The translations under genes were made by a program, and so were the position numbers. Positions 1-64,000 of a DNA stretch of 64,000 nt are shown here, piece by piece. Within the stretch, counting starts at the first letter, position 1; every line of letters starts with the position of its first letter. The notes beneath the pieces were generated by a model. That model did no database searches and was not told the DNA's origin. It worked only from the letters and a program-made list of their open reading frames with translations. The stretch is from IMG/VR virus record IMGVR_UViG_3300042540_001399, positions 226,888 to 290,887 of that record; one strand, 5' to 3'.

Positions 1-205
1 ATCAAGAAAAGTTAATTTTGTTCAGATTGAAAATAACAGTGATTTTTTAAGTTCTTTAAGAAAAAAAATAAAAAAAAGAATAAGTAATTTAAAAAAAACA
101 ATTAAATTTGTAAAAAAAAGAAGATGAGTTTCCCTACATCCCGGATTAGTGAGAAACTTAAAGAGGGACAAAAGTGGTACACAAGTCCACGACTCATCTT
201 AATTT

Positions 206-277
206 GGTCGGTTCATCTAGGGGTCAGGATACAAGGTTTTCATCCTTGTCACACGGGTTCGAATCCCGTACCGACTA
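206..277 (+). tRNA. tRNA-Glu(TTC)
   Basis: Acceptor GGTCGGT/ACCGACT, anticodon arm CAAGG-TTTTCAT-CCTTG, T arm ACGGG-TTCGAAT-CCCGT; CCA not encoded. Confidence 0.93.
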
Positions 278-302
278 CAAACCTGTCAAGGTAGTACAGG
301 AA

Positions 303-418
303 GGTCAGGAGTGTAATGAGGCACGGTGCCAAGTCCTAAAGACACCACGGTCCAAGAGCAATTTGGACGCGAGAAGTTATAAGGTTGCTCATTGTAGGTT
401 CGAATCCTACCCTGACTT
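303..418 (+). ncRNA. Atypical tRNA-like RNA (116 nt) with enlarged central region
   Basis: Acceptor GGTCAGG/CCTGACT and canonical T arm GTAGG-TTCGAAT-CCTAC; no canonical 7-nt anticodon loop; ~47-nt extra region. Confidence 0.6.
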
Positions 419-420
419 CA

Positions 421-525
421 CGGTTCGGATCATCACCGAATAGTATGCCCAATACGATGAGAAATGAGGTGATACCTCATATGGGACTTCTGATAGATAA
501 AGGATCTATTCGGTTTGACTAACCG
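421..525 (+). ncRNA. Putative structured RNA between tRNA genes
   Basis: ACCGAATAG(435-443)/CTATTCGGT(506-514) perfect 9-bp pairing, internal ATGAGGT-GAT-ACCTCAT hairpin, outer CGGTT/AACCG. Confidence 0.35.
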
Positions 526-574
526 CGGGAAATATCAAAGAGGGTTGAAGAACTACGTACCCTCGAGTCCAATT

Positions 575-649
575 GGTCCATTGGTGTAGTGGCTAACATT
601 CATCCCTGTCACGGATGAGCCGCGAGTTCGATTCTCGCATGGACCGCCA
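575..649 (+). tRNA. tRNA-Asp(GTC)
   Basis: Acceptor GGTCCAT/ATGGACC, anticodon arm CATCC-CTGTCAC-GGATG, T loop TTCGATT, encoded CCA. Confidence 0.95.
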
Positions 650-671
650 AACTTATTAAAAATTAACCATT

Positions 672-941
672 ATGAAAACTTTTCAAGACTTGGAATTTAT
701 AAAAATAAATGATGCACCGTTTATGGTTGGTAAAAAATCCCGTATGCATTTTGATAATGGGTTCGGTGTATCTGTTGTATCACACTCTTATTCATATGGG
801 GGTCGTGATGGTCTTTATGAAGTCGCGGTCCTTGACTCTGACGACAATCTTACCTACGATACTCCAATAACCAATGATGTAATGGGTTACTTAACTGAAC
901 AAGATGTTACTAATGTCATGAAACAAGTTCAAGAGCTATAA
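672..941 (+). CDS. Hypothetical phage protein (89 aa)
   Basis: Clean ATG ORF with A-rich leader; no recognised motif. Confidence 0.7.
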   Translation: MKTFQDLEFIKINDAPFMVGKKSRMHFDNGFGVSVVSHSYSYGGRDGLYEVAVLDSDDNLTYDTPITNDVMGYLTEQDVTNVMKQVQEL

Positions 942-1026
942 AAGATGACAGTTTTTTTATTCATAACATTTTTAACGACACTTTTTTTGTTGAGAAAAAA
1001 AAGAAAGTTTTAAGTAGATAAAAAAA

Positions 1027-1100
1027 GGTCTCTTAGCTCATTAGGTTAGAGCAACTGACTCATAATCAGTAGGTGGTTGGTTCGATCCCAACAGGGACCA
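1027..1100 (+). tRNA. tRNA-Ile2/Met(CAT), most like the lysidine-type Ile2
   Basis: Acceptor GGTCTCT/AGGGACC, anticodon arm CTGA-CTCATAA-TCAG, overall resemblance to bacterial ileX-type tRNAs. Confidence 0.9.
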
Positions 1101-1145
1101 CAAAAGTATTGAATATTTTAAAACAGAAATTATTATTTATAATAT

Positions 1146-1219
1146 GCACCCGTAGCTCAGCTGGATAGAGCAACTGCCTTCTAAGCAGTAGGTCAATGGT
1201 TCGAATCCATTCGGGTGTA
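1146..1219 (+). tRNA. tRNA-Arg(TCT)
   Basis: Acceptor GCACCCG/CGGGTGT, anticodon arm ACTGC-CTTCTAA-GCAGT, T loop TTCGAAT. Confidence 0.95.
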
Positions 1220-1260
1220 CTTTTTTTTTATTTTTTTTTTGGAAATCAAAAAGTTTCCTG

Positions 1261-1268
1261 TATCTTTG
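1261..1268 (+). promoter_or_regulatory. Bacteroidota-type -7 promoter element (TAnnTTTG)
   Basis: TATCTTTG 23 nt upstream of the ATG at 1292. Confidence 0.5.
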
Positions 1269-1291
1269 TTGAAATAAATAACGATAAAGAT

Positions 1292-2041
1292 ATGACAACA
1301 GACATCACAGCACAGGTAAAAAATTACAACGGTAAAAATTCATTCATTTTGAAAATGAAAGACGCAATTAGTAAATATGGATCACTTACTGTGAACCAAA
1401 AATCTGCAGTAGAAAAAATTTTTAAGAATGTTGATGAAGTAAAGTCAGTTGAAATGACTGAAGATCTTAAGAAAATTGCATCCTATGACGGGCCAAATTC
1501 TTTTGTTTTGGATATTAAAAATAAACTTACTCAATATGGTAAACTTTCTGAAAAACAAATTTCGGCTGGTTTGAAGCAAATCGACAAAGAACAAAACAAA
1601 ACTGTTGTTCGTAAAGTTAATGTACCAGCAATTGGTGATACTATCAAAGTTGGTAGAAAAATTGGTCAACAACTTAAAGAAAAATACGGTCTTAATTTTA
1701 ACCCAATTTTGTTGGACATCACAAAAGTTTTATCGTTTTCTGCTAAAGCTGTAAAATTTTCAGGTAAAATGACCGTAAAACGTGGTGACGTTTGTGTGTG
1801 TTGTGCAAAAACTCTTACCGATGAGTTTTCAATGTTAACTAAAATGGGTAAGACATGTGCGAAACACATGGGTGTTGAGTACATCACAGACGCAAGTGAG
1901 GCGGATAAATTCCGTGAAGAGTACCTACGTCGTGTTGAAGAAATTGGTGAAATGGAATTTTGGGTTCCAAATTCCCAAATTAAATCTTGGGAAGGAGACA
2001 CTAATGTTCTTCAAAAAATGTCACACCTTTGGTTCAAATAA
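1292..2041 (+). CDS. Hypothetical protein with C-terminal DUF6011-like zinc-finger
   Basis: CxxC...LTD..S...MG..C motif (CVCCAKTLTDEFSMLTKMGKTC); start moved to ATG 1292 because the track's 1196 start lies inside tRNA-Arg. Confidence 0.7.
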   Translation: MTTDITAQVKNYNGKNSFILKMKDAISKYGSLTVNQKSAVEKIFKNVDEVKSVEMTEDLKKIASYDGPNSFVLDIKNKLTQYGKLSEKQISAGLKQIDKEQNKTVVRKVNVPAIGDTIKVGRKIGQQLKEKYGLNFNPILLDITKVLSFSAKAVKFSGKMTVKRGDVCVCCAKTLTDEFSMLTKMGKTCAKHMGVEYITDASEADKFREEYLRRVEEIGEMEFWVPNSQIKSWEGDTNVLQKMSHLWFK

Positions 2042-2136
2042 AAAAAAAGTGGGGTTTGTTCATCAATAGAACGGCCCCACTCATTTTGTATTTTTTTGTT
2101 AAAATTTTTTATTATTTATATTATAAACATCATCAC

Positions 2137-2226
2137 ATGGACAACTCAATCATAGCGGCAATATTAACACCAATAGTTCTATTTGGTATTTTTCTTTATT
2201 TCTACTTTACAGATAAAGAATACTAA
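2137..2226 (+). CDS. 29-aa single-pass membrane peptide
   Basis: MDNSIIAAILTPIVLFGIFLYFYFTDKEY; TATTTAT motif at 2113-2119. Confidence 0.45.
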   Translation: MDNSIIAAILTPIVLFGIFLYFYFTDKEY

Positions 2227-2230
2227 AGTT

Positions 2231-2839
2231 TTATTTTATATCGGTAGACTCTAAAAGTGTGTAAGAAAATTTGTTACCATGGATTTTTGCCGCTTTTTTA
2301 CATATTGACATAAATTCATCAAAATCTTTAACTCTTTTAAATACCTGACATCCTTCGGACCAATTTTCAACCCAAGTCGAGTCCTGACCGGCTTTGTGTA
2401 TGTTAATACCAAACATTCCTGTGTCTGTTTTAGTTTCTTCAAAAATTAAATCTTTATTAGAATCTCTCCAAACTGTTACATTACCTAATCTTTGGCAAAG
2501 AGCGTCGTATTTCCCTTGATGTTTATCAATTTTCCAAACACCTCGATACTGGCCGGGTACTAATCTTGCAACGCCATTTTTGTTGTGAAATTCCATGACC
2601 CCTTTTTTACCAGGATCACATGTTGCCATCCAACAATGAAATTTCCAACTGCCTGTTTCGTCTTTATAAGTTATCGTTAGACAATCATCAAAAACATTTG
2701 TGACTTTGTCAGCAACACTTGGTTCATTATTTCTAACACCAACAATATTTACATCATAACCTTTGTTAGATGCGTCGTCAAACCATTTAAAATTTTTTGA
2801 TTTGACAGTAGTTTCTATTTGTTCTTTTGTATAACACAT
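2231..2839 (-). CDS. L,D-transpeptidase (YkuD)-like protein
   Basis: C-terminal GINIH...WSEGCQV resembles the H-x(14-17)-S-x-G-C catalytic motif. Confidence 0.5.
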   Translation of the reverse strand: MCYTKEQIETTVKSKNFKWFDDASNKGYDVNIVGVRNNEPSVADKVTNVFDDCLTITYKDETGSWKFHCWMATCDPGKKGVMEFHNKNGVARLVPGQYRGVWKIDKHQGKYDALCQRLGNVTVWRDSNKDLIFEETKTDTGMFGINIHKAGQDSTWVENWSEGCQVFKRVKDFDEFMSICKKAAKIHGNKFSYTLLESTDIK

Positions 2840-2904
2840 AATATATTTTTTTTTATAAATATAAAGTTTTTCAAAAAGTAAATAGTTTGATAATATTTAT
2901 TAAT

Positions 2905-4662
2905 ATGTCAAAATTGTCTAAAGTATCTTTTTTTATTTCGATAGTGATTATGTCAATTTATTTTGTGACACAATCTTTACTTGTGACAGGAAACATAAGT
3001 TATAGTAAAAATATCGGTTATGCTGGATATATATGTTTTTTACTTTTTGTATCTTTTTTTGGGATTTACATTTATGAATATTTGAAAAAAAACAAAAAAA
3101 TAAAAAAAAGAAGTGATTACGTTAAAAAATTAAATGAAACATTAATATATCAATCATTAAATTCTTCTTTTTTCGAAGGTAACACGTCAGAAGGCGCTAA
3201 AGTTCTAACTAAAGAAGTCAGTAATTCAATCAATGCTGACAGATGCTCAGTTTGGTTGTACAATACAGACAGAACTTCAATTATTTGTCAACAATTGTAT
3301 TCCAAAAAAACTGACAGCTGGGAACAAAATTATGAATTATTAAAAGAAGATTATAAACCTTATTTTTTATCTCTTTTATTAAATCCTATCATAGTTGCAA
3401 ATGATGCAAGAAATCATAGTGCAACATCATGTTTTAAAGACACTTATCTTGACCCATTGGGTATTAAATCTATGCTTGATGTTCCCATTTCCTACAAGGG
3501 AGACACTATTGGGGTAATATGTATTGAAAATTTTGATTTTAGAATTTGGGACCAAGTTGAAATTGATTTTGCTCAAATGTTATCAGCATTATATTCATTT
3601 GCATATTCAATAAAAGAAAATAATAATGTTAATAAGACAATTGATGATATTGAAGGATTTATAGATCATTCGGTATTAGTAAGTAAAACGGATTCTAAGG
3701 GTAAGATAGTTTATGTGAATAAAAAGTTTGAAGATGTTTCTGGTTGGAAACTTAGTCAGGTAATAGGAAAAGATCATAACATTGTTAATTCAGGAAAACA
3801 TACCAAAAATTTTTGGAAAGACATGTATAAAACAACAGTAGAAAAAAGAAAGATTTGGAACCAAATAGTTACAAATAAAACAAAAAAAGGTGAACTTTAT
3901 TGGGTTGATTCTTATATAATGGCAGAATTTGACGAACAAGATTGTTTAAAAGGGTTTATGTCTATAAGGTATGATGTTACAGATTTGATAAAAAAAACTG
4001 AAGAAATAGCGAAGAAAAATGTTTATTTGGAACATGCCGCAAAAATATTAAGACATGATATGCATTCAGGAATTAATACTTACATACCAAGAGGGATAAG
4101 TTCGTTAGAAAGAAGATTGAGTGATAACCAAATTCAAGAATATAAATTGGAAGCCCCTTTGAAAATGTTGAAAGAAGGTCTCAAACACGCTCAGAAAGTT
4201 TATAAAGGTGTTTATGAATTTACTAATTTAGTAAAAAAAGATTCAGTGCTCAACAAAACTAAAGTAAACTTAAAAGAAATATTAGAAAGTTACCTATCAA
4301 CAACATCATATAAATCACAAGTTGTAATTGATACTTTAGAAGACCATGAAGTTAATGAACCTTTATTTTGTACCGCCATCGATAATTTAATTAGAAATGG
4401 CCTCAAATATAATGACAATGATAACAAATTTGTACATTTATATATGGAAGATTTTCAGTTGGTAATTCAGGATAATGGAAGGGGGCTGTCACAAGAAGAA
4501 TTTGACAATTTATCGAAACCATACGTAAGAAAAGAAAACCAAAAAGAAAGTGGTAGTGGTTTAGGTTTAAATATATGTTTAGCAATACTCAAAGAACACG
4601 GATTCAGCGTTTCTTGTGAAAAAAACCATATAGGCACTAAAATTAAAATTAAATTCAAATGA
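2905..4662 (+). CDS. Membrane sensor histidine kinase, 2TM-GAF-PAS-HisKA-HATPase (HK1)
   Basis: Two N-terminal TM helices; GAF (ADRCSVWL...IKSMLDVPI..GVICIE); PAS (YVNKKFEDVSGW..GKDHNIVNSG..NKTKKGELYWV); H box LRHDMH; N box NLIRNGLKYN; G1 QDNGRGL; G2 GSGLGLNIC; start set at ATG 2905. Confidence 0.92.
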   Translation: MSKLSKVSFFISIVIMSIYFVTQSLLVTGNISYSKNIGYAGYICFLLFVSFFGIYIYEYLKKNKKIKKRSDYVKKLNETLIYQSLNSSFFEGNTSEGAKVLTKEVSNSINADRCSVWLYNTDRTSIICQQLYSKKTDSWEQNYELLKEDYKPYFLSLLLNPIIVANDARNHSATSCFKDTYLDPLGIKSMLDVPISYKGDTIGVICIENFDFRIWDQVEIDFAQMLSALYSFAYSIKENNNVNKTIDDIEGFIDHSVLVSKTDSKGKIVYVNKKFEDVSGWKLSQVIGKDHNIVNSGKHTKNFWKDMYKTTVEKRKIWNQIVTNKTKKGELYWVDSYIMAEFDEQDCLKGFMSIRYDVTDLIKKTEEIAKKNVYLEHAAKILRHDMHSGINTYIPRGISSLERRLSDNQIQEYKLEAPLKMLKEGLKHAQKVYKGVYEFTNLVKKDSVLNKTKVNLKEILESYLSTTSYKSQVVIDTLEDHEVNEPLFCTAIDNLIRNGLKYNDNDNKFVHLYMEDFQLVIQDNGRGLSQEEFDNLSKPYVRKENQKESGSGLGLNICLAILKEHGFSVSCEKNHIGTKIKIKFK

Positions 4663-5261
4663 AAAAAATTTTTTTATTATTCAACTTTTTATTTATAACT
4701 TTTTTGTTACACGGACAAAATTCTTACCCAATCCAAACAATTTTAAAGGGTGATTCAGTTGTAATTTATACCACAGATCAATCAAATGATTTGAATTTGA
4801 CAATAGAAAATCAAAGATTCTTATCATCTACTTATAAAACTAAACTTGAAGACTATAGTAAAAAAATTGACAGTTTAGAAAAAAACATAAATAATAAACA
4901 GATGGTAATAGATAGTTTATATTTAACACATAAAAATCAAGACAGTTTACAACAAAGATTATACGTACTTGAAAATTGGTTAATAAAAGCATCAATTGAC
5001 AACTCTTACATTTATATGTCATGGCCAGATCATACTATTAAATTTGTGGATTTAACATTATATACAGTTCATTGTAGTATGCAAAATGGTACTTTAAGAA
5101 TGATTAGAAGAGGACCAAATGATGAATTTGAAATTTGGAAAGGATTAAATTATATTAGAAAAGAAAGTCCAGAAATTGGTTGGGAAATGAAATATACTGA
5201 AGACGAACGACCAATAGTAAAAAATCTACCAATAAACATAAAAATTAACGACTACAAATAA
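4659..5261 (+). CDS. Secreted/periplasmic coiled-coil protein
   Basis: Signal-peptide-like N-terminus MKKIFLLFNFLFITFLLHG, heptad region; ATGA overlap with HK1. Confidence 0.75.
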   Translation: MKKIFLLFNFLFITFLLHGQNSYPIQTILKGDSVVIYTTDQSNDLNLTIENQRFLSSTYKTKLEDYSKKIDSLEKNINNKQMVIDSLYLTHKNQDSLQQRLYVLENWLIKASIDNSYIYMSWPDHTIKFVDLTLYTVHCSMQNGTLRMIRRGPNDEFEIWKGLNYIRKESPEIGWEMKYTEDERPIVKNLPINIKINDYK

Positions 5262-5262
5262 G

Positions 5263-6717
5263 ATGAAAAAAATAATTTTTATTCTTTTAATATTGTTTTC
5301 ATTCTACAATATAACAATCGCACAAGGACTTATCAAAAATAAAAAAGAAATTACCGAGTCTATGTGGGATCAAGGAGTGCCTGTCTTACCTGAAGATGAA
5401 TATATTTCATCTTTAATTGATAAAGTTGGATTCGATAACTTAAGACAAAGAAATAAAGCCGTTAACAAAGAAGAAGCTAAATTGTGTAGAGAAATTGGTA
5501 TTGCTTTTTACAATAGAGAAATGTATGAAGCTGCTGATTGGTATTTGGAAAGAGTACGAGGTTTTGTTGAAGTTGTTGAACTTGAACCTGAAATAGTTTT
5601 TGAAACTAAAAAAGAAGAAACCGAAGAACCTTCAGAAGATTTATCTGTGGAAGATTTGAAAAGTCTACAGTCAGACAAGGTTTTTTTACAAAACCTACCA
5701 AAAAGTTATGAAAATGTTTCACCTACAGATATGAAAAAATTGGCAGAAGAAATTGAAGGTCAAATAGAAAAACTTATTAAAGAAAAGGAAGAATTACTAA
5801 AAAGACACGCTCCTAAAGAAGTGATAGATGCTAAAGATGCGACTATAGGGTCATTAGGAAAAGAAAAAAAAATCATAGACCTATCAATAGATAAAGACAA
5901 ACTTAAAAATGAAACAAAAGTTTTGGGTATTGAAAAAAGAAATTTGAAATTTTATTTAAATTGGGCAATAGCTATAGGTTTGATATTAATATTAATAATA
6001 TTTGTTTTAATACAGAGAAAAACTATCAAAGGACAGGATAAAGAAATTGATAAACAACTAAATGACATAAATACTAAAAACACGTATTTAGAACATGCGG
6101 CAAGAATAATCAGACATGATATGCATTCTGGTATAAACACATATATTCCAAGGGGTATATCTTCTTTGGAAAAAAGGCTGACTGTCGACGACATGAAAAA
6201 TCTTAAGATCGAAGGTCCAATAAAGATGATTCGTGAAGGTTTAAATCACACCCAAAAAGTTTATAAAAATGTTTATGAATTTACAAATTTAGTTAAACAA
6301 AATGTTGTTTTAGAAAAAACCAAACAAAATATAAAAAATACTTTAGAACAGTTTTTTGTAAAAACATCATACTATAATCAAATCAAAATAAAGAATCTCC
6401 CGACTTTAGAAATTAATGAAGTTCTTTTTTGTGGGGCAATTGAAAACTTTGTGAAAAATGGTCTAAAATACAATAATAACGAAAATAAAGAAGTTTTAAT
6501 TTTTGAAGAAGATAATTATATAGTAGTACAAGATAATGGTATTGGTATGACATCAACTGAATTTGAAAAACAAATTAAAATAGTTTCTAAAGAAGATATT
6601 GGTGAAATCGGTTTAGGCTTAAATATTTCAATTGCCATTTTAAAAGAACACGGATTTAGTGTTGAATGTGAAAAAAATGAAATTGGAACTAAAATAAAAA
6701 TTAAATTTAAAAGTTAA
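5263..6717 (+). CDS. Sensor histidine kinase with extracytoplasmic helical domain (HK2)
   Basis: Signal peptide, TPR-like helices and coiled coil, one TM (WAIAIGLILILIIFVLI), H box IRHDMH, N box NFVKNGLKYN, G1 QDNGIGM, short G2 EIGLGLNIS. Confidence 0.88.
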   Translation: MKKIIFILLILFSFYNITIAQGLIKNKKEITESMWDQGVPVLPEDEYISSLIDKVGFDNLRQRNKAVNKEEAKLCREIGIAFYNREMYEAADWYLERVRGFVEVVELEPEIVFETKKEETEEPSEDLSVEDLKSLQSDKVFLQNLPKSYENVSPTDMKKLAEEIEGQIEKLIKEKEELLKRHAPKEVIDAKDATIGSLGKEKKIIDLSIDKDKLKNETKVLGIEKRNLKFYLNWAIAIGLILILIIFVLIQRKTIKGQDKEIDKQLNDINTKNTYLEHAARIIRHDMHSGINTYIPRGISSLEKRLTVDDMKNLKIEGPIKMIREGLNHTQKVYKNVYEFTNLVKQNVVLEKTKQNIKNTLEQFFVKTSYYNQIKIKNLPTLEINEVLFCGAIENFVKNGLKYNNNENKEVLIFEEDNYIVVQDNGIGMTSTEFEKQIKIVSKEDIGEIGLGLNISIAILKEHGFSVECEKNEIGTKIKIKFKS

Positions 6718-6721
6718 AAAA

Positions 6722-7159
6722 ATGATTGATTCTATTTTATTAGTTGATGATGAGGATTTATTCCACTTGGTGTTTGAAGACGCTTGTTCTTTATTGGACA
6801 TAAGTTTATCTTTAAAATCTATAAATAGTGCAGATGAAGCGGCATCAATGTTTAAAAAATGGTTAGAAGAAAAAACACCAGAAAGTAGACCTGAATGTGT
6901 TTTTGTTGATCTTAATATAATTGGTAGTTCATTTGATGGTATTGAACTTATAAGAAAAATAAATTTCGAATACGGAAATCATGTTGTAATAGGAATTATT
7001 TCATCATCTAACGAACCAGAAGAACAAGCTAAAGCACTACAAGCAGGTGCACAATTTTGGATTATAAAATCTGATGAAATTGAACCTAGACTTGAAGAAT
7101 TCAAAAAAGATTATGATCAGTATAAAAACAGAACCGCACCATTTAAAGTATACAAATGA
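6722..7159 (+). CDS. Single-domain response regulator (CheY-like receiver)
   Basis: ILLVDDED acidic pocket, phospho-acceptor in VFVDLN, IISSS, conserved K in WIIK; no output domain. Confidence 0.92.
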   Translation: MIDSILLVDDEDLFHLVFEDACSLLDISLSLKSINSADEAASMFKKWLEEKTPESRPECVFVDLNIIGSSFDGIELIRKINFEYGNHVVIGIISSSNEPEEQAKALQAGAQFWIIKSDEIEPRLEEFKKDYDQYKNRTAPFKVYK

Positions 7160-7833
7160 TTAAAATAGATAGTAATACTAAAAAAACTTTAATTGATCTT
7201 TATAACAAAAAGGGTATAGGTCTTGAAGGTAATATTACTAAACTTATAGATGTTGAAAACGACGAAGAGTTCAAAACGTATTTAAAAGAATGTAAGGCTA
7301 AAGACGAAGAAAAAAGAAAAAAACGTCTTGACATGACAAAAAAAATACAAAAACAAAATGAAGATTTGGTTGTTGCAAACACAGAAAACAATAGAATTAT
7401 GGAGGAACTTCAACAAAGTTTACTTGAAGTTGAAGAATCCAAAACAATTTTTGAAAACCAAAACAAAGAACTCAACGATTGGAAAAAAGAAAATTTAGAA
7501 CTGACTGAAAAATTACAAATTGAAATGTCAAACGCTGAAATGGCTAAGTTAGAAGCCTTGAAGGCTAAGGAAATGGCGGAAAATGATTTAGACTTGTTAC
7601 AGAAAAAAAATCAAACAGAACTTATTTCTACTATAGTCAGAGTTGCTTTATGGGTAATTGTTGGTGTTGGTATAATTACTACTGGTGTTTATATGTTCAC
7701 TTTATTATTAGGTAAAGACACACAGGTTATTAGTGCTGCGTGGTCAAATATTTTTGGTATTTTACTTACCAATGCATTTTCAATAGTGGGTACTATTATG
7801 GGGATTAAATATGCAACTGAAAATAAACAATAA
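7156..7833 (+). CDS. Coiled-coil protein with two C-terminal TM helices
   Basis: Long heptad region then VALWVIVGVGIITTGVYMFTLLL and AAWSNIFGILLTNAFSIVGTIMGI; ATGA overlap with the receiver gene. Confidence 0.8.
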   Translation: MIKIDSNTKKTLIDLYNKKGIGLEGNITKLIDVENDEEFKTYLKECKAKDEEKRKKRLDMTKKIQKQNEDLVVANTENNRIMEELQQSLLEVEESKTIFENQNKELNDWKKENLELTEKLQIEMSNAEMAKLEALKAKEMAENDLDLLQKKNQTELISTIVRVALWVIVGVGIITTGVYMFTLLLGKDTQVISAAWSNIFGILLTNAFSIVGTIMGIKYATENKQ

Positions 7834-7843
7834 AAAATAGATT

Positions 7844-8680
7844 ATGTTACTTAAAGTAGGATCAGAAGGGGCTGATGTAAAAAAACTCCAAGAAAAATTA
7901 GGTGTTGAAACAATAGGAAAGTTTGGACCTAAAACCGAAGCTGCGGTAAAAGCATGGCAAAAAGCAAATGGATTAAAAGATGATGGTATTGTTGGTGATG
8001 CAACTTGGAGCAAAATGTTTGGGGAATCTACCCCAAAAACAAATGTTATTAAAGAAGATGTTGTTATACCAAGTGGTGGTCCTTTAAATATTGAAAAGTT
8101 AAAAGGACACATACCTGATTCTGTTTTGGCCCAAATTCCGGAAACCGCAAAAAAATTTAATATTACAAACAATTTAAGATTAGCACACTTTTTATCACAA
8201 TGTGGTCATGAATCTGGTGGATTCAAAGCTGTCAGTGAAAATTTAAATTATTCAGCCGATGGTTTAAAAAAGATTTTTGGAAAATACTTTCCGGGTAACC
8301 TGAATGAATCTTACGCTCGTAAACCCGAAAAAATTGCGTCCCGTGTTTATGGTAACAGGATGGGAAATGGTGATGAGGCGTCAGGCGAAGGATATAAATT
8401 CAGAGGTAGGGGTTACATCCAACTTACAGGAAAAAGTAACTATACAAATTTTTCTAAATTTATAGGTGAAGATTGTGTTTCAAATCCTGATTTAGTTGCA
8501 ACAAAATATCCTTTAGCGTCTGCGGCATTCTTTTTTGATTCAAATAAATTGTGGTCTATTTGTGACAAGGGAGCCGATGATGCCACTGTTACATCTGTAA
8601 CCAAAAGAGTTAATGGGGGAATTTTAGGTTTATCAGACAGAATTAAACACTTTAAAGAGTATTATAACCTTATTAAGTGA
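7844..8680 (+). CDS. Endolysin: peptidoglycan-binding domain plus glycoside hydrolase family 19
   Basis: PG_binding_1 (LKVGSEGADVKKLQEKL..GKFGPKTEAAVKAWQ..DGIVGDATW) and GH19 motifs (LAHFLSQCGHES, ENLNYS, FRGRGYIQLTGKSNY, TKRVNGG). Confidence 0.93.
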   Translation: MLLKVGSEGADVKKLQEKLGVETIGKFGPKTEAAVKAWQKANGLKDDGIVGDATWSKMFGESTPKTNVIKEDVVIPSGGPLNIEKLKGHIPDSVLAQIPETAKKFNITNNLRLAHFLSQCGHESGGFKAVSENLNYSADGLKKIFGKYFPGNLNESYARKPEKIASRVYGNRMGNGDEASGEGYKFRGRGYIQLTGKSNYTNFSKFIGEDCVSNPDLVATKYPLASAAFFFDSNKLWSICDKGADDATVTSVTKRVNGGILGLSDRIKHFKEYYNLIK

Positions 8681-8716
8681 TATTTATAATAAAATAAACC
8701 ATAAAAAACAAATTTT

Positions 8717-8884
8717 ATGAAATTAACTAAAGAACAAATTATGGGAATTATCAGACACGGACTAACATTCGTAGGTGGTATTCTTATAATGAAAGGGCTT
8801 GTTACTGAGTCAGTCGTTGCAGACATAACTGGTGCACTTATGACTTTAACAGGTGCTATTTGGTCTATTGTTGATAAAAAATAA
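8717..8884 (+). CDS. Small 2-TM holin-like protein (55 aa, not in ORF track)
   Basis: MKLTKEQIMGIIRHGLTFVGGILIMKGLVTESVVADITGALMTLTGAIWSIVDKK, directly after the endolysin; resembles Pam3-gp28-type putative holins. Confidence 0.75.
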   Translation: MKLTKEQIMGIIRHGLTFVGGILIMKGLVTESVVADITGALMTLTGAIWSIVDKK

Positions 8885-8901
8885 ATTGTGTAAATAGACT
8901 T

Positions 8902-8930
8902 AAAAACCCTCGATAATTTCGGGGGTTTTT
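8902..8930 (+). terminator. Rho-independent terminator
   Basis: AAAAACCCTCGA-TAAT-TTCGGGGGTTTTT hairpin with U tract. Confidence 0.75.
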
Positions 8931-8967
8931 ATTTTTGTAACATATTTATTATATAAAAATTAAATTT

Positions 8968-9624
8968 ATGAAAAAGTTGATAACTGAAAACGAAAAAAAT
9001 AGAATTAGAAAAATGAATTCTATTGATGAAAGTTTATTTTCAGATGTGTTGGCATCAATACAAAAATCAGAAACTTTTCAGGATCTTAAAAAGAAATTCA
9101 AGGAATTAACGGGTGTTGACTTTGAAGAAAAAGAAAAGTCGGGAGATGTAAGCAAAGATTTCAAAAATTATAAAATTACCGAACCTAATGATGATGACAT
9201 CAAGTTTTATAAAAAAATACTTGAAAAATTGGACGCACCTAATACTAAAGAAAATTTAGCGTTTCTTTACGCGTGGAGACAAGCGGAGGGTGCAAAATCC
9301 GCCTTTAACCCTTTTAATACCACACAAGAAATGGATAGTTCAACATTTATGAACTGTCTGAAGAAAAAAGATAATAAGTGTATTGGGGGAGTTAGAAATT
9401 ATAAATCTGAAAAAGATGGAATAGATGCTACAGTCAAAACTTTGAAAAATGGTAGATATGATTGTATTGTTAATGGTTTACAAAAAAATAAAGGGTCAAA
9501 AGATATCGCCAAATGTAGTTCTTTAGATACTTGGGGAACAAAAGACGGTATTTTAAGAGTTTTAGATGGTGGTAAAATAAATCCACCTGAAATATCAAGA
9601 TCCACAATAAAAAAAGTTGATTAA
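8968..9624 (+). CDS. Virion-type protein with lysozyme-like C-terminal domain
   Basis: AWRQAEG..FNPFNTTQ..GVRNY..DGIDATVKTLKNGRY pattern; N-terminal LITE..RIRKM..IDES motif. Confidence 0.55.
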   Translation: MKKLITENEKNRIRKMNSIDESLFSDVLASIQKSETFQDLKKKFKELTGVDFEEKEKSGDVSKDFKNYKITEPNDDDIKFYKKILEKLDAPNTKENLAFLYAWRQAEGAKSAFNPFNTTQEMDSSTFMNCLKKKDNKCIGGVRNYKSEKDGIDATVKTLKNGRYDCIVNGLQKNKGSKDIAKCSSLDTWGTKDGILRVLDGGKINPPEISRSTIKKVD

Positions 9625-9625
9625 T

Positions 9626-10234
9626 ATGGAAGAATACGTAGGGATTATTATTGCGTTTATAACAGGTGTGTTGGGACCAATATTACTTTTATACTTGAAA
9701 AACAAATTAGAAAAAAAAGAAAAGCCAGACATGGTCAAAGACACTCTGAGAGTTGCTGAGTTGGTAAATAATAAAATTGAACATATTCGTGAAGAATTTA
9801 ATGCCGATCGTGTTTGGGTTACACAATTTCATAATGGTGGTAATTTTTATCCTACAGGTAAATCAATGGCAAAATTTTCAATAATGTATGAAACAGTAAA
9901 TTCTGGCGTTTCTTCAGTTCAAACTAATTTTCATAATATACCTGTTAACCTTTTTTCTAAGTCTATAAATCAATTATTAAATAACGATACTATTGAAATT
10001 GCCGACTACAAAGATGAAACAATAGCAACTTACGGACTAAAATATATTGCTGAAGATACAGGTTGTAAATCAAGTTACTTATTTGCAATAAAAACAATTG
10101 ATGAAAAGTTTATTGGTACATTAGGTTTAGATTATACCAAAAGAAAAACTAAATTAGATATTGAATCTATAAATCATTTATTGGTTCACGCAACGTCTTT
10201 AGGTGGTGTTTTGATGACACACTTGTCTGAATAA
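9626..10234 (+). CDS. N-terminal TM plus GAF-like domain protein (T4 holin T-like architecture)
   Basis: TM GIIIAFITGVLGPILLLYL; GAF-like region NADRVWVTQFHNGG...LFAIKTIDEKFIGTLGLDY. Confidence 0.55.
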   Translation: MEEYVGIIIAFITGVLGPILLLYLKNKLEKKEKPDMVKDTLRVAELVNNKIEHIREEFNADRVWVTQFHNGGNFYPTGKSMAKFSIMYETVNSGVSSVQTNFHNIPVNLFSKSINQLLNNDTIEIADYKDETIATYGLKYIAEDTGCKSSYLFAIKTIDEKFIGTLGLDYTKRKTKLDIESINHLLVHATSLGGVLMTHLSE

Positions 10235-10269
10235 TTTTTTATTACAAAAAAATTTATTATTTTTGTAGT

Positions 10270-10758
10270 ATGAATATTTTTTTTCTTGACTACGATACCC
10301 AAAAATGTGCACAATATCATTGCGATAAACATGTGGTCAAGATGGTATTAGAAACTGCACAACTTTTATGTGGGGTTCATCATACAACCCCCCAAGTTAC
10401 CCCCCAAGTTCCCTACAAGTTATCCCACAAAAATCACCCATGCGCAATATGGACTCGTGAAAGTTTATCAAACTACTTATATCTTTGTGATCTTGGTTTA
10501 GAATTATGTAATGAATATAGTTTTAGATATGGTAAAACACATAAGTCACAACAAGTAATCGAGTGGTGTCTTGATAATAAACCAAACATAGTTGATAAAG
10601 GTTTTACCACACCACCAAAAGCAATGCCCGATGAATATAAAGTTTTTGACGTTATTGAATCTTATAGAAACTACTATCGTGGGGCAAAAAAAAGTTTTGC
10701 TTCATGGAAAAATAGACAAATACCCGATTGGTTTCAAACTGATGAAGTATTTATATGA
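10270..10758 (+). CDS. Pyrimidine-dimer DNA glycosylase / endonuclease V-like protein
   Basis: MNIFFLD..CAQYHCDKHVVKMVLETAQLL and HKNHPCAIW motifs of the Pyr_excise family; TATTTTTG promoter element at 10258. Confidence 0.8.
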   Translation: MNIFFLDYDTQKCAQYHCDKHVVKMVLETAQLLCGVHHTTPQVTPQVPYKLSHKNHPCAIWTRESLSNYLYLCDLGLELCNEYSFRYGKTHKSQQVIEWCLDNKPNIVDKGFTTPPKAMPDEYKVFDVIESYRNYYRGAKKSFASWKNRQIPDWFQTDEVFI

Positions 10759-12296
10759 TAAAATCATATATGAAAGGTTTATTAAATGAACATTTGACTA
10801 GAATAAGATCATTGATGTCTATCAATGAATCTTTAGTTGATGCATACCCAAAATTTTCGAAAAAAATATTTGATGAAGTAGACCCTACTTGGGGTGGTGG
10901 GCCAAATTCGCATTCATCAAGACACCCTGATGCATCCGGCAAAGATTGGTTTAGTAATAACGCATACGACATCATGGCACCTGAAGGGACACCAATATAT
11001 TCAATATCGGAAGGTTATGTTGATAAAATTACCGACAATCCACCAGGTTTAAGATCAGTTGGTGGTAAGAGAATTTATGGGGACAGTTTAACCATTAGAG
11101 GAACAGGGGGTGATCCCGATGTTTTCTACACACATGTAACAAAAATTGTTGTTGAAGAGGGACAATACGTTGATAGGGGTCAATTATTAGCATTCATAAT
11201 CAAAGGGGAGTTGGGTATACCTGAACACGTTCATGTTGCAGTAAAAGTTGGTGATGTGAAAGATTTCTTAGATGTTGATGGAAACATAAACAGAGTCAAT
11301 ATTGATTTAGTGGATAGACTAAAAATCTTACCAACAAACAAGGAACTTGAAGTGACAACCGACCCAAAAACAATAATGGGCGCTGCGGCCGGTCTTACCG
11401 CATCAGCTATAAGTTCTTTAAATATTAATAGACCTGAGTCTGACATCAGTGGCATTGCAACAAGATTCGGTATTAAAGATACTGATGTTAACATGGATTC
11501 GGTATCAGGTGTTTTGAATAAAATAATATTATCTTCTGAAGGTCTTGGTACTGATGAAACTGGAATTCATGATGCAATAAAGAAATTAAAAAGTTGTTAT
11601 GAACTTGATGAAATTAACAAAATTGTAGAAAGAAAAGAAATCGACGGAAAAAAATACAAAGACATTTATGATTATATAAATAGTGAAATGAATTATGGTG
11701 ATGAGCTGTTTGTAAAAAGTTTAGTAAAAACCATAAATAATATATGTCCTGATACCGTAACTGATAAAGGTACTCAAATAGTGAAAGTAACAAGATCATC
11801 ATCTTTAGGATCTGGAATCGATAGAGTCAGTCCTATAAAATTATTAAATGATCTAAAATCATATGGATTATCTGATAAGGCCGCCAAAGGTGTTGTTGCG
11901 AATGCTTTTGGTGAAAGTGGGTTTAACGTTAAGGCTAAAGGAGATTCTGGACCCAACGCCGAAAACAACACAAGATCAATAAATATAGATGGTAAAAAAT
12001 ACTGTTCGTTTGGATTGTGGCAATATAATGTCTGTGGTGGTATGGGGGTTTCTTATTTGAAGAACTATAATATAGATGTTGACAGATCAACAGACGCTGA
12101 AAAAATCAGGGTTCTATTTGATTATAATAAACAAATTGAATTTATGTCTAAAAGAATTAAAGAAGAACAATCCAAAAGCGAAAAAGATGTTAGAACATGG
12201 ATTGATTGGATTGTTGATAATGTAGAAAGACCATCAGATAGATACGGTGCAAAAATGAAAAGACAAGAATTTGCAAAACAACAAGGTTGGTCTTAA
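10755..12296 (+). CDS. Multidomain wall hydrolase: M23 peptidase, annexin-like repeat, phage tail lysozyme
   Basis: M23 (AYDIMAPEGTPIY..YTHV..HVHVAV); GLGTDE annexin-like segment; tail lysozyme (GLSDKAAKGVVANAFGESGFN..SFGLWQYN). Confidence 0.8.
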   Translation: MIKSYMKGLLNEHLTRIRSLMSINESLVDAYPKFSKKIFDEVDPTWGGGPNSHSSRHPDASGKDWFSNNAYDIMAPEGTPIYSISEGYVDKITDNPPGLRSVGGKRIYGDSLTIRGTGGDPDVFYTHVTKIVVEEGQYVDRGQLLAFIIKGELGIPEHVHVAVKVGDVKDFLDVDGNINRVNIDLVDRLKILPTNKELEVTTDPKTIMGAAAGLTASAISSLNINRPESDISGIATRFGIKDTDVNMDSVSGVLNKIILSSEGLGTDETGIHDAIKKLKSCYELDEINKIVERKEIDGKKYKDIYDYINSEMNYGDELFVKSLVKTINNICPDTVTDKGTQIVKVTRSSSLGSGIDRVSPIKLLNDLKSYGLSDKAAKGVVANAFGESGFNVKAKGDSGPNAENNTRSINIDGKKYCSFGLWQYNVCGGMGVSYLKNYNIDVDRSTDAEKIRVLFDYNKQIEFMSKRIKEEQSKSEKDVRTWIDWIVDNVERPSDRYGAKMKRQEFAKQQGWS

Positions 12297-12358
12297 TTTT
12301 TTTTTAGTACCTATTGTTTTATAGTTTTATTATTTATATAATTAAAAAAAAAGAAAAA

Positions 12359-12502
12359 ATGGAAGATATCAATCAATTAGAAAATGAAATTTTTGCCTAC
12401 ATCAATGATAAAGGTCAAGAAGTTTTTACACCTAATTTTGAATTTGCGAACATCATGGCAAAAAAATATGGTACTTTAAAAGTTTTTGTACAAAAATTTT
12501 AA
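12359..12502 (+). CDS. Small hypothetical protein (47 aa)
   Basis: ATG at 12359 after A-rich leader; TATTTAT at 12331. Confidence 0.5.
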   Translation: MEDINQLENEIFAYINDKGQEVFTPNFEFANIMAKKYGTLKVFVQKF

Positions 12503-12521
12503 AAAAAAAATTACAAAGTAC

Positions 12522-12552
12522 TTGACAGATACAAATAAATGTAGTAACTTTG
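12522..12552 (+). promoter_or_regulatory. Promoter upstream of the large ncRNA
   Basis: TTGACA (12522-12527), 17-nt spacer, TAACTTTG (12545-12552), which also matches the Bacteroidota TAnnTTTG element. Confidence 0.6.
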
Positions 12553-12559
12553 TAAAACA

Positions 12560-13490
12560 AATCAGGAAAAGACCTGAAACGTTCTTTGAAAAATAGATTA
12601 TCCGTTCAGGAAAAGTTTTGTCAGATTCTATGACAAGTAATTGGAATGAAATTTCCATCTTTGAATGATAAAGATATTGGGCCGTGTATAGTCCATAAAA
12701 TAAACTACGAAAGTAGGATAAAGTGAACCCTTAAGTGTGTTGGGTTTGCGGCTTCTTCGGGAGCTTGAGTACACAAGCGGGATACCATTTTGGCTTTAGT
12801 ATTGAGGGCAACGCTGTAAAGAATAAGGCAAAATGATTTGGCGATGTGGGTCGTCTGATTGAGGTGGGAACACCAATAGGAATAACCCGTAGGAATATTG
12901 CAAGACTCAAAGTCATCCAACTTTAATATTGCGTTTTCCAATATAATAGGTTACTTAAAACCAAGTGGAAGGACCACAAGGTAAGATGTAGAACGAGTGG
13001 TGTCGCTAACATCCTTCACTCAGGTTTACCAAAACCCGGTGATGAAGTAGTCTAAAAATATGGAGGTAGGGATATCTCACGGAGTAGTTGAGTATCGACT
13101 CGTTCAAAAGATGGGTTGGCTCGGTTGGCGGACCACTACTTCGACAATCCACGACACAAAACTTATGACTATTGAATTAAGTCCATTAATTAATACATTA
13201 AGGAAAAGTGTCCGTCAGGTTTGGATGAAAGGTGACTACATAGTAATGAGCCGTTCATTGCACACAGAGATCCCAAGTCGATGTGTAATTATCCGAAAAA
13301 CCTTTAGTCCCGCAAGGACGAGTTGGGAAGGCATTCTCGAAAAGAGTAGATTAGGATGAGAGTAATTCAAACCTTAAGGAGTGGTAAACCTAAAAGACCG
13401 TCACTGAGAAATACTTCTCAAAAGGAAGTGGATAAGAGTAGAAACAATAATGACTCTAAAGGTTCTCACACAAACGTGTAATCTCAGCGT
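12560..13490 (+). ncRNA. Large structured ncRNA, GOLLD-like
   Basis: ~0.9 kb without a credible ORF, GC-richer than flanks, bracketed by promoter and terminator; tetraloop hairpins CTAC-GAAA-GTAG (12705-12716) and GCTTC-TTCG-GGAGC (12751-12764); long-range pairs GGAGTAG/CTACTTC (13081/13136) and CTGAGA/TCTCAG (13404/13482); boundaries approximate. Confidence 0.65.
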
Positions 13491-13523
13491 TTTATTTTAA
13501 TGGAGCCACCGGTAAAGAACATT

Positions 13524-13545
13524 AGGGACTGATAGTCCCTTTTTT
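13524..13545 (+). terminator. Rho-independent terminator after the ncRNA
   Basis: AGGGACT-GAT-AGTCCCT followed by T tract. Confidence 0.75.
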
Positions 13546-13565
13546 GTTTTATAATATTTATATAT

Positions 13566-13775
13566 ATGACAACAATTCACGAAGTCCAACAAGTTCTAAC
13601 AGTAAACACTCCTTTTGGCGAAGCTCAAGTTTTATTTATTATTGATTATGGAATCCATAGAAATTCAATATGGGTATGTTCATCATTTGATGATGGTAAA
13701 ATAAGACATTTTGATACCAATCAGATATCTGTTACAATAAATCATACATTAAATTTCAATATGAAAGATAAATAA
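13566..13775 (+). CDS. Hypothetical protein (69 aa)
   Basis: ATG ORF preceded by TATTTAT (13555). Confidence 0.65.
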   Translation: MTTIHEVQQVLTVNTPFGEAQVLFIIDYGIHRNSIWVCSSFDDGKIRHFDTNQISVTINHTLNFNMKDK

Positions 13776-13848
13776 TTGCTTTTTCTGATTTATCATATAT
13801 TTATTATTAAAAATATAATAAAATAATAAAAAAAACAAAATTAAAATT

Positions 13849-14310
13849 ATGAAAAGAATTGTTAGATTAACTGAGTCAGATCTTACTAGAATAGTAAGAA
13901 GAGTTATTAGCGAACAAACAAAACCATCGGCTAAGGATTATTTTGTCAACGAAAATCAAACTTCAATGCCAGGAGGGACAAACTTTTTTGCCGTAACTTC
14001 GGTTGGAGCTCCTACACCAATTAAAGATGGAAATTACAAAAGTTTCCAAGTAACTGTTTCAGGTGTCCAATATTATAAAAGTACTAGTGGTGAAGGATGG
14101 AAAAAAACAAGAAATTTTACAGAAAAACTACAACACAGATGTGGAGCTAAAGCTAACTTTTGGGCCGCAGAGTGGAATGGTGGTATTCCTGAAGTAGATA
14201 CGGGTTCTGCGGGATATGTATCAAAAATGGGAGGTGGATTAGAGTCGACTTCAAATACGTACTGTAATTCAAAAGGAGCTAAGAACCAATCAAGTATTGG
14301 ACTTATGTAA
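13849..14310 (+). CDS. Hypothetical virion-type protein
   Basis: N-terminal RLTESDLTRIVRRVISEQ motif; TATTTAT at 13798. Confidence 0.7.
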   Translation: MKRIVRLTESDLTRIVRRVISEQTKPSAKDYFVNENQTSMPGGTNFFAVTSVGAPTPIKDGNYKSFQVTVSGVQYYKSTSGEGWKKTRNFTEKLQHRCGAKANFWAAEWNGGIPEVDTGSAGYVSKMGGGLESTSNTYCNSKGAKNQSSIGLM

Positions 14311-14327
14311 TCAAAATACAAACAAAT

Positions 14328-14355
14328 AAAAAAACCCTCAATTGAGGGTTTTTTT
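14328..14355. terminator. Bidirectional terminator
   Basis: A7-CCCTCA-AT-TGAGGG-T7 between convergent genes. Confidence 0.8.
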
Positions 14356-14377
14356 ATTTTATTAATATAGTTCTTGA

Positions 14378-14929
14378 TTATTTGTCAAAAACATTTGTAT
14401 CACTATCGGTGAACATTTCATTAAAATCCCTAGTATCTACAGAATATACCCCTTTGTAGTCATCACCATCCTTCCAAATAATTTGTAACTTAGGGTAGTT
14501 AGGATTATCTTTCAAATTGATGATCATTAATTTTTCTGTAATATCATTGTAATACCCTGTTTTATCTGTTACTGAAAAAAATGCAAAATCGGCGTTAGAT
14601 TTAATCATTTTAATATCTAAAGTGTATGTTTTATCAACGATAGAGTCATTTTGGTCGTAATCATAAAAATGATGACTTAATACGTTTTTATCAAAATCAA
14701 AAGTATAAATTTGAAATCCTTCAGTGATAGAATCACTAATTTTATTTTTGAATGAACCTACAGACATTGGGAAATCGGTATAATCAATCTGTTTTGTTGA
14801 ATTAACAAAGATTTGTTTGGTCCCATCCAAAGGTTGTGATTTTGTCCCTGTGAATACTTCTTTAGTAACAAAAGATGAAAAAAGTACTATTGATAAAAGT
14901 ACGAAGATGGATTTGAAGATTGTTTTCAT
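14378..14929 (-). CDS. Exported hypothetical protein
   Basis: Signal-peptide-like N-terminus MKTIFKSIFVLLSIVLFSSF; TATATTTG element on the minus strand at 14967-14974. Confidence 0.7.
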   Translation of the reverse strand: MKTIFKSIFVLLSIVLFSSFVTKEVFTGTKSQPLDGTKQIFVNSTKQIDYTDFPMSVGSFKNKISDSITEGFQIYTFDFDKNVLSHHFYDYDQNDSIVDKTYTLDIKMIKSNADFAFFSVTDKTGYYNDITEKLMIINLKDNPNYPKLQIIWKDGDDYKGVYSVDTRDFNEMFTDSDTNVFDK

Positions 14930-15051
14930 GGGTTTTTATTTTTTAGTTATTAAATTATTAATAATACAAATATATGTGGTTTTTTTTAATTTACAAACAC
15001 AAAATTTGTTTTTTTTCTTTTTTCCCCATCAAATATGATGGGGATTTCAGA

Positions 15052-15442
15052 TGGTGGAGGCGGAGGGACTCGAACCCTCGTCCATAATATCCTGTCAGAT
15101 AAGGACTACATGTTTAGGTTGATATTTTCTAATATCCCAAAATAGTTGATTTGTTCTTCACCATCGTAAATCAACAACCAATGGTCCCGAATCGGATTTA
15201 GAGAGCCATCCGGTGTGCTCTATCAAACTACGACTTCTGTTGCTAGGTTATATGTCTGCCGACCCCCCGTTTCCGTAAACTTCTTAAGCTACAGTAACTT
15301 CAGAACCTCTTACTAATCCAAGAGTTTCCATTTTGTTTAGCACATTGCCAGTTGTTTTCTAAGTCAGTTTTTAAAGAGATTAACTCAGTCCCTACATGCC
15401 CTTATTCTTCAGCCAATACCTGTCAAATCCAAAAACGCCCCC
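15052..15442 (-). ncRNA. ssrA: tmRNA
   Basis: 5' GGGGGCGTTTTTGGATTTGACAGG; 3' GAGGGTTCGAGTCCCTCCGCCTCCACCA; G3.U70 wobble in the acceptor stem; internal tag ORF 15349-15284. Confidence 0.93.
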
Positions 15443-15534
15443 ATATTTTCAATGAACTTTTAATATAAATATTATAAGTACAAATATAAGTACTATTTTA
15501 ATTATATCCAAATTTGGGTATATTTATTTTTAAG

Positions 15535-16614
15535 ATGTCTGAACACAGTGAAATATACGATTTTTTGAAAAAAGTTTCCAAAGGTGACACATCATTTATG
15601 CCATATAGTAGATGGAATTTACCTTACCCAATTTATGATATAAAGTATAACAGCCAATCACCAGCGTCAAGTGTTATTTGGATTGAATTTGAAAATACCG
15701 AAAAATATTTAAATGCCTTAGGGATCGATGATGATGAAGATATATTTGTTTGGAATAGATTTATGGAAAATTACTATTATGACGATTATGATTACTACCG
15801 TTATGAAGAAGATTGGAAAGAAGGTTATATTATAAAAGATTTCAATCCTGAAAACATCCGATTAGTTGAAAATATACTTATGTTATCTAATCCTTCATTA
15901 AGTCTAGATATTAATAATGATGAAAGTTGTTCTAATGTTTCCTTGTATTTGTCAAGAAGATTTGATGATATTGATTACATTATTAGTGAATTTGGTAATC
16001 TAAATGAAGATTGTAAACGAAGAGCGGTAGTTGACGTTTTAGATAATGAAACTAAAAATCCATTTCGTAAATTTGGTATCACTGAAATTTATAAAAGACA
16101 CAGATTCAAAACTACTGTTAATGTGTTATTACATTGGTATAACGTAATTGACAATAAAGAATTAGACCTAATTGAATTATTACAAGAACTACTGAAAAAA
16201 TTTGATAATGAAAGTAGAGGTAATTGGTATGAGTTAGAATATAATGTTTGGTGTGATGATTTTGACAATGAATCGTTTCAAAAGGAAACAAAAAGAAACT
16301 TAGAAAAAATTATAGAAAATTTGGAAGAAAGTATTGAAGGAAAGGTTGATCTTGAAACAATAAATTCCTTATATAATAAAGTCATAAGTTTGGGTGGGTT
16401 TGGTAGATGGATTAATATTAAAGAAAAGAAAGCTGAAGTTAACTTTAGAGATTTGGATACTAAAAAAGGGATACTAAAATTTTACTATAGAAGCCCACAA
16501 ACCGGAAAGGCAACTGAAGAAAGGTCTGTCAAAAATTTGGAAGAACTCAACTTATCACTTTATCAACCTGAGCTTTTTGAGCATGTAAAAAAAATCAAGA
16601 AAATTATATTGTAA
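15535..16614 (+). CDS. Hypothetical acidic protein
   Basis: Long ORF; ATG 15535 chosen because TATTTAT lies at 15521. Confidence 0.7.
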   Translation: MSEHSEIYDFLKKVSKGDTSFMPYSRWNLPYPIYDIKYNSQSPASSVIWIEFENTEKYLNALGIDDDEDIFVWNRFMENYYYDDYDYYRYEEDWKEGYIIKDFNPENIRLVENILMLSNPSLSLDINNDESCSNVSLYLSRRFDDIDYIISEFGNLNEDCKRRAVVDVLDNETKNPFRKFGITEIYKRHRFKTTVNVLLHWYNVIDNKELDLIELLQELLKKFDNESRGNWYELEYNVWCDDFDNESFQKETKRNLEKIIENLEESIEGKVDLETINSLYNKVISLGGFGRWINIKEKKAEVNFRDLDTKKGILKFYYRSPQTGKATEERSVKNLEELNLSLYQPELFEHVKKIKKIIL

Positions 16615-16643
16615 TTGTTAATTAATTTTCATAAATTTGTATA

Positions 16644-17429
16644 ATGGAAAGAAATTATAATTTACTCAAAGAAGTTTTGTCGGTGCCGTCTAAGACTTAT
16701 CAAGAAGATTTGTTAATACAATTTATTTGTGATTGGTTGGACCAAAACAATTTTGATTACTTTGTTGATGATTTATATAATATTTATGTAACTAAACAAA
16801 CTGATGAATCTGTTGAGTTTTTTCCTTGTGTAGTTGCACACACAGATACTGTACACAACATAGATAAAATAAATGTAAAAGAAGAAATGTTACCTGACGC
16901 CCAAGGTAATGTAAAACTTTCTTTAAAAGCTTATAATGACGAAGGTAATCCTACAGGTATTGGTGGTGATGATAAGTGTGGTGTTTATGCTTGTTTAGAA
17001 TTATTGAAAGAAATACCCAATTTAAAAGCTGCTTTTTTTGTGGCTGAAGAAACGGGATGTAAAGGGTCTTTCAATGCGGATCCAAATTTCTTTTCAAATG
17101 TTGGTTATGTAATTCAATTTGATGCTCCCGAAAACAACATGATTTCAGAATTCCTTATGAACAGACCAATGTTTGATAGAAATAGTGAATTTTTTAATGT
17201 TGGTGGTAAATTAATTACTGAACATTTTCCAAGTGACACAAAATATCACAAACATCCTTACACGGACATTTATCCTTTGAACCAAAAATTTGGTATGTCA
17301 TGTTTTAATGTTTCCATAGGTTACTACAATTACCACACAAAAAACGAATATGTTGTCGTAGATGACACCTATAATGGAATCAAGGTTGGTAAGTTAATGA
17401 TTGAAGAATTAGGTTGTACTAAACATTAA
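16644..17429 (+). CDS. M28/M20-family zinc metallopeptidase
   Basis: AHTDTVH, GGDDKCG, AEETG and FDAP metal/catalytic motifs. Confidence 0.85.
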   Translation: MERNYNLLKEVLSVPSKTYQEDLLIQFICDWLDQNNFDYFVDDLYNIYVTKQTDESVEFFPCVVAHTDTVHNIDKINVKEEMLPDAQGNVKLSLKAYNDEGNPTGIGGDDKCGVYACLELLKEIPNLKAAFFVAEETGCKGSFNADPNFFSNVGYVIQFDAPENNMISEFLMNRPMFDRNSEFFNVGGKLITEHFPSDTKYHKHPYTDIYPLNQKFGMSCFNVSIGYYNYHTKNEYVVVDDTYNGIKVGKLMIEELGCTKH

Positions 17430-17457
17430 AAAAGGAGGACTTTTAATCCTCCTTTTT
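17428..17457. terminator. Bidirectional terminator
   Basis: AAAAAAGGAGGA-CTTTTAA-TCCTCCTTTTT between convergent peptidase and clpC genes. Confidence 0.75.
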
Positions 17458-19503
17458 CTTTCTACCTTTTTTCTTGGGTTCAGGTTTAGATCTATCTTCT
17501 ATACTTATTGTTTGTGTTTCTCCTTCTCCCTCAACAAATAACATATAATCAGTTCCTTCGACAACTTCGTTTGTTAGAATTTTTTCAGAAATAAGATCTT
17601 CTATTTTATCTTGTATTGCTCTTTTTATTGGTCTTGCACCATATTGGTCATCAAACCCAACTTTTGATATGAAATCAATGACAGAATTTTCATATGAAAC
17701 TTTGTATTTCATAGATGATAATCTAGAAATGAGTTTATCAATTTCTAATTTAACAATTTTATCTATGTGATCTTTTTTAAGTGAATTAAAAATAATAACG
17801 TCATCAATTCTATTTAAAAATTCAGGTGCAAAAAACTTACTTAATTCTTTTTTAAGAATGTCTCTTTTATATTCTTCTTGGATTGCATCACTATTATTAT
17901 TTGTTTTAAAACCAACACCACTACCAAAATCCTGTAATTTCTTTACCCCAATATTTGATGTCATAATTATTAGGCAATTTTTGAAATTTATTTTTCTGCC
18001 TAATCCGTCAGTTAAATGGCCATCATCCAACAATTGAAGTAATGTGGAAAAAACATCTTTATTTGCCTTTTCAATTTCATCAAACAAAATTACAGAATAA
18101 GGTTTGTTCTTTACTTGCTCTGTTAATTGACCCCCTTCTTCATGACCAACGTATCCTGGTGGTGATCCTATCAAACGTGAAATGGTATGTTTTTCTTGAA
18201 ACTCACTCATATCTACCCTAATTAAACTATCTTCACTACCAAATATTTCTTTTGCCAATTGTTTTGCTAAAAAAGTTTTACCAACACCTGTTGATCCTAA
18301 AAATATAAAAGAACCAATTGGTCTATTTGGATCTTTTATACCTACCCTATTTCTTCTTATAGATTTAGAAATTTTACCTACAGCTTCTTCCTGTCCAATT
18401 ACATTTTTATTTAATGTTGTTTCAAGATTGACTAAAGAATTTTTTTCATCAATGTTTATTTTACTAACAGGAATTTTAGTCATGTTGGACACAACTTCGT
18501 AAATTAGTTCTTCAGGTATACCCCTTTTACTATTTTTAAGGTCTTCTTCAAATTTCTTTTTTTCTTCTTCAAGTTTTAAGAGAATACTTCTTTCACGATC
18601 CCTAAGTTCTGCCGCTTGTTCATAATTTTGTTTTTTTATGACATTAAGTTTTTCTTGTTTAATTTCTTGGGCTTCTATTTTCAATTTTTCAATTGACTCG
18701 GGTAGTTTAATATCTATTTGCATTCGTGACCCAACCTCATCTAAAATATCAAAAGCTTTATCTGGAAATTCCCGATCGGTAATATATCTATCCGCTAGCT
18801 CAACACATAACCAAAGTGAATCATCAGTGTAATTAACTTTGTGATGTTCTTCATACTTCGATTTACTTTGTTTCAGAATTTCAAAAGTTTCTTCTTTTGT
18901 TGATGGATCTACAATAATTTTTTGAAACCGTCTTTCTAAAGCCCCATCTTTTTCGAAATGTTTTCTATACTCATCTAAAGTGGTTGCTCCAATACACTGT
19001 ATTTCACCTCTTGAAAGTGCTGGTTTAAATATGTTTGATGCATCCAAAGAACCCGAGCTATTACCGGCACCAACCATAGTGTGAATTTCGTCGATAAAAA
19101 GAATAATGTTAGGCGTGTTTTGAAGTTCTTCTATTATAACTTTCATTCTTTCTTCAAACTGACCTCTATATTTTGTTCCAGCAACAATAGAATTTATATC
19201 TAAGGAAACTATCCTTTTATCTACTAAATTTTTTGGACAATCGCCACTATAAATCATCATTGCCAAACCTTCTGCAATTGCCGTTTTACCTGCACCTGGT
19301 TCTCCAATAATAATAGGATTATTTTTCTTTCTTCTTGAAAGAACTTGAGCAATCCTAAAAATTTCTTTTTCTCTACCAATTACTGGATCTAATTTACCTT
19401 GTTCGGCAAGTTTAATTAAATCTTTACTAAAATTGTCTAAAACAGGCGTTCCACCATCTGTCTTTTTTTTGTTTTTTTCATTATCATCTACAAAATCTAA
19501 CAT
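17443..19503 (-). CDS. clpC: ClpC-type Hsp100 AAA+ ATPase lacking the N-terminal Clp-repeat domain
   Basis: Walker A motifs GEPGAGKT and GSTGVGKT, IDEIH, FDEIEKA, UVR middle domain (KQNYEQAAELRDRE), FAPEFLNRID, GARPIKR; begins directly at the first ATPase domain. Confidence 0.9.
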   Translation of the reverse strand: MLDFVDDNEKNKKKTDGGTPVLDNFSKDLIKLAEQGKLDPVIGREKEIFRIAQVLSRRKKNNPIIIGEPGAGKTAIAEGLAMMIYSGDCPKNLVDKRIVSLDINSIVAGTKYRGQFEERMKVIIEELQNTPNIILFIDEIHTMVGAGNSSGSLDASNIFKPALSRGEIQCIGATTLDEYRKHFEKDGALERRFQKIIVDPSTKEETFEILKQSKSKYEEHHKVNYTDDSLWLCVELADRYITDREFPDKAFDILDEVGSRMQIDIKLPESIEKLKIEAQEIKQEKLNVIKKQNYEQAAELRDRERSILLKLEEEKKKFEEDLKNSKRGIPEELIYEVVSNMTKIPVSKINIDEKNSLVNLETTLNKNVIGQEEAVGKISKSIRRNRVGIKDPNRPIGSFIFLGSTGVGKTFLAKQLAKEIFGSEDSLIRVDMSEFQEKHTISRLIGSPPGYVGHEEGGQLTEQVKNKPYSVILFDEIEKANKDVFSTLLQLLDDGHLTDGLGRKINFKNCLIIMTSNIGVKKLQDFGSGVGFKTNNNSDAIQEEYKRDILKKELSKFFAPEFLNRIDDVIIFNSLKKDHIDKIVKLEIDKLISRLSSMKYKVSYENSVIDFISKVGFDDQYGARPIKRAIQDKIEDLISEKILTNEVVEGTDYMLFVEGEGETQTISIEDRSKPEPKKKGRKKKED

Positions 19504-19662
19504 ATATAAAATTTTATTTTAAAAGTAATTATAAGAAAAGTACTAGTCAATACTTGTCTTTTTGTCAGGTTCTTTTAGTATTATATGACAAAATGTCATA
19601 GTTTAAACTTTGGCATATTTTTAATGTTAAAAAAATAAAATAAACTTATAAAAAATAAAAAA

Positions 19663-20040
19663 ATGTTTAATTGGAATAAATTTGACAAACTTTTTAATGA
19701 AATGTTTAATTCTTCTTTTGATGGGTTTTCTTTTGATGAAAATAAATGGCAAAAAAGAACCTATAAATCACCAGATGGAAGTATTTCTATGACTTACTTC
19801 ACTCATTCACCTAAAGTAAGTAATCAATCTAATGAAATAGAATTACTTAAACAAAAACTTGATTTGGCGGTTGAAGAACAAAACTTTGAAGATGCCGTAA
19901 AATTACGTGATGAAATTAAAAATTTGGAAATTAATCAAGAAAAAATTTCAGAACTAAAAAATAAATTAGATGAATGTGTAAAAAATCAAGATTTTGAAAG
20001 TGCTATAGAATATAGGGATCAAATAAAAAGCTTGAAATAA
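19663..20040 (+). CDS. Protein with two UVR (UvrB/UvrC) coiled-coil motifs, McsA C-terminus-like
   Basis: LKQKLDLAVEEQNFEDAVKLRDEIK and LKNKLDECVKNQDFESAIEYRDQIK. Confidence 0.8.
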   Translation: MFNWNKFDKLFNEMFNSSFDGFSFDENKWQKRTYKSPDGSISMTYFTHSPKVSNQSNEIELLKQKLDLAVEEQNFEDAVKLRDEIKNLEINQEKISELKNKLDECVKNQDFESAIEYRDQIKSLK

Positions 20041-20043
20041 ATT

Positions 20044-20066
20044 ATCCACCGAAAGGTGGATTTTTT
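20044..20066 (+). terminator. Rho-independent terminator
   Basis: ATCCACC-GAAA-GGTGGAT followed by T tract. Confidence 0.8.
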
Positions 20067-20098
20067 ATTTATATCAATTATTTTAATTAAAAAAAATT

Positions 20099-20341
20099 AT
20101 GGCAATACTAAAAGAAGAAATAATAGGAACAAAAATCATAAATGAAATCCAATCATCAAATTTAGTTAAAACAGAGTATGATGTTGAGACTAAAAAATTA
20201 ATTGCTGAATTCAAAAACGGTATTAAGTATGTTTATGAAGATGTACCACATCAAAAATATACAGAATTCAGAATGGCGCCATCCCAAGGAACTTACTTTA
20301 ACAAAAACATTTCAAAGGTTTTCAAATATTCAAAAGTGTAA
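20099..20341 (+). CDS. KTSC-domain protein
   Basis: SSNL...YD.....L..EFKNG..Y.Y.DVP...Y..F..APSQGTYFNKNI pattern. Confidence 0.85.
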   Translation: MAILKEEIIGTKIINEIQSSNLVKTEYDVETKKLIAEFKNGIKYVYEDVPHQKYTEFRMAPSQGTYFNKNISKVFKYSKV

Positions 20342-20360
20342 GTTCAAAGTATTTATTAGT

Positions 20361-21098
20361 ATGGATACTCAAGATATTATTAAAAGTTTTGATGCACAGG
20401 AAGAGCTTAATCCAAAAATTTGGGAAAAAAAAGGTAATGACTATACCATGAATCCTGAAGTTAGAACTAAACTTTTAGAAATCGCAGAACTTTTCATTGA
20501 TTTTTTAGGGATTGATGTTTTAATAACTGACATTATAATGATCGGTTCATTGGTTAATTATAATTGGTCTAAATATTCAGATGTTGATCTTCACATTGTT
20601 GTAAATTATGGCCAGTTCCCTGACAATACAAAAGAACTCTACGTAGAATTTTTTGATTTAAAAAAGGTAGTTTTTAATGATAGACACGATATAAAAATAT
20701 TTGGTTATGATGTCGAATGTTTTGTACAAGATGAAGTAGAAACAACTTTTAGTAGTGGTATATATTCATTATACTATGATATGTGGGTTAATGAACCAAA
20801 AAAAATAAGTACTAAAAATGTAGATTTAGATTTAGTAAAAGAAAAATCGGAACAATGGATGCGAGTAATTGATGGTGTTGTTGATAATTTAAAAGATGAA
20901 ACACCTGATACTATAAAATCATTAGTAAAAAAATACAAACAAAAACTAAAAAAATTTAGGAATTGTGGGTTAGAAAAAGGTGGAGAATTATCTGTAGAAA
21001 ATTTAGTGTTTAAACTTTTAAGAAGAAATGGATATATTAGTAAACTTTACGATATACCAACCGAAGTTGTTGATAAAAAATTATCCATGAATCAATAA
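20361..21098 (+). CDS. DNA polymerase beta-superfamily nucleotidyltransferase
   Basis: GS..NY.W...SDVDLH motif plus distal acidic residue in DVECFVQ; start moved to ATG 20361 (TATTTAT at 20350). Confidence 0.75.
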   Translation: MDTQDIIKSFDAQEELNPKIWEKKGNDYTMNPEVRTKLLEIAELFIDFLGIDVLITDIIMIGSLVNYNWSKYSDVDLHIVVNYGQFPDNTKELYVEFFDLKKVVFNDRHDIKIFGYDVECFVQDEVETTFSSGIYSLYYDMWVNEPKKISTKNVDLDLVKEKSEQWMRVIDGVVDNLKDETPDTIKSLVKKYKQKLKKFRNCGLEKGGELSVENLVFKLLRRNGYISKLYDIPTEVVDKKLSMNQ

Positions 21099-21174
21099 AT
21101 ATTATTAAAACAAAACAATATCAAATATCGATATATTTATTTAATAAAAATAATTTAATCAAAAAAAGTATACT

Positions 21175-22491
21175 ATGGGAGGACTAAAACCTATTGGAAG
21201 CGAAAAATTAGGTGGTATGGATAAAATCCGCAGAATTATGGAAATTGCTAACTACAATCATCAACTACCTAATAATAATGTTGAATTGAAATCTACTGAA
21301 TATAGACTAGGTTTAGCTGATGGTAATTCTTATGAAATTGTAAAAGAAAGACAAGGATATATCATTAAAAGAAATATTACTGAATCATATTCTGATTATA
21401 TGGAACCTATGAAAAATAGAAGATATTATAGGTCATATTCTGAAGCTCTTAAGAAATTAAATTTGATGGCCAAGGAATTTAATGCTATTTATGAAAATGA
21501 AGAAGGTACGAACTTATTTAGTGAACAAAAAAAGTTCAAATTAAAAGTTCCAAAACCTAAGTCAGATGTTGCTCCTGAAGCAGCACCAACATTACCTGAA
21601 CCAGCGCCGGCAGAACCTGCTCCAGCAACACCCGCAACACCATCGGAACCGACAACTCCAAGTGCAGAAAGTCCTGAAGGTTCAACAGATGCGTCAATGG
21701 GACCTGAATCAGGTGGCGAATTAGATGATTTATTAGGTTCCACAGGTGATGAAGAGCCAACAGGTGATGAAGAACCAACAGGTGATGAAGAACCAACAGG
21801 TGATGAAAAAGAATCTGGTGTATCTTTCAAATTAATTCAAAAACTTACAGGTAAACTATCACAAAAGATAAGAAAATATCTCAATAATGAAGAAATGGAT
21901 TCTGATGATGTAAAATATGTTTTGAATTCAATTTTGTCCGCTTTAGATTTGTCTGTTTTAAATGATGAAGATGTTGAAGAAATAATTGATAGATTAGAAG
22001 GTGACGATGAAGAAGAAGGTGATGAAGATATGGGTGATGAAGATATGGGTGATGAAGGTGACGAGTCAACTGAACCTCCTGTTGAAAGTCCTGAACCACC
22101 TACAGGCGAAGAAGGTGAAGTGACAGAATATGGATATAGAAACAGAAATAGGATTAAAGTAGGACCTTTGGGTGTAAGAACAGAAAATATGTTTTCAGAA
22201 TCCAAAGTGGATAGAATAATTGGAAATTATTTCAATGTTAGCGAAGAAGAAGAAAAAGAGTTAAAAATAAAAAAATCAATAAACGAAGAACTTATTAGAG
22301 AAAATGTTATGGTAAACGAAATGGAAATCAAAAGACTTTCATCAAGTATAGAACAACAAAGATCGGCTTTGAGGTTTTTGGAAAAAAACCCAAACGCAAC
22401 TTTAATAGGGTCAACTAACAAGAAAAATTTACTTTTCAAAGTAGGGTTAAAAGAACATAAGATTTCGGTTCACGGTAAAAGAATTTTATGA
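21175..22491 (+). CDS. Acidic, Pro-rich putative head/prohead protein
   Basis: Low-complexity P/E/D centre; position just before the head module; TATTTAT at 21134. Confidence 0.6.
   Translation: MGGLKPIGSEKLGGMDKIRRIMEIANYNHQLPNNNVELKSTEYRLGLADGNSYEIVKERQGYIIKRNITESYSDYMEPMKNRRYYRSYSEALKKLNLMAKEFNAIYENEEGTNLFSEQKKFKLKVPKPKSDVAPEAAPTLPEPAPAEPAPATPATPSEPTTPSAESPEGSTDASMGPESGGELDDLLGSTGDEEPTGDEEPTGDEEPTGDEKESGVSFKLIQKLTGKLSQKIRKYLNNEEMDSDDVKYVLNSILSALDLSVLNDEDVEEIIDRLEGDDEEEGDEDMGDEDMGDEGDESTEPPVESPEPPTGEEGEVTEYGYRNRNRIKVGPLGVRTENMFSESKVDRIIGNYFNVSEEEEKELKIKKSINEELIRENVMVNEMEIKRLSSSIEQQRSALRFLEKNPNATLIGSTNKKNLLFKVGLKEHKISVHGKRIL
21742..21807 (+). repeat. 18-nt in-frame tandem repeat (TGDEEP, ~3.7 copies)
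   Basis: ACAGGTGATGAAGARCCA units at 21742, 21760, 21778 and partial at 21796. Confidence 0.85.
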
Positions 22492-22895
22492 ATTATTTAA
22501 TTTACATAAATGGAATGGGGCCAAACTACAAAGGTGACAACATTTATGAATTTATTTTTTCTGACACCATAGAAGTATGGGGTGAAAATTGGGAATCAAA
22601 ACCTGCAAATGGTTATCCTTCTCCCCCTGATTTTGAATATGTTAAAAAAGTTGGTACTCTCACCAATGGAGAAATTATATTAGAATTGGTTCAAGATTCT
22701 GATGTTTTTTCAATGATAGACACGATGGACGGAGTTATATCGTTAGGTTGGGAAAAAGAAACTGAAGAAATTGATTTTTCTTTAATAAAAAGATTAGTTT
22801 TCAAATTTGGGGAAACTGAACAAGAAGTAAAAGATAAACTATATGAACGTGACATCGTTCTTGAATTTGATAAAAAAGTAGTCTATGAGAACTAA
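22488..22895 (+). CDS. Hypothetical protein
   Basis: ORF coupled to both neighbours by overlaps. Confidence 0.7.
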   Translation: MNYLIYINGMGPNYKGDNIYEFIFSDTIEVWGENWESKPANGYPSPPDFEYVKKVGTLTNGEIILELVQDSDVFSMIDTMDGVISLGWEKETEEIDFSLIKRLVFKFGETEQEVKDKLYERDIVLEFDKKVVYEN

Positions 22896-23928
22896 AAATC
22901 ACATTTTAACGTTACTTGAAAGTGGGTTATCATTTAGTACTATCAGTACTATGAACGATAAACAAATCAAAGTTTTATCTGAAAAATTTTCCAAAAAAAA
23001 TGAAACCAAAGAAGCTCAAGACATACAAACTAAAATTAGAAGATTTAGTGCTTCCGAAGTTTCCAACGCAAAAACTAAAGGTGAATCATTACCTGGAGGT
23101 AGAGCATTCAAATTGAATGCCGATGGAAGTGTAGATGTTACATTAGAAGGTGAAATGACCGAAGACGAAACAATAAATGTTGTAAACGATCCGGATGCTT
23201 CTGCAGATGGTATGGGAATGTTTGAATCAGAAATATCTGAAAAGTTTGAATCCAAAGCTCAACAAGGTTTGTTTTGGTCTAAATGTAATAACAGTAAAGG
23301 TAAAACAAAAGAAAAATGGTGTAAGATGGCTAAAGAATTTTCCGATAGTACATCAAAGAAACAATACAAAAATATGCCAGAAAAAAAACATCCTGAAAAA
23401 ACAGTAAAAAGGACAAATGAAAATTTTGAAAAATATTTGGAAGATAAAATTGTTAATATGTTGGACGAATATGTAAACCCAACAATTACTAAAGGTCAGA
23501 TGTTAAAAACTATTTCTGAAAAATCAAATAAGGTCAATTCAATAATTTTGAAAAATCCTAAAAAAATGACTATGTTTTCAGATGAATCAGGAATTGAAAT
23601 GAAAAGACCAATAGGAAAAATTTCTTCTTTGGGTGAAGACACAAAGGAAAAAGAAAGAACAAAGGAAAGGGAAAAGACTAAAACTCCTACAAGAAGAAAG
23701 GGTAATCCATTTAAGGATCCTAATCCTGATGTTGAAGAAAAACCAAAAGCACATACAAAAGAAAAAGAAAGAACTAAGGAAAAAGATAGAACTAAGGAAA
23801 AAGATAGAAGAAAAGGTAACCCTTTGAAAGACCCCAATCCTGATGTTGAAGAAAAACCAAAAGCAAAAATGGAAAAACAACAAAGTGATTTCATAGAAAA
23901 AATAATGGACGTATTAAATTTTAACTAA
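22885..23928 (+). CDS. Hypothetical protein with duplicated basic/Pro segment
   Basis: TKEKERTKE...RRKGNP(F/L)KDPNPDVEEKPKA occurs twice (~23641-23864). Confidence 0.7.
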   Translation: MRTKNHILTLLESGLSFSTISTMNDKQIKVLSEKFSKKNETKEAQDIQTKIRRFSASEVSNAKTKGESLPGGRAFKLNADGSVDVTLEGEMTEDETINVVNDPDASADGMGMFESEISEKFESKAQQGLFWSKCNNSKGKTKEKWCKMAKEFSDSTSKKQYKNMPEKKHPEKTVKRTNENFEKYLEDKIVNMLDEYVNPTITKGQMLKTISEKSNKVNSIILKNPKKMTMFSDESGIEMKRPIGKISSLGEDTKEKERTKEREKTKTPTRRKGNPFKDPNPDVEEKPKAHTKEKERTKEKDRTKEKDRRKGNPLKDPNPDVEEKPKAKMEKQQSDFIEKIMDVLNFN

Positions 23929-25274
23929 TGGGACATAAAGAACTTGAAAAATTAATTAGAAGGATTGTTAAAGAAGCACCTGTTGATTACGGAGATTATC
24001 CAGAAAGAATGGATCCAAGAATACAACAAAAGATAGAAGATCCCGAAAATATTTATGCTAAAAATAGGGCGTTTAGAGGTGGCGTTTCAGATGTTGAAAA
24101 ACTAACGGGAACAAGATTTAAAGAAATTGTAGATTATGTCAAAAGATATTTTTCTACAGATAGAAATTTAACACAACCGGCAGTAATGCAGGCCATACAA
24201 ATGGAACAAATGATGGCAGTAAGAGATGTCATGTCAATTGAACCTCGACATAGGGAAAAACTCAGAGATTTGGCAATGGAAATATCCGCAAAAGAAGCGG
24301 GGTGGATGCCTTACAATTTAACGATGGAACAAGCTTTAAGAGATGGTATAATATCCAAAAGAAAATCTCAAACAGGTGGGACACTTTACGAGTTTCAACT
24401 TATCAACATGATAACTTTTTTAGGTGAAAAACGAATAGACCCATCAATTTTTCAAATGAAAGCTAAAGAAAATGAAAAACTACCTATACCAGCAAATTTT
24501 TCTTTTGACATCGATGAATTAACGCCTGAAGAACAAAAACAATTAGAAATAGAAAAAAGAAACGTAATTAACGCTTACGTAATGGGTAAGGCTAAAAGAG
24601 GACAATACAGTTATCAAGCTTTTAAAGAAAGATTAGATGAAATTGATCCATCACTTTATCCACTCTATAATAAAATAATGGGGGCTAATGATCTAATGTA
24701 TTTTACAAACCAACAGTTAATTGAAATGTTGGGGGGTAATGCCGCTGGTTCGGCAAAAAAAGGGCAACCTGAACCTGATGATGACGATGATGATGATGAA
24801 TCTGATAGTGGACCTGAAAAAGATACTTGGGAAGCAAATGGATTGATATTTCCAATTTTAATTCACGAATTGGACAAAGCCTTCAGTATGGTAACTGCCA
24901 GGTCACAATGGAAGGGTATGGACCCTGAAATGGCAAGACAAGTCATATCACAAACTGATACCATGGAAAACGAACCGATGAATTTTAGAGTTGGTGCTGA
25001 GTTGGCAAGAAAGATCAGAACTATGTTACCTGATGAATTAGTTTTAGATCCTGAAGGTCGTGAATATATGCCTTTCTTTGAAAAAAACTTATATGAAGTT
25101 CCGGCCGAAAGATTCTTAAAAGACATAATTGCAAACGTTATATCTGACAATAAACAAGATAATGACAGGGCTAGAAAAGAATTTAAAGAAATTTTTCAAA
25201 AGGCTAAAAGGGAGTATGATAGGTTCAAAGATGATGAAGATGATGATGAAGACGATGACGATTATGCTTACTAA
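23928..25274 (+). CDS. Hypothetical virion-type protein
   Basis: 448-aa ORF, N-terminal ELEKLIRRIVKEA motif, acidic tail. Confidence 0.7.
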   Translation: MGHKELEKLIRRIVKEAPVDYGDYPERMDPRIQQKIEDPENIYAKNRAFRGGVSDVEKLTGTRFKEIVDYVKRYFSTDRNLTQPAVMQAIQMEQMMAVRDVMSIEPRHREKLRDLAMEISAKEAGWMPYNLTMEQALRDGIISKRKSQTGGTLYEFQLINMITFLGEKRIDPSIFQMKAKENEKLPIPANFSFDIDELTPEEQKQLEIEKRNVINAYVMGKAKRGQYSYQAFKERLDEIDPSLYPLYNKIMGANDLMYFTNQQLIEMLGGNAAGSAKKGQPEPDDDDDDDESDSGPEKDTWEANGLIFPILIHELDKAFSMVTARSQWKGMDPEMARQVISQTDTMENEPMNFRVGAELARKIRTMLPDELVLDPEGREYMPFFEKNLYEVPAERFLKDIIANVISDNKQDNDRARKEFKEIFQKAKREYDRFKDDEDDDEDDDDYAY

Positions 25275-25280
25275 AGATAT

Positions 25281-25308
25281 AACCTACCAAATCGGTAGGT
25301 TTTTTTTT
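25281..25308 (+). terminator. Rho-independent terminator
   Basis: AACCTACC-AAATC-GGTAGGTT followed by T tract. Confidence 0.8.
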
Positions 25309-25346
25309 AAATAAAAATTTGTTAGCTATTTATAAATAAAAACATT

Positions 25347-27119
25347 ATGAGTCTAACAAAAGAACAAGTCATGTTAGAATATGTTAGGTGTATGAAAGAT
25401 ACTGAATATGCACTCAAAACATATTTACAAACATACGATAATACTGTTTCTAAGTACGTACCCTTACAACTTTTTCCCGATCAAGTATCATTATTAAAAG
25501 ACTATGAAGATTATGAAGAAAATATAGCCCTGAAATATAGACAGGCTGGGGTATCAACAGTTACTGCCGCTTGGGTGTCAAAACGACTAGTTTTTGCAAA
25601 AAAAAATCAACCCGAAAAAATATTGATCATTGCGAACAAATTAGACACCTCAATGGAAATGGCAAACAAAATAAGGGCATTTGTTGATCAGTGGCCATCT
25701 TGGGTAGGGGCCGGATTTTCGGTAGACAAAAACTCTCAAAAACATTACAAACTTATTAATGGTAGTGAAGTAAAGGCTGTTGCGACTTCTAAAGATGCTT
25801 TGAGGGGTTTTACACCAACAATACTTGTGTTTGATGAGGCGGCATTTATTGAAGCCGATAGTGACTTTTGGGCTGCTTGTATGGCTTCATTATCAACAGG
25901 TGGTAAAGTTATAGTAGTTTCGACCCCTAACGGATACGACCCAATTTATTATGATGTTTATAACCAAGCAGTTAAAGGAATCAACAACTTTAAAATTTCT
26001 GAAATGTATTGGTGGAGAGATCCGAGATACGCCAAAGATTTATATCTTGTACCTACAGATGACTTAGTTCATTATCTATTGAATAAAGATCAACAGGATG
26101 AATCTAAACATATATCCTTTGCCCATGTAGATCCTTATGAAAGAAACTACGATGAAATATCCAATTATTTCAAAGATGGGTACAAACCATGTTCAACTTG
26201 GTATGAACGTATGGTGAAAAAATTAAAGTATGACAAAAGAAAAATTAACCAAGAGTTAAATTGTGAATTTTTGGGATCAGGTGACAACGTTTTTGACAAT
26301 AAACAATTAGAAGATATAAAAAATAACACCTTATGTGATCCTTCAGGAAAAATGATGGGGAATTCACTTTGGGTTTGGAAAGATCCTATTTTGGGACATA
26401 GATACATAATGGGTGTTGACGTATCAAGAGGTGATAGTGAAGACTTCAGTTCGATACAAATCATAGATTTTGATTCAAGGGAACAGGTCTTTGAATACGT
26501 AGGAAAAATACCTCCCGATGCTTTGGCAGAAATAGCCTACAAATGGGGTATTATGTATAATGCATTTATTGTTGTCGATATAACAGGAGGTATGGGAATA
26601 ACAACTGTTAGAAAACTTCAAGAATTAGGGTATAAAAGTTTGTATGTTGATGGTGTAGACACAACAAGTATATGGTCAAACACAACCAAAATGGCAGATA
26701 AAATTCCAGGAATTAATTTCAATAATAAACGAGTACAAATTATTGCGGCTTTCGAAGAAGCGGTAAGACATAAGTTTAAAATAAAAAGTGTTCGTCTATA
26801 CAACGAAATGAACACTTTTGTTTATATAAATGGTCGACCTGATCATCAAAAGGGACAACATGACGACCTTATTATGGGAATATCTATGGCAATTTATGTC
26901 GGTGAATCTTCGTTCACAAAATTAGAAAAAGTCGCACAACAAGCTAAAGTTATGTTGGAATCTTGGACTGTAGCTTCAAATGACGCAGTATCTAAGGAAG
27001 TATACTTCAATCCAGTATTACCAAATTTAAATGTTAAAAGAGATCACTTTGGTAGGGAAATAAATTCAGCAACAAGAGAAGACTATGAAAAGTATGGTTG
27101 GTTATTTGGGGGTAGGTAA
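25347..27119 (+). CDS. Terminase large subunit (T4 gp17-like)
   Basis: KYRQAGVST Walker A region, FDEAAF Walker B, VSTPNG coupling motif, nuclease GVDVSRG and HDDLIM. Confidence 0.95.
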   Translation: MSLTKEQVMLEYVRCMKDTEYALKTYLQTYDNTVSKYVPLQLFPDQVSLLKDYEDYEENIALKYRQAGVSTVTAAWVSKRLVFAKKNQPEKILIIANKLDTSMEMANKIRAFVDQWPSWVGAGFSVDKNSQKHYKLINGSEVKAVATSKDALRGFTPTILVFDEAAFIEADSDFWAACMASLSTGGKVIVVSTPNGYDPIYYDVYNQAVKGINNFKISEMYWWRDPRYAKDLYLVPTDDLVHYLLNKDQQDESKHISFAHVDPYERNYDEISNYFKDGYKPCSTWYERMVKKLKYDKRKINQELNCEFLGSGDNVFDNKQLEDIKNNTLCDPSGKMMGNSLWVWKDPILGHRYIMGVDVSRGDSEDFSSIQIIDFDSREQVFEYVGKIPPDALAEIAYKWGIMYNAFIVVDITGGMGITTVRKLQELGYKSLYVDGVDTTSIWSNTTKMADKIPGINFNNKRVQIIAAFEEAVRHKFKIKSVRLYNEMNTFVYINGRPDHQKGQHDDLIMGISMAIYVGESSFTKLEKVAQQAKVMLESWTVASNDAVSKEVYFNPVLPNLNVKRDHFGREINSATREDYEKYGWLFGGR

Positions 27120-27130
27120 TATTTATAAAC

Positions 27131-27304
27131 ATGGGTAGTATAAGAAGAAAAAAAAGTGGTAAAATATTTGCCGGGTCAAACTTAGTTATAACCGGTGAAG
27201 GAATTTATAGTGTTAAAATTATAGAACCCACTTTTAGAAAAAAAAGTCAATACGACATTGATTCTAACACTACAACAACAACCACCACAAAAAGTGGTGG
27301 ATAG
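27131..27304 (+). CDS. Small basic protein (57 aa, not in ORF track)
   Basis: MGSIRRKKSGKIFAGSNLVITGEG...TTTTTTTKSGG*; TATTTAT at 27120. Confidence 0.55.
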   Translation: MGSIRRKKSGKIFAGSNLVITGEGIYSVKIIEPTFRKKSQYDIDSNTTTTTTTKSGG

Positions 27305-27361
27305 TTATATTATAACTAACAATAAACTTTATATTAAAAAAATATAAGTTAAATTTTGAAT

Positions 27362-29182
27362 ATGGAACAAAAAGAAAAAAATTTAACAGTCTGGCAAAGA
27401 TTGTCCAAAACGTTTGGACCTAATTCAACGTTAGGTATGGACGACCCTGTTTATAAGTTTGATAAAAAAGAAATATTAAAAACTACAGATAAGTCACAAT
27501 TTGAAAGAGATAAATTAGAAATACAACAAACTTTATTTCTTAATGACAATTGGAAAAAAATCGAAAACAATTTATATAGTCAAGCGGTTTATTATGAACC
27601 AAATAGAATTTCAGCTTTCTACGATTATGAATCTATGGAATATACTCCTGAAATATCAACAGCTTTGGACATATATGCCGAAGAATCTACAACATCTAAT
27701 CAAGACGGATATATTCTTCAAGTTTATTCAGAATCAAAAAGAATCAAAAGTATATTAGTCGATTTATTTAATAACAACTTAGACATAAATACAAACCTAC
27801 AGATGTGGGTCAGAAACATGTGTAAGTATGGTGATAACTTTGTTTATTTAAAACTAGACCCTGAAAAGGGTGTTGTAAGTTGCATGCAACTTCCAAACAT
27901 TGAAATTGAAAGACTTGAACGTGGTATGGAAACAAGGTCAACAAACACCACACCATCTATGAAAGAAAAAAATCTAAGGTTTGTTTGGAAAAATAAAGAC
28001 ATGGAATTCAACACATGGGAAATAGCACATTTTAGATTATTGGGTGATGATAGAAAATTACCTTATGGTACTTCTATGTTAGAAAAGGCCAGGCGTATTT
28101 GGAAACAATTAGTTTTGGCTGAAGATGCGATGTTAATTTATAGAACATCAAGAGCACCTGAAAGACGTGTATTTAAAGTTTATGTTGGTAATATGGATGA
28201 TAAGGATGTTGAAGCCTACGTACAAAGGGTTGCAAATAAATTCAAAAGAGATCAGATTGTTGATTCTAAAACAGGTAATGTAGACTTAAGATTTAATCAG
28301 ATGGCGGTTGATCAAGATTATTTTATTCCTGTTAGGGACGCTCAACAAACAATGCCTATTGAAACATTGGCAGGAGCCGCTAACTTGTCTGAAATTGCCG
28401 ATATTGAATACATCCAAAAAAAGTTACTTACTGCTTTGAGAATTCCAAAAGCTTATTTAGGGTTCGAAGAACCTGTTGGTGATGGTAAAAATCTTTCATT
28501 ATTAGATATTAGATTTGCAAGAACAATTCATAAAATACAAAAAAGTGTTATCGCAGAATTAAATAAAATTGCTATAATACACTTATTCCTGTTAGGGTTT
28601 GAAGATGAATTACAAAACTTTACATTAGGGTTGACTAATCCATCTAAACAAGCCGATCTTTTAATGGTTGAAGTTTGGAAAGAAAAAGTTTTATTATACA
28701 AAGACATGGTTACTGAAATTCCTAACTCATTACAACCGACATCAGCAACATGGGCTAAAAAACATATTTTTGGTTTTTCTGATGAAGAAATTAAACTTGA
28801 ATTACAACAAATTAGATTAGAAAGAGCCGTTGCAGCAGAATTAGCAAATACTGCAACAATAATAACCCATACAGGATTCTTTGATACGGTAGATAAACTT
28901 TATAAAACACAAACAGGATCCACCCAAACTGCAGGAGCCGCACCTGGAGCTGAAGGTGGGGCAGGAGCGCCACCACCTCCACCAGGAGGAGGAGCACCTC
29001 CTTCACCACCAGCAGGAGGTCCGTCTTCAGGACCACCAATTCCTGAATCATTTAAAAAAGATAATTTAAATTTATTACTTGAAAGTGACGATTTACTTGG
29101 GGATGAATTTTTAGATCTGTCTAAGGCATCAAATTCTTTGGGTGACATAGAACATGAATTAGATAAATTACTAAATAGTTAA
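27362..29182 (+). CDS. Portal protein (T4 gp20-like)
   Basis: YESMEYTPEISTALDIYAEE, IYRTSRAPERRVFKVYVGN, DYFIPVR, IQKKLLTALRIPKAYL; located between terminase and protease. Confidence 0.93.
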   Translation: MEQKEKNLTVWQRLSKTFGPNSTLGMDDPVYKFDKKEILKTTDKSQFERDKLEIQQTLFLNDNWKKIENNLYSQAVYYEPNRISAFYDYESMEYTPEISTALDIYAEESTTSNQDGYILQVYSESKRIKSILVDLFNNNLDINTNLQMWVRNMCKYGDNFVYLKLDPEKGVVSCMQLPNIEIERLERGMETRSTNTTPSMKEKNLRFVWKNKDMEFNTWEIAHFRLLGDDRKLPYGTSMLEKARRIWKQLVLAEDAMLIYRTSRAPERRVFKVYVGNMDDKDVEAYVQRVANKFKRDQIVDSKTGNVDLRFNQMAVDQDYFIPVRDAQQTMPIETLAGAANLSEIADIEYIQKKLLTALRIPKAYLGFEEPVGDGKNLSLLDIRFARTIHKIQKSVIAELNKIAIIHLFLLGFEDELQNFTLGLTNPSKQADLLMVEVWKEKVLLYKDMVTEIPNSLQPTSATWAKKHIFGFSDEEIKLELQQIRLERAVAAELANTATIITHTGFFDTVDKLYKTQTGSTQTAGAAPGAEGGAGAPPPPPGGGAPPSPPAGGPSSGPPIPESFKKDNLNLLLESDDLLGDEFLDLSKASNSLGDIEHELDKLLNS

Positions 29183-29203
29183 TATTTATAAATAAAAAAA
29201 ATT

Positions 29204-29926
29204 ATGAAATTTGGTGTATTAAAATCTAAAATAGAAAAGTGTTTAATTGAATCTTACAATAAAAATACTTTTAAAGATAATATTTTTATTTTCAATGAAT
29301 TAGTAAGAAAAAATAAAAATATCAGTAAGTTATATTACTTATATGATGAATTATCATCAAAAAAAGGATTGTCAGAATCTTTGGCTAACGATTTTGTAAA
29401 CGAATCCATAAATTTATACGAAAATACAATAAACAAAATCAATAAAAAACATATTGACGAAATTAATATTTGGGTCAACAATGTAGAAACAAAAAACGAA
29501 TATTCTATAATTGATGACTTATTTTCTAACAATGTGGTAACATTAGAAAATAAAATTAAAAGTAGAAAACAAATTGTAGAATCACTAAAATCTGTAGAAG
29601 TAATTTCTGAAAGTGGTAAGATAGTTCATATACCCTTGGATGATATGATAGAAGTGGCAAATAAAACAGTGAATGAATATATTTCTAAAATTAACGAATC
29701 TGAAAAAAAAGAAATTTTGAGTATAATCAACGAAGACGAAAACAAACTAAAAATAAAATTTGATTTCATCAAAGAAAATACTATCAAAAGATTAGAAAAT
29801 ATTTTAGAAACTGAATCAGATGAAGAAACCAAAAAAACTATTCAAGAAACAATTCAAAAAGTAACTAAAGAAAAATTTGATAAAATTAGTTTTGTAAAAC
29901 TTAAAAGTTTAAATGAAAGTCTTTAA
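29204..29926 (+). CDS. Hypothetical head-module protein
   Basis: ORF after the portal; TATTTAT at 29183. Confidence 0.7.
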   Translation: MKFGVLKSKIEKCLIESYNKNTFKDNIFIFNELVRKNKNISKLYYLYDELSSKKGLSESLANDFVNESINLYENTINKINKKHIDEINIWVNNVETKNEYSIIDDLFSNNVVTLENKIKSRKQIVESLKSVEVISESGKIVHIPLDDMIEVANKTVNEYISKINESEKKEILSIINEDENKLKIKFDFIKENTIKRLENILETESDEETKKTIQETIQKVTKEKFDKISFVKLKSLNESL

Positions 29927-30108
29927 TCGTTTTTAAATTTTTTTTGAATATACCTTGCTTTATTTAAAATCTGTCTTTTTAAGACAGATTTTTTTGTGAA
30001 TTCTTTTCTGTTATTTAATTGACTATTTTGTCTGGTTTTAATTACCTTACTTTTAAGTTCTTTGATTGATCTTTCTATATCCCCTTTTTTTACTTTTACT
30101 ATTAGCAT
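29923..30108 (-). CDS. rpsU: Ribosomal protein bS21 homolog
   Basis: MLIVKVKKGDIERSIKELKSK...RKEFTKKSVLKRQILNKARYIQ parallels Bacteroidota S21 (MLII.VK.GE.IDRALK..K.K...FTKPSV.RR....KA.YIQ); antisense within the head module. Confidence 0.82.
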   Translation of the reverse strand: MLIVKVKKGDIERSIKELKSKVIKTRQNSQLNNRKEFTKKSVLKRQILNKARYIQKKFKND

Positions 30109-30197
30109 ATGTGTTTAATAATTTTATTTATATTGATATATATTACAAATTTAAGTAAACTTATCCAAAATAAACTATTTTACTATGGAAAAAAAAT

Positions 30198-30665
30198 ATG
30201 AAAAAAGGAAAAACTTCCAAAATCAATGGATTTAAATCTGCCAAAATTTCCTATGGAACTGTAGATTCCAAAGAATTCAAATCCCTTTATCTAAACCTAC
30301 AAACTTGGGTAGAACCAAAAAAAGAAAGTGAAAGTTGGAACAGAGTAGTACTGAATATGAATAGATCTATAAAACATTCGATTTACCAAAATATAGATAA
30401 AAAAATTTTTGACGAAAAATTTATTGTTGATATGGACTTAAGAACTAGTGGACTACAGTTGAAAAAAAAATCATTTATGAATTTAGAAATAAACTTATAT
30501 CTTGTTGAAGAAATTGATTTCAAGTCATTAAAATTAAAAAAATCTTTAAAAAATTTAATAAAAAACATTTACGACGAAGTACTATTCAAAAATGAATATT
30601 TTAAGTTTTATCTCACTAAAACTGGAAATTCAAAGTTAGTTAAGGTAAAAACCGAAAAAGTTTAA
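30198..30665 (+). CDS. Hypothetical basic protein
   Basis: 155-aa ORF divergent from bS21. Confidence 0.7.
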   Translation: MKKGKTSKINGFKSAKISYGTVDSKEFKSLYLNLQTWVEPKKESESWNRVVLNMNRSIKHSIYQNIDKKIFDEKFIVDMDLRTSGLQLKKKSFMNLEINLYLVEEIDFKSLKLKKSLKNLIKNIYDEVLFKNEYFKFYLTKTGNSKLVKVKTEKV

Positions 30666-30686
30666 TATTTATTATAAAACTTTGAA

Positions 30687-31403
30687 ATGAAAATATTAGG
30701 ACCTAATGAAATTGGAAAAGGTATTCTTATTGAATACGATGCGGGTTATGTAAATCCCAGATCATCAAACAACCAATATATAATGGAATCTAAAAACTTT
30801 TTAGACTATTCTAAACCCTTTGAGTTTTACGCTGTATTACAAAAATATAACACACCAAATAGGAACGGTAGAATTTATCCTGAAAAGGTTTTAAAAAGAG
30901 AAGCTGAAAATTACAAAAAAATGATTGAGAAAGGTACTTCACTTTCTGAACTTAATCACCCTGAATCGTCACTGATAGATTTAGACAGAGTTTCCCACAT
31001 AATAACTGAAATATGGTGGGATGGACCAACTTTACTTGGTAAGTTAAAATTATTAACAAGTCCTGGTTTTCATGAACGTGGCGTAGTATCGACAAAGGGC
31101 GATTTAGCGGCTAATTATCTTCGTCAAGGTGTTACTTTGGGTATATCATCTCGTGGTGTTGGATCTTTAAAAAAAGTTGGTGAACAAAACGAAGTCCAAG
31201 ATGACTTTGAATTAATTTGTTTTGACTTAGTTTCATCACCTTCTACACCGGGAGCTTATTTATTTTTAGATAAAAATGATAGACAAAAATTTGATGAAAA
31301 TTTAGAAGAAGATAAAAGGATGGCTTTGGAAAGAAATGTTGGGGAAAGTGGTAACAAATCTCTTGACTTAATGAAAAGGTTGTCCGATTATTTAGGAAAA
31401 TAA
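30687..31403 (+). CDS. Prohead core protease (T4 gp21-like)
   Basis: NRNGRIYP, ELNHPES, GISSRGVGS, FDLVSSPSTPGA. Confidence 0.93.
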   Translation: MKILGPNEIGKGILIEYDAGYVNPRSSNNQYIMESKNFLDYSKPFEFYAVLQKYNTPNRNGRIYPEKVLKREAENYKKMIEKGTSLSELNHPESSLIDLDRVSHIITEIWWDGPTLLGKLKLLTSPGFHERGVVSTKGDLAANYLRQGVTLGISSRGVGSLKKVGEQNEVQDDFELICFDLVSSPSTPGAYLFLDKNDRQKFDENLEEDKRMALERNVGESGNKSLDLMKRLSDYLGK

Positions 31404-31409
31404 TTAAAA

Positions 31410-31628
31410 ATGGAACAAGGAGAAAAATATTTTGTAGCAAGAATCACCACAGACATGCTTGATGAAAACAGTGGTAAAGTAAAAAAAATGAAAGAAGAAA
31501 AATTGGTACGAGCTTATTCACCAACCGATGTTGAAGCTAAAGTTACGAAAATTTACGAAAATTACACAATGGACTGGAGAATTACCGCAATTGTTGAAAG
31601 TAAAATTGACGAAGTGATCGAAGGTTAA
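31410..31628 (+). CDS. Hypothetical protein (72 aa)
   Basis: ATG ORF followed by a terminator. Confidence 0.7.
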   Translation: MEQGEKYFVARITTDMLDENSGKVKKMKEEKLVRAYSPTDVEAKVTKIYENYTMDWRITAIVESKIDEVIEG

Positions 31629-31649
31629 AAATAAAAATCAAGAATTTTT

Positions 31650-31683
31650 AAAAAAGGGAATATGAATAATATTCCCTTTTTTT
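31650..31683 (+). terminator. Rho-independent terminator
   Basis: AAAAAGGGAATAT-GAATA-ATATTCCCTTTTTTT. Confidence 0.8.
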
Positions 31684-31751
31684 ATTACTATAACTAAAAA
31701 AAATGAATTTTTTATAAGTTACTAATATTTATTTGTTAAACAAACTTATAA

Positions 31752-33509
31752 ATGAGTAAAAAAACAGTTGTAGAAGAAGCGGTAATTCAAATGAAAAATT
31801 TGGAAGAAGCTCTTAAAGAAAATGCAAAAGGAATACTTGCCTCAACAATGAGACAAGAAATCAATTCTTTGGTAAAAGAATCTCTGACAGAACAGGATGA
31901 GGTTGGAACAAGCGATGAAGAAGAGGTGGATGTAAAAACACCTGAAGGAGAAGAAGACGTTGATGATGAAACTTTCAGCGTAGATGATGAAGATGATTTG
32001 GCTGATGACGATGACTTCGCGGATGACGACGATGATTTGGCTGATGACGATGACTTCGCAGATGACGATGATGATTTAATGGCTAACTTAGGTACTGATG
32101 ACGATGAAGAAGAAGTTACAGTAGACATGAGAGGTGCTAGCGATGATGAAGTTGCCACTGTATTTGCAAAAATGGATAAAAATGATAAAGTTTCAATTGA
32201 AAAAGTCGGTGACTTCTATGAATTAAGAGACACTGAAAATGATACTGAATATATCATTAAATTAAATGAATCAGACGAATTTTATGAAAACGCTTTTGAT
32301 AGTCAAGATAGATTTATGAAAAGACATATGGCTGGTGATGATTCTTGGCAAGATGAAGACCTACATAGTTATAGAAATTATGACTCTGAAGGTGATCTTG
32401 GTGATATCATGGCAGACGATGGTTATGGTAGAAAAAGACACAGACATCATGATGAAGATGAAATGGACCATTCAACAATTTATGAATTGGAGCTTGAAGA
32501 AGAAGGCGATTATGGTTTAGGTGAAGAAATGTATGAAGATTCAATGACCTATGAGGGTATGGGTGGAATGCATTCTGACGAACTTGATGAAGAAATGTAT
32601 GAAGATTCAATGACCTATGAGGGTATGGGTGGAATGCATTCTGACGAACTTGATGAAGAAATGTATGAAGACATGACTTACGATGAGCTTGATGAAATGT
32701 ACACAGATGAACTTGATGAAGAAATGTATGAAGACATGACTTATGAAGATCTTGACGAAGATATGTACGGTGAATCATGGTCAAGCATGGCTAATGAAAC
32801 AGACAAGTTTAAAGTTCACGAATCTAAACAAAAAACAGGAAGTGCGTCGAAATTCAAATATAGTAAAAAACCTAACCAAGAAGGTGGGTTTAACACAAAA
32901 ATGAAAGAAGGATCAAAACGTTTTGGAAAGTCAGGTAAAGCATCTTTCGATTACGATAATGAAGATCCTAATTCAGAAATTGTTATGAAGATCGTAAACA
33001 AAATTAAAGGTGGTAAAAAATCCGAAACTAAAGAAGCTTCAAGAACTTTAGGTGTTGGAAGAGCCTTTGGTAAAAAAGGATTAGATAAAAAAATAACTGC
33101 ACCAAGACACTTGAAAGAAGAAGTTGAAATTTTAAGAGAAAAGAATGAAGAATACAAAAAGGCTTTAGACTTATTTAGAACTAAACTTAATGAAGTCGCG
33201 GTTTTCAATTCTAATTTAGCATACGCTACTAGATTGTTTACGGAACACTCAACAACAAAACAAGAAAAAATAAATATTTTGAGAAGATTTGATAACGTTG
33301 AATCTTTGAAAGAATCCAAAAATCTTTATCAGACTCTAAAAAGTGAATTGTCTAATAACAATTTGACGGATAATAGTATTAATGAATCAATCAATAGAAC
33401 TGTTATGAAGGCACCTTCTACGGGTTCTGCGGTAAATTTGATTGAATCAAAAACTTACGAAAATCCACAATTTATGAGAATGAAAGACTTAATGGGTAAA
33501 ATAAAATAA
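31752..33509 (+). CDS. Prohead scaffolding/core protein (gp22-like position)
   Basis: Highly acidic with coiled-coil C-terminus (LNEVAVFNSNLAYATRLF..QFMRMKDLMG); directly upstream of the capsid gene. Confidence 0.75.
   Translation: MSKKTVVEEAVIQMKNLEEALKENAKGILASTMRQEINSLVKESLTEQDEVGTSDEEEVDVKTPEGEEDVDDETFSVDDEDDLADDDDFADDDDDLADDDDFADDDDDLMANLGTDDDEEEVTVDMRGASDDEVATVFAKMDKNDKVSIEKVGDFYELRDTENDTEYIIKLNESDEFYENAFDSQDRFMKRHMAGDDSWQDEDLHSYRNYDSEGDLGDIMADDGYGRKRHRHHDEDEMDHSTIYELELEEEGDYGLGEEMYEDSMTYEGMGGMHSDELDEEMYEDSMTYEGMGGMHSDELDEEMYEDMTYDELDEMYTDELDEEMYEDMTYEDLDEDMYGESWSSMANETDKFKVHESKQKTGSASKFKYSKKPNQEGGFNTKMKEGSKRFGKSGKASFDYDNEDPNSEIVMKIVNKIKGGKKSETKEASRTLGVGRAFGKKGLDKKITAPRHLKEEVEILREKNEEYKKALDLFRTKLNEVAVFNSNLAYATRLFTEHSTTKQEKINILRRFDNVESLKESKNLYQTLKSELSNNNLTDNSINESINRTVMKAPSTGSAVNLIESKTYENPQFMRMKDLMGKIK
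32523..32654 (+). repeat. 66-nt exact direct repeat (EEMYEDSMTYEGMGGMHSDELD x2) followed by degenerate copies
   Basis: Two identical 66-nt units at 32523 and 32589. Confidence 0.9.
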
Positions 33510-33576
33510 ACTTTTTAACAAAACCGTATATTTATAATATACATAAATAAAAAAATAAAGCTAAAAACAAATAAAA

Positions 33577-35466
33577 ATGGGAGCATTATTAGAATCAGGT
33601 CTTGTTGGTAACATCGGGTTAAAACACCTAAAAGTTATCAAAGAAGATACAATTAACAAATGGGACAGATTAGGGTTCCTTGAAGGTCTTAAAGGCCACC
33701 TAAAAGAAAACGTAGCACAGTTATATGAAAACCAAGCTTCTTTCTTGATTAACGAAGCAACTTCAGAAACTTCTAACGGAGCTTTTGAAACAGTTGTATT
33801 CCCTATCGTAAGAAGAGTTTTTTCTAAATTGTTAGCAAACGATATCGTATCAGTACAAGCAATGAACTTACCTATTGGTAAATTGTTCTACTTCGTACCT
33901 CGTATCCAAGGATACAATCCTAACGCGGCAAATCCTGATGGGACACACTATTCACCAATAGGATCACCTCAAGCAATTGCAGATGGTTACAACTCACTTG
34001 GTCAAGGTTACCCTAACGCTAATTTACCTGCTGGTCAGACTAACGCACCATATACAAAAAATCTTTATGATTTATTTTATGAAGGTAATGAGGCAGGTTT
34101 AGATCCTCCAGGATTGTTTGACTATTCTAAAGGTCAATGGACTGCAGTTACTCAACCGGCTATCGCTATGGTATGGTCAGGTTCTGATTTAACTCCAGCG
34201 ACAAATCAATTTGACGGTGAAGTTACAAGAAAAATTATCGTTAAACTTTGTGGATTTAATAACGGAGGTGTTGGTAAATTAATCGGACCTGATGGTAATG
34301 AGATAGATACAGAAACTTTCTTATCTGATCTTAAAATTGTTGCTGACTTAAACGTATTAACAGGATCTACAGGATGTCCTAATTTAGATGAGATTGGAAA
34401 CACAAACTTGTCAGCACCATTATTGTTTAGAGTTGTAACTCAAATTTATGGTAAAGGAATTGTACAACCAACATCTAATACTCAAGGAACAACTTTCCCT
34501 ACAACAGGAAATGGTGGGTCTTACAACAATATCTGTTCACAGGATGGTTGTATCTATTTAGAAGTTGATCTTTCTTGTCCAGCATGTGCTGATTGTGGAG
34601 CTACTACATTAGATGGTTACACAGGAACTACAATTGGTGAAATAACAGAAAATAATGATACATTAGGACAATCTCCATTCCAAGCAATTTATAGAAGATA
34701 TAAAAACTTAGAATTCGAAGATCAAATTGGTGAGGTTTCTTTTGATCTTGAGTCAGTGACTGTTTCTGTAACAGAAAGAAAATTAAGAGCACAATGGTCA
34801 CCTGAATTAGCTCAGGACGTTGCAGCATTCCATAACATCGATGCAGAAGCTGAATTGACAGCGTTGTTGTCAGAACAAGTAGCTGCTGAAATCGATCGTG
34901 AAATTTTACGTGACTTGAGAAAAGGAGCGGCATGGAATTTACGTTGGGACTACAACGGATGGAGAAGACTTCAATTGACTACATCTTATACACAAAAAGA
35001 TTGGAACCAAACTTTGATCACAGCGATCAATCAATTGTCAGCACAAATCCACAAATCTACTTTGAGAGGTGGTGCTAACTGGATCGTTGTTTCTTCTGAA
35101 GTTTCTGCAATCTTTGATGATCTTGAATACTTCCACGTATCAAATGCTTCACCAGAGCAAGATCAATACAACATGGGTATCGAAAGAGTAGGTACGTTGT
35201 CAGGACGTTACCAAGTTTACCGTGATCCTTACTTCCCGCCTAACCAAGTGTTAATCGGTCACAAAGGAACATCATTGTTAGACACAGGTTACATTTACGC
35301 ACCGTATGTACCTCTACAATTGACACCTACAATGTATAACCCATTCAACTTCACACCTATCAAAGGTATTATGACAAGATACGCTAAGAAAATGGTTAAC
35401 AACCGTTTCTACGGACGTATCACAGTTGATGGTGTTAGAACGTTTGACTTAAGAGAATTGAGATAA
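33577..35466 (+). CDS. Major capsid protein (T4 gp23-like)
   Basis: ANDIVSVQAMNLPIGKLFY, RKLRAQWSPELAQDV.AFHNIDAEAELTALLSEQVAAEIDREI, GYIYAPYVPL, GIMTRYA. Confidence 0.96.
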   Translation: MGALLESGLVGNIGLKHLKVIKEDTINKWDRLGFLEGLKGHLKENVAQLYENQASFLINEATSETSNGAFETVVFPIVRRVFSKLLANDIVSVQAMNLPIGKLFYFVPRIQGYNPNAANPDGTHYSPIGSPQAIADGYNSLGQGYPNANLPAGQTNAPYTKNLYDLFYEGNEAGLDPPGLFDYSKGQWTAVTQPAIAMVWSGSDLTPATNQFDGEVTRKIIVKLCGFNNGGVGKLIGPDGNEIDTETFLSDLKIVADLNVLTGSTGCPNLDEIGNTNLSAPLLFRVVTQIYGKGIVQPTSNTQGTTFPTTGNGGSYNNICSQDGCIYLEVDLSCPACADCGATTLDGYTGTTIGEITENNDTLGQSPFQAIYRRYKNLEFEDQIGEVSFDLESVTVSVTERKLRAQWSPELAQDVAAFHNIDAEAELTALLSEQVAAEIDREILRDLRKGAAWNLRWDYNGWRRLQLTTSYTQKDWNQTLITAINQLSAQIHKSTLRGGANWIVVSSEVSAIFDDLEYFHVSNASPEQDQYNMGIERVGTLSGRYQVYRDPYFPPNQVLIGHKGTSLLDTGYIYAPYVPLQLTPTMYNPFNFTPIKGIMTRYAKKMVNNRFYGRITVDGVRTFDLRELR

Positions 35467-35485
35467 TCAATTAACGGTTAATAAG

Positions 35486-35517
35486 AAAAAGGTCAGAGAA
35501 ATCTGACCTTTTTTTTT
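35486..35517. terminator. Bidirectional terminator after the capsid gene
   Basis: AAAAAGGTCAGA-GAAA-TCTGACCTTTTTTTTT. Confidence 0.85.
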
Positions 35518-35561
35518 GTTAAACAATTACCGTAGAATGTTAAGTCATATTATAAAATAAA

Positions 35562-35783
35562 TTATTCTTTTACATCATTCACTAACATTCTTATAGACTT
35601 AGAAATTATTTCAGTTTCACCAATAGAAAAAGCGCCCCTTTGGTGTGCACACTTAACGGCTTCAACTAAATAATAAATTGAATGTTCTTTGTCCATAGTT
35701 GATAATATTACTTCTAAATGTTCTTCAGATAGTAAATTGATACTGCCGAAAAGATTACCAAAAATTTCATTTTTTTCTTCCAT
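35562..35783 (-). CDS. Hypothetical protein (73 aa)
   Basis: ATG ORF convergent on the capsid terminator. Confidence 0.6.
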   Translation of the reverse strand: MEEKNEIFGNLFGSINLLSEEHLEVILSTMDKEHSIYYLVEAVKCAHQRGAFSIGETEIISKSIRMLVNDVKE

Positions 35784-35811
35784 AATAATTATTTGTGATA
35801 TTTATAAGATA

Positions 35812-36765
35812 ATGAATATTCAAGATATTGTAAACAAAATAATACTAGAAGCAACTACTGAACTCGGGAGTAGGGGATCCTATGTACCCCCTTTACAACC
35901 TGGGTTCAGATTTTTTAAAAAAGAACAATTAGGACCTTTTACAATATCAACTTCTAATTATGATGATGCGATGTTGGCTTATGATAGTTATGATGGTGTT
36001 ATGGATACACCAAAAAAAGAAATAAAAAAACGAGAAAAAATTGCTAAAAAATCTACAAACAAAATAAAAAAAAACCCTTATCTAACATTCAGTGATGATG
36101 ATGGAGGTATATTAAATCAAACACCTGGTGGTAGAAAAAAAATTGTTCCGATACAAAGACAAAAAAAAATTAATGAAGCAAATACTTCAATAACCGCAGG
36201 TCCTTACAATGCCCCGTTAGAAATAGGGTTTTACGATTGGGAAGATCATCATATTGGTCCTTTTACTGAATTTGTGGAAACAAATAATAACAAACTACAG
36301 ATAAAAAAGAAAATGCGTAATAATATAAAAAGGACTGTTGGTGTTTGGGAAAAAGATCATCGAGGATCTTATGATAGAAATATAGACGAACCACATCATT
36401 TAAAAGAAGATTTGGCGGTTTGGTTTGGTACTAAAAAAAAACCAAAAGGTTCAAAACAACCAAAAGGTCCATGGGTTAACATTTGTCGTAAAGTTGATGG
36501 TAAACATCCGCCTTGCGGGCGACACGACACATCCAAAGGGGCGTACCCTAAATGTCGTGCCGCTGGTGTTGCGGGTAAAATGTCCGATTCTGCTAAAAGA
36601 TCCGCTTGTCAACAAAAAAGATCTGCCGAAAAAAAAGATACGCAAACAGGAAAAGGACAAAAACCGATTATGACATCATATAAACCAAGAAAATCCACAA
36701 ATGAAGTAAGAATTACAGAATCACATTTAGTCTTGCTTATCAAAAATATTTTGAAAGAACTTTAG
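35812..36765 (+). CDS. Hypothetical protein with C-terminal Cys/basic module
   Basis: WF...PWVNICRK..PPCGR..YPKCR..MS.SAKRSACQQKR; start set at ATG 35812 (TATTTAT at 35799). Confidence 0.7.
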   Translation: MNIQDIVNKIILEATTELGSRGSYVPPLQPGFRFFKKEQLGPFTISTSNYDDAMLAYDSYDGVMDTPKKEIKKREKIAKKSTNKIKKNPYLTFSDDDGGILNQTPGGRKKIVPIQRQKKINEANTSITAGPYNAPLEIGFYDWEDHHIGPFTEFVETNNNKLQIKKKMRNNIKRTVGVWEKDHRGSYDRNIDEPHHLKEDLAVWFGTKKKPKGSKQPKGPWVNICRKVDGKHPPCGRHDTSKGAYPKCRAAGVAGKMSDSAKRSACQQKRSAEKKDTQTGKGQKPIMTSYKPRKSTNEVRITESHLVLLIKNILKEL

Positions 36766-36766
36766 A

Positions 36767-37201
36767 TTATTGTTCGCTAATTTTCATTTCATCTACTATT
36801 GCATTGTAAACTTTATCTAAAGTATTCTTGATATTTTTTTTGACTGTTCTTTCTGTATCCGTTCGTCTTTTTTCCGTTTCTGTATCATAAAGATATGTTA
36901 TTCTTTCATAATCCCTTGTGGATAATTTTACATCATAATGAAAAACATGATTTGTAATTTCCACCCTACCATAGTCTATTATAATAAAAAGATTCAATGA
37001 ATCATTAATTATGAATCTTTTGTTTGACATTGGGGCAATCATAAAATCGGAATCTTTATGCGAAATAAGTTTTACACATATCTTGAAGGCAGTTTTTTCA
37101 TGTAGCTCAACTTCTTCATAAGTCTTTAGGGCGGAAGATCTACCTACTTTACTTAGTCTTACTTTGAATCTTTTGTAGATTCTCCTTAAAATTTTTTTCA
37201 T
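36767..37201 (-). CDS. Hypothetical protein
   Basis: ATG ORF with a TATATTTG element on the minus strand (37224-37231). Confidence 0.7.
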   Translation of the reverse strand: MKKILRRIYKRFKVRLSKVGRSSALKTYEEVELHEKTAFKICVKLISHKDSDFMIAPMSNKRFIINDSLNLFIIIDYGRVEITNHVFHYDVKLSTRDYERITYLYDTETEKRRTDTERTVKKNIKNTLDKVYNAIVDEMKISEQ

Positions 37202-37267
37202 TTTGTTGTATTTTATAATACTACAAATATATATAAAAAAAACTTAAATAAAAAAAAATAAATTATT

Positions 37268-37756
37268 TTAACAATAAACTCCTGAACATCTTTTTTTACC
37301 GTCTAAACCAGGTTGTTTACCTTTACAAACTTGAACTGCGTATCCATTCGCGTATGCCGAAGGGTAAACATCAAACTTGGATTTTGCCGCCGCTTTTCCT
37401 CTAGCACAAAGTTTAGTTCCTGTTTTTTTACGGCCCTCAGACATGACCATATCTTCATCATCAATATTCATTGACATTTGCATTCCATGTTTTTTTGTTT
37501 CATTCATCAAAAAATCAAAAACTTGATCCATATTGTTCTTTGCTTCTGCAATATGATCTTGTGCCCAATCGTGACCATGTTCTAAAATTTCTTCGATCAT
37601 TTGTTGATCAAGATCTAATAAAAGATCACATTGTCTTCTCATTTGTTGTAAATTAGAAAAAAACATATATCGTGAGCTTTCTTTATGGGATTCATTTACC
37701 ACTTTTCTAATTAACGAAGTAAGTTGTGATTCTGTTATTTTTATTTCTCTATTCAT
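37268..37756 (-). CDS. Virion-type protein with C-terminal DUF5872-like module
   Basis: N-terminal KITESQLTSLIRKVVNES; C-terminal LCARGKAAAKSKFDVYPSAYANGYAVQVCKG. Confidence 0.65.
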   Translation of the reverse strand: MNREIKITESQLTSLIRKVVNESHKESSRYMFFSNLQQMRRQCDLLLDLDQQMIEEILEHGHDWAQDHIAEAKNNMDQVFDFLMNETKKHGMQMSMNIDDEDMVMSEGRKKTGTKLCARGKAAAKSKFDVYPSAYANGYAVQVCKGKQPGLDGKKRCSGVYC

Positions 37757-37761
37757 AATAA

Positions 37762-38142
37762 TTAGTTGTTTAAACCATTCTGACCACCCAAAGTGATCGC
37801 GTTCATCTGATATACAGTAGTACCTTGATTATTTGTCCATGCCGGATGTGGTGTCACAACACTAACAACAGTGTTTCCGCTTGGTGTACAAACTTCTAAA
37901 CAGATATTTTGTTCTGTGTTCGCACTTAATGAACAACTACAATCTAAAAAAGGTCCAACTAATGAAAAAATTCCATCGACTTCGGGATTGTTTGTTATTG
38001 AATCTATTGTGAAACATCCTTCAGATGTTGAACCAGTAAATCCTAAATAATATGTATTTCCGGTTGTGTAGGCAGTAAAGCCATTATCGTTAACCACTAA
38101 AGGTGAATCACCATTACAAGGTATTATTAAAATATTTGCCAT
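37762..38142 (-). CDS. Hypothetical structural protein
   Basis: Thr/Gly/Cys-rich ORF in the minus-strand structural operon. Confidence 0.6.
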   Translation of the reverse strand: MANILIIPCNGDSPLVVNDNGFTAYTTGNTYYLGFTGSTSEGCFTIDSITNNPEVDGIFSLVGPFLDCSCSLSANTEQNICLEVCTPSGNTVVSVVTPHPAWTNNQGTTVYQMNAITLGGQNGLNN

Positions 38143-38146
38143 TTTT

Positions 38147-39610
38147 TTATTTTTTATTAATTATTTGAAATTTTATCTGTTTCTTATAAGTATTTATTTC
38201 ACCTGATGAAATCACTTTCAGATCAATAAAATATTCATTAGGTATTTTATCTCTAGTGTCAAAAATAAAATAATACTCATTTGGGGTTCTGTTTATTTTT
38301 GTCCAATCTTGTACTTGAACTTCTGTTGTACCTTCTTTTACATAAACCCTATAAAAAGCATCTACATTCGGAAGTTGTTTATTTGTTGTATATGCTTGTT
38401 TTATTATTACACCAACTTTTCTTACGTCAGTATTTAAAATCATTTCATCTTGTTTTATACCATAATAATCAAATCCATAAACTGATGGTGTATTTGTTGA
38501 AGTTCCAATCTGAATAGACTTTTGTATTGGGTAAACTGTAAAATCATTATAAATGTTTGGTAAATTGAATCCATTCATTACAATATTGGACCAAACATCG
38601 TTAAAAATACAAGGTGTTTTATATCCTATCAGTGGAGGAATTTGTATTTCATAAACACCTTTAGTTTTTCGACAAGATTGTAAATTTATAAGACCTGGTA
38701 TAGGATCACCAGCAGAATCTTCAATTGTCACAAATGGGTTTAAATCTAAGTTTTTGAAGTCCCCATCTTCATAGATATACAAATAAAGTTTATTAGGTTT
38801 ACCTAAAGTAAAATTATTTCTATCATCTTCAATTAAATCATCATATGATGTTTCTAAAAAAGGTTCGTAAAATGTTTGGGTATGTCTTGAAAAAAACCCA
38901 ACCGAATAAGTTCCAGTTGTTCCGGTCAAGTTTTCTACTTGAGGTAGAAAAGCAATACCCCACCCAACAGGATTGACGAAATTACCTTGTAAGATATAAT
39001 TAATTTCATTTGTCATATCAAATTCGATATTTTCATCACCAAATTCGAAGTGTTGTGTTGCGACAATAGTAAGCGCCGAAAACGGAGTGGATCCACTATT
39101 CAAATTACTATAAATCCCTGGTTGTTGCCAAAAATCTATTGTGGTTGTTTGATACCAATTTGATGGCCTGTCAGAATAGTTTTTATCATTTGGAACTGAA
39201 GACATAAGATCTGCATAATCATACCCAACACCTTCATCCCATCTTTGTGGTTGACTAGGATCTAAATCTACATACGGTATTCTGAACAAAATTAAGTCAA
39301 ATGAAGTTGCTCTCAATCTACCCTGTGAAGTTTTTTCATTAAGAAAGTCCTTATTGAAAAAACTTGTATTTGTCATACGTAATGTATGTTTGATATTGTT
39401 ACCATTACATAAAGGATTAATTGTCCCGTCATTATATTTTTCTTTTAATAATGTTAAATCTAAATCAAAAATAAATCTACTAAACCCGTTTGGGTTTATT
39501 AAATTACCATTACCATAGAATAACTCAATTACAGGATTTCTACCTGTATTAGTTAAACTATTCGAAATGATTGTATTATTCCTACTAAAATATGAATTGT
39601 TAATTGACAT
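38147..39610 (-). CDS. Putative structural protein (beta-rich)
   Basis: 487-aa ORF; TATTTAT on the minus strand at 39624-39630. Confidence 0.65.
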   Translation of the reverse strand: MSINNSYFSRNNTIISNSLTNTGRNPVIELFYGNGNLINPNGFSRFIFDLDLTLLKEKYNDGTINPLCNGNNIKHTLRMTNTSFFNKDFLNEKTSQGRLRATSFDLILFRIPYVDLDPSQPQRWDEGVGYDYADLMSSVPNDKNYSDRPSNWYQTTTIDFWQQPGIYSNLNSGSTPFSALTIVATQHFEFGDENIEFDMTNEINYILQGNFVNPVGWGIAFLPQVENLTGTTGTYSVGFFSRHTQTFYEPFLETSYDDLIEDDRNNFTLGKPNKLYLYIYEDGDFKNLDLNPFVTIEDSAGDPIPGLINLQSCRKTKGVYEIQIPPLIGYKTPCIFNDVWSNIVMNGFNLPNIYNDFTVYPIQKSIQIGTSTNTPSVYGFDYYGIKQDEMILNTDVRKVGVIIKQAYTTNKQLPNVDAFYRVYVKEGTTEVQVQDWTKINRTPNEYYFIFDTRDKIPNEYFIDLKVISSGEINTYKKQIKFQIINKK

Positions 39611-39630
39611 TTATCTTTTTATAATAAATA

Positions 39631-41157
39631 TCAATTAATTCTAATATTTTGATTTAATATTGTATTTGGTGCGTCTAATAGTTGTTGGAGAATTTCTGAC
39701 GTTCTAGTTCCATCTCTACCAACAGTTGATGGTGAAAGCCCGTGGAATGGATGAACGTGTGAGATCAAGAACTTTACAATTAAATTTAATAGCTTCATAA
39801 GTTCATCACCTCTGACCATTGGATCAGTCTTTGGTACTATTTCTTTAGTGTATTTATCTTCTTTTATACCATATAATGTAGAACTTAGATCTATTTTTCC
39901 TTTTGATGGTATTTGAGTACCGTGGGATAATAAAAATATTTTTTCAGCACCCATCGTTGAATATGTTATAGGTGCCGTCGAGTACAAAATTGGTATATAA
40001 GTGCTTGTATTAATTTTAACAGGACTTGATGTTTTATTGTAATCCCAAACTAAATTATAACCTGTTTTTGTGTCATTTGTATTAAGTTTAACTTTGTTAC
40101 TTATTTTAGTAACATTATCTATTTCAATAGGAGTTGAGCCAGTTAAGTTTATTAATTTATCATAGGTGTTTAACGTAGGTCTGAAATAAAAAGGAAATTG
40201 ATCATAAACGTTATGAATAGTGTAACCACTTATATTTATTGTGCCTTCATTAACTCCCTTTATGAAATCATTTATTAACGTATAAGTTTCTTTTAATGTT
40301 TTACCAATAAATTGAATGTAATATTCAGGAGCCCCAACTATTTGTGACACGTTAGATGCAACACTAAAGTCTTTTGATTCCAATGAAACATTTGCGTTTG
40401 TTACATTATATGGGACATTATACAGATAAATAGTTCCAGTAAAGGCGTCCATAGTGTTATCCGGATTTATTATATCCCAATCAACAACCTTTCTTATTGG
40501 TTTACTATCTATAAAAATTGTTTGTTCTTCTCTTTCTTCACCATTTTCAGATTTAGTTGGGTAATTACTTAAGTGAAGAAACGCTCGTTTTTCATTCTCT
40601 ATTGGAAATTTGTTAACATCAAATACGCTATTAGTTTTTCCGGCACGTAAAAGAACTTCTTCTTTTTTAACAATAATATCTGCGGTTCCTCGACCAAGGA
40701 GTGAATTATCACCGGGTTCAGGAAAAATACCAAAACTTTTTATATTTCTATATTCCCCCTGTTGATTTTTTAATGATAAGGATTGTTTAATTTTTGAACC
40801 TGCCGCGGTAAACTTTTTCGCTGATTCAAAATACTCAAAGTTTGTAGTTTGTGGTGATGAAAAAGGTCCTTGTATATAATATTGATTAAGATTGTCAAAA
40901 GTTTTGTCTTGATATATTATGTTTACAAGTTCATTTTTTTCAGGGATTTGATTGATGTAAAAAGGGAGTAGTGGATTAAACACAAAAGGATCTCTTTGCG
41001 TCCAAGCGTCAGTTTCTTCATTCCAATTAGGTATTGAACTTACAACCCCTAAATAATCTTTAACTTCTGGTCTGACTCTTAGTCGACCTAACACCATTGG
41101 GTCTTTGTTATCTAAAACAACACCAGGAAATATTATTTGATTTTCGTTACCCCCCAT
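39631..41157 (-). CDS. Baseplate hub/central spike protein (gp5/VgrG-like)
   Basis: N-terminal OB-fold signature GVVLDNKDPMVLGRLRVR; C-terminal HVHPFHG resembling the spike-tip HxH motif. Confidence 0.75.
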   Translation of the reverse strand: MGGNENQIIFPGVVLDNKDPMVLGRLRVRPEVKDYLGVVSSIPNWNEETDAWTQRDPFVFNPLLPFYINQIPEKNELVNIIYQDKTFDNLNQYYIQGPFSSPQTTNFEYFESAKKFTAAGSKIKQSLSLKNQQGEYRNIKSFGIFPEPGDNSLLGRGTADIIVKKEEVLLRAGKTNSVFDVNKFPIENEKRAFLHLSNYPTKSENGEEREEQTIFIDSKPIRKVVDWDIINPDNTMDAFTGTIYLYNVPYNVTNANVSLESKDFSVASNVSQIVGAPEYYIQFIGKTLKETYTLINDFIKGVNEGTINISGYTIHNVYDQFPFYFRPTLNTYDKLINLTGSTPIEIDNVTKISNKVKLNTNDTKTGYNLVWDYNKTSSPVKINTSTYIPILYSTAPITYSTMGAEKIFLLSHGTQIPSKGKIDLSSTLYGIKEDKYTKEIVPKTDPMVRGDELMKLLNLIVKFLISHVHPFHGLSPSTVGRDGTRTSEILQQLLDAPNTILNQNIRIN

Positions 41158-41356
41158 TTCTCTTGTTATGTTCTTTTAATAATGTATTATAGGTGGTTTC
41201 AATTTTATCTAAATAATTTGATAACATAAGTAACTTTTCTTTAGTTACATTAAATTCATTATTCATAAAATCCAAAGCCTTAGTCAAATCTTTGTTTGAC
41301 TTATTTTTATAATCTTTAACAATTTCTTCAATTTTTTTTGCTTCTTCCAAATTCAT
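41147..41356 (-). CDS. Small coiled-coil hypothetical protein
   Basis: ATG ORF coupled to both neighbours. Confidence 0.65.
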   Translation of the reverse strand: MNLEEAKKIEEIVKDYKNKSNKDLTKALDFMNNEFNVTKEKLLMLSNYLDKIETTYNTLLKEHNKRNGG

Positions 41357-41357
41357 C

Positions 41358-43259
41358 TTATAATTTTTTTCCGCTTATGTTCATCGGCATAACCACACCA
41401 CCAGGTAACCATGTCCCATAACCTGACAATCCTTCTACTTTACTATTTTCATCTTCTTCTTTTTTGTTGGCCTTGAGTTGTGAAAACAAAGCCGCTAATC
41501 CTAAATTTGGTGTACCATCAGGCATTGGTCCTGTAGGCAATCCAATTTTTTGATATTCTTCGATAGAATTAACAAATGCTCTTGATGCTGAATACCCGCT
41601 TAGTAATTTTGTTGCGACTAGTAATGGTTTAGGAATCGTATCCCCAAAACCACTTATGGCGATTTTAAGTAGTTGTAATATTTCATCAACAACCCCTTTA
41701 CATTCTCTCCAATCTTTTATTAATCTGGCAACTGTAAGAATAATTTCTATTAGTCTTAAAATAATTCTAAGTCTTGTTTGTGACGTTTCTTTAGTAACAT
41801 CTAAGATTATTGCCTGTATTAAATTTTGTATATCTTTTTTAATAATTGTAAAAAGTTCTTGGATAAATATTGCCCCTATTTGAGACATTATTTCCATAAC
41901 AAGTCTAAAAAACTTTTTTACAAAATCCATTAATGATTTAACCAAGTCACCGATAGATGATCCTAAAGATTTCAACATGATCATTATTGGTAGTAGTACT
42001 TTGGGTGAAAACAATGCGTATAATATTGCTTTGGGTATACTTTTCAATAAACTCAAATCAAAACTAATTTTAATGCCAAAACCATTATCATTTGATCCAT
42101 TAACAACGGCTGAACTTGCATTTTCTATTGCAGTATCAATAGTTTGACCTGAAATAAAAATAAGGTCGATTATTGATTGTGTAATCAATTCTGAATTCAC
42201 AGGCACTTCTACGTTATCACAGTCCTCAAAAACAATTACACCTTGATAAATATTATTTATCCTTTCTTCTATTTGGAATAGATCAACACTTGTAAATTCA
42301 AAAAATGATTCGTCTACTTCATCTAATTCAGATGTCTTCGATGTTCCAGCAACATTTATTTCTTTGTTTGAATCAAAACATAAACCTAAAATTCTTTGTA
42401 GAATAATTTCAAACTTTGAAAAATCACCAATTTTTAAATTTCCTGTACCAGACTGTATTGATAGAAATCCCGTGAGAATTTCGAATAACATCGCAATCAC
42501 GTTATTGAAATCCAAAATATCTAAACTTGCATAATAATCTTTCAGGGCTTCTGATATTTTATTAATACCCGTGAACCTTGGTTGTAAAGTTACTTTAAAA
42601 AATTGACCAGGATTGTTGTTACCATCTTGTAATACATATTCAATATCGAAAAGATCTTGTCCAGATGCTCCTTTATAGTATTGACCGTATTCGTTGAAAT
42701 ATGACGTACCCAAAGATTGAATTCTATGGTACAGTTCCTTGTTCATTGCAAAGGGCACTGTACCAATATTTATTCCTTGTTTTTCATATAAAATGGCAAA
42801 CTTTTCATCTGCAGGATCTTTTTTCAATAAAGACAACAAATCAATAGATCTTACTGGAATATATATTGGTTGGTTAGGATTATATTCTTGGTCCAAACTA
42901 CAACCGATAGTATTGATAGCTTCTTTGATTAAAATTTCTGTAATCTTTGGTTTACAGTTTGCCAAAGCTCTAACAAAAACTTTTTTAAGATATTCAATTG
43001 TGTTTGCACCTTTTCTATTAGTCAAACTTGCAATTTCAACTAATTCATCAAGTTGGGTTTTTTGTTTTTTTTGGGATCTTTTTTTTTCTTTTTTTGCTTC
43101 AGACTTTGATCTTCTATTTTGTTTTGAATTAACTTCTTCGTTGTCACCTTTTTTTTTTGACAATTCTGCAACATCTTGTCTTACCTGATTGTAGGTTTTC
43201 GCAGCATTAATTTTACTTTTTACTTCACCGTAGCTAAAATTTAAATCTTGTGAAGGCAT
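41358..43259 (-). CDS. Large helical hypothetical protein
   Basis: 633-aa ORF in the operon; no recognised motif. Confidence 0.7.
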   Translation of the reverse strand: MPSQDLNFSYGEVKSKINAAKTYNQVRQDVAELSKKKGDNEEVNSKQNRRSKSEAKKEKKRSQKKQKTQLDELVEIASLTNRKGANTIEYLKKVFVRALANCKPKITEILIKEAINTIGCSLDQEYNPNQPIYIPVRSIDLLSLLKKDPADEKFAILYEKQGINIGTVPFAMNKELYHRIQSLGTSYFNEYGQYYKGASGQDLFDIEYVLQDGNNNPGQFFKVTLQPRFTGINKISEALKDYYASLDILDFNNVIAMLFEILTGFLSIQSGTGNLKIGDFSKFEIILQRILGLCFDSNKEINVAGTSKTSELDEVDESFFEFTSVDLFQIEERINNIYQGVIVFEDCDNVEVPVNSELITQSIIDLIFISGQTIDTAIENASSAVVNGSNDNGFGIKISFDLSLLKSIPKAILYALFSPKVLLPIMIMLKSLGSSIGDLVKSLMDFVKKFFRLVMEIMSQIGAIFIQELFTIIKKDIQNLIQAIILDVTKETSQTRLRIILRLIEIILTVARLIKDWRECKGVVDEILQLLKIAISGFGDTIPKPLLVATKLLSGYSASRAFVNSIEEYQKIGLPTGPMPDGTPNLGLAALFSQLKANKKEEDENSKVEGLSGYGTWLPGGVVMPMNISGKKL

Positions 43260-43627
43260 TATTTATTGAGTTTGTAACTTTTATCGTCAGTGTCTTTATC
43301 AATCAAAGATTGTAGGATATCATCATTCATGTCTAAATCAGACAAAGTAAAATTATCTTGTTTTTCTTGTGACTTCTGCCATATCTGAGCTTGAAGCTTT
43401 GATAAGGACAACTTTTTTTCTACACAATCGTTAATGATCTTTTGTTGCTTTTCAATTACAGGACCAATGAGAGTCATGTCTTCAGGTTCCTTCATCATAG
43501 TCAACATTTTATTTTGTATCCTTATGGCGGTACTTCTTTGTTCTACAATTTCATTGTAAATTTCTTGCATCAAAGAAAGTAAGGAATCTTTGGTTAGGTT
43601 AATTTCTTTTTTTGTTGGTCTTGGCAT
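43259..43627 (-). CDS. Hypothetical coiled-coil protein
   Basis: ATG ORF; TATTTAT on the minus strand at 43632-43638. Confidence 0.7.
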   Translation of the reverse strand: MPRPTKKEINLTKDSLLSLMQEIYNEIVEQRSTAIRIQNKMLTMMKEPEDMTLIGPVIEKQQKIINDCVEKKLSLSKLQAQIWQKSQEKQDNFTLSDLDMNDDILQSLIDKDTDDKSYKLNK

Positions 43628-43647
43628 AACTATAAATATTTTTATTT

Positions 43648-44397
43648 CTATTTTAACATATCATTAATTATTTCTTGATAAATTTTCTTGTATCTCTTCA
43701 AAGAATTTCTAATTTCTTTTGTAGAAAGATTAGTCATTTCTCGTATTTCAAACAAAACAACATTTTTATTAAACTTGTTGTTGTTCGAATTATCAACAAA
43801 TATATTATTATAGTTACGGAATATTTCCATAAGAGCTTGACCTAGCTTCATTTCTTGTTCACTAATTGATTTATCGTCCATAGAATCTGTAAGTTTAATA
43901 ATAAATTTATTTATTATTTCTTCAGTAGATATACTATCATCGTCTATATGATAAATCATATCAGGGGCATTATGTAAATCCGCAGAAATATCTTCATATG
44001 AAACTTTACGATTCATATCTTTTTGATCTTTCAGTATTTGGCCCATTAAATAATTTTTACATATAGTACCAAAATATGAATATGCCTTTTTTTCTTTTGA
44101 TGGTTTAAATTTATCAATTTTTGTCATCAAAAAAGAATGAGTGTCAACATGGATTTCATTAAAATCCATATCTTTTCTGTATAATTTATATCGTCTTATA
44201 ATTGACGATATCATTTTATCCAAGGGAAATCTTAAATATTCATTATAAATTTTATTCTTTTCATCCATAGTGTTCGCAGTTAAAAACATCCTAACTGCGT
44301 TTTCTTCTGGTTCATCAAAATAATTATTTAACTTAGGTTTCCTTCCCTTCTTTTTCTTTTCATTCTGGGTTTCGTTTAAATCTAATTTTAATTCCAT
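43648..44397 (-). CDS. Putative late-transcription sigma factor (gp55-like)
   Basis: KFKPSKEKKAYSYFGTICKNYL resembles the region-2 motif (FDPEK..PFAYFTQI) of T4-like late sigma factors; C-terminal helix-turn-helix-like segment. Confidence 0.6.
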   Translation of the reverse strand: MELKLDLNETQNEKKKKGRKPKLNNYFDEPEENAVRMFLTANTMDEKNKIYNEYLRFPLDKMISSIIRRYKLYRKDMDFNEIHVDTHSFLMTKIDKFKPSKEKKAYSYFGTICKNYLMGQILKDQKDMNRKVSYEDISADLHNAPDMIYHIDDDSISTEEIINKFIIKLTDSMDDKSISEQEMKLGQALMEIFRNYNNIFVDNSNNNKFNKNVVLFEIREMTNLSTKEIRNSLKRYKKIYQEIINDMLK

Positions 44398-45203
44398 TAA
44401 ACCTCTTGGGGTTCATATTTTATATCTCTTTGTTTAATATAGAAATATTCTTTCTTTGCTGAATCTATCCAAAACTTAACTTCATCTTCACTAAGTCTAT
44501 CATCAGAATTTTTATAATTCCAAAAAATTGAACCTTCTCTCAAATTCATATGTTTATAACCAATTTTTGGAATTGTCATAATCTTAACTGAATTTTGTGT
44601 TAGTCTTAAAAAGAACTCATATCCAAATGTCAATTTGATATTATTTTTAATCATACCATTGTTAATATAATCATCTTTTTTTATTATCAGTCCTGATATT
44701 TGAAAGTTTTGATAGTTCAAAAGAGTTTCATTTGTTAACAACCCTAAGTCTTGTGATATGTTTGCGGCAAACGTTGCTTCATTTGTAAAACCAACAAAGA
44801 CACCTTGTTCATTTACGTCGACAACAATCGGTAAAAATACACCAACATCTTCATATAAATTCATATATTTGGTTGCGTTTTTAAACCAAATGCTCGAATA
44901 CTCGTCATCGAATTCCAACAAAGAAATCCATTTTGAATTTGATGATGTTGCACCATAATTAATTTGGTCCGCAAAATTGGGTTCTTTATCCCAAACTAAC
45001 TTAGTTACATTTAGTTCTTCAAAATCATAGTTTTCAATATGTTCTGACAAGAATTTTTCATCACAGTAAACTATGATTAGTTCATTTATGTAATCTTTTT
45101 GATTTTTTACTGATGTAATACATCTATTGAAGTACTCTTCAAAATTTCTTGCTTTACCTGATTTTATAGGTAATATAACCGATATTGTATTATTATTTTC
45201 CAT
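44397..45203 (-). CDS. GT-A (GT2-like) glycosyltransferase
   Basis: ISVILPI, FADQINYGA, WISLLEFDDEY DxD-type motif. Confidence 0.8.
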   Translation of the reverse strand: MENNNTISVILPIKSGKARNFEEYFNRCITSVKNQKDYINELIIVYCDEKFLSEHIENYDFEELNVTKLVWDKEPNFADQINYGATSSNSKWISLLEFDDEYSSIWFKNATKYMNLYEDVGVFLPIVVDVNEQGVFVGFTNEATFAANISQDLGLLTNETLLNYQNFQISGLIIKKDDYINNGMIKNNIKLTFGYEFFLRLTQNSVKIMTIPKIGYKHMNLREGSIFWNYKNSDDRLSEDEVKFWIDSAKKEYFYIKQRDIKYEPQEV

Positions 45204-45206
45204 ATA

Positions 45207-46265
45207 TTAAATTGTTTCTGTTTTAGTTAATTGTGATTCAAAACTTTCTAATCTTGTAGCGAGTACATCATTAAAAAATGTGATTACATCATTTTTGAAC
45301 TTTTCGTCAGATGATAAACTTTCCGATGTTTTATCCATATTTACGTAAAGTTCAGGATTAATATTATCTTCTAACCAATTTTGTATAAAATCCGCAACTA
45401 CATCTGGTAACATGTTTTTGTTATTTATCCAAATTCCATTATCTTCATTCATCCAATTTGGTACTAAGTTTGGTACTAATCCAATGACAGGAATTCCCAT
45501 TTTAATAGATTCCAATGGAAAAGTTCCCCATCCACTATTTTCATCTACCCAAATTGATACAAAACTATCATTCATTGCTTGTGCAAACTCTGTTTCTGAA
45601 AGACCTCTAAGATCTCTAAATGTGATCCATCTATATTGTGGGAACTTAGCATAAAAAGTTTTAATCAAATTTGTTGTGTCTCTGTGATCTCTTGTGTGAA
45701 TCGAAACTATTGTTTTTGGTGGTAACTCTTGTTTCTTAAAACAAGAAGAAATTTTGGGTTCGACCACGTCAACTGTAATATTTCTAACTACATTTTTTAT
45801 ATATTCTTTTTGATTTTCGGAAGTTGTTAAACATTTCAAAAACCCTAATAACGGCCAAGTTTGACCAGGTTGAAGGGTTTCAAAAATATAATCATAAGAT
45901 TGACATAGTACAATTTTTCCACAAGGTAACTTAGTGATTTGATCCATTACAAATCCATATATTTCAGGAACAATTATTAAATCTTCAGGAGAAACATCTA
46001 AATTTGTCCCTTCTATTGCCTTATGTGGTAATTCATTCATATATTCTTCACCCAACCAATCAGTAACACCAAAATAATCTGGTTTTTCATGTAGAATTAT
46101 AGGATTGAATCCTTCATGTTTTAAGTCCATAGCCATTTGATAGATGTATCTAACTGATGCCTTGGCATTACCTTTGGTGTCTTGTACCAAAAAATAAATT
46201 CTTGATTTTTTGTCTTTCATGTTCTGAATAGACTTTTCTAACTTAGATATTTGTTCTGTATTCAT
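45207..46265 (-). CDS. GT-B (GT4-like) glycosyltransferase
   Basis: ENSGWGTFPLESIKMGIPVIG (E-x7-E motif). Confidence 0.75.
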   Translation of the reverse strand: MNTEQISKLEKSIQNMKDKKSRIYFLVQDTKGNAKASVRYIYQMAMDLKHEGFNPIILHEKPDYFGVTDWLGEEYMNELPHKAIEGTNLDVSPEDLIIVPEIYGFVMDQITKLPCGKIVLCQSYDYIFETLQPGQTWPLLGFLKCLTTSENQKEYIKNVVRNITVDVVEPKISSCFKKQELPPKTIVSIHTRDHRDTTNLIKTFYAKFPQYRWITFRDLRGLSETEFAQAMNDSFVSIWVDENSGWGTFPLESIKMGIPVIGLVPNLVPNWMNEDNGIWINNKNMLPDVVADFIQNWLEDNINPELYVNMDKTSESLSSDEKFKNDVITFFNDVLATRLESFESQLTKTETI

Positions 46266-46269
46266 ATTT

Positions 46270-46524
46270 TTATAATTTGTTTATTATTTTTTTCATCAAA
46301 AGTGTATTGAATGCTATTTTGAAAGGAATTGATAATTCGTGACTTTTAAGTCCTAAATTTTCATCAACTTCATTAGACTCAGTAAGTACCGTTTCTAGCA
46401 TAGATTTTATAGTTTCGTACTTTACCAAATGTATTTGTGGTTCCCCACTTGTACTTGTCATGTTTACGTGGTCTTCTAAAGCGTCAAGATCAACGTAGTA
46501 ATTTTCATTGAGTATTTTGAACAT
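46270..46524 (-). CDS. Hypothetical protein (84 aa)
   Basis: ATG ORF in the operon. Confidence 0.65.
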   Translation of the reverse strand: MFKILNENYYVDLDALEDHVNMTSTSGEPQIHLVKYETIKSMLETVLTESNEVDENLGLKSHELSIPFKIAFNTLLMKKIINKL

Positions 46525-47201
46525 TATGTATTTATTTTATTTATTACATCTTCAAATTCAGAAAGTGATCTTATAGTGAAGTTGCAATCTATATGTTTAT
46601 TATATTCAGTTTCAAACTTAACTAAAGTTTTATCTTCATACTTAGTCAATAATAATGCAGGGTTTGATGTAAGTAAAACATCTATTTCATCAAACATTTT
46701 ATTTTTTGTGACTTCACTATAAAACAAAACCTTTTCGATAAGACAACCAAATTTTGATAAGAAAAAAAGTGATGATGGTTTTGATTTACCAATTTCATCA
46801 GAAACAATAATCAAATCGTGATTTTCTCTAATTTTATAATATAAATCATTTAAAATATTGAAGGTGTTAATTTCTGTTGATGGCGCATGTCCAAAAAGTT
46901 CCATAGTGTAGTCTTCATACATAAAAGAATAAAGTTCATCTTTTGATCTGAAAGCAAAATGATTCATTAAATTTAATGATGTTACTTCATTTTTTATTTC
47001 ATAATTAAAAAATGTTTTATCTTCGATGATTGACAATTCTGTAGATCCAGAATTTTCAGGATCAAATTCCAAATCAAAAGATTGTAGTGTTTCATCATGA
47101 TCAACATCTACTAAATGTTTTTCATAAAGTTGTTTGAACTTACCTATTGTGTCCCTTAGAACACCATTAATTTCAATCCCTATTCTCTTTGTCATATTCA
47201 T
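46524..47201 (-). CDS. HAD-like 5'(3')-nucleotidase (NT5C-like) with degenerate motif I
   Basis: RIGIEINGVLRD in place of IGIDxDGVLxD; C-terminal F...YN pattern. Confidence 0.55.
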   Translation of the reverse strand: MNMTKRIGIEINGVLRDTIGKFKQLYEKHLVDVDHDETLQSFDLEFDPENSGSTELSIIEDKTFFNYEIKNEVTSLNLMNHFAFRSKDELYSFMYEDYTMELFGHAPSTEINTFNILNDLYYKIRENHDLIIVSDEIGKSKPSSLFFLSKFGCLIEKVLFYSEVTKNKMFDEIDVLLTSNPALLLTKYEDKTLVKFETEYNKHIDCNFTIRSLSEFEDVINKINT

Positions 47202-47910
47202 TTAGTATTTTACCAATTAATGGGTTTCTAACATTTTTAGCATTTCTAAAATCATATACACCAATATCATCCACATTTTGAAATCTTTGAAGTGCGTCAT
47301 AAAGTCCTGATTGTTTTTTATCTTTGTATCTATCTGTTTGTTCTAAGTCACCTGATATAAAAAATTTACTATTGAAACCAATTCTAGTTAACAATAATTT
47401 CATTTGATTTGGTGTTGAATTTTGAGCTTCCTCAAAAATTAATATAGAATTGTCAATATTCATACCTCTCATGTATGCCAAGGCAAATACTTCGATAATT
47501 TCAGATTCTTTAAGTTTTTCTCTTGCTTCTTTACCAATTATTTTATTTAAAAGATAGTATGATGGAAAAATATACGGATCTAGTTTTTCTTCTAAATTAC
47601 CTGGTAATGAACCAAGTTTTTCTTCAGCTTCGACGGCAGGTCTCACAATAATTATTTTTTCGTAGGCGTTGTTTGGGTCCATAAGAAGATCGACAGCCGC
47701 CTTCATAGATATATAACTTTTACCTACGCCCGCCGGTCCTGAACAAATTGTGATTTGATTTTCTTTTAGTATGTTATAATATTCTTCCTGATTTGGTGAT
47801 AAAAATTTATTTTTTTGTTTTTTCTTAATAACTGTATTAATAAATTCTTTTTTTGAAAATGATTTGATTTCTGTTTCCTCGTTTTGATTTACCTTTTTTC
47901 TATTCGTCAT
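47173..47910 (-). CDS. phoH: PhoH-family ATPase
   Basis: GPAGVGKS, IIIVRPAVEAEEKLGSLPG, AYMRGMN, EEAQN, GDLEQTD. Confidence 0.93.
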   Translation of the reverse strand: MTNRKKVNQNEETEIKSFSKKEFINTVIKKKQKNKFLSPNQEEYYNILKENQITICSGPAGVGKSYISMKAAVDLLMDPNNAYEKIIIVRPAVEAEEKLGSLPGNLEEKLDPYIFPSYYLLNKIIGKEAREKLKESEIIEVFALAYMRGMNIDNSILIFEEAQNSTPNQMKLLLTRIGFNSKFFISGDLEQTDRYKDKKQSGLYDALQRFQNVDDIGVYDFRNAKNVRNPLIGKILNEYDKENRD

Positions 47911-48494
47911 TTCAACGTAGTTGATAGTTTATTGTAGTAGCTTATTGGTTGATTCCAAATGGCGCATTTCATACCGTAATAATTATATACAGATTCCCAA
48001 AAAAGAAAATCCTTAGAATTTACACCTTCTTTGTGTTCAGATGGCCACTTACAACTTTCTAAACATTTGAAGTTACAAAGAACATTACCCGTGTCAATTC
48101 TACCAAAGGCTGGTTTACTTGATATCAATCTCAAATTATTGTCAAATGATAATTGTTGTCCAACTAACATACCTCTAAAATTATGTTCTATACACTCTAA
48201 ATATTTAAAATACATATTTTCATGAAAAATAGTGTCGTCATCTAAAAAACAAAAATACCCATTTTTTATATTTTGAAAAACCGCATTTCTTTTTTTATAT
48301 ATTTCACTATCTTCACAATCTACACTATAAACTTTTACATTATTACTTTTTAAAAATTCTAAATCGGGTAATGGTCTTTTTTTTGTGTGTGATATGTGCC
48401 AAATAATATCTTCATTGGCCAAAATAGAGTTATATATGTTTGTTAAGTTTTCATATCTAAATAAAGGAGTTATAATGTGTAAGTTATTTTTCAT
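47907..48494 (-). CDS. GT-A glycosyltransferase
   Basis: HIITP, YFCFLDDD motif, GRIDTG; start set at ATG 48494. Confidence 0.75.
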   Translation of the reverse strand: MKNNLHIITPLFRYENLTNIYNSILANEDIIWHISHTKKRPLPDLEFLKSNNVKVYSVDCEDSEIYKKRNAVFQNIKNGYFCFLDDDTIFHENMYFKYLECIEHNFRGMLVGQQLSFDNNLRLISSKPAFGRIDTGNVLCNFKCLESCKWPSEHKEGVNSKDFLFWESVYNYYGMKCAIWNQPISYYNKLSTTLK

Positions 48495-49122
48495 TTTTTC
48501 TAACAATTTTACATGGGTTACCATAAGCAACAACATCGTCAGGAATATCTTTAGTTACTAAAGATCCGGCACCTATTATTACGTTTTTACCTATTTTTAC
48601 GTTATCAATTATATTTGATCCCATACCTACTGTTGTTTTTTCACCAATTTCTACAAATCCAGCTATATTTACGCCAGGATTTATAGTAACAAAATTATTT
48701 ATTATTGTGTGATGACCAATAGAAGAATTTCTATTAATTGAAACAAAATCACCGATGGTTGTGTGTCCGGCAACTGAAACAGATGAGTTTATTAAACATC
48801 CAAAACCTAATGTTGATGTTTTGGATATTTGCGCTGACTTATGAATTATTTTTATAAATTTATTTTTATCAAGATTAAATAAATTGAAAACTGAAAATTT
48901 ATTTTCTGATTTGTTGACACCTAAAAAGAAATAATCTGAATCCTGAAAATTTTCCGTGAAATCGATCAAAAAATTTTCATTTTCAATTGGGTGGACTATT
49001 GGTAATTTTAGATTATTATATATTTCAATTTTTGGGAAAATTTCATTTGATTCCAAATTGTCTGTGATCATTGTAATCACAGGGTCACTTTTACCTATAA
49101 CTATTAATTTTTTTATTTCCAA
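48484..49122 (-). CDS. Sugar acetyltransferase, NeuD/PglD hexapeptide family
   Basis: IIHKSAQIS, hexapeptide repeats, SIGHH, GAGSLVTKDIP..YGNPCK. Confidence 0.9.
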   Translation of the reverse strand: MEIKKLIVIGKSDPVITMITDNLESNEIFPKIEIYNNLKLPIVHPIENENFLIDFTENFQDSDYFFLGVNKSENKFSVFNLFNLDKNKFIKIIHKSAQISKTSTLGFGCLINSSVSVAGHTTIGDFVSINRNSSIGHHTIINNFVTINPGVNIAGFVEIGEKTTVGMGSNIIDNVKIGKNVIIGAGSLVTKDIPDDVVAYGNPCKIVRKNEK

Positions 49123-49921
49123 AACCCAAGTTTTTAAATTCGATCGGGGACATGATGTCCATTCCCATATTTTCTATAATACTATGTGTTCTTTTTAATA
49201 AATCAATATTTTTTGCTTTTTGTTTGTCTTTAAGATATAAATTATCTTCTAACCCAACTCTCAGACCATCGGCATAAATTAAACCTAAAATATTTGAGTT
49301 AAGTTGGTGTTTACCTATACCACCGAAACAAACTTTGGAATTTTCTGGTAAATTATTCACTATTGACGATACCGTTGATATGTCTAGCTGAGCATTAAAG
49401 ATATTGCTAAAAATAACATTTATGTAATTTGGTCCTGTTAATATTTTTTTTCCCATAAGATATTTGGTATAATTTAACATGCCGGAATCAAAGCATTCAA
49501 TTTCTGGTACTACACCAAAATCATTCATTTTTTCAATTAGTTTCAAAATCATTTCAGGTTCGTTGACTGAAGATCCTTGAGGAAAATTCAATGATGACAT
49601 TGTTAGTGATCCCATGTCGGGCATTAATTCCAATACTTCAGATCTTTTTTCAAACTCGGGATATAATCTGCCGGTTAACGAAACACAAATTGTTAAATCA
49701 GAACAATTTTTTCTAATTCCATCAATTATCTGTCCATAAATTTCTGACTTATATGTGTTAGAAAAATTTTTAGGATCTCTAGCATGAATGTGCACCATAG
49801 TTATACCCAAGTCATATGCTTCGTGAACCTCTTCTATAATTTCATTTGGGTGTAAAGGAGCTAAAGAATTTTCTCTTGTTGTCTGTGTTCCTGTAGGCGT
49901 AAAATTTATTATTTTTTTCAT
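49091..49921 (-). CDS. Beta-keto acid cleavage enzyme (BKACE/Kce, DUF849)
   Basis: IINFTPTG, MVHIHARD, PDMGSL, PEIECFDSG, RVGLEDN. Confidence 0.88.
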   Translation of the reverse strand: MKKIINFTPTGTQTTRENSLAPLHPNEIIEEVHEAYDLGITMVHIHARDPKNFSNTYKSEIYGQIIDGIRKNCSDLTICVSLTGRLYPEFEKRSEVLELMPDMGSLTMSSLNFPQGSSVNEPEMILKLIEKMNDFGVVPEIECFDSGMLNYTKYLMGKKILTGPNYINVIFSNIFNAQLDISTVSSIVNNLPENSKVCFGGIGKHQLNSNILGLIYADGLRVGLEDNLYLKDKQKAKNIDLLKRTHSIIENMGMDIMSPIEFKNLGFGNKKINSYR

Positions 49922-50559
49922 TCTATTATTTTACAATTTTTAAAAACAGAAAATTCTGTAAGATCTCTGTAACCATTATTTTCTCCTAAATCTGAAACGT
50001 GTAGTGGATAATTTTGCATGAGGGATAATCCGTGTGATGCTTGTTGGGGAGTCATATACATATTCCATCCCAACATATCGATATCATCTTCATGATATAA
50101 TTTTTCACTCCTACCTTCATATCTTGCCTTTTTAAACCATTTAACCGCATCTAAATTGTCCGTAAGTATCATCCCACCCTTACTTATTTTTAGATGTTTT
50201 TTAATGTGAAATGATAAACACATAAAGGAACCTGATATATACATGTTTGAAGTGAATCTTTTTGCAGAATCGTAAATTGGGTATGGCTTAAGTTGATAGA
50301 TTCCTTTCCAATTGTTTGTTTCATTTCTTTTATCAAAAATGACTTCACCGCCGGCATGTATGATTGATTGGGGTACGGAAAGATAAGTTTTTGATGGAAT
50401 GGTTACTTGGTTAACTTTTAAATACTTACACACTAAAAACAATGCATTTGTACAATTGTCTACGGAAACCGCATACGGCGCACCGGTATAATCAGCAACT
50501 TCATCTTCGAAAAGTTGTACCACTTTGAATGGGTTATTTTTAGGTCTTCTGTATTCCAT
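49918..50559 (-). CDS. Short DegT/DnrJ/EryC1/StrS-family PLP aminotransferase
   Basis: FEDEVADYTGAPYAVSVDNCTNAL, IYDSA, SFHIKKHL..GGMILTD with the PLP lysine; only 213 aa. Confidence 0.8.
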   Translation of the reverse strand: MEYRRPKNNPFKVVQLFEDEVADYTGAPYAVSVDNCTNALFLVCKYLKVNQVTIPSKTYLSVPQSIIHAGGEVIFDKRNETNNWKGIYQLKPYPIYDSAKRFTSNMYISGSFMCLSFHIKKHLKISKGGMILTDNLDAVKWFKKARYEGRSEKLYHEDDIDMLGWNMYMTPQQASHGLSLMQNYPLHVSDLGENNGYRDLTEFSVFKNCKIIE

Positions 50560-50953
50560 ATTCTAAATAAAATAAATTATTATCATTACTAACAACATTG
50601 AACCCTGTTTTAATAAACAGGTTCAAACTAGCTGTATTTGTTTTTAAAATTTTTGCCTTTGCGTCTGGAAAAATTTTAACAACCTCACTGAGCATAAATT
50701 TACCAACACCAAGTTTTTTAAAACTATTGTCGACACATATTCTTATGTCATTTTCTACCACACCGATGTAACCGCAAGGTATTTCATCCTTAAGACAAAC
50801 ATAGTAACAATCACCATATTTATCCATATATAATTTCTGATCATTTTCACTTATATTAACTTTATCCAAAAAACCTTTTTGATTTGTTGGGTCATTCCTT
50901 AAAATTCTTATAAAGTTGTAGTATTTTTCTTCGTTTTTTCTTAGTTCTAACAT
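50540..50953 (-). CDS. GNAT-family N-acetyltransferase
   Basis: CVDNSFKKLGVGKFML acetyl-CoA motif A; NTASLNLFIKTGF motif B. Confidence 0.8.
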   Translation of the reverse strand: MLELRKNEEKYYNFIRILRNDPTNQKGFLDKVNISENDQKLYMDKYGDCYYVCLKDEIPCGYIGVVENDIRICVDNSFKKLGVGKFMLSEVVKIFPDAKAKILKTNTASLNLFIKTGFNVVSNDNNLFYLEYGIQKT

Positions 50954-50957
50954 ATAT

Positions 50958-51740
50958 CTATTTGGCCCAAAATTTTAAATTTAACCATTCATTACCTGTA
51001 AATATTTTTTTTGTCTTGTCAGAAATGTCAGTCATAATTTTCCCAATATTATTTTTTTCTATTTCTATTTTGTTAATGATATCATTTATATTTTTGTAAC
51101 TAACAAAATTAGGCAGACCTTCATGACCGATTCCTATGGTTTTACGACCCATATGACCTAACTCAAACATAGTTGTACAACCACCTTTTTCGTTTGTTTT
51201 TAAATAAACAAAACTTTTTTCATAGAAATTTTCTTTCAAAAAATCTATAGTTTTATATTTTGAATAAATTACATTTTCTTCACCAAAATGTTTTATGATA
51301 GGTTTAATTATTGTGTCCCAATTAAAATAATCAGGTTTGTTTCCATGTATTCCATAGTACACATATATTTTTTCACCAAGAGGTGTTGGTTTAAACATAG
51401 AATAATCTTTGAAAGGAATATATATTTGTTTGTGTTTTAAATTATGTTTTGTTAAAATGTTCGAAAAATATCCTGGGTAGGCGTAAGTAAAAGTTCTACC
51501 ATCATTTATTAATTTAGCAACCAAATTCAGGTGACTAGACACCATATCTGCACCACCCCAAATTACAATTCTATAAGATTTATGATTTACAAATTTTTTT
51601 ATATCTTCACCATTGTAAAGCCCAACAAAAACACAAGGTAAATTTTCATCATAAGAATTTTTTAAATTCCATTTTTTTCTAAAACCATCGCCAAAATATT
51701 TTTCTAAAACTGACGAAACGTGTACTTGATTAAAATCCAT
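50958..51740 (-). CDS. Probable GT-B-like glycosyltransferase
   Basis: GGCTTMFELGHMGRKTI segment resembles the GT-B donor-binding site; lies in the GT island. Confidence 0.5.
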   Translation of the reverse strand: MDFNQVHVSSVLEKYFGDGFRKKWNLKNSYDENLPCVFVGLYNGEDIKKFVNHKSYRIVIWGGADMVSSHLNLVAKLINDGRTFTYAYPGYFSNILTKHNLKHKQIYIPFKDYSMFKPTPLGEKIYVYYGIHGNKPDYFNWDTIIKPIIKHFGEENVIYSKYKTIDFLKENFYEKSFVYLKTNEKGGCTTMFELGHMGRKTIGIGHEGLPNFVSYKNINDIINKIEIEKNNIGKIMTDISDKTKKIFTGNEWLNLKFWAK

Positions 51741-51756
51741 ATATAATAATTAATGG

Positions 51757-52401
51757 TTATATATCTTTTTTCAAACCAAAACCTGCCGATGGTACAAATA
51801 TAATTGGTTCTGCGCTAAAAATATTTTTTGGTATTTGTTTATATAATCTATCAATGACTCTAAAATCACTACATTTCCAACTATCCCATGTTGCAATATT
51901 AATATATTTAGAATGAAATGTAAAACAGGAACCACCTATACCTCCTATTCTTGGTGGTCTCGACGGAGATACATCTAAAGGCAAAAATGATCCGTTTGAA
52001 TAAATCATTCTCCAAATTATCAAAGTATCTTCATCATTATTATTAATTAACTTAACAACATTTTCTAAAGAAAATGAATCCACAAATCTATCATCGTCAT
52101 CAAGGTATATGACCCAACCATCTTTAATGTATTTATGAACTTCATTGAAATAAAGGTTATGTGGTGAATACGGCCCTGTATTTGGGTTTGGATTTTTGTC
52201 ATTACTAATTAAATTTTCTTTGTTCAAAAATAAAAAAGACTTAATTCCCGAATTAATTACATAATCCATACTTTCAACATCGTCAGTACATACTATGTGG
52301 TTTATGTTTTTGTATGTTTGTTGACGAATAGAACTCAAGGTTTTTTGAAAATTGTTGGGCCTGTTTGATGTTCTTGTAATTATATTTATTAATGGTTCCA
52401 T
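51757..52401 (-). CDS. GT-A glycosyltransferase
   Basis: INIITRT, WVIYLDDDD, DFRVI. Confidence 0.8.
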   Translation of the reverse strand: MEPLINIITRTSNRPNNFQKTLSSIRQQTYKNINHIVCTDDVESMDYVINSGIKSFLFLNKENLISNDKNPNPNTGPYSPHNLYFNEVHKYIKDGWVIYLDDDDRFVDSFSLENVVKLINNNDEDTLIIWRMIYSNGSFLPLDVSPSRPPRIGGIGGSCFTFHSKYINIATWDSWKCSDFRVIDRLYKQIPKNIFSAEPIIFVPSAGFGLKKDI

Positions 52402-52404
52402 AAA

Positions 52405-53916
52405 CTATATAACTTTAATATGATTTTTTAATTTGCTTATATTTGTTTGTATAAATGGTAACAAATTTTGTAAATAATCGTACTTGTACTTTTCATTTTT
52501 TTCTTTTTCATCATTTCTTGTTTGAGATTCATAATGATACCCAACACAAGAAGAATCGGTATAATTTTTTAATCCTGACAATAAACATTTTATATTTAGT
52601 TCTACATCTTCAAGACAGGAAATATAGTTTTCATTAAAGAGTCCTAATTTGATAAATGTTGATTTTCTTATCATCATAAATCCGCCAGTGTTGCCGAATG
52701 TTTCGTTCAACCCAATTTTATAATTAAAATAATTCCTAAAATTTAAGTGACCAACGTCAATAGATTGTGTATTACTCCTGAAAACTACCGCAACACCATC
52801 ATGTTGAATAGTATTATCCCTGAAGTGTAACCTGATCCCAACAGTACCTGCGTTATTTTTTTTAGAAAAAACTTCTAACATACCACTAACTGCATCGTTT
52901 AACAATTTTATATCGTTGTTACAAAAAAGTAAAAATTCATATTTTTCACTTATGTGATTTTTTACTACATCATTATTGATTTTAGAAAAATTATAATAGT
53001 CATATTCTATTAGTGTAACGTTACCAAGAGAAAGTATATTTTTTTTTATAAAATTTTTTTCATTATCTGATGATCCTGTATCTGCAATAAAAACATCGAA
53101 AACACTATTATCACATTTTTCATATAAAGATTTTACACAATCAAACAACAGTTCAGTTTTACCTTTGGTTGGTATTATAACCGCGACTTTTTTTAGTTTT
53201 TTATTTTTTTTAAAGTTTAATTCATTAATAAAAACATTTTGGGGTTTTATATCCAAAGGCAAAACTTTTTTCCATTTATTTAAGAATTTTTCTTTGCTTT
53301 CCCAAAATTCTTGGTTTGGTTGACCTACCGATTCGTGCGTTATTTCAAACGATGATGTTACCCCGATTTTAACCCCATCAACATAATTGGGAACAGAAAA
53401 ACCATGATCATAAAAGTGAAATTTACCAAATGATTCGTCAAACTTATGTTTAATTTTATTTTTATCAAATGAAATAAATAAACCATCTATTGTGACTACA
53501 GGTATTAATTGAGGTAATTTTGGTGAATATTTACTCAAAAACTTTTTTTGACCAGGTGGAAAATGATACACTTGTCCTACCATTGTTTGATGTAGTTTTT
53601 CCCAATACACACCTGATTCGGGAAAATAACAAGAACCTGCTTTACCTATTATACCAAATTCTGGATTTTTAAAAAAATCATCTAAAAGTTTTTTTCCCCA
53701 ATTTTTTTCTAATTTTATATCATTGTGACAACAAACTACAATATCGTATTTAGATTCGGTAATACCACTATTGTAAACTTGTGACAAAGAAAATTTATTA
53801 TGGTTAATATATTCCAATATTTGAATATCTTCAACACCACAAGTGTTTTTTAAGTGATTTTTAAATTTATTGTTATATTCCACATCTTTATGTGTGGAGT
53901 AAATTACTGTGATCAT
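52405..53916 (-). CDS. Tandem two-domain GT-A glycosyltransferase
   Basis: Domain 1 VVCCHNDI..IDGLF..FHFYDHGF; domain 2 VAVIIPTK..LLFCNNDI..EDVELN. Confidence 0.82.
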   Translation of the reverse strand: MITVIYSTHKDVEYNNKFKNHLKNTCGVEDIQILEYINHNKFSLSQVYNSGITESKYDIVVCCHNDIKLEKNWGKKLLDDFFKNPEFGIIGKAGSCYFPESGVYWEKLHQTMVGQVYHFPPGQKKFLSKYSPKLPQLIPVVTIDGLFISFDKNKIKHKFDESFGKFHFYDHGFSVPNYVDGVKIGVTSSFEITHESVGQPNQEFWESKEKFLNKWKKVLPLDIKPQNVFINELNFKKNKKLKKVAVIIPTKGKTELLFDCVKSLYEKCDNSVFDVFIADTGSSDNEKNFIKKNILSLGNVTLIEYDYYNFSKINNDVVKNHISEKYEFLLFCNNDIKLLNDAVSGMLEVFSKKNNAGTVGIRLHFRDNTIQHDGVAVVFRSNTQSIDVGHLNFRNYFNYKIGLNETFGNTGGFMMIRKSTFIKLGLFNENYISCLEDVELNIKCLLSGLKNYTDSSCVGYHYESQTRNDEKEKNEKYKYDYLQNLLPFIQTNISKLKNHIKVI

Positions 53917-53922
53917 TTTATA

Positions 53923-54528
53923 TCAGATTAATCCTGTGCTACCAAACCCGTTATTTTTCCTATCTTTGTTTTCAACATCAGAAACTTTTACAATATCAAT
54001 CCACTTACCACAAACAACTGGACATAACACGGCTTGTGCCACCTTCATCCCTTTTGTAATCCTGAATTCTTCGTTATTGGTGTTAAATAAAATAACTTTG
54101 ATTTCACCTGTATACCCTTGATCAACAGTTCCTGGTGAATTAAGTACAAACAAACCTTGATTGATTGCTAATCCACTTTTAGATCTTATTTGAATTTCAT
54201 GATTTTCGGGAACGTCAATAATAATACCTGTGGATATCAAAGATCTTCCCAAAGGTGGTATTGTATATTCATCTACGGAATACAAATCAAACCCTGAATC
54301 TGTATTATATGCAAACTTAGGTAACACCGCACTTTCATGTGATAGTTTGATTTTCATTTGGACTTTCGGAATGTCGTCAGTAAATACTTTTTCCAATTCA
54401 TTAAGATCTATACCATATTCATTCATAAGATTGTTTAATTCAACATCTTCATTAATTTCATTATCACCAAAAAGTCTTTCTAAATCTTTTGTTTGTGATA
54501 GTATTTTATTCAAATCTCCTTTATTCAT
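53923..54528 (-). CDS. dut: Trimeric dUTPase with N-terminal extension
   Basis: SGFDL, RSKSGLA, GTVDQGYTGEI, VAQAV, RKNNGFGSTG. Confidence 0.95.
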   Translation of the reverse strand: MNKGDLNKILSQTKDLERLFGDNEINEDVELNNLMNEYGIDLNELEKVFTDDIPKVQMKIKLSHESAVLPKFAYNTDSGFDLYSVDEYTIPPLGRSLISTGIIIDVPENHEIQIRSKSGLAINQGLFVLNSPGTVDQGYTGEIKVILFNTNNEEFRITKGMKVAQAVLCPVVCGKWIDIVKVSDVENKDRKNNGFGSTGLI

Positions 54529-55259
54529 TATTTTAAAATTTTTAATTTCATTATTGCTTCGACTAATACATCAACATCTTTTTCACAATAATCTGATATT
54601 TCTTTTAGTTTTTGTTCTTCCCAATAAGCGTTGTGTACTTTATCACCCGTAACTTCACCATCTTTAGGTGTTGGTATGTCTAAACAAGAACACAACAAAT
54701 CTAATGATCCTATTGAACTGTAAGCCCCGTACTGCCAAATTTCTTTAGTATCAATAGCCTTAATTTCCCAAGGTTTAGTATCATATGAAGGTAAGATTTT
54801 AGATGGCATTATACCATTTATAATCATTCTTTTTGCTAACATCGGTATGTCAAAGTTTTTAAGATTGTGCCCACAAAGATAAAAATCTAACTTATGACAA
54901 CGATCTAAAAGATTTCTAACTTCTAACAAAAGTTTTTGTTCGTCGTCACCAGAAAAGGTTTGTTTTTTTGTTTCACCATTTTCTAAAACAAACGCCATAG
55001 AAACACAAACTACTTTAGCAAACTCAGGAACTAAAGCGGCTCTTTTTTTGAATACAAAATTCATTTTTTCTTCACGTTCTTTTTTTGTCTTTGGGACTTC
55101 GATGTGATCTTCGGGAAATCTTTTTTGAAACCAATCGTAGTATTTAACAAATTGATCCGCAATCTTTGGACTAAATTTTTGACAAGAATCAAAGTCTGGA
55201 CACCCACCGACAGTTTCTATATCTAAAAATAATATTTTTGTAATTGGTATATTAATCAT
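54528..55259 (-). CDS. DEDD 3'-5' exonuclease (PolB-exonuclease-like)
   Basis: FLDIET, GHNLKNFDIP, YCEKDV. Confidence 0.88.
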   Translation of the reverse strand: MINIPITKILFLDIETVGGCPDFDSCQKFSPKIADQFVKYYDWFQKRFPEDHIEVPKTKKEREEKMNFVFKKRAALVPEFAKVVCVSMAFVLENGETKKQTFSGDDEQKLLLEVRNLLDRCHKLDFYLCGHNLKNFDIPMLAKRMIINGIMPSKILPSYDTKPWEIKAIDTKEIWQYGAYSSIGSLDLLCSCLDIPTPKDGEVTGDKVHNAYWEEQKLKEISDYCEKDVDVLVEAIMKLKILK

Positions 55260-55266
55260 ATGTAAT

Positions 55267-56481
55267 TTATTTAATTAAAGATTTGTAAAATTCTGATCTT
55301 GTTTTTGTTACGTTATTTAAATCATATTTATCCTTGACTGTTTCATATAATCTTTCACCTAAGTCTATAATCATATTTGGGTTATCCACTAATTTTTTTA
55401 TGTATTTTGCCCAATCACTGTGATTCTTATGTTCATCAACCAATAAAGCATTTCCATCAACAAATTCACCTTTGTTTAATGCATGTTTTAAGTCAATTGT
55501 GTAGGGACCAACATTTGAAGCTATTATCGCTTTTTTATAAAAACCCGCCTCAATAACTTTCAATTGGGATTTCATTCTATTGAAGACGTGATTTTTTATT
55601 GGAGCTAAAGAAATGTCAAACTTAGAATAGTTTTTTGCATAAGATGTGACAGGTCTAGTCCATACTCTTACGTAGTTTTCTTTTTCCAAACCAAAAAATT
55701 CTTGATCATCAAACTTGTTCAAAAATTCTTTGTACTTAGGTGACACAATTTTATAATTGTTAGTGAAAATTTCTTCATATCTTACCCAAACTGTTTCTTC
55801 TGGTTTTATTGGTCTTTGTACTTTTTCGCCAGTTTGTTTATTAATTTCTGTTACGACACCTCTTGTATCAAAACCACAAAGATGATATTGAATTTTTTCT
55901 TGTATTGGTGATAATTTACTTACCATACCATCAAGTAGTTTAATATCGTGTAAATGTGATGATCCCCCTAACCACCCTACTCGAACTTTATCTGAAGGTA
56001 AAGTTTTTTCATTATATTGTGGATCTTGTGGATCAATTGCGTTTGGAAGTACTATTACGTTTTTATTAAACTTTTTAATTTCATTTGCAAATATTTCAGT
56101 AGTTGTTGTAACAAAAGAACACGCCTTTAAGTTTTTAAGAATTCTTTCATTTATTTTGTTTGTAACAATTAAATGATAAATAGGATGTTCTTTTGTTGGT
56201 AACCAATAATCATCTATGTCACCAATAACAACAACACCTTGTTGTTTCAAAGTGTTAATTAACTCAACAGACTTTTCATAATCTTGCCCAATACATCTAT
56301 GAAAATGTACAATTTGATATTTTTTAAAATAGTTTAAATCATTCACATTTGGTTGATAATCAATATCAACATGAAATTCATCGGGATACATGTTTTGTAA
56401 TTTAACATGCGGATCTACCGATCTATACTTACCCACACCTGACTGATCCGAAGGTAACACTAATACATTAATTTTTTCCAT
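55267..56481 (-). CDS. GT-B (GT4-like) glycosyltransferase
   Basis: VLPNAID, VGWLGGSSHLHD, FNRMKSQLKVIEAG, IIASNVGPY. Confidence 0.85.
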   Translation of the reverse strand: MEKINVLVLPSDQSGVGKYRSVDPHVKLQNMYPDEFHVDIDYQPNVNDLNYFKKYQIVHFHRCIGQDYEKSVELINTLKQQGVVVIGDIDDYWLPTKEHPIYHLIVTNKINERILKNLKACSFVTTTTEIFANEIKKFNKNVIVLPNAIDPQDPQYNEKTLPSDKVRVGWLGGSSHLHDIKLLDGMVSKLSPIQEKIQYHLCGFDTRGVVTEINKQTGEKVQRPIKPEETVWVRYEEIFTNNYKIVSPKYKEFLNKFDDQEFFGLEKENYVRVWTRPVTSYAKNYSKFDISLAPIKNHVFNRMKSQLKVIEAGFYKKAIIASNVGPYTIDLKHALNKGEFVDGNALLVDEHKNHSDWAKYIKKLVDNPNMIIDLGERLYETVKDKYDLNNVTKTRSEFYKSLIK

Positions 56482-56526
56482 AATAAAAATATACCCAAAG
56501 TATGTGGAAATATCAACTCAAAAAAT

Positions 56527-56556
56527 AAAAAACCCCAACCTAAAAAGATCGGGGTT
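56527..56556 (-). terminator. Rho-independent terminator (minus strand)
   Basis: AACCCCGATC.....GGTTGGGGTT hairpin with T tract on the minus strand. Confidence 0.6.
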
Positions 56557-56576
56557 AATTTATAAAGAATATGATT

Positions 56577-57179
56577 TTACTTGGCTATTTTTTTTACTTT
56601 TAAAAGTTTCCCTTCAAATATATGTTGACCAACTCTAAACTTAAAAATGTCATTAGTTTTTGATTCAGATTCTGTTAAAAGTCCATTTTCTCTTAAAACA
56701 TCTTGAACAGTTTCTCTAACAATATTTCTAATTGTGTTTTCGTTTAAACTTTTATTTTGTATATTACTTTCTAAAAGTTGTGTTTGCATTCTTTGTGGAC
56801 TTGTAGGATCCCCTTTTGCATTTACATTCATAAGTCTTGATGCTTTTTCCACAAGGTCATCAGATAGTACTGAACTATTCATTGGGTTAGATGGTTGTTG
56901 GATAGGATGCTCAATCATTAATTTTTTTATTTCATCGGGAAGTCTAGAATTTAAAATTTTATCTTCAGTATTTTCGTATTGTACCTGTTGTTTCCTTACA
57001 GCTTCTTCTGACAAATATTCTTGTGGAATATTATAACTTGCATTCATTGGTTGATAAGATTCTACATCTACGGTATTCGCCGAAGATTCTTTTACAGTGT
57101 TACGACCTATATCATCGTGTCTTTGCATTATTTTTTTTGATATTGCCAGTTTTTGTAATAGTGCTTGTTCTGTGTTCAT
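56577..57179 (-). CDS. Hypothetical protein
   Basis: 200-aa ORF; C-terminal IRNIVRETVQDVLRENGLLTES motif. Confidence 0.7.
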   Translation of the reverse strand: MNTEQALLQKLAISKKIMQRHDDIGRNTVKESSANTVDVESYQPMNASYNIPQEYLSEEAVRKQQVQYENTEDKILNSRLPDEIKKLMIEHPIQQPSNPMNSSVLSDDLVEKASRLMNVNAKGDPTSPQRMQTQLLESNIQNKSLNENTIRNIVRETVQDVLRENGLLTESESKTNDIFKFRVGQHIFEGKLLKVKKIAK

Positions 57180-57190
57180 AATATTTTTTT

Positions 57191-57574
57191 TTAATCAAAA
57201 ATTGCGTTAATTATAACTCTTGACATACTTTTATCACCATTTGGGTTGTAGTTTGGTCTTGGTTCGTTAAATTTTTCCATTGTTGGTTTAAGTGCTATTA
57301 TTTTATCAACTCTAAACAAACGCCAACTTGGAAGTGGTTTTTTTCCCTTATAAGATCTATGAGAAGCACCTTCCATGTCCCAAGCCCTTAAAACGGGATT
57401 ATTTGCCTTACTATAACCAAAACAAACCGGCTCTATAATTCTTAAACCTTTACCGCCTGGTTCATCACCATCGTAATAAACTATCACTCGACGTTTTTTT
57501 TTAATTGCATCGACGATAGTTGATATTGATGCTACCTCAACGATAATATCTTTAAAAGAATTGTAAAGTTTCAT
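57191..57574 (-). CDS. Stand-alone WYL-like domain protein
   Basis: VYYDG....LRIIEPVCFG....VLRAW....WRLFRVDKIIAL matches the WYL pattern. Confidence 0.7.
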   Translation of the reverse strand: MKLYNSFKDIIVEVASISTIVDAIKKKRRVIVYYDGDEPGGKGLRIIEPVCFGYSKANNPVLRAWDMEGASHRSYKGKKPLPSWRLFRVDKIIALKPTMEKFNEPRPNYNPNGDKSMSRVIINAIFD

Positions 57575-57864
57575 TATTGTAAAGATGCGTAAGGATATGG
57601 GTTATCTGCTTTATATTTATTAATCACAATTTCCGACTTCCTTTCCAATACGTCAGTTTTGGTACCACCGTTTGCGGTATCTAAAAAGACACCAGTACCT
57701 CTACCTTTTTCGTCACCATCACTTAGAGCATCTTTATTAGTTGACGAATATTGGTTTTCGGTTTTATAATCATTTTTTGGGATCAATTTTTTTCTTTCTT
57801 GATCTGCGTATTTTGTCAACAAATTATTAGGTTGACTATAATCCATAGGTTCTAATGTTGGCAT
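57574..57864 (-). CDS. Hypothetical protein
   Basis: ATG ORF in the operon. Confidence 0.7.
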   Translation of the reverse strand: MPTLEPMDYSQPNNLLTKYADQERKKLIPKNDYKTENQYSSTNKDALSDGDEKGRGTGVFLDTANGGTKTDVLERKSEIVINKYKADNPYPYASLQ

Positions 57865-57865
57865 T

Positions 57866-58327
57866 TTAAAGTGTTTTTTTAATTAAATCGTTTATCCTTA
57901 TTAGGTTTTCTTTTATTTTTAAATTATCAGTTTCATCACCAGGATCAAACTCACTCGCTAAAGGTCCTAAGTCTTTTAAAAAGTTTTTATCAACCGGTTC
58001 TTCAGGCATATATTCATTTTCTATTTTTTTTGTGAAGTCATCACCATCTCTTAAATTTTTTATTGTGTTCGTAACCCAATTTCTCATTGTGTCACCTCCA
58101 TTTAAAACATAAGGGGCGTCTTCTTTGTTACCATTATAATATCTAAACCAATTGTCAATTCTTTCGAGTTGTTGAAATGTTGCTTGTTTAGAAGATCTTA
58201 AATCTTCATTTCTTTTGTGACCTTCTATCGAAGAATCTGAATTAGGCACTCTTTCGAAACAAATAGTCAAATGATCCAAAATTTCTTTTGGTATATAAAT
58301 AATTTTATTATATAAATTTTTATTCAC
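57866..58327 (-). CDS. Hypothetical protein
   Basis: ATG ORF in the operon. Confidence 0.7.
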   Translation of the reverse strand: MNKNLYNKIIYIPKEILDHLTICFERVPNSDSSIEGHKRNEDLRSSKQATFQQLERIDNWFRYYNGNKEDAPYVLNGGDTMRNWVTNTIKNLRDGDDFTKKIENEYMPEEPVDKNFLKDLGPLASEFDPGDETDNLKIKENLIRINDLIKKTL

Positions 58328-59315
58328 CTTTTTTTAGAATTTGTACTAATTTGTTTATATTAATAGATTCTTTTTCAGCAATTTTTTTAATTGATTGTAA
58401 ATTCCTTTTTATAATTTTAAAAACAATATTTTCTGAATTAGTATCTTCTTTTTCTTTTTTTACAATATCATCATTATTTGTTTTTTTATTCAATAGAATT
58501 TCATCAATTATAGTATCAATTTTTTCTTTTTCTAATTCAGATAATCTCCTTTTTGTAAAACAGTTTTTACATTTACCTTGTCTTTTTTCTTGTTTTAACT
58601 GTCTATCTAACTTTTTATCAAACCCCAATCTCTTCAATCTTATATCCCGATCTATTGGGTCTTCTACATCCAATTTATTTTTTAATATTTTATTTGCCTG
58701 ATTGTAAGTTTTTGCATTTTTAGTTTCTTGAAAACCAAAAGATTCCGATTGATCCACTTCATCGATAGTTGGTTTGTCTTCTTCAGACTCACCGTAATAA
58801 ACCCTAATAAATGGAAATTGACTTACCCTTGACATTCTTGCGGTTTGGTCCATAGTTTTTCTTGGATGATGACTCAATTTAAGTAACGGTACATTCGATC
58901 CTATAGGGGACCCATCATCTGTTACTAATTCATCTATTTCAGTTTTGGATTGTTTTTCGGTTTCTTTTTTATATTTTTCAGGAATTTTACTATTCAATTT
59001 AATTCCGAGTTTTTCACTTAATTTCAAAATAAATGGAGTTGCGATACTTGAACCTGGAACTAATTGGAATACAATCAAAGGAATTAATTTTAAAATATCA
59101 GAAGACTGATCTTTGATAAATTTTTTTTCATCATCCTTCAAATCAAAATCTTTTTTCTTTAGATAGTCCTTAGTTGCGGATATTAATATTTTCACAAGTA
59201 ATCTTGTTTCTTTCATTTCACTGATTGCGGAATCTTTGTATTTTTTGAGCGTACTAATAACTGAACCCGTGTTTTTTGGTTTGTCTTCATTTAGTAAATT
59301 ATTTGAATATGACAT
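58320..59315 (-). CDS. Hypothetical protein with a hydrophobic LETM1-like segment
   Basis: DILKLIPLIVFQLVPGSSIATPFILKL; TATTTAT on the minus strand at 59330-59336. Confidence 0.6.
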   Translation of the reverse strand: MSYSNNLLNEDKPKNTGSVISTLKKYKDSAISEMKETRLLVKILISATKDYLKKKDFDLKDDEKKFIKDQSSDILKLIPLIVFQLVPGSSIATPFILKLSEKLGIKLNSKIPEKYKKETEKQSKTEIDELVTDDGSPIGSNVPLLKLSHHPRKTMDQTARMSRVSQFPFIRVYYGESEEDKPTIDEVDQSESFGFQETKNAKTYNQANKILKNKLDVEDPIDRDIRLKRLGFDKKLDRQLKQEKRQGKCKNCFTKRRLSELEKEKIDTIIDEILLNKKTNNDDIVKKEKEDTNSENIVFKIIKRNLQSIKKIAEKESININKLVQILKKGE

Positions 59316-59368
59316 AAACAGTTTTTTATATAAATACTTTGATCTGTTGTATTTATTAAATAAAAAGA

Positions 59369-62245
59369 ATGGCAGAGCAAAATATTAATCAATATGTGTT
59401 TCAAAAGTACAAAATCAATACTGTTTATGATTCTATGGACATGTCATTGGCTTCAGATGAAAGAAACTATAATGAAGAAGTAATATTTTCACCATACCTA
59501 ATTGCTGAAACTTATGGTAATAAATTACCAATAAACATAGATATCAATAACCCTTTAACATCTCAATGGCTCACATTAACTTATAAAAATTTTAATCCTA
59601 ACAACGTTTTTGTTTCACAAAACTATTACAATCCAGAAAATAAAGATTTAGGGTGTTTTTCATCAAGCACATTGTGTGATGTGGGTCTTACAGGTATTGA
59701 TAATGGTCTTGTTAATAAAATGACAGGTGAAACCTTAAATTATACGGAAGGCTTATATGACGACTATTTAAAATTTAATAGGTTGTATTTCGATAGAAGA
59801 ATGAAAATGTTTCAAGTAACAGGATACACAGAATCATATAATCGATTTTCAGGCATACCAAAAAATACACTCTATGAGATTGTAAGCAAAGAAAACATAC
59901 AATATGGTAAATATCACGAATTGTATGGTGGATTTTATCAAGGATTTTATAAGTTATTTGGATTTGATTATGAAGTTTTACCCGAAAGAATGTCTAAAGG
60001 TTGGTCGGTTGAAATGTTATTGAAACCTAGATTTGTTAATGAATATAACCCACTACCCTCAGAAACAACTTTAAATCAAATTTACCCACAAAATAAAAAC
60101 ACATTTTTTTATTTTGGTACAAGGGCTGAAAACAAGTTTTATCACCACGCGGATGGACACCCAAGTTGTTTGACTGGTTATACAAGAGTTACAGAAAAAC
60201 TTAGTGGTTGTCCATCGACATGTTCTTGTTGTGATAAAACAATAACAAACAGTCGATGTATATATGTTTATCCACCAAGGTCTTTGAATGATAAGCACGA
60301 CCCACATATAAATTACGGTTGTGACAAATGTAAAGGTGACAGAAAAATATCCGTAAGTTGTGGTTGTGGTTGTGAAGAAAAACCGTGTCAAATATGTGGT
60401 TGGGAATGTCAAACACACAAATGTGAAACAGTAATTTTACCAACACCAACTCCGACACCAACCCCAACACCTACTCCTGTATGTGAAATACCAACACCAA
60501 TATGTACACCAAGTTGTACAAAATGTGATAGTTGTGATGAATGTACAACATGTGAAACAACGGGTTTTACATCTATTGAGTACACTTGTGAAACAGATCC
60601 ACTTTTTGATGTTATGTCAAATAACATAGCTTTCAAATTGTGTGGCGATGTAAAAAACCCACAGATAGGGGTAAAAGTTTTAAGATTTACGGGTGGTTGT
60701 GAAACAACAGGAACATGTGTTACAGGTCAAACTTATATGACTGGTTATACAATAGAAGAATTTTGTACGCCACCTATATACCCATATTGTGAAATTGTAA
60801 ATCCTGATTTTCTTAATTATGAGCATTGGTTTTTAGTAAATGTAGTATGGGAAAGATATTCTTGGTATGACTTTTGCGATCTCAAATTTTTTGGTGGTTT
60901 AGGGGATATTACAAAATTTGAATATTTGGAATCTTTGGCTAATAATGCGGTTGAACTTATTCGTCCGCCATTGACTCATAATGATAAAAATGGTGACACT
61001 ATAGAATTAGTTAATTTGAACAAGACTTGGTTGGATGATAAAAAATATAGACTTGGTAGACTAAAAATTTATGTTAACGGAAAAAAAATATATACAAAAG
61101 AAAACTTTGAAGAAGTAATACCAAGAGGATTATTTACGGACAAAGAAAAACAAATAGGAGTTCCATTCAACATTTCATGGGGTGGTGGTACTCAGGGATT
61201 ACATGAAAACTTAACGTTTTCATCTTGTTCGGCACTTACTTCAAATTATATTCAGGATCCGGAGTGTCTTCCTAATAATATTTTGAGTGGTACATCATTA
61301 TCATCTTTAACCACTAACATTCTATTGGAACAAAACTTTGGTGGGACATTTGAAGGTGCCATATCACAATTTAGAATGTATATTGAACCATTGACTTCAG
61401 ATGAAGTAAAACACAATTTTAATTTACTAAAGTATAAATTTAATCTTTTTGATCCGAATTGCCCTGATTGTGATACAACAAAATGTTTACCTAATGACTT
61501 AACTTATAACATAAATGACAACATACTTACCACTACAACAACTTTTATTCCTAACCCAACGACAATACCTTTTAAGCTAGGTAGGTATTACAAAATGGAT
61601 GGTCGTGACTTGAACTTTTTAATTAAAAATAATTTATCAAAAATAACATCTTTGATTGGGATTAAAACAAATCAAAATTTAAATAGCAAATATTGGGACG
61701 ACAATGGTTGGTGGGGGAATCAAGGGAACACACCTCAATGTGTTGGTTACTCTTGGGCTCATTGGTTAGAAGATGGACCTGTAAGTCAGTCAGGAATACC
61801 ACCAATTATAAAACCAAATGATATTTATATTAACGCACAAAAATTGGATCAATGGGTTGGTGAAAACTATGATGGTACATCAGTTAGGGGTGGGGTAAAA
61901 TATTTAAAAAAAATTGGTAAAGTACAATCTTATTTTTGGGCGTTTGACCTAAACACTTTGATTGACACAGTTTTTAAATATGGACCTGTTGTCGTAGGTA
62001 CTAATTGGTATTCTAACATGTTTTACCCAACTAAAACTGGTATGATTAAAGTTGGTGGTAAACTAGTTGGTGGTCATGCTTACGTTGTTAATGGTGTTGA
62101 TAAAAAAAATAAAACTTTTAGGATAAAAAATAGTTGGGGTAAGTCTTGGGGTAAAAATGGTAGTGCAACAATATCATTTGCCGATATGTCAAGACTAATA
62201 AAAGAAAACGGAGAAATTTGTTTGGCTATAGAAATAGGTAGTTAA
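59369..62245 (+). CDS. Large virion protein: LamG/ConA-like elements, Cys-rich/Pro-Thr linker, C-terminal papain-like (C1) protease
   Basis: LKIYVNG and GAISQFRMYIEPLTSDEV (LamG-like); NQGNTPQCVGYSWAH, GGHAY and KNSWGKSWG give the Q-C-H-N papain catalytic set. Confidence 0.82.
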   Translation: MAEQNINQYVFQKYKINTVYDSMDMSLASDERNYNEEVIFSPYLIAETYGNKLPINIDINNPLTSQWLTLTYKNFNPNNVFVSQNYYNPENKDLGCFSSSTLCDVGLTGIDNGLVNKMTGETLNYTEGLYDDYLKFNRLYFDRRMKMFQVTGYTESYNRFSGIPKNTLYEIVSKENIQYGKYHELYGGFYQGFYKLFGFDYEVLPERMSKGWSVEMLLKPRFVNEYNPLPSETTLNQIYPQNKNTFFYFGTRAENKFYHHADGHPSCLTGYTRVTEKLSGCPSTCSCCDKTITNSRCIYVYPPRSLNDKHDPHINYGCDKCKGDRKISVSCGCGCEEKPCQICGWECQTHKCETVILPTPTPTPTPTPTPVCEIPTPICTPSCTKCDSCDECTTCETTGFTSIEYTCETDPLFDVMSNNIAFKLCGDVKNPQIGVKVLRFTGGCETTGTCVTGQTYMTGYTIEEFCTPPIYPYCEIVNPDFLNYEHWFLVNVVWERYSWYDFCDLKFFGGLGDITKFEYLESLANNAVELIRPPLTHNDKNGDTIELVNLNKTWLDDKKYRLGRLKIYVNGKKIYTKENFEEVIPRGLFTDKEKQIGVPFNISWGGGTQGLHENLTFSSCSALTSNYIQDPECLPNNILSGTSLSSLTTNILLEQNFGGTFEGAISQFRMYIEPLTSDEVKHNFNLLKYKFNLFDPNCPDCDTTKCLPNDLTYNINDNILTTTTTFIPNPTTIPFKLGRYYKMDGRDLNFLIKNNLSKITSLIGIKTNQNLNSKYWDDNGWWGNQGNTPQCVGYSWAHWLEDGPVSQSGIPPIIKPNDIYINAQKLDQWVGENYDGTSVRGGVKYLKKIGKVQSYFWAFDLNTLIDTVFKYGPVVVGTNWYSNMFYPTKTGMIKVGGKLVGGHAYVVNGVDKKNKTFRIKNSWGKSWGKNGSATISFADMSRLIKENGEICLAIEIGS

Positions 62246-62246
62246 T

Positions 62247-63035
62247 ATGAGTTTGAGTATTACAATACAAAGTATTAATTTCAGTGGTGAAAACGCAAGT
62301 GTCTTGTTCCAACCTGACAACTTTAATGGTACAATAAATTTAGGTAACGTAGTTTTACCTTTTGAGTTTTATCCAAACCTTTTAGTACCACCAAGAGAAA
62401 TTTATGGAACATATACAATTTTAACACAAAATGGTACTTGTCCTAACATTTTGAATGTTCCAAGACCAACTCAGACACCGACACCTACAATAACACCAAC
62501 AAGAACGCCTACGCCTACACCGACGGCAACGCCTACTCCTACACCAACAAACGATCCATGTCCTACTAAAACACCAACACCTACACCAACTAAGAGCCCT
62601 AATCCTACCGTTACACCAACTAAAACACCTACACCAACACCAACATCTAGTCCTTGTAAAACTCCAACTCCTACACCGACACCGACTAAAACACCGATGC
62701 CGGCACTTCCAGGAATTTATTATGGTAAATTTACAGGTACTACTATCACAAGCGGAGACATAGGTTCGTTAACGTTTGTACAAACAAATAATCCTACAAA
62801 TACATATGTAAGTTTCGGTCTTGGTACTGCTTATGGATACATTTTAATACCGACCACATTATCTCAACCTTCAGAGTTTAGAGATAGTAATAGTGGTTGT
62901 ACAGGTAATAATATTCCAATGAATAATATAGGTACCGTGATAATTATAGATATAAATGGTTTTGCAATAAATTACAACATATATAGAACATTCTTCAGCT
63001 TCTTTGGAAATGCCGACTGTTGGATGTGTTCTTAA
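62247..63035 (+). CDS. Pro-Thr repeat (mucin-like) structural protein
   Basis: ~80 aa of PTPTPT interrupted by PC(P/K)TPT. Confidence 0.75.
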   Translation: MSLSITIQSINFSGENASVLFQPDNFNGTINLGNVVLPFEFYPNLLVPPREIYGTYTILTQNGTCPNILNVPRPTQTPTPTITPTRTPTPTPTATPTPTPTNDPCPTKTPTPTPTKSPNPTVTPTKTPTPTPTSSPCKTPTPTPTPTKTPMPALPGIYYGKFTGTTITSGDIGSLTFVQTNNPTNTYVSFGLGTAYGYILIPTTLSQPSEFRDSNSGCTGNNIPMNNIGTVIIIDINGFAINYNIYRTFFSFFGNADCWMCS

Positions 63036-63050
63036 AATTTTTTATAAAAA

Positions 63051-64000
63051 ATGATGAGTTTTAAACTTTCTGGTGGCGTTGAAGTTCTTGGGTTTATATC
63101 TCCAACAGAACCCTCTGATGAATATCCAGTTATAGATCCTTTATATGGGATTGATGGATTTAGAAACGTAAACAATTTGTCAGATCTTGACACTATTCCT
63201 TTTTTAAGAAGAAGGGCAGGTATGGTCGCGGGTGTAAGTGGGGGAACTCAATACTATAAATTAAATCTTCCTCCTTGGAATTTTACTATATCAGATTGGA
63301 GCCCATTTTCAATTACAGGTGGAACCGGTACTTCTGGCACATCGGGATCAAGCGGGTCAAGTGGAACATCTGGAGCTCAAGGAACAAGTGGATCTGCCGG
63401 TACTAATGGAACTTCGGGTTCTGACGGATCTAGTGGCACCAACGGAACATCAGGAACTGATGGAACTAGTGGTTCTAACGGTACCGATGGAACTAGTGGT
63501 ACAAACGGAACAAACGGAACAAACGGTACAAGTGGAATATCGGGCGTAAACGGTACAAGTGGTACATCAGGAACTAATGGAACTAGTGGAACAAATGGTA
63601 CATCAGGAACTAATGGAACTAGTGGAACAAATGGTACATCAGGAACTAATGGAACAGATGGGACTTCAGGTAGTAACGGAACAAATGGTACATCAGGAAC
63701 TAATGGAACAAATGGAACATCAGGAACTAACGGTACTGATGGAACTTCAGGTACTAATGGAACTTCAGGTACTAATGGAACTTCAGGTACTAATGGAACA
63801 GATGGTACTAGCGGAACAAACGGAACAGATGGTACAAGCGGTACGAATGGAACTGACGGCACTAGCGGTACTAATGGTACTAATGGAACTTCAGGTACTA
63901 ATGGAACTTCAGGTACTAATGGAACAGATGGTACTAGCGGAACAAACGGAACAGATGGTACAAGCGGTACGAATGGAACTTCAGGAACAAATGGTACAGA
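63051..64000 (+). CDS. Tail fibre-like protein with Gly-X-Y (G-T/S-S/N/D) repeats; partial, runs off the window end; not in ORF track
   Basis: ATG 63051 reads MMSFKLSGG...PLYGIDGFRNV...IPFLRRRAGM...W then GTSGTSGSSG... with no stop to 64000. Confidence 0.85.
   Translation, partial: MMSFKLSGGVEVLGFISPTEPSDEYPVIDPLYGIDGFRNVNNLSDLDTIPFLRRRAGMVAGVSGGTQYYKLNLPPWNFTISDWSPFSITGGTGTSGTSGSSGSSGTSGAQGTSGSAGTNGTSGSDGSSGTNGTSGTDGTSGSNGTDGTSGTNGTNGTNGTSGISGVNGTSGTSGTNGTSGTNGTSGTNGTSGTNGTSGTNGTDGTSGSNGTNGTSGTNGTNGTSGTNGTDGTSGTNGTSGTNGTSGTNGTDGTSGTNGTDGTSGTNGTDGTSGTNGTNGTSGTNGTSGTNGTDGTSGTNGTDGTSGTNGTSGTNGT
63319..64000 (+). repeat. Degenerate 9-nt-period tandem repeat encoding G-T-[SND]
   Basis: Units such as GGAACTTCAGGTACTAAT and GGTACATCAGGAACTAAT repeated throughout. 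Confidence 0.9.

What the first reader, a model, noticed from the sequence alone, without database searches (positions are those of the whole stretch)
12522..13545. ~0.9-kb independently transcribed, highly structured RNA (GOLLD-like giant ncRNA)
Seen: its own promoter (TTGACA-17-TAACTTTG) and terminator; no credible ORF; GC-richer than the flanks; GNRA and UUCG tetraloop hairpins and long-range helices (GGAGTAG/CTACTTC, CTGAGA/TCTCAG). Established: GOLLD RNAs are ~800-nt ornate RNAs from phages and lake metagenomes, often near tRNAs, with unknown function. Inference: this is a GOLLD member or a related new class, here placed between wall hydrolases and tmRNA and driven by a host-type promoter.
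Basis: partly seen in the sequence, partly recalled or inferred. Interest (0 to 1): 0.75.

Follow-up and report, generated by a model that had tools for sequence, protein, structure and literature searches.

The report
GOLLD RNA gene in lake jumbo phage
This stretch encodes a genuine, very abundantly transcribed GOLLD RNA, a known family of giant phage RNAs that self-assemble into hollow cages, in a 291-kb freshwater phage; it is a clear new example of a known family whose function is still unknown.

Summary
Window 13080-13490 (+) matches the Rfam GOLLD model end to end (320 bits, cut-off 150, E 8e-91). No other RNA family matches, even at E <= 1. The roughly 400 nt upstream (12679-13079) are homologous to the 5' "cap" domain of the cryo-EM-solved GOLLD env-38. 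In 44 aligned sequences (43 distinct), 98.5% of cells pair and 61 of 100 predicted pairs keep pairing through changes on both sides.

The promoter (TTGACA-17-TAACTTTG) and the terminator are conserved in 47 non-redundant relatives. The promoter is of the Bacteroidota sigma-A type (-7 box TAnnTTTG), not classical sigma-70. Three metatranscriptomes show RNA depth of 10^2-10^4 confined to about 12524-13443, with near-zero flanks. The 99-aa ORF inside the RNA is not conserved.

The host record is a 290.9-kb, about 99% complete lake jumbo phage, probably of a Flavobacterium-like host: it has no Shine-Dalgarno usage and carries 22 tRNAs plus a tmRNA. Motifs that form the inter-subunit bridges of the env-38 14-mer cage are retained.

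Side finding: GOLLD lies in a conserved module of lysis cassette, 47-aa orphan protein, GOLLD, tmRNA.

Verdict: new member of a known kind.

The parts
12522..12527 (+). -33/-35 promoter element TTGACA
   Evidence: One search gives the position. One search shows it conserved (TTGACA, TTGAC or TTG) at a fixed 17-nt spacing from the -7 box in the 47 non-redundant homologs.
12545..12552 (+). -7 promoter box TAACTTTG, matching the Bacteroidota sigma-A consensus TAnnTTTG. The inferred transcription start is about 12557.
   Evidence: Searches give the position. One search shows TA(A/T)nTTTG in nearly all homologs. (PMC9723704) places the sigma-A box at -12 to -5. The start site is inferred, not mapped. 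RNA depth is 0-0.55 in bin 12340-12523 and 113-11,046 in bin 12524-12707.
12557..12678 (+). Clade-specific 5' leader. It holds hairpins at 12562-12577, 12618-12636 and 12642-12657, and the nearly invariant box GTTCTTTG at 12581-12588.
   Evidence: The fold is (thermodynamically unremarkable, z = -0.65). The hairpins covary within the clade (alignment blocks). The leader is absent or replaced in other clades, while the GTTCTTTG box is kept. The solved env-38 construct starts after this region.
12679..13079 (+). GOLLD 5' (cap) domain, 401 nt
   Evidence: 100 predicted pairs, 98.5% of cells paired (36-46% with slid partners), 61 pairs with compensatory change, covariation score 0.41 (shuffle maximum 0.21); aligns over positions 2-396 of 401 at 66-68% identity to env-38-like loci; motif-by-motif match to env-38.
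13080..13490 (+). GOLLD 3' (ring) domain, the part covered by Rfam RF02032
   Evidence: 320 bits, E 7.8e-91, model positions 1-416 of 416. One search gives the same hit in the whole-genome search, and it is the only copy in the phage.
13143..13200 (+). A/U-rich, poorly conserved linker (J13/15). It is disordered and faces the cage interior in the env-38 structure.
   Evidence: The unpaired stretch is seen in the covariance-model alignment. Conservation dips to 0.49 at 13168-13187. The structural role comes from PMC12286853.
13491..13523 (+). 3' tail beyond the Rfam model, with the conserved motif AATGGAGCCACCGGT
   Evidence: Alignment. In one metatranscriptome contig an Illumina adapter is joined after about 13503-13505 (table 7), which may mark a processed 3' end.
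13524..13546 (+). Intrinsic terminator: a 7-bp hairpin (13524-13540) followed by a T run
   Evidence: calls it. Searches show it conserved with compensatory stem changes. RNA depth falls to about 0-15 beyond 13628.
12359..12502 (+). 47-aa orphan protein gene that ends 20 nt before the GOLLD promoter. It is a conserved neighbour of GOLLD in this phage group.
   Evidence: Searches find one copy beside GOLLD in about 57 loci; 191 protein clusters, and 12 of 12 loci retrieved by the protein alone have GOLLD downstream. There is no Pfam, PHROG or fold match.
10755..12296 (+). Cell-wall hydrolase (M23 peptidase plus phage lysozyme domains), the likely endolysin of the lysis cassette upstream of GOLLD
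   Evidence: Pfam PF01551, PF18013; PHROG endolysin and peptidase families. Relatives have other hydrolase types, such as VanY, at the same position.
8717..8881 (+). Holin homolog (Phage_holin_10 family in relatives), the start of the conserved lysis cassette
   Evidence: tblastn gives 64% identity over 55 aa to the PF23987-annotated gene of L088.
15052..15442 (-). Phage-encoded tmRNA, convergent with GOLLD
   Evidence: RF00023, 114 bits. ARAGORN missed it. It is present in the RNA libraries at depth 9-75. A tmRNA lies downstream of GOLLD in 29 of 45 evaluable loci and in 12 of 12 protein-first loci.
206..1220 (+). The last four genes of the phage's 22-gene tRNA array, co-oriented with GOLLD and about 11.3 kb upstream
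   Evidence: One search covers the window; one search covers the whole genome (array at genome positions 221,915-228,107).

Best explanation
This is the GOLLD RNA gene of a 290.9-kb freshwater jumbo phage whose host is probably a Flavobacterium-like member of the Bacteroidota.

Shown:
- The gene has a conserved promoter, a conserved intrinsic terminator and no coding capacity.
- Its RNA is 10^2-10^3 times more abundant than the neighbouring phage mRNAs in three environmental metatranscriptomes.
- It has the two-domain GOLLD architecture. The 401-nt 5' domain is homologous to that of env-38, and the 411-nt 3' domain matches Rfam end to end. The two are joined through an unconserved A/U-rich linker and preceded by a clade-specific leader of about 120 nt.

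Inferred:
- The host sigma-A holoenzyme starts transcription at about 12557. The roughly 990-nt primary transcript may be trimmed at the 3' end near 13505.
- Like env-38 (PDB 9MEE), the RNA folds without protein and assembles into a closed dihedral homo-oligomeric nanocage, with the linker pointing inward. The expected form is a 14-mer, because the env-38-type elements are present. Supporting this, the donor loops and kissing-loop complements of bridges B1-B8 are conserved across the family, and one bridge pair covaries.

Most speculative:
- What the cage does. My preferred reading is that it is a late-infection RNA compartment or scaffold acting on the translation apparatus (tRNA, tmRNA or ribosomes). 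The gene always travels with tRNA arrays or a tmRNA, it sits directly after the lysis cassette, and GOLLD is reported to pull down ribosomes.

Approximate probabilities: GOLLD identity 0.97; cage assembly 0.7; translation-linked role 0.3.
For: Identity:
- RF02032, 320 bits against a cut-off of 150, model positions 1-416 of 416.
- nothing else at E <= 1.
- single copy in a 99%-complete viral record.

5' domain:
- 98.5% of cells paired against 36-46% with slid partners; 61 compensatory pairs; covariation score 0.41 against a shuffle maximum of 0.21.
- 66-68% identity over 395 nt to env-38-like loci.
- motif-level match to the env-38 sequence.

Transcription:
- RNA word depth over 12524-13443 is 1,800-32,000 (X15), 64-509 (X16) and 446-9,900 (X18). 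Flanks are 0-25, apart from one X16 bin at 13812-13995 (192). The DNA control is almost flat (15-30, about 16 outside the GOLLD bins).
- Zero-mismatch RNA contigs include X15 12874-13052 at depth 567. Zero-mismatch contigs of neighbouring genes reach only depth 3-25.

Promoter and terminator conservation.

Non-coding.

Bridge motifs (positions taken from the tables):
- The GAAA loop at 12709-12712 is invariant.
- GAGGG(C/U)(A/G)AC is present in 45 of 46 sequences.
- The GNRA loop at 12867-12870 is kept.
- GGA/UCC (B4) and UGGU/ACCA (B5) are complementary in 46 of 46.
- The UCAAAAG loop is kept in 43 of 46.
- The L20-J13/15 pair 13203-13273 covaries (G-C 39, C-G 6, A-U 1).
- L21a keeps its palindromic GC.

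Context:
- 22 tRNAs.
- tRNAs are always co-oriented with GOLLD; a tmRNA lies downstream in 29 of 45 loci and in 12 of 12 protein-first loci.
- the lysis cassette lies immediately upstream.

Host:
- an SD-like motif precedes only 2.4% of 252 ORFs, the same as the controls.
- sigma-A -7 box.
- the only bacterial-genome hit is a contig binned with a Flavobacterium MAG.
- weak hit to a Nonlabens phage.

Literature:
- PMC12286853: cage structure, stability down to 12.5 nM, ribosome pull-down, expression rising at lysis.
- PMC12990946: stoichiometry depends on which 5' elements are present.
Against: - No assembly, structure or function was measured for this RNA. Retention of contact motifs is necessary for a cage but does not prove one.
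- Bridges B4 and B5 are invariant, so they give no covariation support.
- Bridges B9 and B10, and the receptor sides of the A-minor bridges, could not be mapped. The only copy of the env-38 sequence I could read is a lossy machine-read PDF (816 of 833 letters).
- GOLLD stoichiometry varies (10-, 12- and 14-mers), so "14-mer" is a guess.
- Both transcript ends are inferred. The RNA data are assembler contigs at community level, and the summed depths include related GOLLD alleles at 90% likeness or more.
- Linkage to tRNA and tmRNA genes may only mean that structured-RNA genes cluster or are co-regulated, as Weinberg et al. caution (PMC5737381).
- In this window three small genes separate GOLLD from the tmRNA.
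- The host was not identified directly.
Confidence: 0.9

Rival explanations
1. It is a new class of giant RNA that only resembles GOLLD.
For: The Rfam model covers only the 3' 411 nt. The leader of about 120 nt and the conserved 3' tail lie outside any described model.
Against: The 3' domain scores more than twice the gathering threshold over the full model. The 5' domain aligns along its whole length to env-38-type GOLLDs and shares their signature motifs. The leader is dispensable in sister clades.
Confidence: 0.02
2. The region encodes a small protein (the 99-aa ORF at 13060-13359 or another), and the apparent structure is incidental.
For: An ATG-initiated 99-codon ORF exists on the + strand.
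Against: Homologs carry 2-13 in-frame stops and indels that are not multiples of three. Substitutions are spread evenly over codon positions. The longest ORF per homolog ranges from 20 to 105 aa with no conserved frame. Base-pair covariation is pervasive.
Confidence: 0.01
3. It is a GOLLD cage whose role is storage or timed release of its own interior cargo, or of tRNA precursors ("inhibited storage"), rather than action on ribosomes.
For: Some GOLLDs carry a tRNA in the J13/15 linker, which faces the cage interior (PMC12990946). A divergent relative, L034, has a predicted tRNA-Ser inside its 5' region and a tRNA directly after the RNA. tRNA arrays are co-oriented with GOLLD.
Against: The linker here (13143-13200) is about 58 nt, A/U-rich, poorly conserved and holds no tRNA. 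The phage's tRNA array is 11 kb away.
Confidence: 0.15
4. It is a GOLLD RNA acting as a decoy or shield against host defence or RNA turnover. For example, it might soak up RNases, RNA-sensing defence proteins or the host's own ribosome-rescue factors during late infection.
For: The RNA is extremely abundant relative to phage mRNAs. It sits next to late lysis genes. The phage supplies its own tmRNA.
Against: There is no direct evidence. No known defence or anti-defence gene was seen nearby. An elaborate, conserved quaternary architecture is more than a simple sponge would need.
Confidence: 0.1
5. It is a ribozyme or another catalytic RNA, and its oligomerisation is secondary.
For: Size, complexity and many invariant nucleotides prompted this suggestion for large ornate RNAs (PMC5737381). 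About 145 columns of the 5' domain are invariant.
Against: The solved structures reveal no active site or substrate. The invariant positions that I could map fall on inter-subunit bridges.
Confidence: 0.05

Closest known systems
GOLLD RNA env-38 (marine metagenome; cryo-EM 14-mer, PDB 9MEE; Kretsch et al. 2025, PMC12286853)
   Same: Both have the two-domain architecture. The 5' domain starts with the same GGCC...GGUC hairpin followed by the CGAAAG hairpin and GGAUAAAGUG. They share the GAGGG-AAC, GNRA, GGGA/AUCC and GUGGUG/ACCA motifs. The 3' domain has the same Rfam structure, the same A/U-rich internal linker, a similar core size (812 against 833 nt) and a phage context near tRNA genes.
   Different: Identity is only about 65-68% (measured against env-38-like loci). 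Ours has an extra conserved-promoter leader of about 120 nt and a conserved 3' tail that are absent from the solved construct. The B4 kissing loop has 3-4 complementary bases, against 5-6 in env-38. J13/15-L20 uses GGA/UCC where env-38 uses AGA/UCU. No structure exists for ours.
Streptococcus agalactiae GOLLD (12-mer full length, 10-mer 3' domain; PDB 9L0R and 9LMF, as reviewed in PMC12990946)
   Same: Same family, and the same 3' ring domain that can oligomerise on its own.
   Different: Sag GOLLD is about 700 nt and lacks P9, P11a-c and P21b, which changes the stoichiometry. Ours is of the long env-38 type and retains the L21a GC palindrome. The hosts differ: a prophage of a Gram-positive bacterium against a lytic-type jumbo phage of a probable Bacteroidota host.
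GOLLDs of cultured Acinetobacter phages (e.g. Bestia, AM24) and Caulobacter phiCbK-like phages
   Same: All are phage-borne GOLLDs. The 3' domain is alignable at 66-75% identity.
   Different: Only window 13204-13502 aligns. The 5' domain is unrelated at the sequence level, which illustrates the variable 5' half of the family.
ROOL RNA (Rfam; 8-mer nanocage, PDB 9MDS)
   Same: It works in a similar way: a large phage- or prophage-associated RNA near tRNA genes that forms an RNA-only cage with an interior linker.
   Different: Sequence and fold are unrelated, and there is no covariance-model hit here even at E <= 1. In ROOL the 5' and 3' halves are intertwined; in GOLLD they are separate domains.
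OLE RNA
   Same: A large, ornate, abundant bacterial non-coding RNA.
   Different: OLE forms a dimer bound to membrane proteins in extremophilic Firmicutes. There is no covariance-model hit here.

Membership tests
GOLLD RNA (Rfam RF02032) | Covariance-model match to the conserved 3' domain above the curated gathering score, over the whole model | tested here: met
   320 bits against 150, E 7.8e-91, positions 1-416 of 416, not truncated. Reproduced.
GOLLD RNA (Rfam RF02032) | A large structured 5' domain preceding the 3' domain, giving more than about 800 nt in total for the long type | tested here: met
   The core 12679-13490 is 812 nt. The 5' domain has 100 predicted pairs, 61 of them with compensatory changes. 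It is homologous to the env-38-type 5' domain.
GOLLD RNA (Rfam RF02032) | L20-J13/15 base pairing, the covariation-supported pseudoknot of the original description, shown by cryo-EM to be inter-subunit bridge B7 | tested here: met
   13202-13274 is G-C in 46 of 46 sequences. 13203-13273 is G-C in 39, C-G in 6 and A-U in 1.
GOLLD RNA (Rfam RF02032) | A non-coding, independently expressed and abundant RNA | tested here: met
   no conserved ORF. RNA depth of 10^2-10^4 is confined to the element in three metatranscriptomes.
GOLLD RNA (Rfam RF02032) | Phage or prophage location, commonly near tRNA genes | tested here: met
   290.9-kb viral record; a 22-gene tRNA array lies 11.3 kb upstream; tRNAs are co-oriented with GOLLD in relatives.
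GOLLD RNA (Rfam RF02032) | Protein-free assembly into a closed dihedral homo-oligomer (10-14 subunits) | not testable with these tools
   Only indirect evidence is available. The donor and kissing motifs of bridges B1-B8 are conserved. B9, B10 and the receptor sides were not mapped.
ROOL RNA | Covariance-model match to the Rfam ROOL model | tested here: not met
   no hit at E <= 1 in 12300-13700 on either strand.
OLE RNA | Covariance-model match to the Rfam OLE model | tested here: not met
   no hit at E <= 1.
Bacteroidota sigma-A promoter | A TAnnTTTG box at -12 to -5, with a TTG element about 20 nt upstream | tested here: inconclusive
   The motif and spacing are present and conserved in 47 homologs. 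The phage lacks SD sites, as Bacteroidota do. The start site and the sigma factor were not determined experimentally, and a single match is not rare by chance.

The most novel reading that the evidence does not exclude
In this group of freshwater Bacteroidota phages, GOLLD may be one part of a fixed functional module rather than a free-standing gene: lysis cassette, then a 47-58-aa orphan beta-beta-alpha-beta protein, then GOLLD, then a phage tmRNA. Under this reading the small protein would be the first dedicated GOLLD partner (for example an assembly, gating or cargo-loading factor). The cage would act together with the phage tmRNA on stalled or host ribosomes just before lysis.

The evidence does not exclude this. 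The protein family (191 clusters) was found next to GOLLD in every locus examined, including 12 of 12 loci retrieved by the protein alone. A tmRNA follows GOLLD in 29 of 45 loci.

Against it, the protein is absent from the leaderless sister clade and from env-38-like loci, so inherited synteny among related phages explains the data equally well.
Probability: 0.12. Interest if true: 0.75.

Novelty: new member of a known kind. Interest (0 to 1): 0.38.

Why it matters
GOLLD is one of the largest and most elaborate bacterial or phage RNAs. It has been known since 2009 and since 2025 is known to build an RNA-only cage larger than a ribosome, yet it has no known function and few tractable systems. 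This locus adds no new kind of RNA. It does provide several useful things:

- a complete gene model (promoter, leader, two domains, tail and terminator) backed by 47 non-redundant natural variants;
- direct environmental evidence that the RNA is made at levels orders of magnitude above the neighbouring phage mRNAs;
- a probable host phylum whose genetics are workable (Flavobacterium);
- a recurrent genomic module (lysis genes, an orphan mini-protein, GOLLD, tmRNA) that yields concrete, testable hypotheses about timing (late) and partners (translation and ribosome rescue).

The family alignment, with its independent variation in the 5' and 3' domains, is also a resource for testing which inter-subunit bridges are under selection.

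Tried and rejected
1. Terminal 5'/3' helix. The invariant leader box GTTCTTTG (12581-12588) is complementary to AAAGAAC in our 3' tail (13513-13519). Homologs have a plain A-run there and pairing is not kept (2-15% at key positions). Rejected. Pairing of the same box with UAAAGAAU at 12817-12824 was rejected by eye, because the majority of homologs read differently there.

2. Closing helix 12584-12587 / 13081-13084 predicted by RNAalifold. It conflicts with the Rfam P-helix 13081-13087 / 13136-13142, which covaries. I treat it as an artefact of cutting the alignment at 13085.

3. Not supported.

4. Bringing env-38 into the tools by reference. A 28-nt env-38 probe found six viral loci, but none is env-38 itself. 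The supplementary text is lossy (816 of 833 letters). Residue numbers were therefore mapped by motif only, and B9, B10 and the A-minor receptors were left unmapped.

5. Sigma-70 scan. It does not call the promoter. TAnnTTTG alone is not enriched in the window, and the composite motif occurs once against 0.52 expected. The promoter call therefore rests on conservation, not on motif statistics.

6. The small protein. No Pfam hit and no PHROG hit. Back-translation search is impossible for so short and variable a profile. The AlphaFold model (pLDDT 79, beta-beta-alpha-beta) has no significant match in PDB or BFVD (best E > 0.3). No function could be assigned.

7. Cultured relatives and host. The neighbouring proteins give only weak or no hits in the phage collection, and the GOLLD DNA hits only Acinetobacter phages, in the 3' domain. 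The host is inferred indirectly.

8. ARAGORN misses the tmRNA of this phage type. Rfam and nhmmer were used instead.

9. Literature. No paper in the library reports a function for GOLLD, and a search for papers naming both GOLLD and tmRNA returned six that I did not read for a reported linkage. Flavobacteriia and Bacteroides MAG hits are already in the published GOLLD alignment, so the host phylum is not new.
Full report
**What is there**

The Rfam scan of the whole window gives a full-length match to GOLLD (RF02032) at 13080-13490 on the + strand. It scores 320 bits against a gathering score of 150, with E 7.8e-91 and model positions 1-416 of 416. A permissive scan of 12300-13700 at E <= 1 finds no other family, so ROOL and OLE are excluded. 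The window is the last 64 kb of a 290,887-bp viral record rated 99% complete. The record holds a single GOLLD copy, so this is a jumbo phage.

**The observation**

- The region has 40-43% G+C, against 22-33% in the flanks.
- A 7-bp hairpin plus T run lies at 13524-13546.
- The composite TTGACA-N17-TAACTTTG lies at 12522-12552.
- The sigma-70 scan does not call this promoter, and the motif alone is not statistically unusual. Conservation is what matters.

To test conservation I collected 76 viral contigs sharing a 3' GOLLD motif and reduced them to 47 non-redundant full-length copies. Both promoter boxes and their spacing are kept in nearly all of them, as TTGACA-N17-TA(A/T)nTTTG followed by TAAAAC. 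Sequence further upstream diverges.

TAnnTTTG at -12 to -5 is the sigma-A box of Flavobacterium (PMC9723704), which places the start at about 12557. The terminator stem is also kept, with compensatory changes.

The 99-aa ORF inside the RNA is broken in every homolog and shows no codon-position bias.

- GGAGTAG/CTACTTC is correct and covaries.
- CTGAGA actually pairs with TTCTCA at 13463-13468, not with TCTCAG.

**The 5' half**

Rfam models only the 3' domain. The upstream 535 nt are 68-88% identical in dozens of viral contigs, and homology begins at the -7 box.

I aligned 44 sequences (A1; 43 of them distinct). RNAalifold gives 99-100 pairs, of which 61 keep pairing through changes on both sides. 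My own controls are as follows:
- 98.5% of cells pair, against 36-46% when partners are slid by 1-3 columns.
- The covariation score is 0.41, against 0.06-0.10 for slid partners.
- 300 column shuffles give a mean of 0.19 and a maximum of 0.21.

The sequence of the solved GOLLD env-38 is printed in the supplement of PMC12286853. Its first nucleotides match window 12679 onward, motif for motif: a GGCC...GGUC hairpin, then the CGAAAG hairpin, then GGAUAAAGUG. Further blocks match throughout. Loci that share a 28-nt exact probe with env-38 align to our 5' core over positions 2-396 of 401 at 66-68% identity.

The RNA therefore consists of:
- a clade-specific leader (12557-12678);
- a 401-nt cap domain (12679-13079);
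- a 411-nt ring domain (13080-13490), which contains the poorly conserved A/U-rich linker at about 13143-13200;
- a 33-nt conserved tail;
- the terminator.

**Transcription**

Public lake, river and aquaculture metagenomes hold the sequence, and six metatranscriptomes hold 50-67% of its sampled words. I laid three RNA runs and one DNA run on 10500-16000.
- Word depth over 12524-13443 is 1,800-32,000 (X15), 64-509 (X16) and 446-9,900 (X18).
- The flanks are 0-25, apart from one X16 bin at 13812-13995 (192). The DNA control is almost flat (15-30, about 16 outside the GOLLD bins).
- Zero-mismatch RNA contigs exist. Examples are X15 12874-13052 at depth 567 and X18 12721-12824 at depth 320.
- Zero-mismatch contigs of neighbouring genes appear at depth 3-25. 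This phage was therefore active in those samples, and its GOLLD exceeded adjacent mRNAs by 10^1-10^3.
- Depth is 0-0.55 in the bin just upstream of the promoter and about 0-15 beyond the terminator, which supports an independent transcript.
- One contig joins an Illumina adapter after about 13503-13505, which may mark a processed 3' end.

Caveats: these are assembler contigs, the summed depths include related alleles, and the ends were not mapped.

**How it probably works**

GOLLD env-38 forms a protein-free D7 14-mer cage 380 A across. It is stable down to 12.5 nM, with 5' domains as caps, 3' domains as rings and the linker inside (PMC12286853). Other GOLLDs form 10- or 12-mers depending on which 5' elements are present (PMC12990946).

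I used the published bridge tables and mapped by motif, because the machine-read env-38 text has lost 17 letters. The following are retained across 46 family members:
- the GAAA donor loop at 12709-12712 (B1);
- GAGGG(C/U)(A/G)AC at 12804-12812 (B2), in 45 of 46;
- the GNRA loop at 12867-12870 (B3);
- GGA/UCC (B4) and UGGU/ACCA (B5), complementary in 46 of 46;
- the UCAAAAG loop (B6), in 43 of 46;
- the L20-J13/15 pairing (B7), with compensatory change (G-C 39, C-G 6, A-U 1);
- the GC palindrome of L21a (B8).

I infer that this RNA assembles into an env-38-like cage (probability about 0.7). B9, B10 and the receptor sides were not mapped.

**Context and a functional guess**

The phage carries 22 tRNAs in one array 11.3 kb upstream and a tmRNA 1.5 kb downstream on the opposite strand. 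The tmRNA is also present in the RNA libraries.

In 57 non-redundant GOLLD loci, tRNAs are always co-oriented with GOLLD. A tmRNA follows GOLLD in 29 of the 45 loci that have enough downstream sequence.

Immediately upstream lies a lysis cassette:
- a holin homolog at 8717-8881;
- a 205-aa protein;
- a Pyr_excise-like protein;
- an M23/lysozyme hydrolase at 10755-12296.

The order is conserved in relatives, although the hydrolase domains vary. Together with the published rise of GOLLD at lysis and the ribosome pull-down, this favours a late-infection role connected with translation. That remains speculation (about 0.3). Rival roles (tRNA storage, decoy, catalysis) are listed with their tests.

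**Host**

There is no close cultured relative. Four indirect lines point to Bacteroidota, probably Flavobacterium-like:
- the conserved sigma-A-type promoter;
- the lack of Shine-Dalgarno motifs (2.4% of 252 ORFs, equal to the controls) with A-rich leaders (compare PMC6847099, listed);
- the only bacterial-genome hit is a 7.4-kb contig binned with a Flavobacterium MAG;
- a weak hit to a Nonlabens phage.

Flavobacteriia MAG hits already appear in the published GOLLD alignment, so the phylum is not new for the family.

**Side finding**

A 47-aa ORF (12359-12502) ends 20 nt before the promoter.
- Homologous 47-58-aa ORFs end 30-95 nt before the -7 box in 31 of 36 evaluable loci.
- A profile finds exactly one copy beside GOLLD in about 57 loci.
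- In the large protein database the family has 191 clusters, all unannotated.
- Four divergent members (34-39% identity where BLASTP reported one) were looked up. All 12 loci retrieved have a full-length GOLLD directly downstream, followed by a convergent tmRNA.
- The protein is absent from the leaderless sister clade and from env-38-like loci.
- Its model is a beta-beta-alpha-beta mini-fold with pLDDT 79 and no significant structural neighbour.

Inherited synteny and a functional partnership both remain possible.

**Verdict**

The finding is real and correctly interpreted: it is a new, well-supported member of the known GOLLD family. It is ordinary in kind. Its value lies in the complete gene model, the expression evidence and the recurrent lysis / mini-protein / GOLLD / tmRNA module.

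Noticed in passing
window 12359-12502 (+): A 47-aa orphan protein gene ends 20 nt before the GOLLD promoter. The family has 191 clusters of 44-87 aa, with no Pfam, PHROG or fold match. It was found beside GOLLD in every locus examined, including 12 of 12 loci retrieved by the protein alone. It is absent from the leaderless GOLLD clade and from env-38-like loci.
   Followed up: partly
window 15052-15442 (-): A phage-encoded tmRNA (Rfam 114 bits) that ARAGORN does not detect. It is present in metatranscriptomes at depth 9-75. In relatives it lies convergent to GOLLD only 110-340 nt beyond it. Here three small ORFs (13566-13775, 13849-14310, and 14378-14929 on the minus strand) are inserted between the two.
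   Followed up: partly
window 13503-13505: In one metatranscriptome contig (X15) an Illumina adapter sequence follows directly after about 13503-13505, about 20 nt before the terminator hairpin. This may mark a processed or alternative 3' end of GOLLD inside the conserved tail motif AATGGAGCCACCGGT.
   Followed up: no
window 12581-12588: The box GTTCTTTG, about 25 nt downstream of the inferred start, is nearly invariant in all clades, including those that lack the rest of the leader. No conserved pairing partner was found, and its role is unexplained.
   Followed up: partly
L002-L077 compared with window 12545-13490: Identities of the 5' and 3' domains to our copy are uncoupled among homologs. 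Examples (5'/3'): L038 88%/80%, L002 83%/96%, L065 69%/88%. This suggests recombination between the two domains or very different rates of change, and fits their being separate structural domains.
   Followed up: no
whole phage genome (G000); window 206-1220 holds the last four tRNAs: The phage has 22 tRNA genes in one co-oriented array (genome positions 221,915-228,107). It shows essentially no Shine-Dalgarno usage (2.4% of 252 ORFs), has A-rich translation-start contexts and 31% G+C. These are traits of a Bacteroidota-infecting phage.
   Followed up: partly
window about 63940-64000, and genome position 1-60: Both ends of the viral record lie in a collagen-like Gly-X-Y repeat (GGT ACT AAT GGA ACT TCA ...). 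The assembly probably broke inside a repetitive fibre gene rather than at true genome termini.
   Followed up: no
L034 (IMGVR_UViG_2700989470_000002), oriented coordinates 532-1572: A divergent GOLLD (44-52% identical to ours). ARAGORN predicts a tRNA-Ser inside its 5' region and a suppressor-type "tRNA-Stop" directly after its 3' end.
   Followed up: no
window 10270-10758 (+): A 162-aa protein with a borderline match to pyrimidine-dimer DNA glycosylase (Pyr_excise, 23.7 bits against a cut-off of 23). It sits inside the conserved holin-to-endolysin cassette in all relatives, an odd place for a DNA-repair enzyme.
   Followed up: no
L081 (NZ_JBJTND010000053.1, Flavobacterium sp. MAG, 7.4-kb contig): This is the only bacterial-genome hit for this GOLLD subtype. 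The contig carries GOLLD plus a tmRNA 2.4 kb downstream, so it is probably a phage fragment binned with the MAG rather than chromosomal DNA.
   Followed up: no

What the first reader, a model, noticed from the sequence alone, without database searches (positions are those of the whole stretch)
15052..20341. Phage proteostasis module: tmRNA, peptidase, N-domain-less ClpC and divergent double-UVR protein
Seen: the ClpC starts directly at the first AAA domain, lacking the Clp-repeat N-domain that binds adaptors and pArg, but keeps the UVR M-domain. A 125-aa protein with two UVR motifs is transcribed divergently. No clpP gene is in this window. Established: UVR coiled coils of McsA/MecA-type partners contact the ClpC M-domain and control its activation. 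Inference: a dedicated phage adaptor-unfoldase pair that hijacks host ClpP or works as a disaggregase or capsid-assembly chaperone, possibly handling tmRNA-tagged substrates.
Basis: partly seen in the sequence, partly recalled or inferred. Interest (0 to 1): 0.65.

Follow-up and report, generated by a model that had tools for sequence, protein, structure and literature searches.

The report
Jumbo-phage ClpC island lacking N-domain
A 291-kb freshwater phage that probably infects Bacteroidota carries a conserved gene block made of its own tmRNA with an unusual 21-residue tag, a peptidase, and a ClpC unfoldase that has lost its regulatory N-domain, with a swappable slot next to the unfoldase that here holds a small double-UVR protein; this offers a natural test case for how such unfoldases are switched on.

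Summary
They are a tmRNA (15052-15442, minus strand), an M20-type peptidase, a 686-aa ClpC that begins in the linker before the first AAA ring, and a divergent 125-aa protein with two UVR motifs.

No ClpP, Clp_N, SmpB, McsB or MecA is found in the whole 291-kb genome, which is 99% complete.

The block tmRNA / orphan protein / peptidase / clpC / slot / KTSC is conserved across at least 80 related freshwater jumbo-phage contigs. The lineage fits the published 'moraphages', whose predicted hosts are Bacteroidota.

- **ClpC:** it derives from Bacteroidota ClpC (55-60% identity; the host copies keep the N-domain). It keeps every ATPase motif, the M-domain tip aromatic and the ClpP-docking GVGF loop, so docking on host ClpP is the likeliest mode.
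- **UVR gene:** wherever it occurs it sits next to clpC. It is present in only 38 of 80 relatives. In the others the slot holds an Hsp20, a DnaK or nothing, mostly behind the same conserved palindrome. It is therefore an accessory modulator, not an obligate adaptor.
- **Proposed role:** it mimics the M-domain tip and frees active hexamers, as the F436A mutation does in laboratory ΔN-ClpC. This is inferred; the complex prediction gave no verdict.
- **tmRNA tag:** GNVLNKMETLGLVRGSEVTVA is under clear peptide-level selection.

Verdict: new variant of a known kind.

The parts
15052..15442 (-). tmRNA (one-piece, standard type).
   Evidence: Rfam RF00023, 114 bits, model positions 1-374. Present at the same place and strand relative to clpC in 67 of 80 related loci, which is every locus long enough to reach it. 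Confirmed by Rfam in 10 of 10 loci tested.
15284..15349 (-). Tag reading frame of the tmRNA. The resume codon is GGC, followed by 21 codons and TAA, giving (A)GNVLNKMETLGLVRGSEVTVA.
   Evidence: The Rfam alignment places the consensus resume codon on this GGC. Among 25 distinct 21-codon versions, residues G1 V3 K6 G11 R14 V20 A21 are invariant while their codons vary (Val GTG/GTT/GTA/GTC; Arg AGA/CGT/CGC). Bacteroidota tags GENNYALAA and GDNRFALAA also resume at GGC, at the same position.
15514..16614 (+). Conserved orphan protein (366 aa from TTG; 359 aa from the first ATG at 15535).
   Evidence: Syntenic between the tmRNA and the peptidase in most of the related loci (69 of 80). No Pfam or PHROG family. 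The AF2 model has pLDDT 89, but there is no fold relative and no Atlas lead.
16644..17429 (+). M20-type (clan MH) metallopeptidase, catalytic domain only.
   Evidence: phrog_4191 E 4e-35 and Pfam M20 E 3e-5. PepD/PepT are the nearest solved structures, and the HxD, GxDD and EE motifs align. Syntenic in 77 of 80 loci.
17428..17458 (.). 14-bp hairpin between the convergent peptidase and clpC genes; a likely two-way terminator.
   Evidence: Consensus scan.
17443..19503 (-). ClpC-type double-ring AAA+ unfoldase without the N-domain.
   Evidence: Both Walker A/B pairs and both pore loops (KYRG, GYVG) are visible in the translation. All 80 relatives are 624-719 aa by ORF call, most of them 670-710, and start in the same linker. 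Bacteroidota homologues are 825-895 aa, with 164-217 extra N-terminal residues.
18499..18720 (-). M-domain (about residues 262-335), a single coiled coil with a UVR motif. Its tip aromatic Y294 corresponds to S. aureus F436.
   Evidence: Alignment to 6em9. The tip is Y or F in every phage copy, whatever the slot holds.
17905..17928 (-). ClpP-docking loop FGSGVGFK (residues 526-533).
   Evidence: G531 and F532 are invariant in 25 of 25 aligned copies. The loop type is kept in 80 of 80 phage and 25 of 25 Bacteroidota copies.
19555..19598 (.). Two copies of a TGACA-N3-TGTCA palindrome in the clpC/slot spacer. The copy at 19586-19598 is perfect. The copy at 19555-19567 is degenerate here but near-perfect in relatives.
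   Evidence: Conserved upstream of clpC in relatives whether the slot gene is UVR, Hsp20 or DnaK, and lost where KTSC abuts clpC. Six perfect copies occur in the genome against 0.1 expected. It overlaps a sigma70-like match on the clpC strand.
19663..20040 (+). 125-aa slot protein: N-terminal helix and beta-hairpin (about residues 1-50), then two UVR helical hairpins (about residues 57-90 and 93-125).
   Evidence: Pfam UVR E 8e-21, two stretches. AF2 model pLDDT 70. The family has only 58 clusters, all metagenomic. It always lies divergent from an N-less clpC.
20044..20061 (+). Hairpin plus T-run directly after the UVR gene, which makes it a self-contained cassette.
20099..20341 (+). KTSC-domain protein, the conserved flank of the slot.
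   Evidence: Pfam KTSC E 2.5e-16. Found in 79 of 80 loci.

Best explanation
**What it is.** The block is a conserved protein-turnover island of a freshwater jumbo-phage lineage that probably infects Bacteroidota.

**The unfoldase.** Its core is a ClpC captured from the host phylum and stripped of the N-domain. That domain carries adaptor, phospho-arginine and resting-state control. The ATPase rings, the M-domain and the ClpP-docking loop are intact, and the phage has no ClpP. The unfoldase therefore most likely caps host ClpP, giving the phage a protease outside host N-domain control (inferred).

**The need for a release factor.** Laboratory ΔN-ClpC binds ClpP but locks into inert head-to-head ring dimers through its M-domain tips. 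It becomes an adaptor-free degrader of tmRNA-tagged protein once that tip contact is broken (shown for S. aureus ClpC).

**The slot protein.** The neighbouring cassette slot shares a palindromic operator with clpC and holds accessory factors. In this genome it holds a 125-aa protein whose two UVR hairpins resemble the M-domain tip. I propose that it caps M-domain tips and releases active hexamers (inferred, untested). Because it is absent in half of the relatives, it tunes the machine rather than enabling it.

**The other parts.** The phage tmRNA uses host SmpB and adds a lineage-specific 21-residue tag. The M20 peptidase could trim the released peptides. A functional link between these parts and ClpC rests on conserved adjacency only.
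For: **Shown**
- The domain make-up of ClpC and loss of the N-domain.
- The invariant GVGF loop.
- No ClpP, SmpB, McsB or MecA in a 99%-complete genome, while the control Bacteroides genome has ClpP and SmpB.
- The nearest cellular homologues are all Bacteroidota and all carry the N-domain.
- The block is conserved in 80 loci.
- The UVR gene is found only beside an N-less clpC, including members at 41-48% identity.
- The shared conserved palindrome.
- The UVR motifs align better to ClpC's own M-domain (35% over 46 aa, pairwise E 0.001) than to the phage UvrC motif (E 0.24).
- The M-domain tip aromatic is kept in all copies.
- The tag is under peptide-level selection.

**From the literature**
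- ΔN-ClpC binds ClpP and forms M-domain-mediated rods that block proteolysis. ΔN plus F436A degrades GFP-SsrA without an adaptor (PMC12583610).
- UVR-domain proteins are selectively trapped on plastid CLPC1 (PMC8889267).
- A phage protein that modulates ClpC is known: SPO1 Gp53 (PMC6873191).
Against: - There is no direct evidence that the two proteins touch. The only complex job gave no verdict.
- 42 of 80 relatives lack the UVR gene, including two complete genomes, yet keep the same ClpC with the same M-domain tip. Either the tip contact is not limiting in these proteins or something else relieves it.
- The slot's alternative occupants, Hsp20 and DnaK, are classic disaggregation partners and point as much to a ClpP-independent chaperone role.
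- The adjacent head and packaging genes fit an assembly role.
- The tag ends in VA, not LAA, and nothing shows which protease reads it.
- Behaviour of S. aureus ΔN-ClpC may not carry over to a Bacteroidota-type ClpC.
Confidence: 0.4

Rival explanations
1. ClpC works without ClpP as a stand-alone unfoldase or disaggregase, or as an assembly chaperone for the very large virion. The slot genes (UVR protein, Hsp20, DnaK) and the phage J-protein are its chaperone partners. In this reading the UVR protein is a holdase or co-chaperone, not a switch.
For: - The slot alternates with Hsp20 and DnaK.
- The genome has a J-domain protein.
- TerL and the major head protein lie 6-14 kb downstream.
- The N-terminus of the UVR protein weakly resembles the N-terminus of the Hsp20 that replaces it (hhalign pairwise E 0.0056 but probability only 6.6%).
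- ClpL shows that a ClpC-like ATPase can be an autonomous disaggregase (PMC11006417, listed).
Against: The ClpP-docking GVGF loop is invariant across 80 phage copies. Pure disaggregases (ClpB, Hsp104, ClpL) lack this loop (established knowledge; the engineered BAP chimera 5ofo appears). A peptidase and a tmRNA are fixed neighbours, which fits degradation better than refolding.
Confidence: 0.27
2. The UVR protein targets the HOST ClpC rather than the phage copy. As a decoy for the nearly identical host M-domain tip, it would break or lock the host resting state and so deregulate or silence host ClpC during infection.
For: Host-type M-domain tips (KQKYEEAAKLRD) are very close to the phage tip (KQNYEQAAELRD). 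Phage proteins that act on host ClpC exist (SPO1 Gp53, PMC6873191). Deregulated ClpC is toxic (PMC12583610 abstract).
Against: The gene is never found apart from the phage clpC, and it shares clpC's operator. That is more easily explained by a shared job. The two targets are not mutually exclusive.
Confidence: 0.12
3. Adjacency is not functional. The UVR protein acts in DNA repair through the canonical UvrB-UvrC type UVR contact, for example with the phage UvrC-like protein or host UvrB.
For: The UVR motif was defined by the UvrB-UvrC interaction (established knowledge). The genome encodes a UvrC-like protein with a UVR motif at C1:145588-146862.
Against: Strict linkage to clpC holds in every occurrence. 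The slot is shared with chaperones under one operator. Similarity to the UvrC motif is weaker than to the ClpC M-domain. Complete relatives G001 and G002 showed no UvrC-type UVR hit at all.
Confidence: 0.06

Closest known systems
Laboratory ΔN-ClpC of Staphylococcus aureus (Jenne et al., EMBO J 2025, PMC12583610)
   Same: The truncation point is nearly identical: the phage protein aligns from S. aureus residue 153, and the laboratory construct keeps the linker from residue 147. The M-domain with its tip aromatic and the ClpP loop are retained.
   Different: The phage version is natural, about 53% identical by eye over the alignment (not computed), and of Bacteroidota descent. It has been conserved for a long time in a phage clade, so it is presumably active in vivo. 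The laboratory ΔN protein alone is proteolytically inert.
Bacteroidota ClpC (cellular, about 840-880 aa)
   Same: It is the closest homologue (55-60% identity), with the same M-domain length, the same GVGF loop and a similar basic C-terminal tail.
   Different: The cellular proteins keep about 165-215 N-terminal residues, comprising the Clp_N repeats and an acidic linker.
McsA (protein-arginine kinase activator); JGI's automatic name for several family members
   Same: Both contain a UVR-type helical hairpin. There is a local structural resemblance to the McsA coiled coil in 8wtb (rmsd 2.5 Å over 50 residues, not significant).
   Different: The phage protein has no zinc-coordinating CxxC domains (a single Cys in 125 aa), there is no McsB in the genome, and it has two UVR hairpins instead of one. 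It is not McsA.
Plastid UVR-domain partners of CLPC1 (ClpF, EXE1/2, UVR2-4; PMC8889267)
   Same: These are small or modular UVR-motif proteins associated with a ClpC-type unfoldase that itself carries a UVR motif.
   Different: They have other accompanying domains (YccV, DUF151 and others). ClpF is reported to use the ClpC N-domain (own knowledge), which is absent here. No sequence relationship exists beyond the motif.
SPO1 Gp53, a phage-encoded adaptor-like modulator of B. subtilis ClpCP (PMC6873191)
   Same: It is a small phage protein proposed to reprogramme a ClpC protease.
   Different: Gp53 acts on the host's full-length ClpC and is unrelated in sequence. Here the phage also brings its own unfoldase.
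'Moraphages' (Perez-Hernandez et al., Arch Virol 2025, PMC12619734)
   Same: They are freshwater phages of 200-307 kb with predicted Bacteroidota hosts. Their near-core genes include a 'ClpA' ATPase (VOG02072) and a 'putative peptidase'. Some members have DnaK, DnaJ and HSP20. This genome and its relatives show the same pattern.
   Different: The paper lists the genes but does not describe the missing N-domain, the UVR protein, the variable slot, the tmRNA or GOLLD (none of 'ClpC', 'tmRNA' occur in its text). Membership of this genome in that lineage could not be tested directly.
Phage tmRNAs (mycobacteriophages of the Bxz1 group, Bacillus phage G; huge phages of Al-Shayeb 2020)
   Same: tmRNA genes in large phage genomes are already known (PMC4131195; PMC7162821).
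   Different: Here the tag is twice the usual length, ends in VA instead of LAA, differs from the putative host phylum's tags while keeping their GGC resume codon, and is conserved across a whole clade.

Membership tests
ClpC (class I Hsp100 with ClpP loop) | Two AAA+ modules with Walker A/B and pore loops. | tested here: met
   Pfam AAA, AAA_lid_9, AAA_2 and ClpB_D2-small. Full-length alignment to the ClpC structures 6em9 and 3j3s. The motifs GEPGAGKT/FIDE, GSTGVGKT/LFDE, KYRG and GYVG are in the translation.
ClpC (class I Hsp100 with ClpP loop) | Short single-coiled-coil M-domain with a UVR motif, inserted in D1. | tested here: met
   UVR at residues 278-307. It aligns without a length difference to the S. 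aureus ClpC M-domain, whereas ClpB hits split into two stretches.
ClpC (class I Hsp100 with ClpP loop) | ClpP-docking loop ([VIL]G[FL]) in D2. | tested here: met
   GSGVGFK at residues 527-533, aligned to the S. aureus AGF loop. It is conserved in all copies. Actual docking was not tested.
ClpC (class I Hsp100 with ClpP loop) | N-terminal Clp_N repeat domain, the site for adaptors and phospho-arginine. | tested here: not met
   There is no Clp_N in the protein or anywhere in the genome. The ORF cannot extend upstream. The protein is therefore a ClpC derivative, not a canonical ClpC.
McsA | Two zinc-coordinating CxxC domains and a partner McsB kinase. | tested here: not met
   A single Cys in the sequence. 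No ATP-guanido phosphotransferase in the genome.
MecA-type adaptor | MecA domain that binds the ClpC N-domain and M-domain. | tested here: not met
   No PF05389 in the genome. The ClpC N-domain it would need is absent.
UVR-motif protein (PF02151) | Helical hairpin with the motif [QE]x[FY]ExAAxLRD. | tested here: met
   Two stretches, whole-protein E 8e-21. The AF2 model shows helices 54-71, 75-107 and 111-124.
tmRNA (RF00023) | tRNA-like domain with G3:U and CCA end, pseudoknots, and an internal tag ORF with a resume codon. | tested here: met
   Full-length covariance-model match above the gathering score. The tag frame is conserved at the peptide level. Charging and SmpB binding are not testable here.
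Peptidase family M20 (clan MH) | Co-catalytic metal ligands (HxD, D, EE, D/E, H). | tested here: inconclusive
   The Pfam score of 24.4 is just under the cut-off of 24.6. The HTD, GGDDKCG and AEETG motifs align with PepD. The distal ligands were not verified, and the lid domain is missing.

The most novel reading that the evidence does not exclude
The phage runs a private tag-and-destroy pathway. Its tmRNA appends a phage-specific 21-residue degron to stalled chains. The N-domain-less ClpC reads that degron through its pore, and the double-UVR protein acts as an M-domain-tip cap that switches the ClpC-host ClpP machine on. The M20 peptidase then finishes the peptides. This would be an orthogonal viral degradation system built from host parts.
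Probability: 0.12. Interest if true: 0.85.

Novelty: new variant of a known kind. Interest (0 to 1): 0.6.

Why it matters
ClpC is held off by its N-domain and M-domain, and how that brake is released is an active question and a drug-target issue. Here evolution has performed the N-domain deletion that was only recently studied at the bench, and has kept it for a long time in a large phage clade.

Next to it lies a slot that holds either an M-domain look-alike, a small heat-shock protein or an Hsp70. That gives three natural 'answers' to the same regulatory problem, and they can be compared biochemically.

The block also offers a tmRNA whose tag is clearly selected yet unlike any host tag. This could show how a virus redirects ribosome rescue.

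All parts are small and easy to express, and the candidate hosts (Flavobacteria) can be cultured.

Tried and rejected
- **Complex prediction.** ClpC(1-345) with the UVR protein, using my own alignments, gave 'no answer' (ipSAE 0.11 and 0.12 against a mark of 0.32). This is not evidence either way.
- **Fold search of the UVR protein model.** Nothing was significant. Only local, non-significant resemblance appeared to a 53-residue chain of the S. aureus MecA/ClpC entry 9goq (I did not identify which protein that chain is), to the ClpC resting state 9qqr, and to the McsA coiled coil 8wtb.
- **UVR protein as a remodelled Hsp20.** The hhalign probability is only 6.6%. I keep this as a weak lead.
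- **M-domain tip residue against slot content.** There is no correlation; the tip is Y or F everywhere.
- **Co-variation between the M-domain tip and the UVR motifs.** Nothing was visible, and the script captured only the first UVR motif of each protein.
- **Phage-database tblastn with the UVR protein.** No match.
- **Bacteroidota clpC neighbourhoods.** No small UVR-motif ORFs within 3 kb.
- **The orphan protein.** The Atlas, Foldseek and VIA searches gave no lead.
- **Other palindrome sites.** The neighbouring genes are not chaperones (5'-3' exonuclease, DnaB-like helicase, a non-coding stretch), so I could not define a 'heat-shock regulon'.
- **tmRNA near the N-less ClpC of two megaphages.** None was found within 12 kb.
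- **The large representative-protein search.** I did not run it; the family scans and the word search sufficed.


Full report
**1. What is there**

The window is the last 64 kb of a single 290,887-bp IMG/VR virus record, rated 99% complete. It is a tailed phage: the large terminase subunit (25347-27119) and the major head protein (33577-35466) are in the window.

The flagged stretch contains the following features, in order:
- A one-piece tmRNA on the minus strand at 15052-15442 (Rfam 114 bits). ARAGORN misses it.
- An orphan ORF at 15514-16614 (+).
- An M20-type metallopeptidase at 16644-17429 (+).
- A hairpin terminator between two convergent genes at 17428-17458.
- A 686-aa ClpC-type ATPase at 17443-19503 (-).
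- A 159-nt spacer.
- A 125-aa double-UVR protein at 19663-20040 (+), followed directly by its own terminator hairpin.
- A KTSC-domain gene at 20099-20341 (+).

Only the strand of the tmRNA and two further genes were left unmentioned.

**2. The unfoldase**

The protein aligns end to end with S. aureus ClpC residues 153-798 and with B. subtilis ClpC residues 156-799 (E 1e-212 to 1e-220). It begins about 18 residues before the conserved TPVLDNF motif, which puts its start inside the linker that follows the N-domain. Only five sense codons lie upstream in frame, and no Clp_N repeat exists anywhere in the genome.

Both Walker A/B pairs and both pore loops are intact. The M-domain has ClpC length, not ClpB length, and carries a UVR motif. 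The D2 loop reads GSGVGFK, aligned to the ClpP-docking loop of ClpC. G531 and F532 are invariant in 25 aligned relatives, and the loop type is kept in all 80.

The nearest cellular homologues are all Bacteroidota ClpC at 55-60% identity. The complete ones measure 825-895 aa and have 164-217 additional N-terminal residues. The gene is thus a host-phylum ClpC that lost its N-domain.

N-less copies of 701 and 657 aa also occur in the 634-kb and 484-kb 'uncultured phage' records LR745206 and LR756508. The truncation is therefore a recurrent phage trait.

**3. The lineage and the block**

At least 556 IMG/VR stretches encode relatives. I examined the best 80, at 74-100% identity. In these, the peptidase (77 of 80), the orphan ORF, KTSC (79 of 80) and a nucleotidyltransferase-like gene keep their places. 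The tmRNA is present in all 67 loci that extend far enough.

A GOLLD RNA lies convergent with the tmRNA in 9 of 10 loci tested, and in the window at 13080-13490.

Several properties match the recently named 'moraphages' (PMC12619734):
- genome size;
- Bacteroidota-like genes;
- DnaK or Hsp20 in some members;
- a near-core 'ClpA' ATPase and a 'putative peptidase'.

That paper does not mention ClpC or a tmRNA, and I saw no discussion there of a missing N-domain, a UVR protein or GOLLD.

**4. The double-UVR protein**

Pfam finds two UVR hairpins (E 8e-21). The AF2 model (pLDDT 70) shows an N-terminal helix, a beta-hairpin, and three helices that form two hairpins sharing a long central helix.

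The family is small. It has 58 clusters at 90% identity, all from metagenomes, at 41% identity or more. Every member whose context could be read lies divergent from an N-less clpC. This holds for 38 of the 80 loci, for the viral-contig hits whose flanks were read (the four that fall in the 80 loci; L089 and L090 were not inspected), and for three distant members at 44-48% identity to the window protein.

The converse does not hold, because 42 of 80 loci lack it. On the ClpC tree the gene is scattered over both deep halves and needs 9-13 gains or losses. Two 100%-complete relatives (322 and 304 kb) contain no UVR motif except the one in ClpC.

It is not McsA. It has one cysteine, no zinc fingers and no McsB partner. 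There is also no MecA.

**5. The slot**

Where the UVR gene is missing, the same position and orientation holds one of the following:
- an Hsp20 small heat-shock protein (6 loci; Pfam E 1e-13 to 1e-14);
- a 618-aa DnaK (11 loci; one more locus has DnaK plus UVR);
- an unrelated small ORF;
- nothing, with KTSC directly abutting clpC.

The window's own genome has neither Hsp20 nor DnaK, but it does have a J-domain protein elsewhere.

The spacer upstream of clpC carries two copies of TGACA-N3-TGTCA. These are conserved whether the slot gene is UVR, Hsp20 or DnaK, and they are gone where the slot is deleted outright. The perfect palindrome occurs six times in the genome against 0.1 expected. One-mismatch versions are at chance level.

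The slot is thus a cassette position for chaperone-type genes, co-regulated with clpC.

**6. The tmRNA tag**

The Rfam alignment puts the resume codon on GGC. The frame gives GNVLNKMETLGLVRGSEVTVA. In 25 distinct 21-codon versions, seven residues are invariant while their codons change (for example Arg as AGA, CGT or CGC). Three further versions have 22 codons, and all end in VA.

Flavobacterium and Saprospiraceae tmRNAs resume at GGC at the same distance from the 5' end, but they encode GENNYALAA and GDNRFALAA. The phage tmRNA therefore looks host-derived but carries a new, selected tag.

The phage has no SmpB and must rely on the host's.

**7. How it most likely works**

Jenne et al. (PMC12583610) showed the following for S. 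aureus ClpC:
- The N-domain stabilises the inactive resting state.
- ΔN-ClpC gains ClpP binding, but it assembles head-to-head through its M-domain tips into rods that cannot degrade.
- Adding the tip mutation F436A makes it an adaptor-independent degrader of SsrA-tagged GFP.

The phage protein is a natural ΔN-ClpC whose tip aromatic (Y294) is kept in all copies.

A soluble protein made of two M-domain-like hairpins is therefore a reasonable candidate to occupy those tips and free hexamers. The slot protein's motifs, QNFEDAVKLRD and QDFESAIEYRD, compare with QNYEQAAELRD in ClpC. The best pairwise alignment is to the ClpC M-domain. UVR-motif proteins are also selectively trapped on plastid CLPC1 (PMC8889267).

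This mechanism is inference. The single complex prediction returned no verdict, and half of the clade does without the gene.

The steps rank as follows:
- **Shown:** domain content, synteny, distribution, and selection on the tag.
- **Inferred from family knowledge:** ClpP docking through the GVGF loop, and escape from N-domain control.
- **Inferred from adjacency only:** any link of the tmRNA, the peptidase or the orphan ORF to ClpC.

**8. Rivals**

- **Stand-alone chaperone.** A ClpP-independent disaggregase or assembly-chaperone role is favoured by the Hsp20/DnaK alternation and by the neighbouring head genes. The invariant ClpP loop argues against it.
- **Host decoy.** The UVR protein may target host ClpC, whose tip is almost the same.
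- **DNA repair.** A role via the phage UvrC-like protein is unlikely given the strict linkage to clpC.

**9. Verdict**

- The 'proteostasis module' reading is supported and extended.
- The 'dedicated adaptor pair' reading is not supported as stated.
- Phage Clp components are known (PMC7824862). The natural ΔN-ClpC with a swappable UVR/Hsp20/DnaK slot and the clade-specific tmRNA tag is a new variant, and it is readily testable.

Noticed in passing
window 13080-13490 (+); L011-L084; L171 2535-2940: A GOLLD RNA (320 bits) lies convergent with the tmRNA here and in 9 of 10 relatives tested, sometimes only about 140 nt away. In the unrelated-size 634-kb phage LR745206, a GOLLD RNA and two tRNAs lie 2 kb from its N-less ClpC. 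GOLLD, the tmRNA or tRNAs, and ClpC seem to travel together.
   Followed up: partly
window 15514-16614 (+): This orphan protein is conserved between the tmRNA and the peptidase in most relatives (69 of 80 loci). It folds with high confidence (pLDDT 89, pTM 0.76) into a mixed alpha/beta architecture with no recognisable relative in PDB, Pfam, PHROGs or the ESM Atlas.
   Followed up: yes
genome C1:178,600-180,350 (outside the window; L175 1100-2850): A 1.7-kb stretch has almost no ORFs and a raised G+C content, with C-rich runs. It holds three perfect and one near-perfect copy of the TGACA-N3-TGTCA palindrome. It may be a regulatory or replication/packaging region that shares a DNA-binding factor with the clpC promoter.
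   Followed up: partly
genome C1:145588-146862 (L004 892-2166): A phage-encoded UvrC-like protein (GIY-YIG N-terminus, UVR motif) is the only other UVR motif in the genome.
   Followed up: partly
genome C1:108862-109038 (L185): A J-domain protein (Pfam DnaJ E 8e-24) in a 307-aa ORF. The phage has no DnaK of its own, although relatives carry one in the clpC slot.
   Followed up: no
window 206-1220: Four tRNA genes (Glu-TTC, Asp-GTC, Met-CAT, Arg-TCT) are clustered at the start of the window.
   Followed up: no
window 21175-22491 (+): A 438-aa protein has a long acidic, proline- and threonine-rich low-complexity centre (repeated DEEPTG), no family match, and a position between the ClpC block and the terminase. 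It could be a scaffold-like or internal virion protein.
   Followed up: no
L184 2802-4837: In one freshwater contig the N-less clpC is called as two ORFs (403 and 256 aa) split between D1 and D2. This could be a sequencing frameshift or a genuinely split gene.
   Followed up: no
window 19668-19710 versus L048 5493-5840: The slot's UVR protein and the Hsp20 that replaces it in other phages begin with the same N-terminal pattern (MFN..FD..F), followed by a 'TY.S/T.D/E' strand. The similarity is weak (hhalign probability 6.6%) but suggests that one may have been rebuilt from the other in place.
   Followed up: partly

What the first reader, a model, noticed from the sequence alone, without database searches (positions are those of the whole stretch)
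15052..15442. Phage tmRNA with a long, non-canonical tag (GNVLNKMETLGLVRGSEVTVA*)
Seen: after the AACAACT resume context, the reading frame 15349-15284 gives 21 codons ending VTVA. Established: bacterial tags are usually ~10 aa and end in LAA/YALAA for ClpXP recognition. A TATTTAT motif lies upstream (15465-15471). Inference: the phage tag may avoid host ClpXP or redirect stalled products to a different protease route. The resume codon is inferred.
Basis: partly seen in the sequence, partly recalled or inferred. Interest (0 to 1): 0.6.

Follow-up and report, generated by a model that had tools for sequence, protein, structure and literature searches.

The report
Jumbo-phage tmRNA with conserved 21-residue tag
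A 291-kb freshwater phage carries its own ribosome-rescue RNA (tmRNA), found in lake RNA libraries, whose tag peptide is twice the usual length, ends in Val-Ala, and is conserved across a large phage clade; phage tmRNAs with odd tags are already known, and what this tag does is untested.

Summary
Window 15052-15442 (-) is a full-length tmRNA (Rfam 114 bits, E 6e-44) on a 290,887-bp, 99%-complete phage record.

GGC at 15349-15347 opens 21 codons (GNVLNKMETLGLVRGSEVTVA) and a TAA at 15286-15284.
- In 57 distinct relatives from viral contigs this frame stays open for 21-22 codons and always ends TAA. Arg is kept through AGA/CGT/CGC, and the length difference is one whole codon.
- The A four bases before the resume codon is invariant.
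- ARAGORN misses the window's gene but gives the same frame in 3 of the 4 relatives it calls.

The RNA structure covaries, with G3·U70 in 57/57. RNA-library contigs from four studies lie on the tmRNA but not on the gene beside it.

The phage has no SmpB or ClpP. The host is probably Bacteroidota, whose own tags here are 8-10 residues ending LAA or MAA.

The idea that the tag escapes ClpXP or feeds another protease is untested. An N-domain-less ClpC with a ClpP-docking loop sits 2 kb away in every relative. However, xVA ends are degradable in E. coli, and the two phages with the closest ClpC have no tmRNA.

Known phage tmRNAs (Bxz1, Bacillus phage G) already have non-canonical tags. This is a new member of a known kind.

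The parts
15052..15442 (-). One-piece tmRNA gene, 391 nt, with the 3' ACCA encoded
   Evidence: RF00023 114.3 bits, E 6.2e-44, model positions 1-374. 57 distinct homologues in viral contigs. RNA-library contigs lie on 15054-15423.
15436..15442 (-). 5' strand of the acceptor stem (GGGGGCG). G3 pairs with U, the alanine identity pair.
   Evidence: The stem covaries (GC/CG/AU/UA at pairs 4-7) while G3-U is kept in 57/57.
15052..15079 (-). T-arm, 3' strand of the acceptor stem, and ACCA
   Evidence: T-stem pairs covary, for example GC/AU and GC/CG. Conserved across the family.
15361..15393 (-). Pseudoknot 1: stem 1 is tmRNA positions 50-54/64-68, stem 2 is 57-60/79-82
   Evidence: Compensatory changes in both stems: AU/GC/CG at 50-68, GC/AU at 59-80, UA/CG at 60-79.
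15350..15355 (-). Frame-setting upstream sequence ACAACU, with A at -4 (15353)
   Evidence: A at -4 is invariant in all 39 distinct upstream sequences of the 57 tmRNAs, while -1, -2, -3 and -5 vary. The same position as E. coli A86 (PMC2481249). Sampled Bacteroidota tmRNAs have ...ATAACT|GGC.
15284..15349 (-). Tag reading frame: resume codon GGC (15349-15347), 21 sense codons GNVLNKMETLGLVRGSEVTVA, stop TAA (15286-15284)
   Evidence: The frame is open for 21-22 codons and ends TAA in 57/57. There are 29 distinct ORF sequences and 23 peptides. Arg14 is encoded by AGA/CGT/CGC. The length difference is one whole codon. pN/pS is 0.45, against 0.63 and 2.0 in the other frames. ARAGORN gives the same frame in L080, L052 and L100.
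15269..15298 (-). Helix 5 hairpin, with the stop codon near its top
   Evidence: RNAalifold consensus pairs tmRNA positions 145-157 with 161-174.
15481..15512 (-). Promoter-like TTTG (15512-15509), 20-nt spacer, TATATTTG (15488-15481), in the Bacteroidota -33/-7 pattern
   Evidence: TAnnTTTG lies 27-49 nt before the mature 5' end in 55 of 56 assessable family members, although the surrounding sequence diverges. The bipartite motif occurs 42 times genome-wide against 15.5 +/- 3.8 expected. Assignment as a promoter is inference.
15449..15458 (-). Conserved leader motif AGTTCATTGA, just before the 5' end
   Evidence: Kept as AGTT(C/A)(T/A)TTGA in most relatives. It recurs before tRNA-Gln and tRNA-Leu(TAA) of the same genome. 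Function unknown.
15024..15043 (-). GC-rich hairpin 8 nt after the CCA end, followed here by an A-run rather than a U-run
   Evidence: Sequence. Most relatives have a hairpin plus T-run at this place.
17443..19503 (-). Neighbouring gene (association inferred): ClpC-type double AAA+ unfoldase, 686 aa, no N-domain, with a VGF ClpP-docking tripeptide
   Evidence: Matches S. aureus ClpC residues 153-798, E 2e-220, and GVGF aligns to the ClpC loop. Pfam AAA_2, AAA_lid_9, ClpB_D2-small, UVR. Lies upstream of the tmRNA in all 67 loci whose flank reaches.
16644..17429 (+). Neighbouring gene: M20-like peptidase, 261 aa, between the ClpC gene and the tmRNA
   Evidence: phrog_4191 'peptidase' E 4e-35. 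Pfam Peptidase_M20 24.4 bits, just under the cut-off. Conserved in the block.

Best explanation
This is a working, phage-encoded, one-piece tmRNA of a roughly 291-kb T4-like jumbo phage from fresh water, whose host is probably a member of the Bacteroidota.

Shown:
- The RNA has all structural parts of a tmRNA, and they are maintained by compensatory evolution.
- The alanine identity pair G3-U70 is invariant.
- The resume codon is GGC at 15349-15347, four bases after an invariant A.
- The 21-codon frame is under selection at the peptide level across a large phage clade.
- Contigs from lake RNA libraries lie on the tmRNA but not on the flanking gene. This fits expression, but contigs cannot give the strand or the ends of the RNA.
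- The phage encodes no SmpB and no ClpP.

Inferred:
- The RNA is charged by host AlaRS and delivered by host SmpB and EF-Tu to ribosomes stalled in the infected cell. Phage attack on host mRNA should make such ribosomes frequent.
- It frees those ribosomes and appends Ala plus GNVLNKMETLGLVRGSEVTVA to the nascent chain.
- The non-polar Val-Ala carboxyl end most likely acts as a degradation signal for an AAA+ protease.
- The conserved core (G1, K6, G11, L12, R14) points to a second recognition site, such as an adaptor or a particular unfoldase.

Which protease reads the tag is not known.
For: - tmRNA identity: Rfam 114.3 bits, full length.
- Phage origin: 290,887-bp virus record, 99% complete, with a T4-type portal and terminase.
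- Relatives: 57 distinct homologues.
- Structure: covariation in the acceptor stem, helix 2, both PK1 stems and the T-arm; G3-U in 57/57.
- Frame: open 21-22 codons and TAA in 57/57; synonymous and multi-base synonymous changes (Arg AGA/CGT/CGC, Leu TTA/CTT, Val by four codons); the length difference is one whole codon; pN/pS is lowest in this frame.
- Resume context: A at -4 invariant, matching the E. coli A86 ruler (PMC2481249) and the ...AACT|GGC context of Bacteroidota tmRNAs.
- Independent call: ARAGORN gives the same tag in 3 relatives.
- RNA: contigs from 4 RNA libraries of 4 studies lie on 15054-15423, several with no mismatch, with zero depth on 15518-16749.
- Missing partners: no SmpB, ClpP, SspB or Lon in the phage.
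- Host: 10 of 260 genes have a Shine-Dalgarno 4-mer and leaders are A-rich; TAnnTTTG boxes; portal similarity to Flavobacterium and Rhodothermus phages.
Against: - No direct evidence of alanylation, SmpB binding, tagging or degradation.
- The RNA evidence comes from assembled contigs, which cannot show strand or ends.
- The host is inferred. The best cultured portal match is a Microcystis phage (41%), so a cyanobacterial host is not excluded.
- The tag lacks the usual Ala-Ala end, so its role as a degron is by analogy.
- The window's copy has no U-run after the 3' hairpin.
Confidence: 0.78

Rival explanations
1. The tag is read by ordinary host machinery (ClpXP or another host protease). It is simply a diverged ssrA-type degron, and the phage tmRNA mainly adds ribosome-rescue capacity.
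For: The C-terminus is non-polar and ends in Ala. The LVA variant of the E. coli tag is a standard degradation tag (PMC9382460). The phage has no protease core of its own.
Against: ClpX recognition centres on the terminal di-alanine (PMC9601184), which is absent in all 57 sequences. Residues far from the C-terminus are invariant, which a purely C-terminal degron does not need. The probable hosts' tags are 8-10 residues ending LAA or MAA.
Confidence: 0.35
2. The tag is a dedicated signal for the phage's own N-domain-less ClpC, which docks on host ClpP. Rescued fragments are then degraded by a phage-controlled route, independently of host ClpX or SspB.
For: The ClpC-type gene lies 2-5 kb from the tmRNA in all 67 loci whose flank reaches, including loci fetched through the tmRNA alone. 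It keeps the VGF ClpP-docking tripeptide and lacks the adaptor-binding N-domain. The phage has no ClpP. The tag has a conserved core beyond its C-terminus.
Against: Conserved gene order inside one phage clade does not show functional coupling. The huge phages with the closest ClpC (LR745206 and LR756502, 58% identity) have no tmRNA over the cut-off. No binding or degradation data exist. A complex prediction was not possible because the tag is under 30 residues.
Confidence: 0.22
3. The tag is not a degron. The conserved 21-mer gives rescued fragments another fate, such as sequestration, membrane association or inhibition of a host protease by poor substrates. Alternatively, only ribosome release matters.
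For: Conservation runs along the whole peptide, with invariant G1, K6, G11, R14. There is no Ala-Ala end. For E. coli phage growth, ribosome release rather than the tag is what matters (PMC2481249).
Against: If only release mattered, the peptide would drift. It does not: pN/pS is 0.45, and synonymous sites are near saturation between distant members. The invariant Val-Ala end is typical of C-terminal degrons. The tag has no similarity to any phage protein.
Confidence: 0.15
4. The true resume codon is the overlapping GCA (15348-15346), giving the very short tag AMC.
For: GCA is the commonest resume codon, and an A also lies four bases before it in the window.
Against: That frame is 3 codons long in some relatives, 8-12 in most others and 20 or more in one, with unrelated sequences. 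The base four before GCA varies (A or G) across relatives, whereas the A four before GGC is invariant. Rfam aligns the resume codon to GGC. ARAGORN picks GGC in 3 relatives.
Confidence: 0.02
5. The gene is an inactive passenger or a decoy that titrates host SmpB, rather than a tagging RNA.
For: A phage element consisting of the tRNA-like domain only exists (mycobacteriophage DS6A), and a similar molecule has been shown to inhibit tmRNA, perhaps by titrating SmpB (PMC4131195). LR756508 carries a 112-nt element of that kind.
Against: The full architecture and the reading frame are conserved by selection over wide divergence. RNA-library contigs cover the tag region itself.
Confidence: 0.04

Closest known systems
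Bacterial one-piece tmRNA (ssrA; Rfam RF00023), for example E. coli and Bacteroidota
   Same: tRNA-like domain with G3-U70 and ACCA, helix 2, PK1, an A four bases before the resume codon, a short frame with its stop in helix 5, and downstream pseudoknots. The resume context ...AACT|GGC is as in Bacteroidota tmRNAs.
   Different: It is carried by a phage, with no SmpB gene beside it. The tag is 21 residues ending xVA, against 8-10 residues ending LAA or MAA in nearly all of 72 Bacteroidota tmRNAs. Only the 3' tRNA-like part resembles those RNAs in sequence. ARAGORN calls all 72 bacterial genes but not this one.
Mycobacteriophage Bxz1-group tmRNA
   Same: A phage-encoded tmRNA with a long tag that does not end in Ala-Ala: 25 residues ending AAALV.
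   Different: Unrelated tag sequence, a different phage group and an actinobacterial host. It scores 73.9 bits and is found by ARAGORN.
Bacillus phage G tmRNA
   Same: A jumbo-phage tmRNA whose tag also ends in Val-Ala (AKLNITNNELQVA).
   Different: 13-residue tag with no sequence similarity, a shorter RNA (312 nt by Rfam) and a Bacillota host.
tmRNAs of huge phages (Al-Shayeb et al. 2020, PMC7162821)
   Same: Large phage genomes with tRNA arrays and tmRNAs, read as taking part in the takeover of translation. LR756508, whose portal is 39% identical, has a tmRNA with the same ATAACT|GGC context and an apparent 36-codon frame.
   Different: That survey used ARAGORN, which misses 53 of the 57 members of this family. 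Some of those phages encode SmpB; this one does not.
Mycoplasma/Mesoplasma long ssrA tag read by Lon
   Same: A precedent for a longer, non-canonical tag that goes with a switch to a different protease (PMC9382460).
   Different: That switch is bacterial, follows loss of ClpXP, and has been shown by experiment. Here the protease is unknown.

Membership tests
tmRNA (Rfam RF00023, one-piece) | Covariance-model score above the gathering threshold over the full model | tested here: met
   114.3 bits against 47, model positions 1-374, E 6.2e-44
tmRNA (Rfam RF00023, one-piece) | tRNA-like domain: acceptor stem with G3-U70, T-arm, 3' (A)CCA | tested here: met
   G3-U in 57/57 while neighbouring pairs covary; the T-stem covaries; ACCA is encoded
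tmRNA (Rfam RF00023, one-piece) | Pseudoknot 1 shortly before the resume codon | tested here: met
   Both stems show compensatory changes. An 11-nt spacer separates PK1 from GGC in the window, and its length shifts by single bases in relatives. E. coli has 12 nt.
tmRNA (Rfam RF00023, one-piece) | Frame-setting A four bases before a GCN or GGN resume codon | tested here: met
   A at -4 is invariant; the resume codon is GGC or GGA in all
tmRNA (Rfam RF00023, one-piece) | Short internal reading frame ending in a stop within helix 5 | tested here: met
   21-22 codons plus TAA in 57/57; the stop lies at the top of the predicted hairpin
tmRNA (Rfam RF00023, one-piece) | Alanylation, SmpB binding and trans-translation activity | not testable with these tools
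   Needs biochemistry. No SmpB gene in the phage, so a host partner is assumed.
tmRNA (Rfam RF00023, one-piece) | Present as RNA | tested here: inconclusive
   Contigs of 4 metatranscriptomes lie on 15054-15423 and none on 15518-16749. Contigs cannot give strand or ends, and RNA libraries can hold DNA.
Canonical ssrA (ClpXP-type) degradation tag | C-terminal (L/V/M)-Ala-Ala with a free carboxylate | tested here: not met
   All 57 tags end (T/A/S/V)-Val-Ala. Di-alanine is the usual ClpX determinant (PMC9601184).
Canonical ssrA (ClpXP-type) degradation tag | Degraded by ClpXP | not testable with these tools
   The LVA variant works as a degradation tag in E. coli (PMC9382460), so degradation is possible but unknown here.
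Phage-encoded tmRNA | Lies in a phage genome, not in a host chromosome flanking a prophage | tested here: met
   A 290,887-bp virus record, 99% complete, with portal and terminase 10-14 kb away. The same context recurs in 67 viral contigs.
ClpC-type unfoldase (the neighbour at 17443-19503) | Two AAA+ modules, a short UVR-like middle domain, a ClpP-docking (I/L/V)-G-(F/L) loop | tested here: met
   Aligned to S. aureus ClpC residues 153-798, E 2e-220; VGF present; UVR motif at 278-307
ClpC-type unfoldase (the neighbour at 17443-19503) | N-terminal Clp repeat domain, which binds adaptors and phospho-arginine | tested here: not met
   The match starts at ClpC residue 153, and the phage protein has only about 12 residues before that point

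The most novel reading that the evidence does not exclude
The 21-residue tag is a two-part signal that has evolved together with the phage's own N-domain-less ClpC. During infection, products of stalled ribosomes would be tagged by the phage tmRNA and fed through phage ClpC into host ClpP. This would be a phage-controlled degradation route, separate from the host's ClpX/ssrA system, inside a wider phage RNA module of tRNAs, GOLLD and tmRNA.
Probability: 0.2. Interest if true: 0.8.

Novelty: new member of a known kind. Interest (0 to 1): 0.45.

Why it matters
Phage tmRNAs have been listed in surveys but hardly studied. This family is abundant: relatives of the neighbouring ClpC gene are in more than 550 viral contigs, near-identical DNA is in lake metagenomes of many studies, and the RNA turns up in metatranscriptomes. 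It is almost invisible to ARAGORN, the tool that surveys rely on.

The tag is under clear peptide-level selection and differs from every tag of the probable host phylum sampled here. It is therefore a natural test case for what a virus gains from writing its own tag: extra rescue capacity only, or control over the fate of the tagged proteins.

The tag also gives a direct handle for experiments, namely signature peptides for metaproteomics and a portable degron candidate for Bacteroidota.

Tried and rejected
- ARAGORN on the window and on the excised region at -ps95, -ps90 and -ps80 found no true call; the only hit was a spurious permuted one at -ps80.
- blastn of the tmRNA against 50,697 phage records found no match.
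- SmpB, ClpP, SspB and Lon_C searched in the whole phage genome: none found.
- A profile of the phage family against 72 Bacteroidota tmRNAs matched only the 3' tRNA-like part (up to about 32 bits), so no donor lineage could be named.
- Pfam, PHROGs and the ESM Atlas gave nothing for the two unknown neighbours, orf366 at 15514-16614 and orf183 at 14378-14929.
- The tag peptide compared with the six-frame translation of the phage gave no match better than E 0.2.
- The alternative frames (AMC; QCAKQNG...) were rejected because they are not conserved.
- TATTTAT as the promoter was rejected in favour of the conserved TAnnTTTG box.
- A complex prediction of the tag with the phage ClpC or a neighbour was not run, because the tag is under the 30-residue minimum.
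- The large protein searches were not used, because the finding is an RNA.

Full report
WHAT IS THERE

Rfam's tmRNA model matches window 15442-15052 on the minus strand over its whole length (114.3 bits, gathering score 47, E 6.2e-44).

The window is the last 64 kb of a 290,887-bp virus record judged 99% complete. The record is 31% G+C and has 22 tRNA genes. A T4-type terminase and portal lie at 25347-29182. The tmRNA is therefore phage-borne, not a host gene beside a prophage.

ARAGORN finds no tmRNA here, even at relaxed thresholds.

THE TAG FRAME

The Rfam alignment places the consensus resume codon on GGC at 15349-15347. Reading from there gives GNVLNKMETLGLVRGSEVTVA and TAA at 15286-15284.

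To test the frame I collected relatives in two ways.
- By the exact 24-nt 5' end: 17 viral contigs.
- Through the neighbouring ClpC-type gene: more than 550 viral contigs, of which the best 80 were kept.

A profile search found the tmRNA in these loci, giving 57 distinct full-length sequences.

- In all 57 the GGC/GGA frame is open for 21-22 codons and ends in TAA. The +1 frame runs from 3 to more than 20 codons and the +2 frame changes sequence freely.
- Among 29 distinct ORF sequences, G1, K6, G11, R14, V(-2) and A(-1) are invariant. Arg14 is written AGA, CGT or CGC, Leu12 is TTA or CTT, and Val3 uses four codons. The one length difference is a whole codon.
- pN/pS is 0.45 in this frame, against 0.63 and 2.0 in the other two. 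Between distant members the synonymous sites are almost saturated, for example 15 of 16 against 14 of 47 non-synonymous.
- Single-base insertions and deletions occur just upstream of the conserved ACAACU, as expected for non-coding sequence.
- The A four bases before GGC is invariant while its neighbours vary. This is the position of E. coli A86, the main determinant of frame choice (PMC2481249).
- Bacteroidota tmRNAs with G-initial tags have the same context...ATAACT|GGC.
- ARAGORN of the 57 relatives, and 3 of those calls give this same frame.

IS IT A WORKING tmRNA?

The consensus fold of the 57 sequences shows compensatory changes in the acceptor stem, the long helix 2, the T-arm and a 3' hairpin, and in both stems of pseudoknot 1. 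The alanine identity pair G3-U70 is kept in 57/57. The stop codon sits at the top of the helix 5 hairpin. The region of pseudoknots 2-4 varies widely, with large insertions and deletions.

Upstream, a TAnnTTTG box lies 27-49 nt before the mature 5' end in 55 of 56 assessable sequences. In the window it is TATATTTG at 15488-15481, with TTTG 20 nt further up. A second motif, AGTT(C/A)(T/A)TTGA, lies just before the 5' end.

Most relatives have a hairpin plus T-run right after the CCA end. The window has the hairpin (15024-15043) but an A-run follows it.

Assembled contigs from four metatranscriptomic libraries of four studies lie on 15054-15423. Several have no mismatch and they cover the tag region. 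Depth is zero on the neighbouring gene at 15518-16749. This argues for an abundant RNA rather than carried-over DNA. Contigs cannot show strand or ends, however.

PARTNERS AND HOST

The phage genome has no SmpB, ClpP, SspB or Lon, so it must use host factors.

The evidence for a Bacteroidota host is as follows.
- Only 10 of 260 genes have a Shine-Dalgarno 4-mer, and their leaders are A-rich from -14 to -2.
- The bipartite TTTG-N18-22-TAnnTTTG motif occurs 42 times against 15.5 +/- 3.8 expected.
- The portal resembles those of Flavobacterium phage immuto (39%) and Rhodothermus phage RM378.
- The closest bacterial ClpC genes include Bacteroidales and Ignavibacteria.

Together these point to Bacteroidota. 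The best cultured portal match is a Microcystis phage (41%), so a cyanobacterial host is not excluded.

I sampled tmRNAs from 151 genomes of the phylum and read the tags of 72 with ARAGORN. Apart from two aberrant ARAGORN calls they are 8-10 residues, and nearly all end LAA or MAA (GENNYALAA, ANYNYALAA, DNNYSYRLAA, ADDYSYAMAA and others). None resembles the phage tag, and only the 3' tRNA-like part of the phage RNA resembles them in sequence.

WHAT THE TAG MIGHT DO

Selection on the whole peptide rules out the view that only ribosome release matters. The invariant Val-Ala carboxyl end looks like a C-terminal degron. The conserved core suggests a second contact.

Two kb away lies a 686-residue ClpC-type unfoldase.
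- It aligns to S. aureus ClpC residues 153-798 (E 2e-220).
- It lacks the N-domain.
- It keeps a VGF ClpP-docking tripeptide.

The block orf298 - ClpC - M20-like peptidase - orf366 - tmRNA is present in all 67 loci whose flank reaches. The other 13 loci end before the expected place.

It is weak evidence, for three reasons.
- Gene order is expected to be conserved within one clade.
- The huge phages with the closest ClpC have no tmRNA over the cut-off.
- xVA ends are degradable in E. coli, where LVA is a standard tag variant (PMC9382460).

ClpX normally reads the terminal di-alanine (PMC9601184), so weaker recognition by ClpX is plausible but unproven.

COMPARISON WITH WHAT IS KNOWN

Phage tmRNAs are on record for Bacillus phage G and the Bxz1 group of mycobacteriophages (PMC4131195), and for huge phages (PMC7162821).

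I re-derived two tags. Bxz1's is 25 residues ending AAALV. Phage G's is 13 residues ending ELQVA. A huge phage with a related portal, LR756508, has a tmRNA with the same resume context and an apparent 36-codon frame ending PAAV.

Long, non-Ala-Ala tags thus seem usual for phage tmRNAs. A bacterial precedent for a long tag tied to a different protease is Mesoplasma and Lon.

The features new here are:
- the family itself, which is abundant in lakes and missed by ARAGORN in 53 of 57 cases;
- the depth of evidence for peptide-level selection;
- the contrast with the probable host phylum's tags;
- the constant ClpC neighbour.

VERDICT

It is a new member of a known kind, of moderate interest.

Noticed in passing
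window 13080-13490 (+): A GOLLD RNA (RF02032, 320 bits) lies 1.6 kb from the tmRNA and next to it in many relatives. RNA-library contigs of four studies lie on about 12900-13515 at much higher summed depth than on the tmRNA.
   Followed up: partly
L043 10641-10865; L047 6485-6708; L078 15340-15563: In three relatives the tmRNA gene is split in the T-loop region by a group I intron (RF00028, 90-95 bits). The tmRNA score drops to 49-55 bits there.
   Followed up: partly
window 17443-19503 (-), 16644-17429 (+), 15514-16614 (+): The block of N-domain-less ClpC (with VGF loop), M20-like peptidase and an unknown 366-residue protein, next to the tmRNA, is conserved in all relatives. The phage has no ClpP.
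   Followed up: partly
window 15449-15458 (-); genome C1 about 221990-222000 and 225505-225515: The motif (A/G)GTTC(A/T)TTGA just before the tmRNA also precedes tRNA-Gln and tRNA-Leu(TAA), the latter straight after a terminator. It may be a phage promoter or a processing signal for stable RNAs.
   Followed up: no
whole genome G000 (window 1-64000 included): Almost no Shine-Dalgarno sequences (10 of 260 genes), A-rich leaders, and an excess of TTTG-N18-22-TAnnTTTG (42 against 15.5 expected). This is Bacteroidota-like expression signalling.
   Followed up: partly
window 206-1220 (+) and genome C1 221915-228107: An array of 22 tRNA genes; the last four (Glu, Asp, Met, Arg) lie in the window.
   Followed up: no
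L268 (LR756508 92434-92880) and L271 (LR756508 414804-414915): A huge phage with a related portal has a tmRNA (72 bits) with ATAACT|GGC and an apparent 36-codon frame ending PAAV, where ARAGORN calls a different frame. It also has a separate 112-nt element consisting of the tRNA-like domain only (58 bits).
   Followed up: partly
window 59369-62245 (+) and 10755-12296 (+): A 958-residue protein with a C-terminal papain-like (Peptidase_C1) domain, and a 513-residue protein with M23 peptidase plus phage tail lysozyme domains.
   Followed up: no
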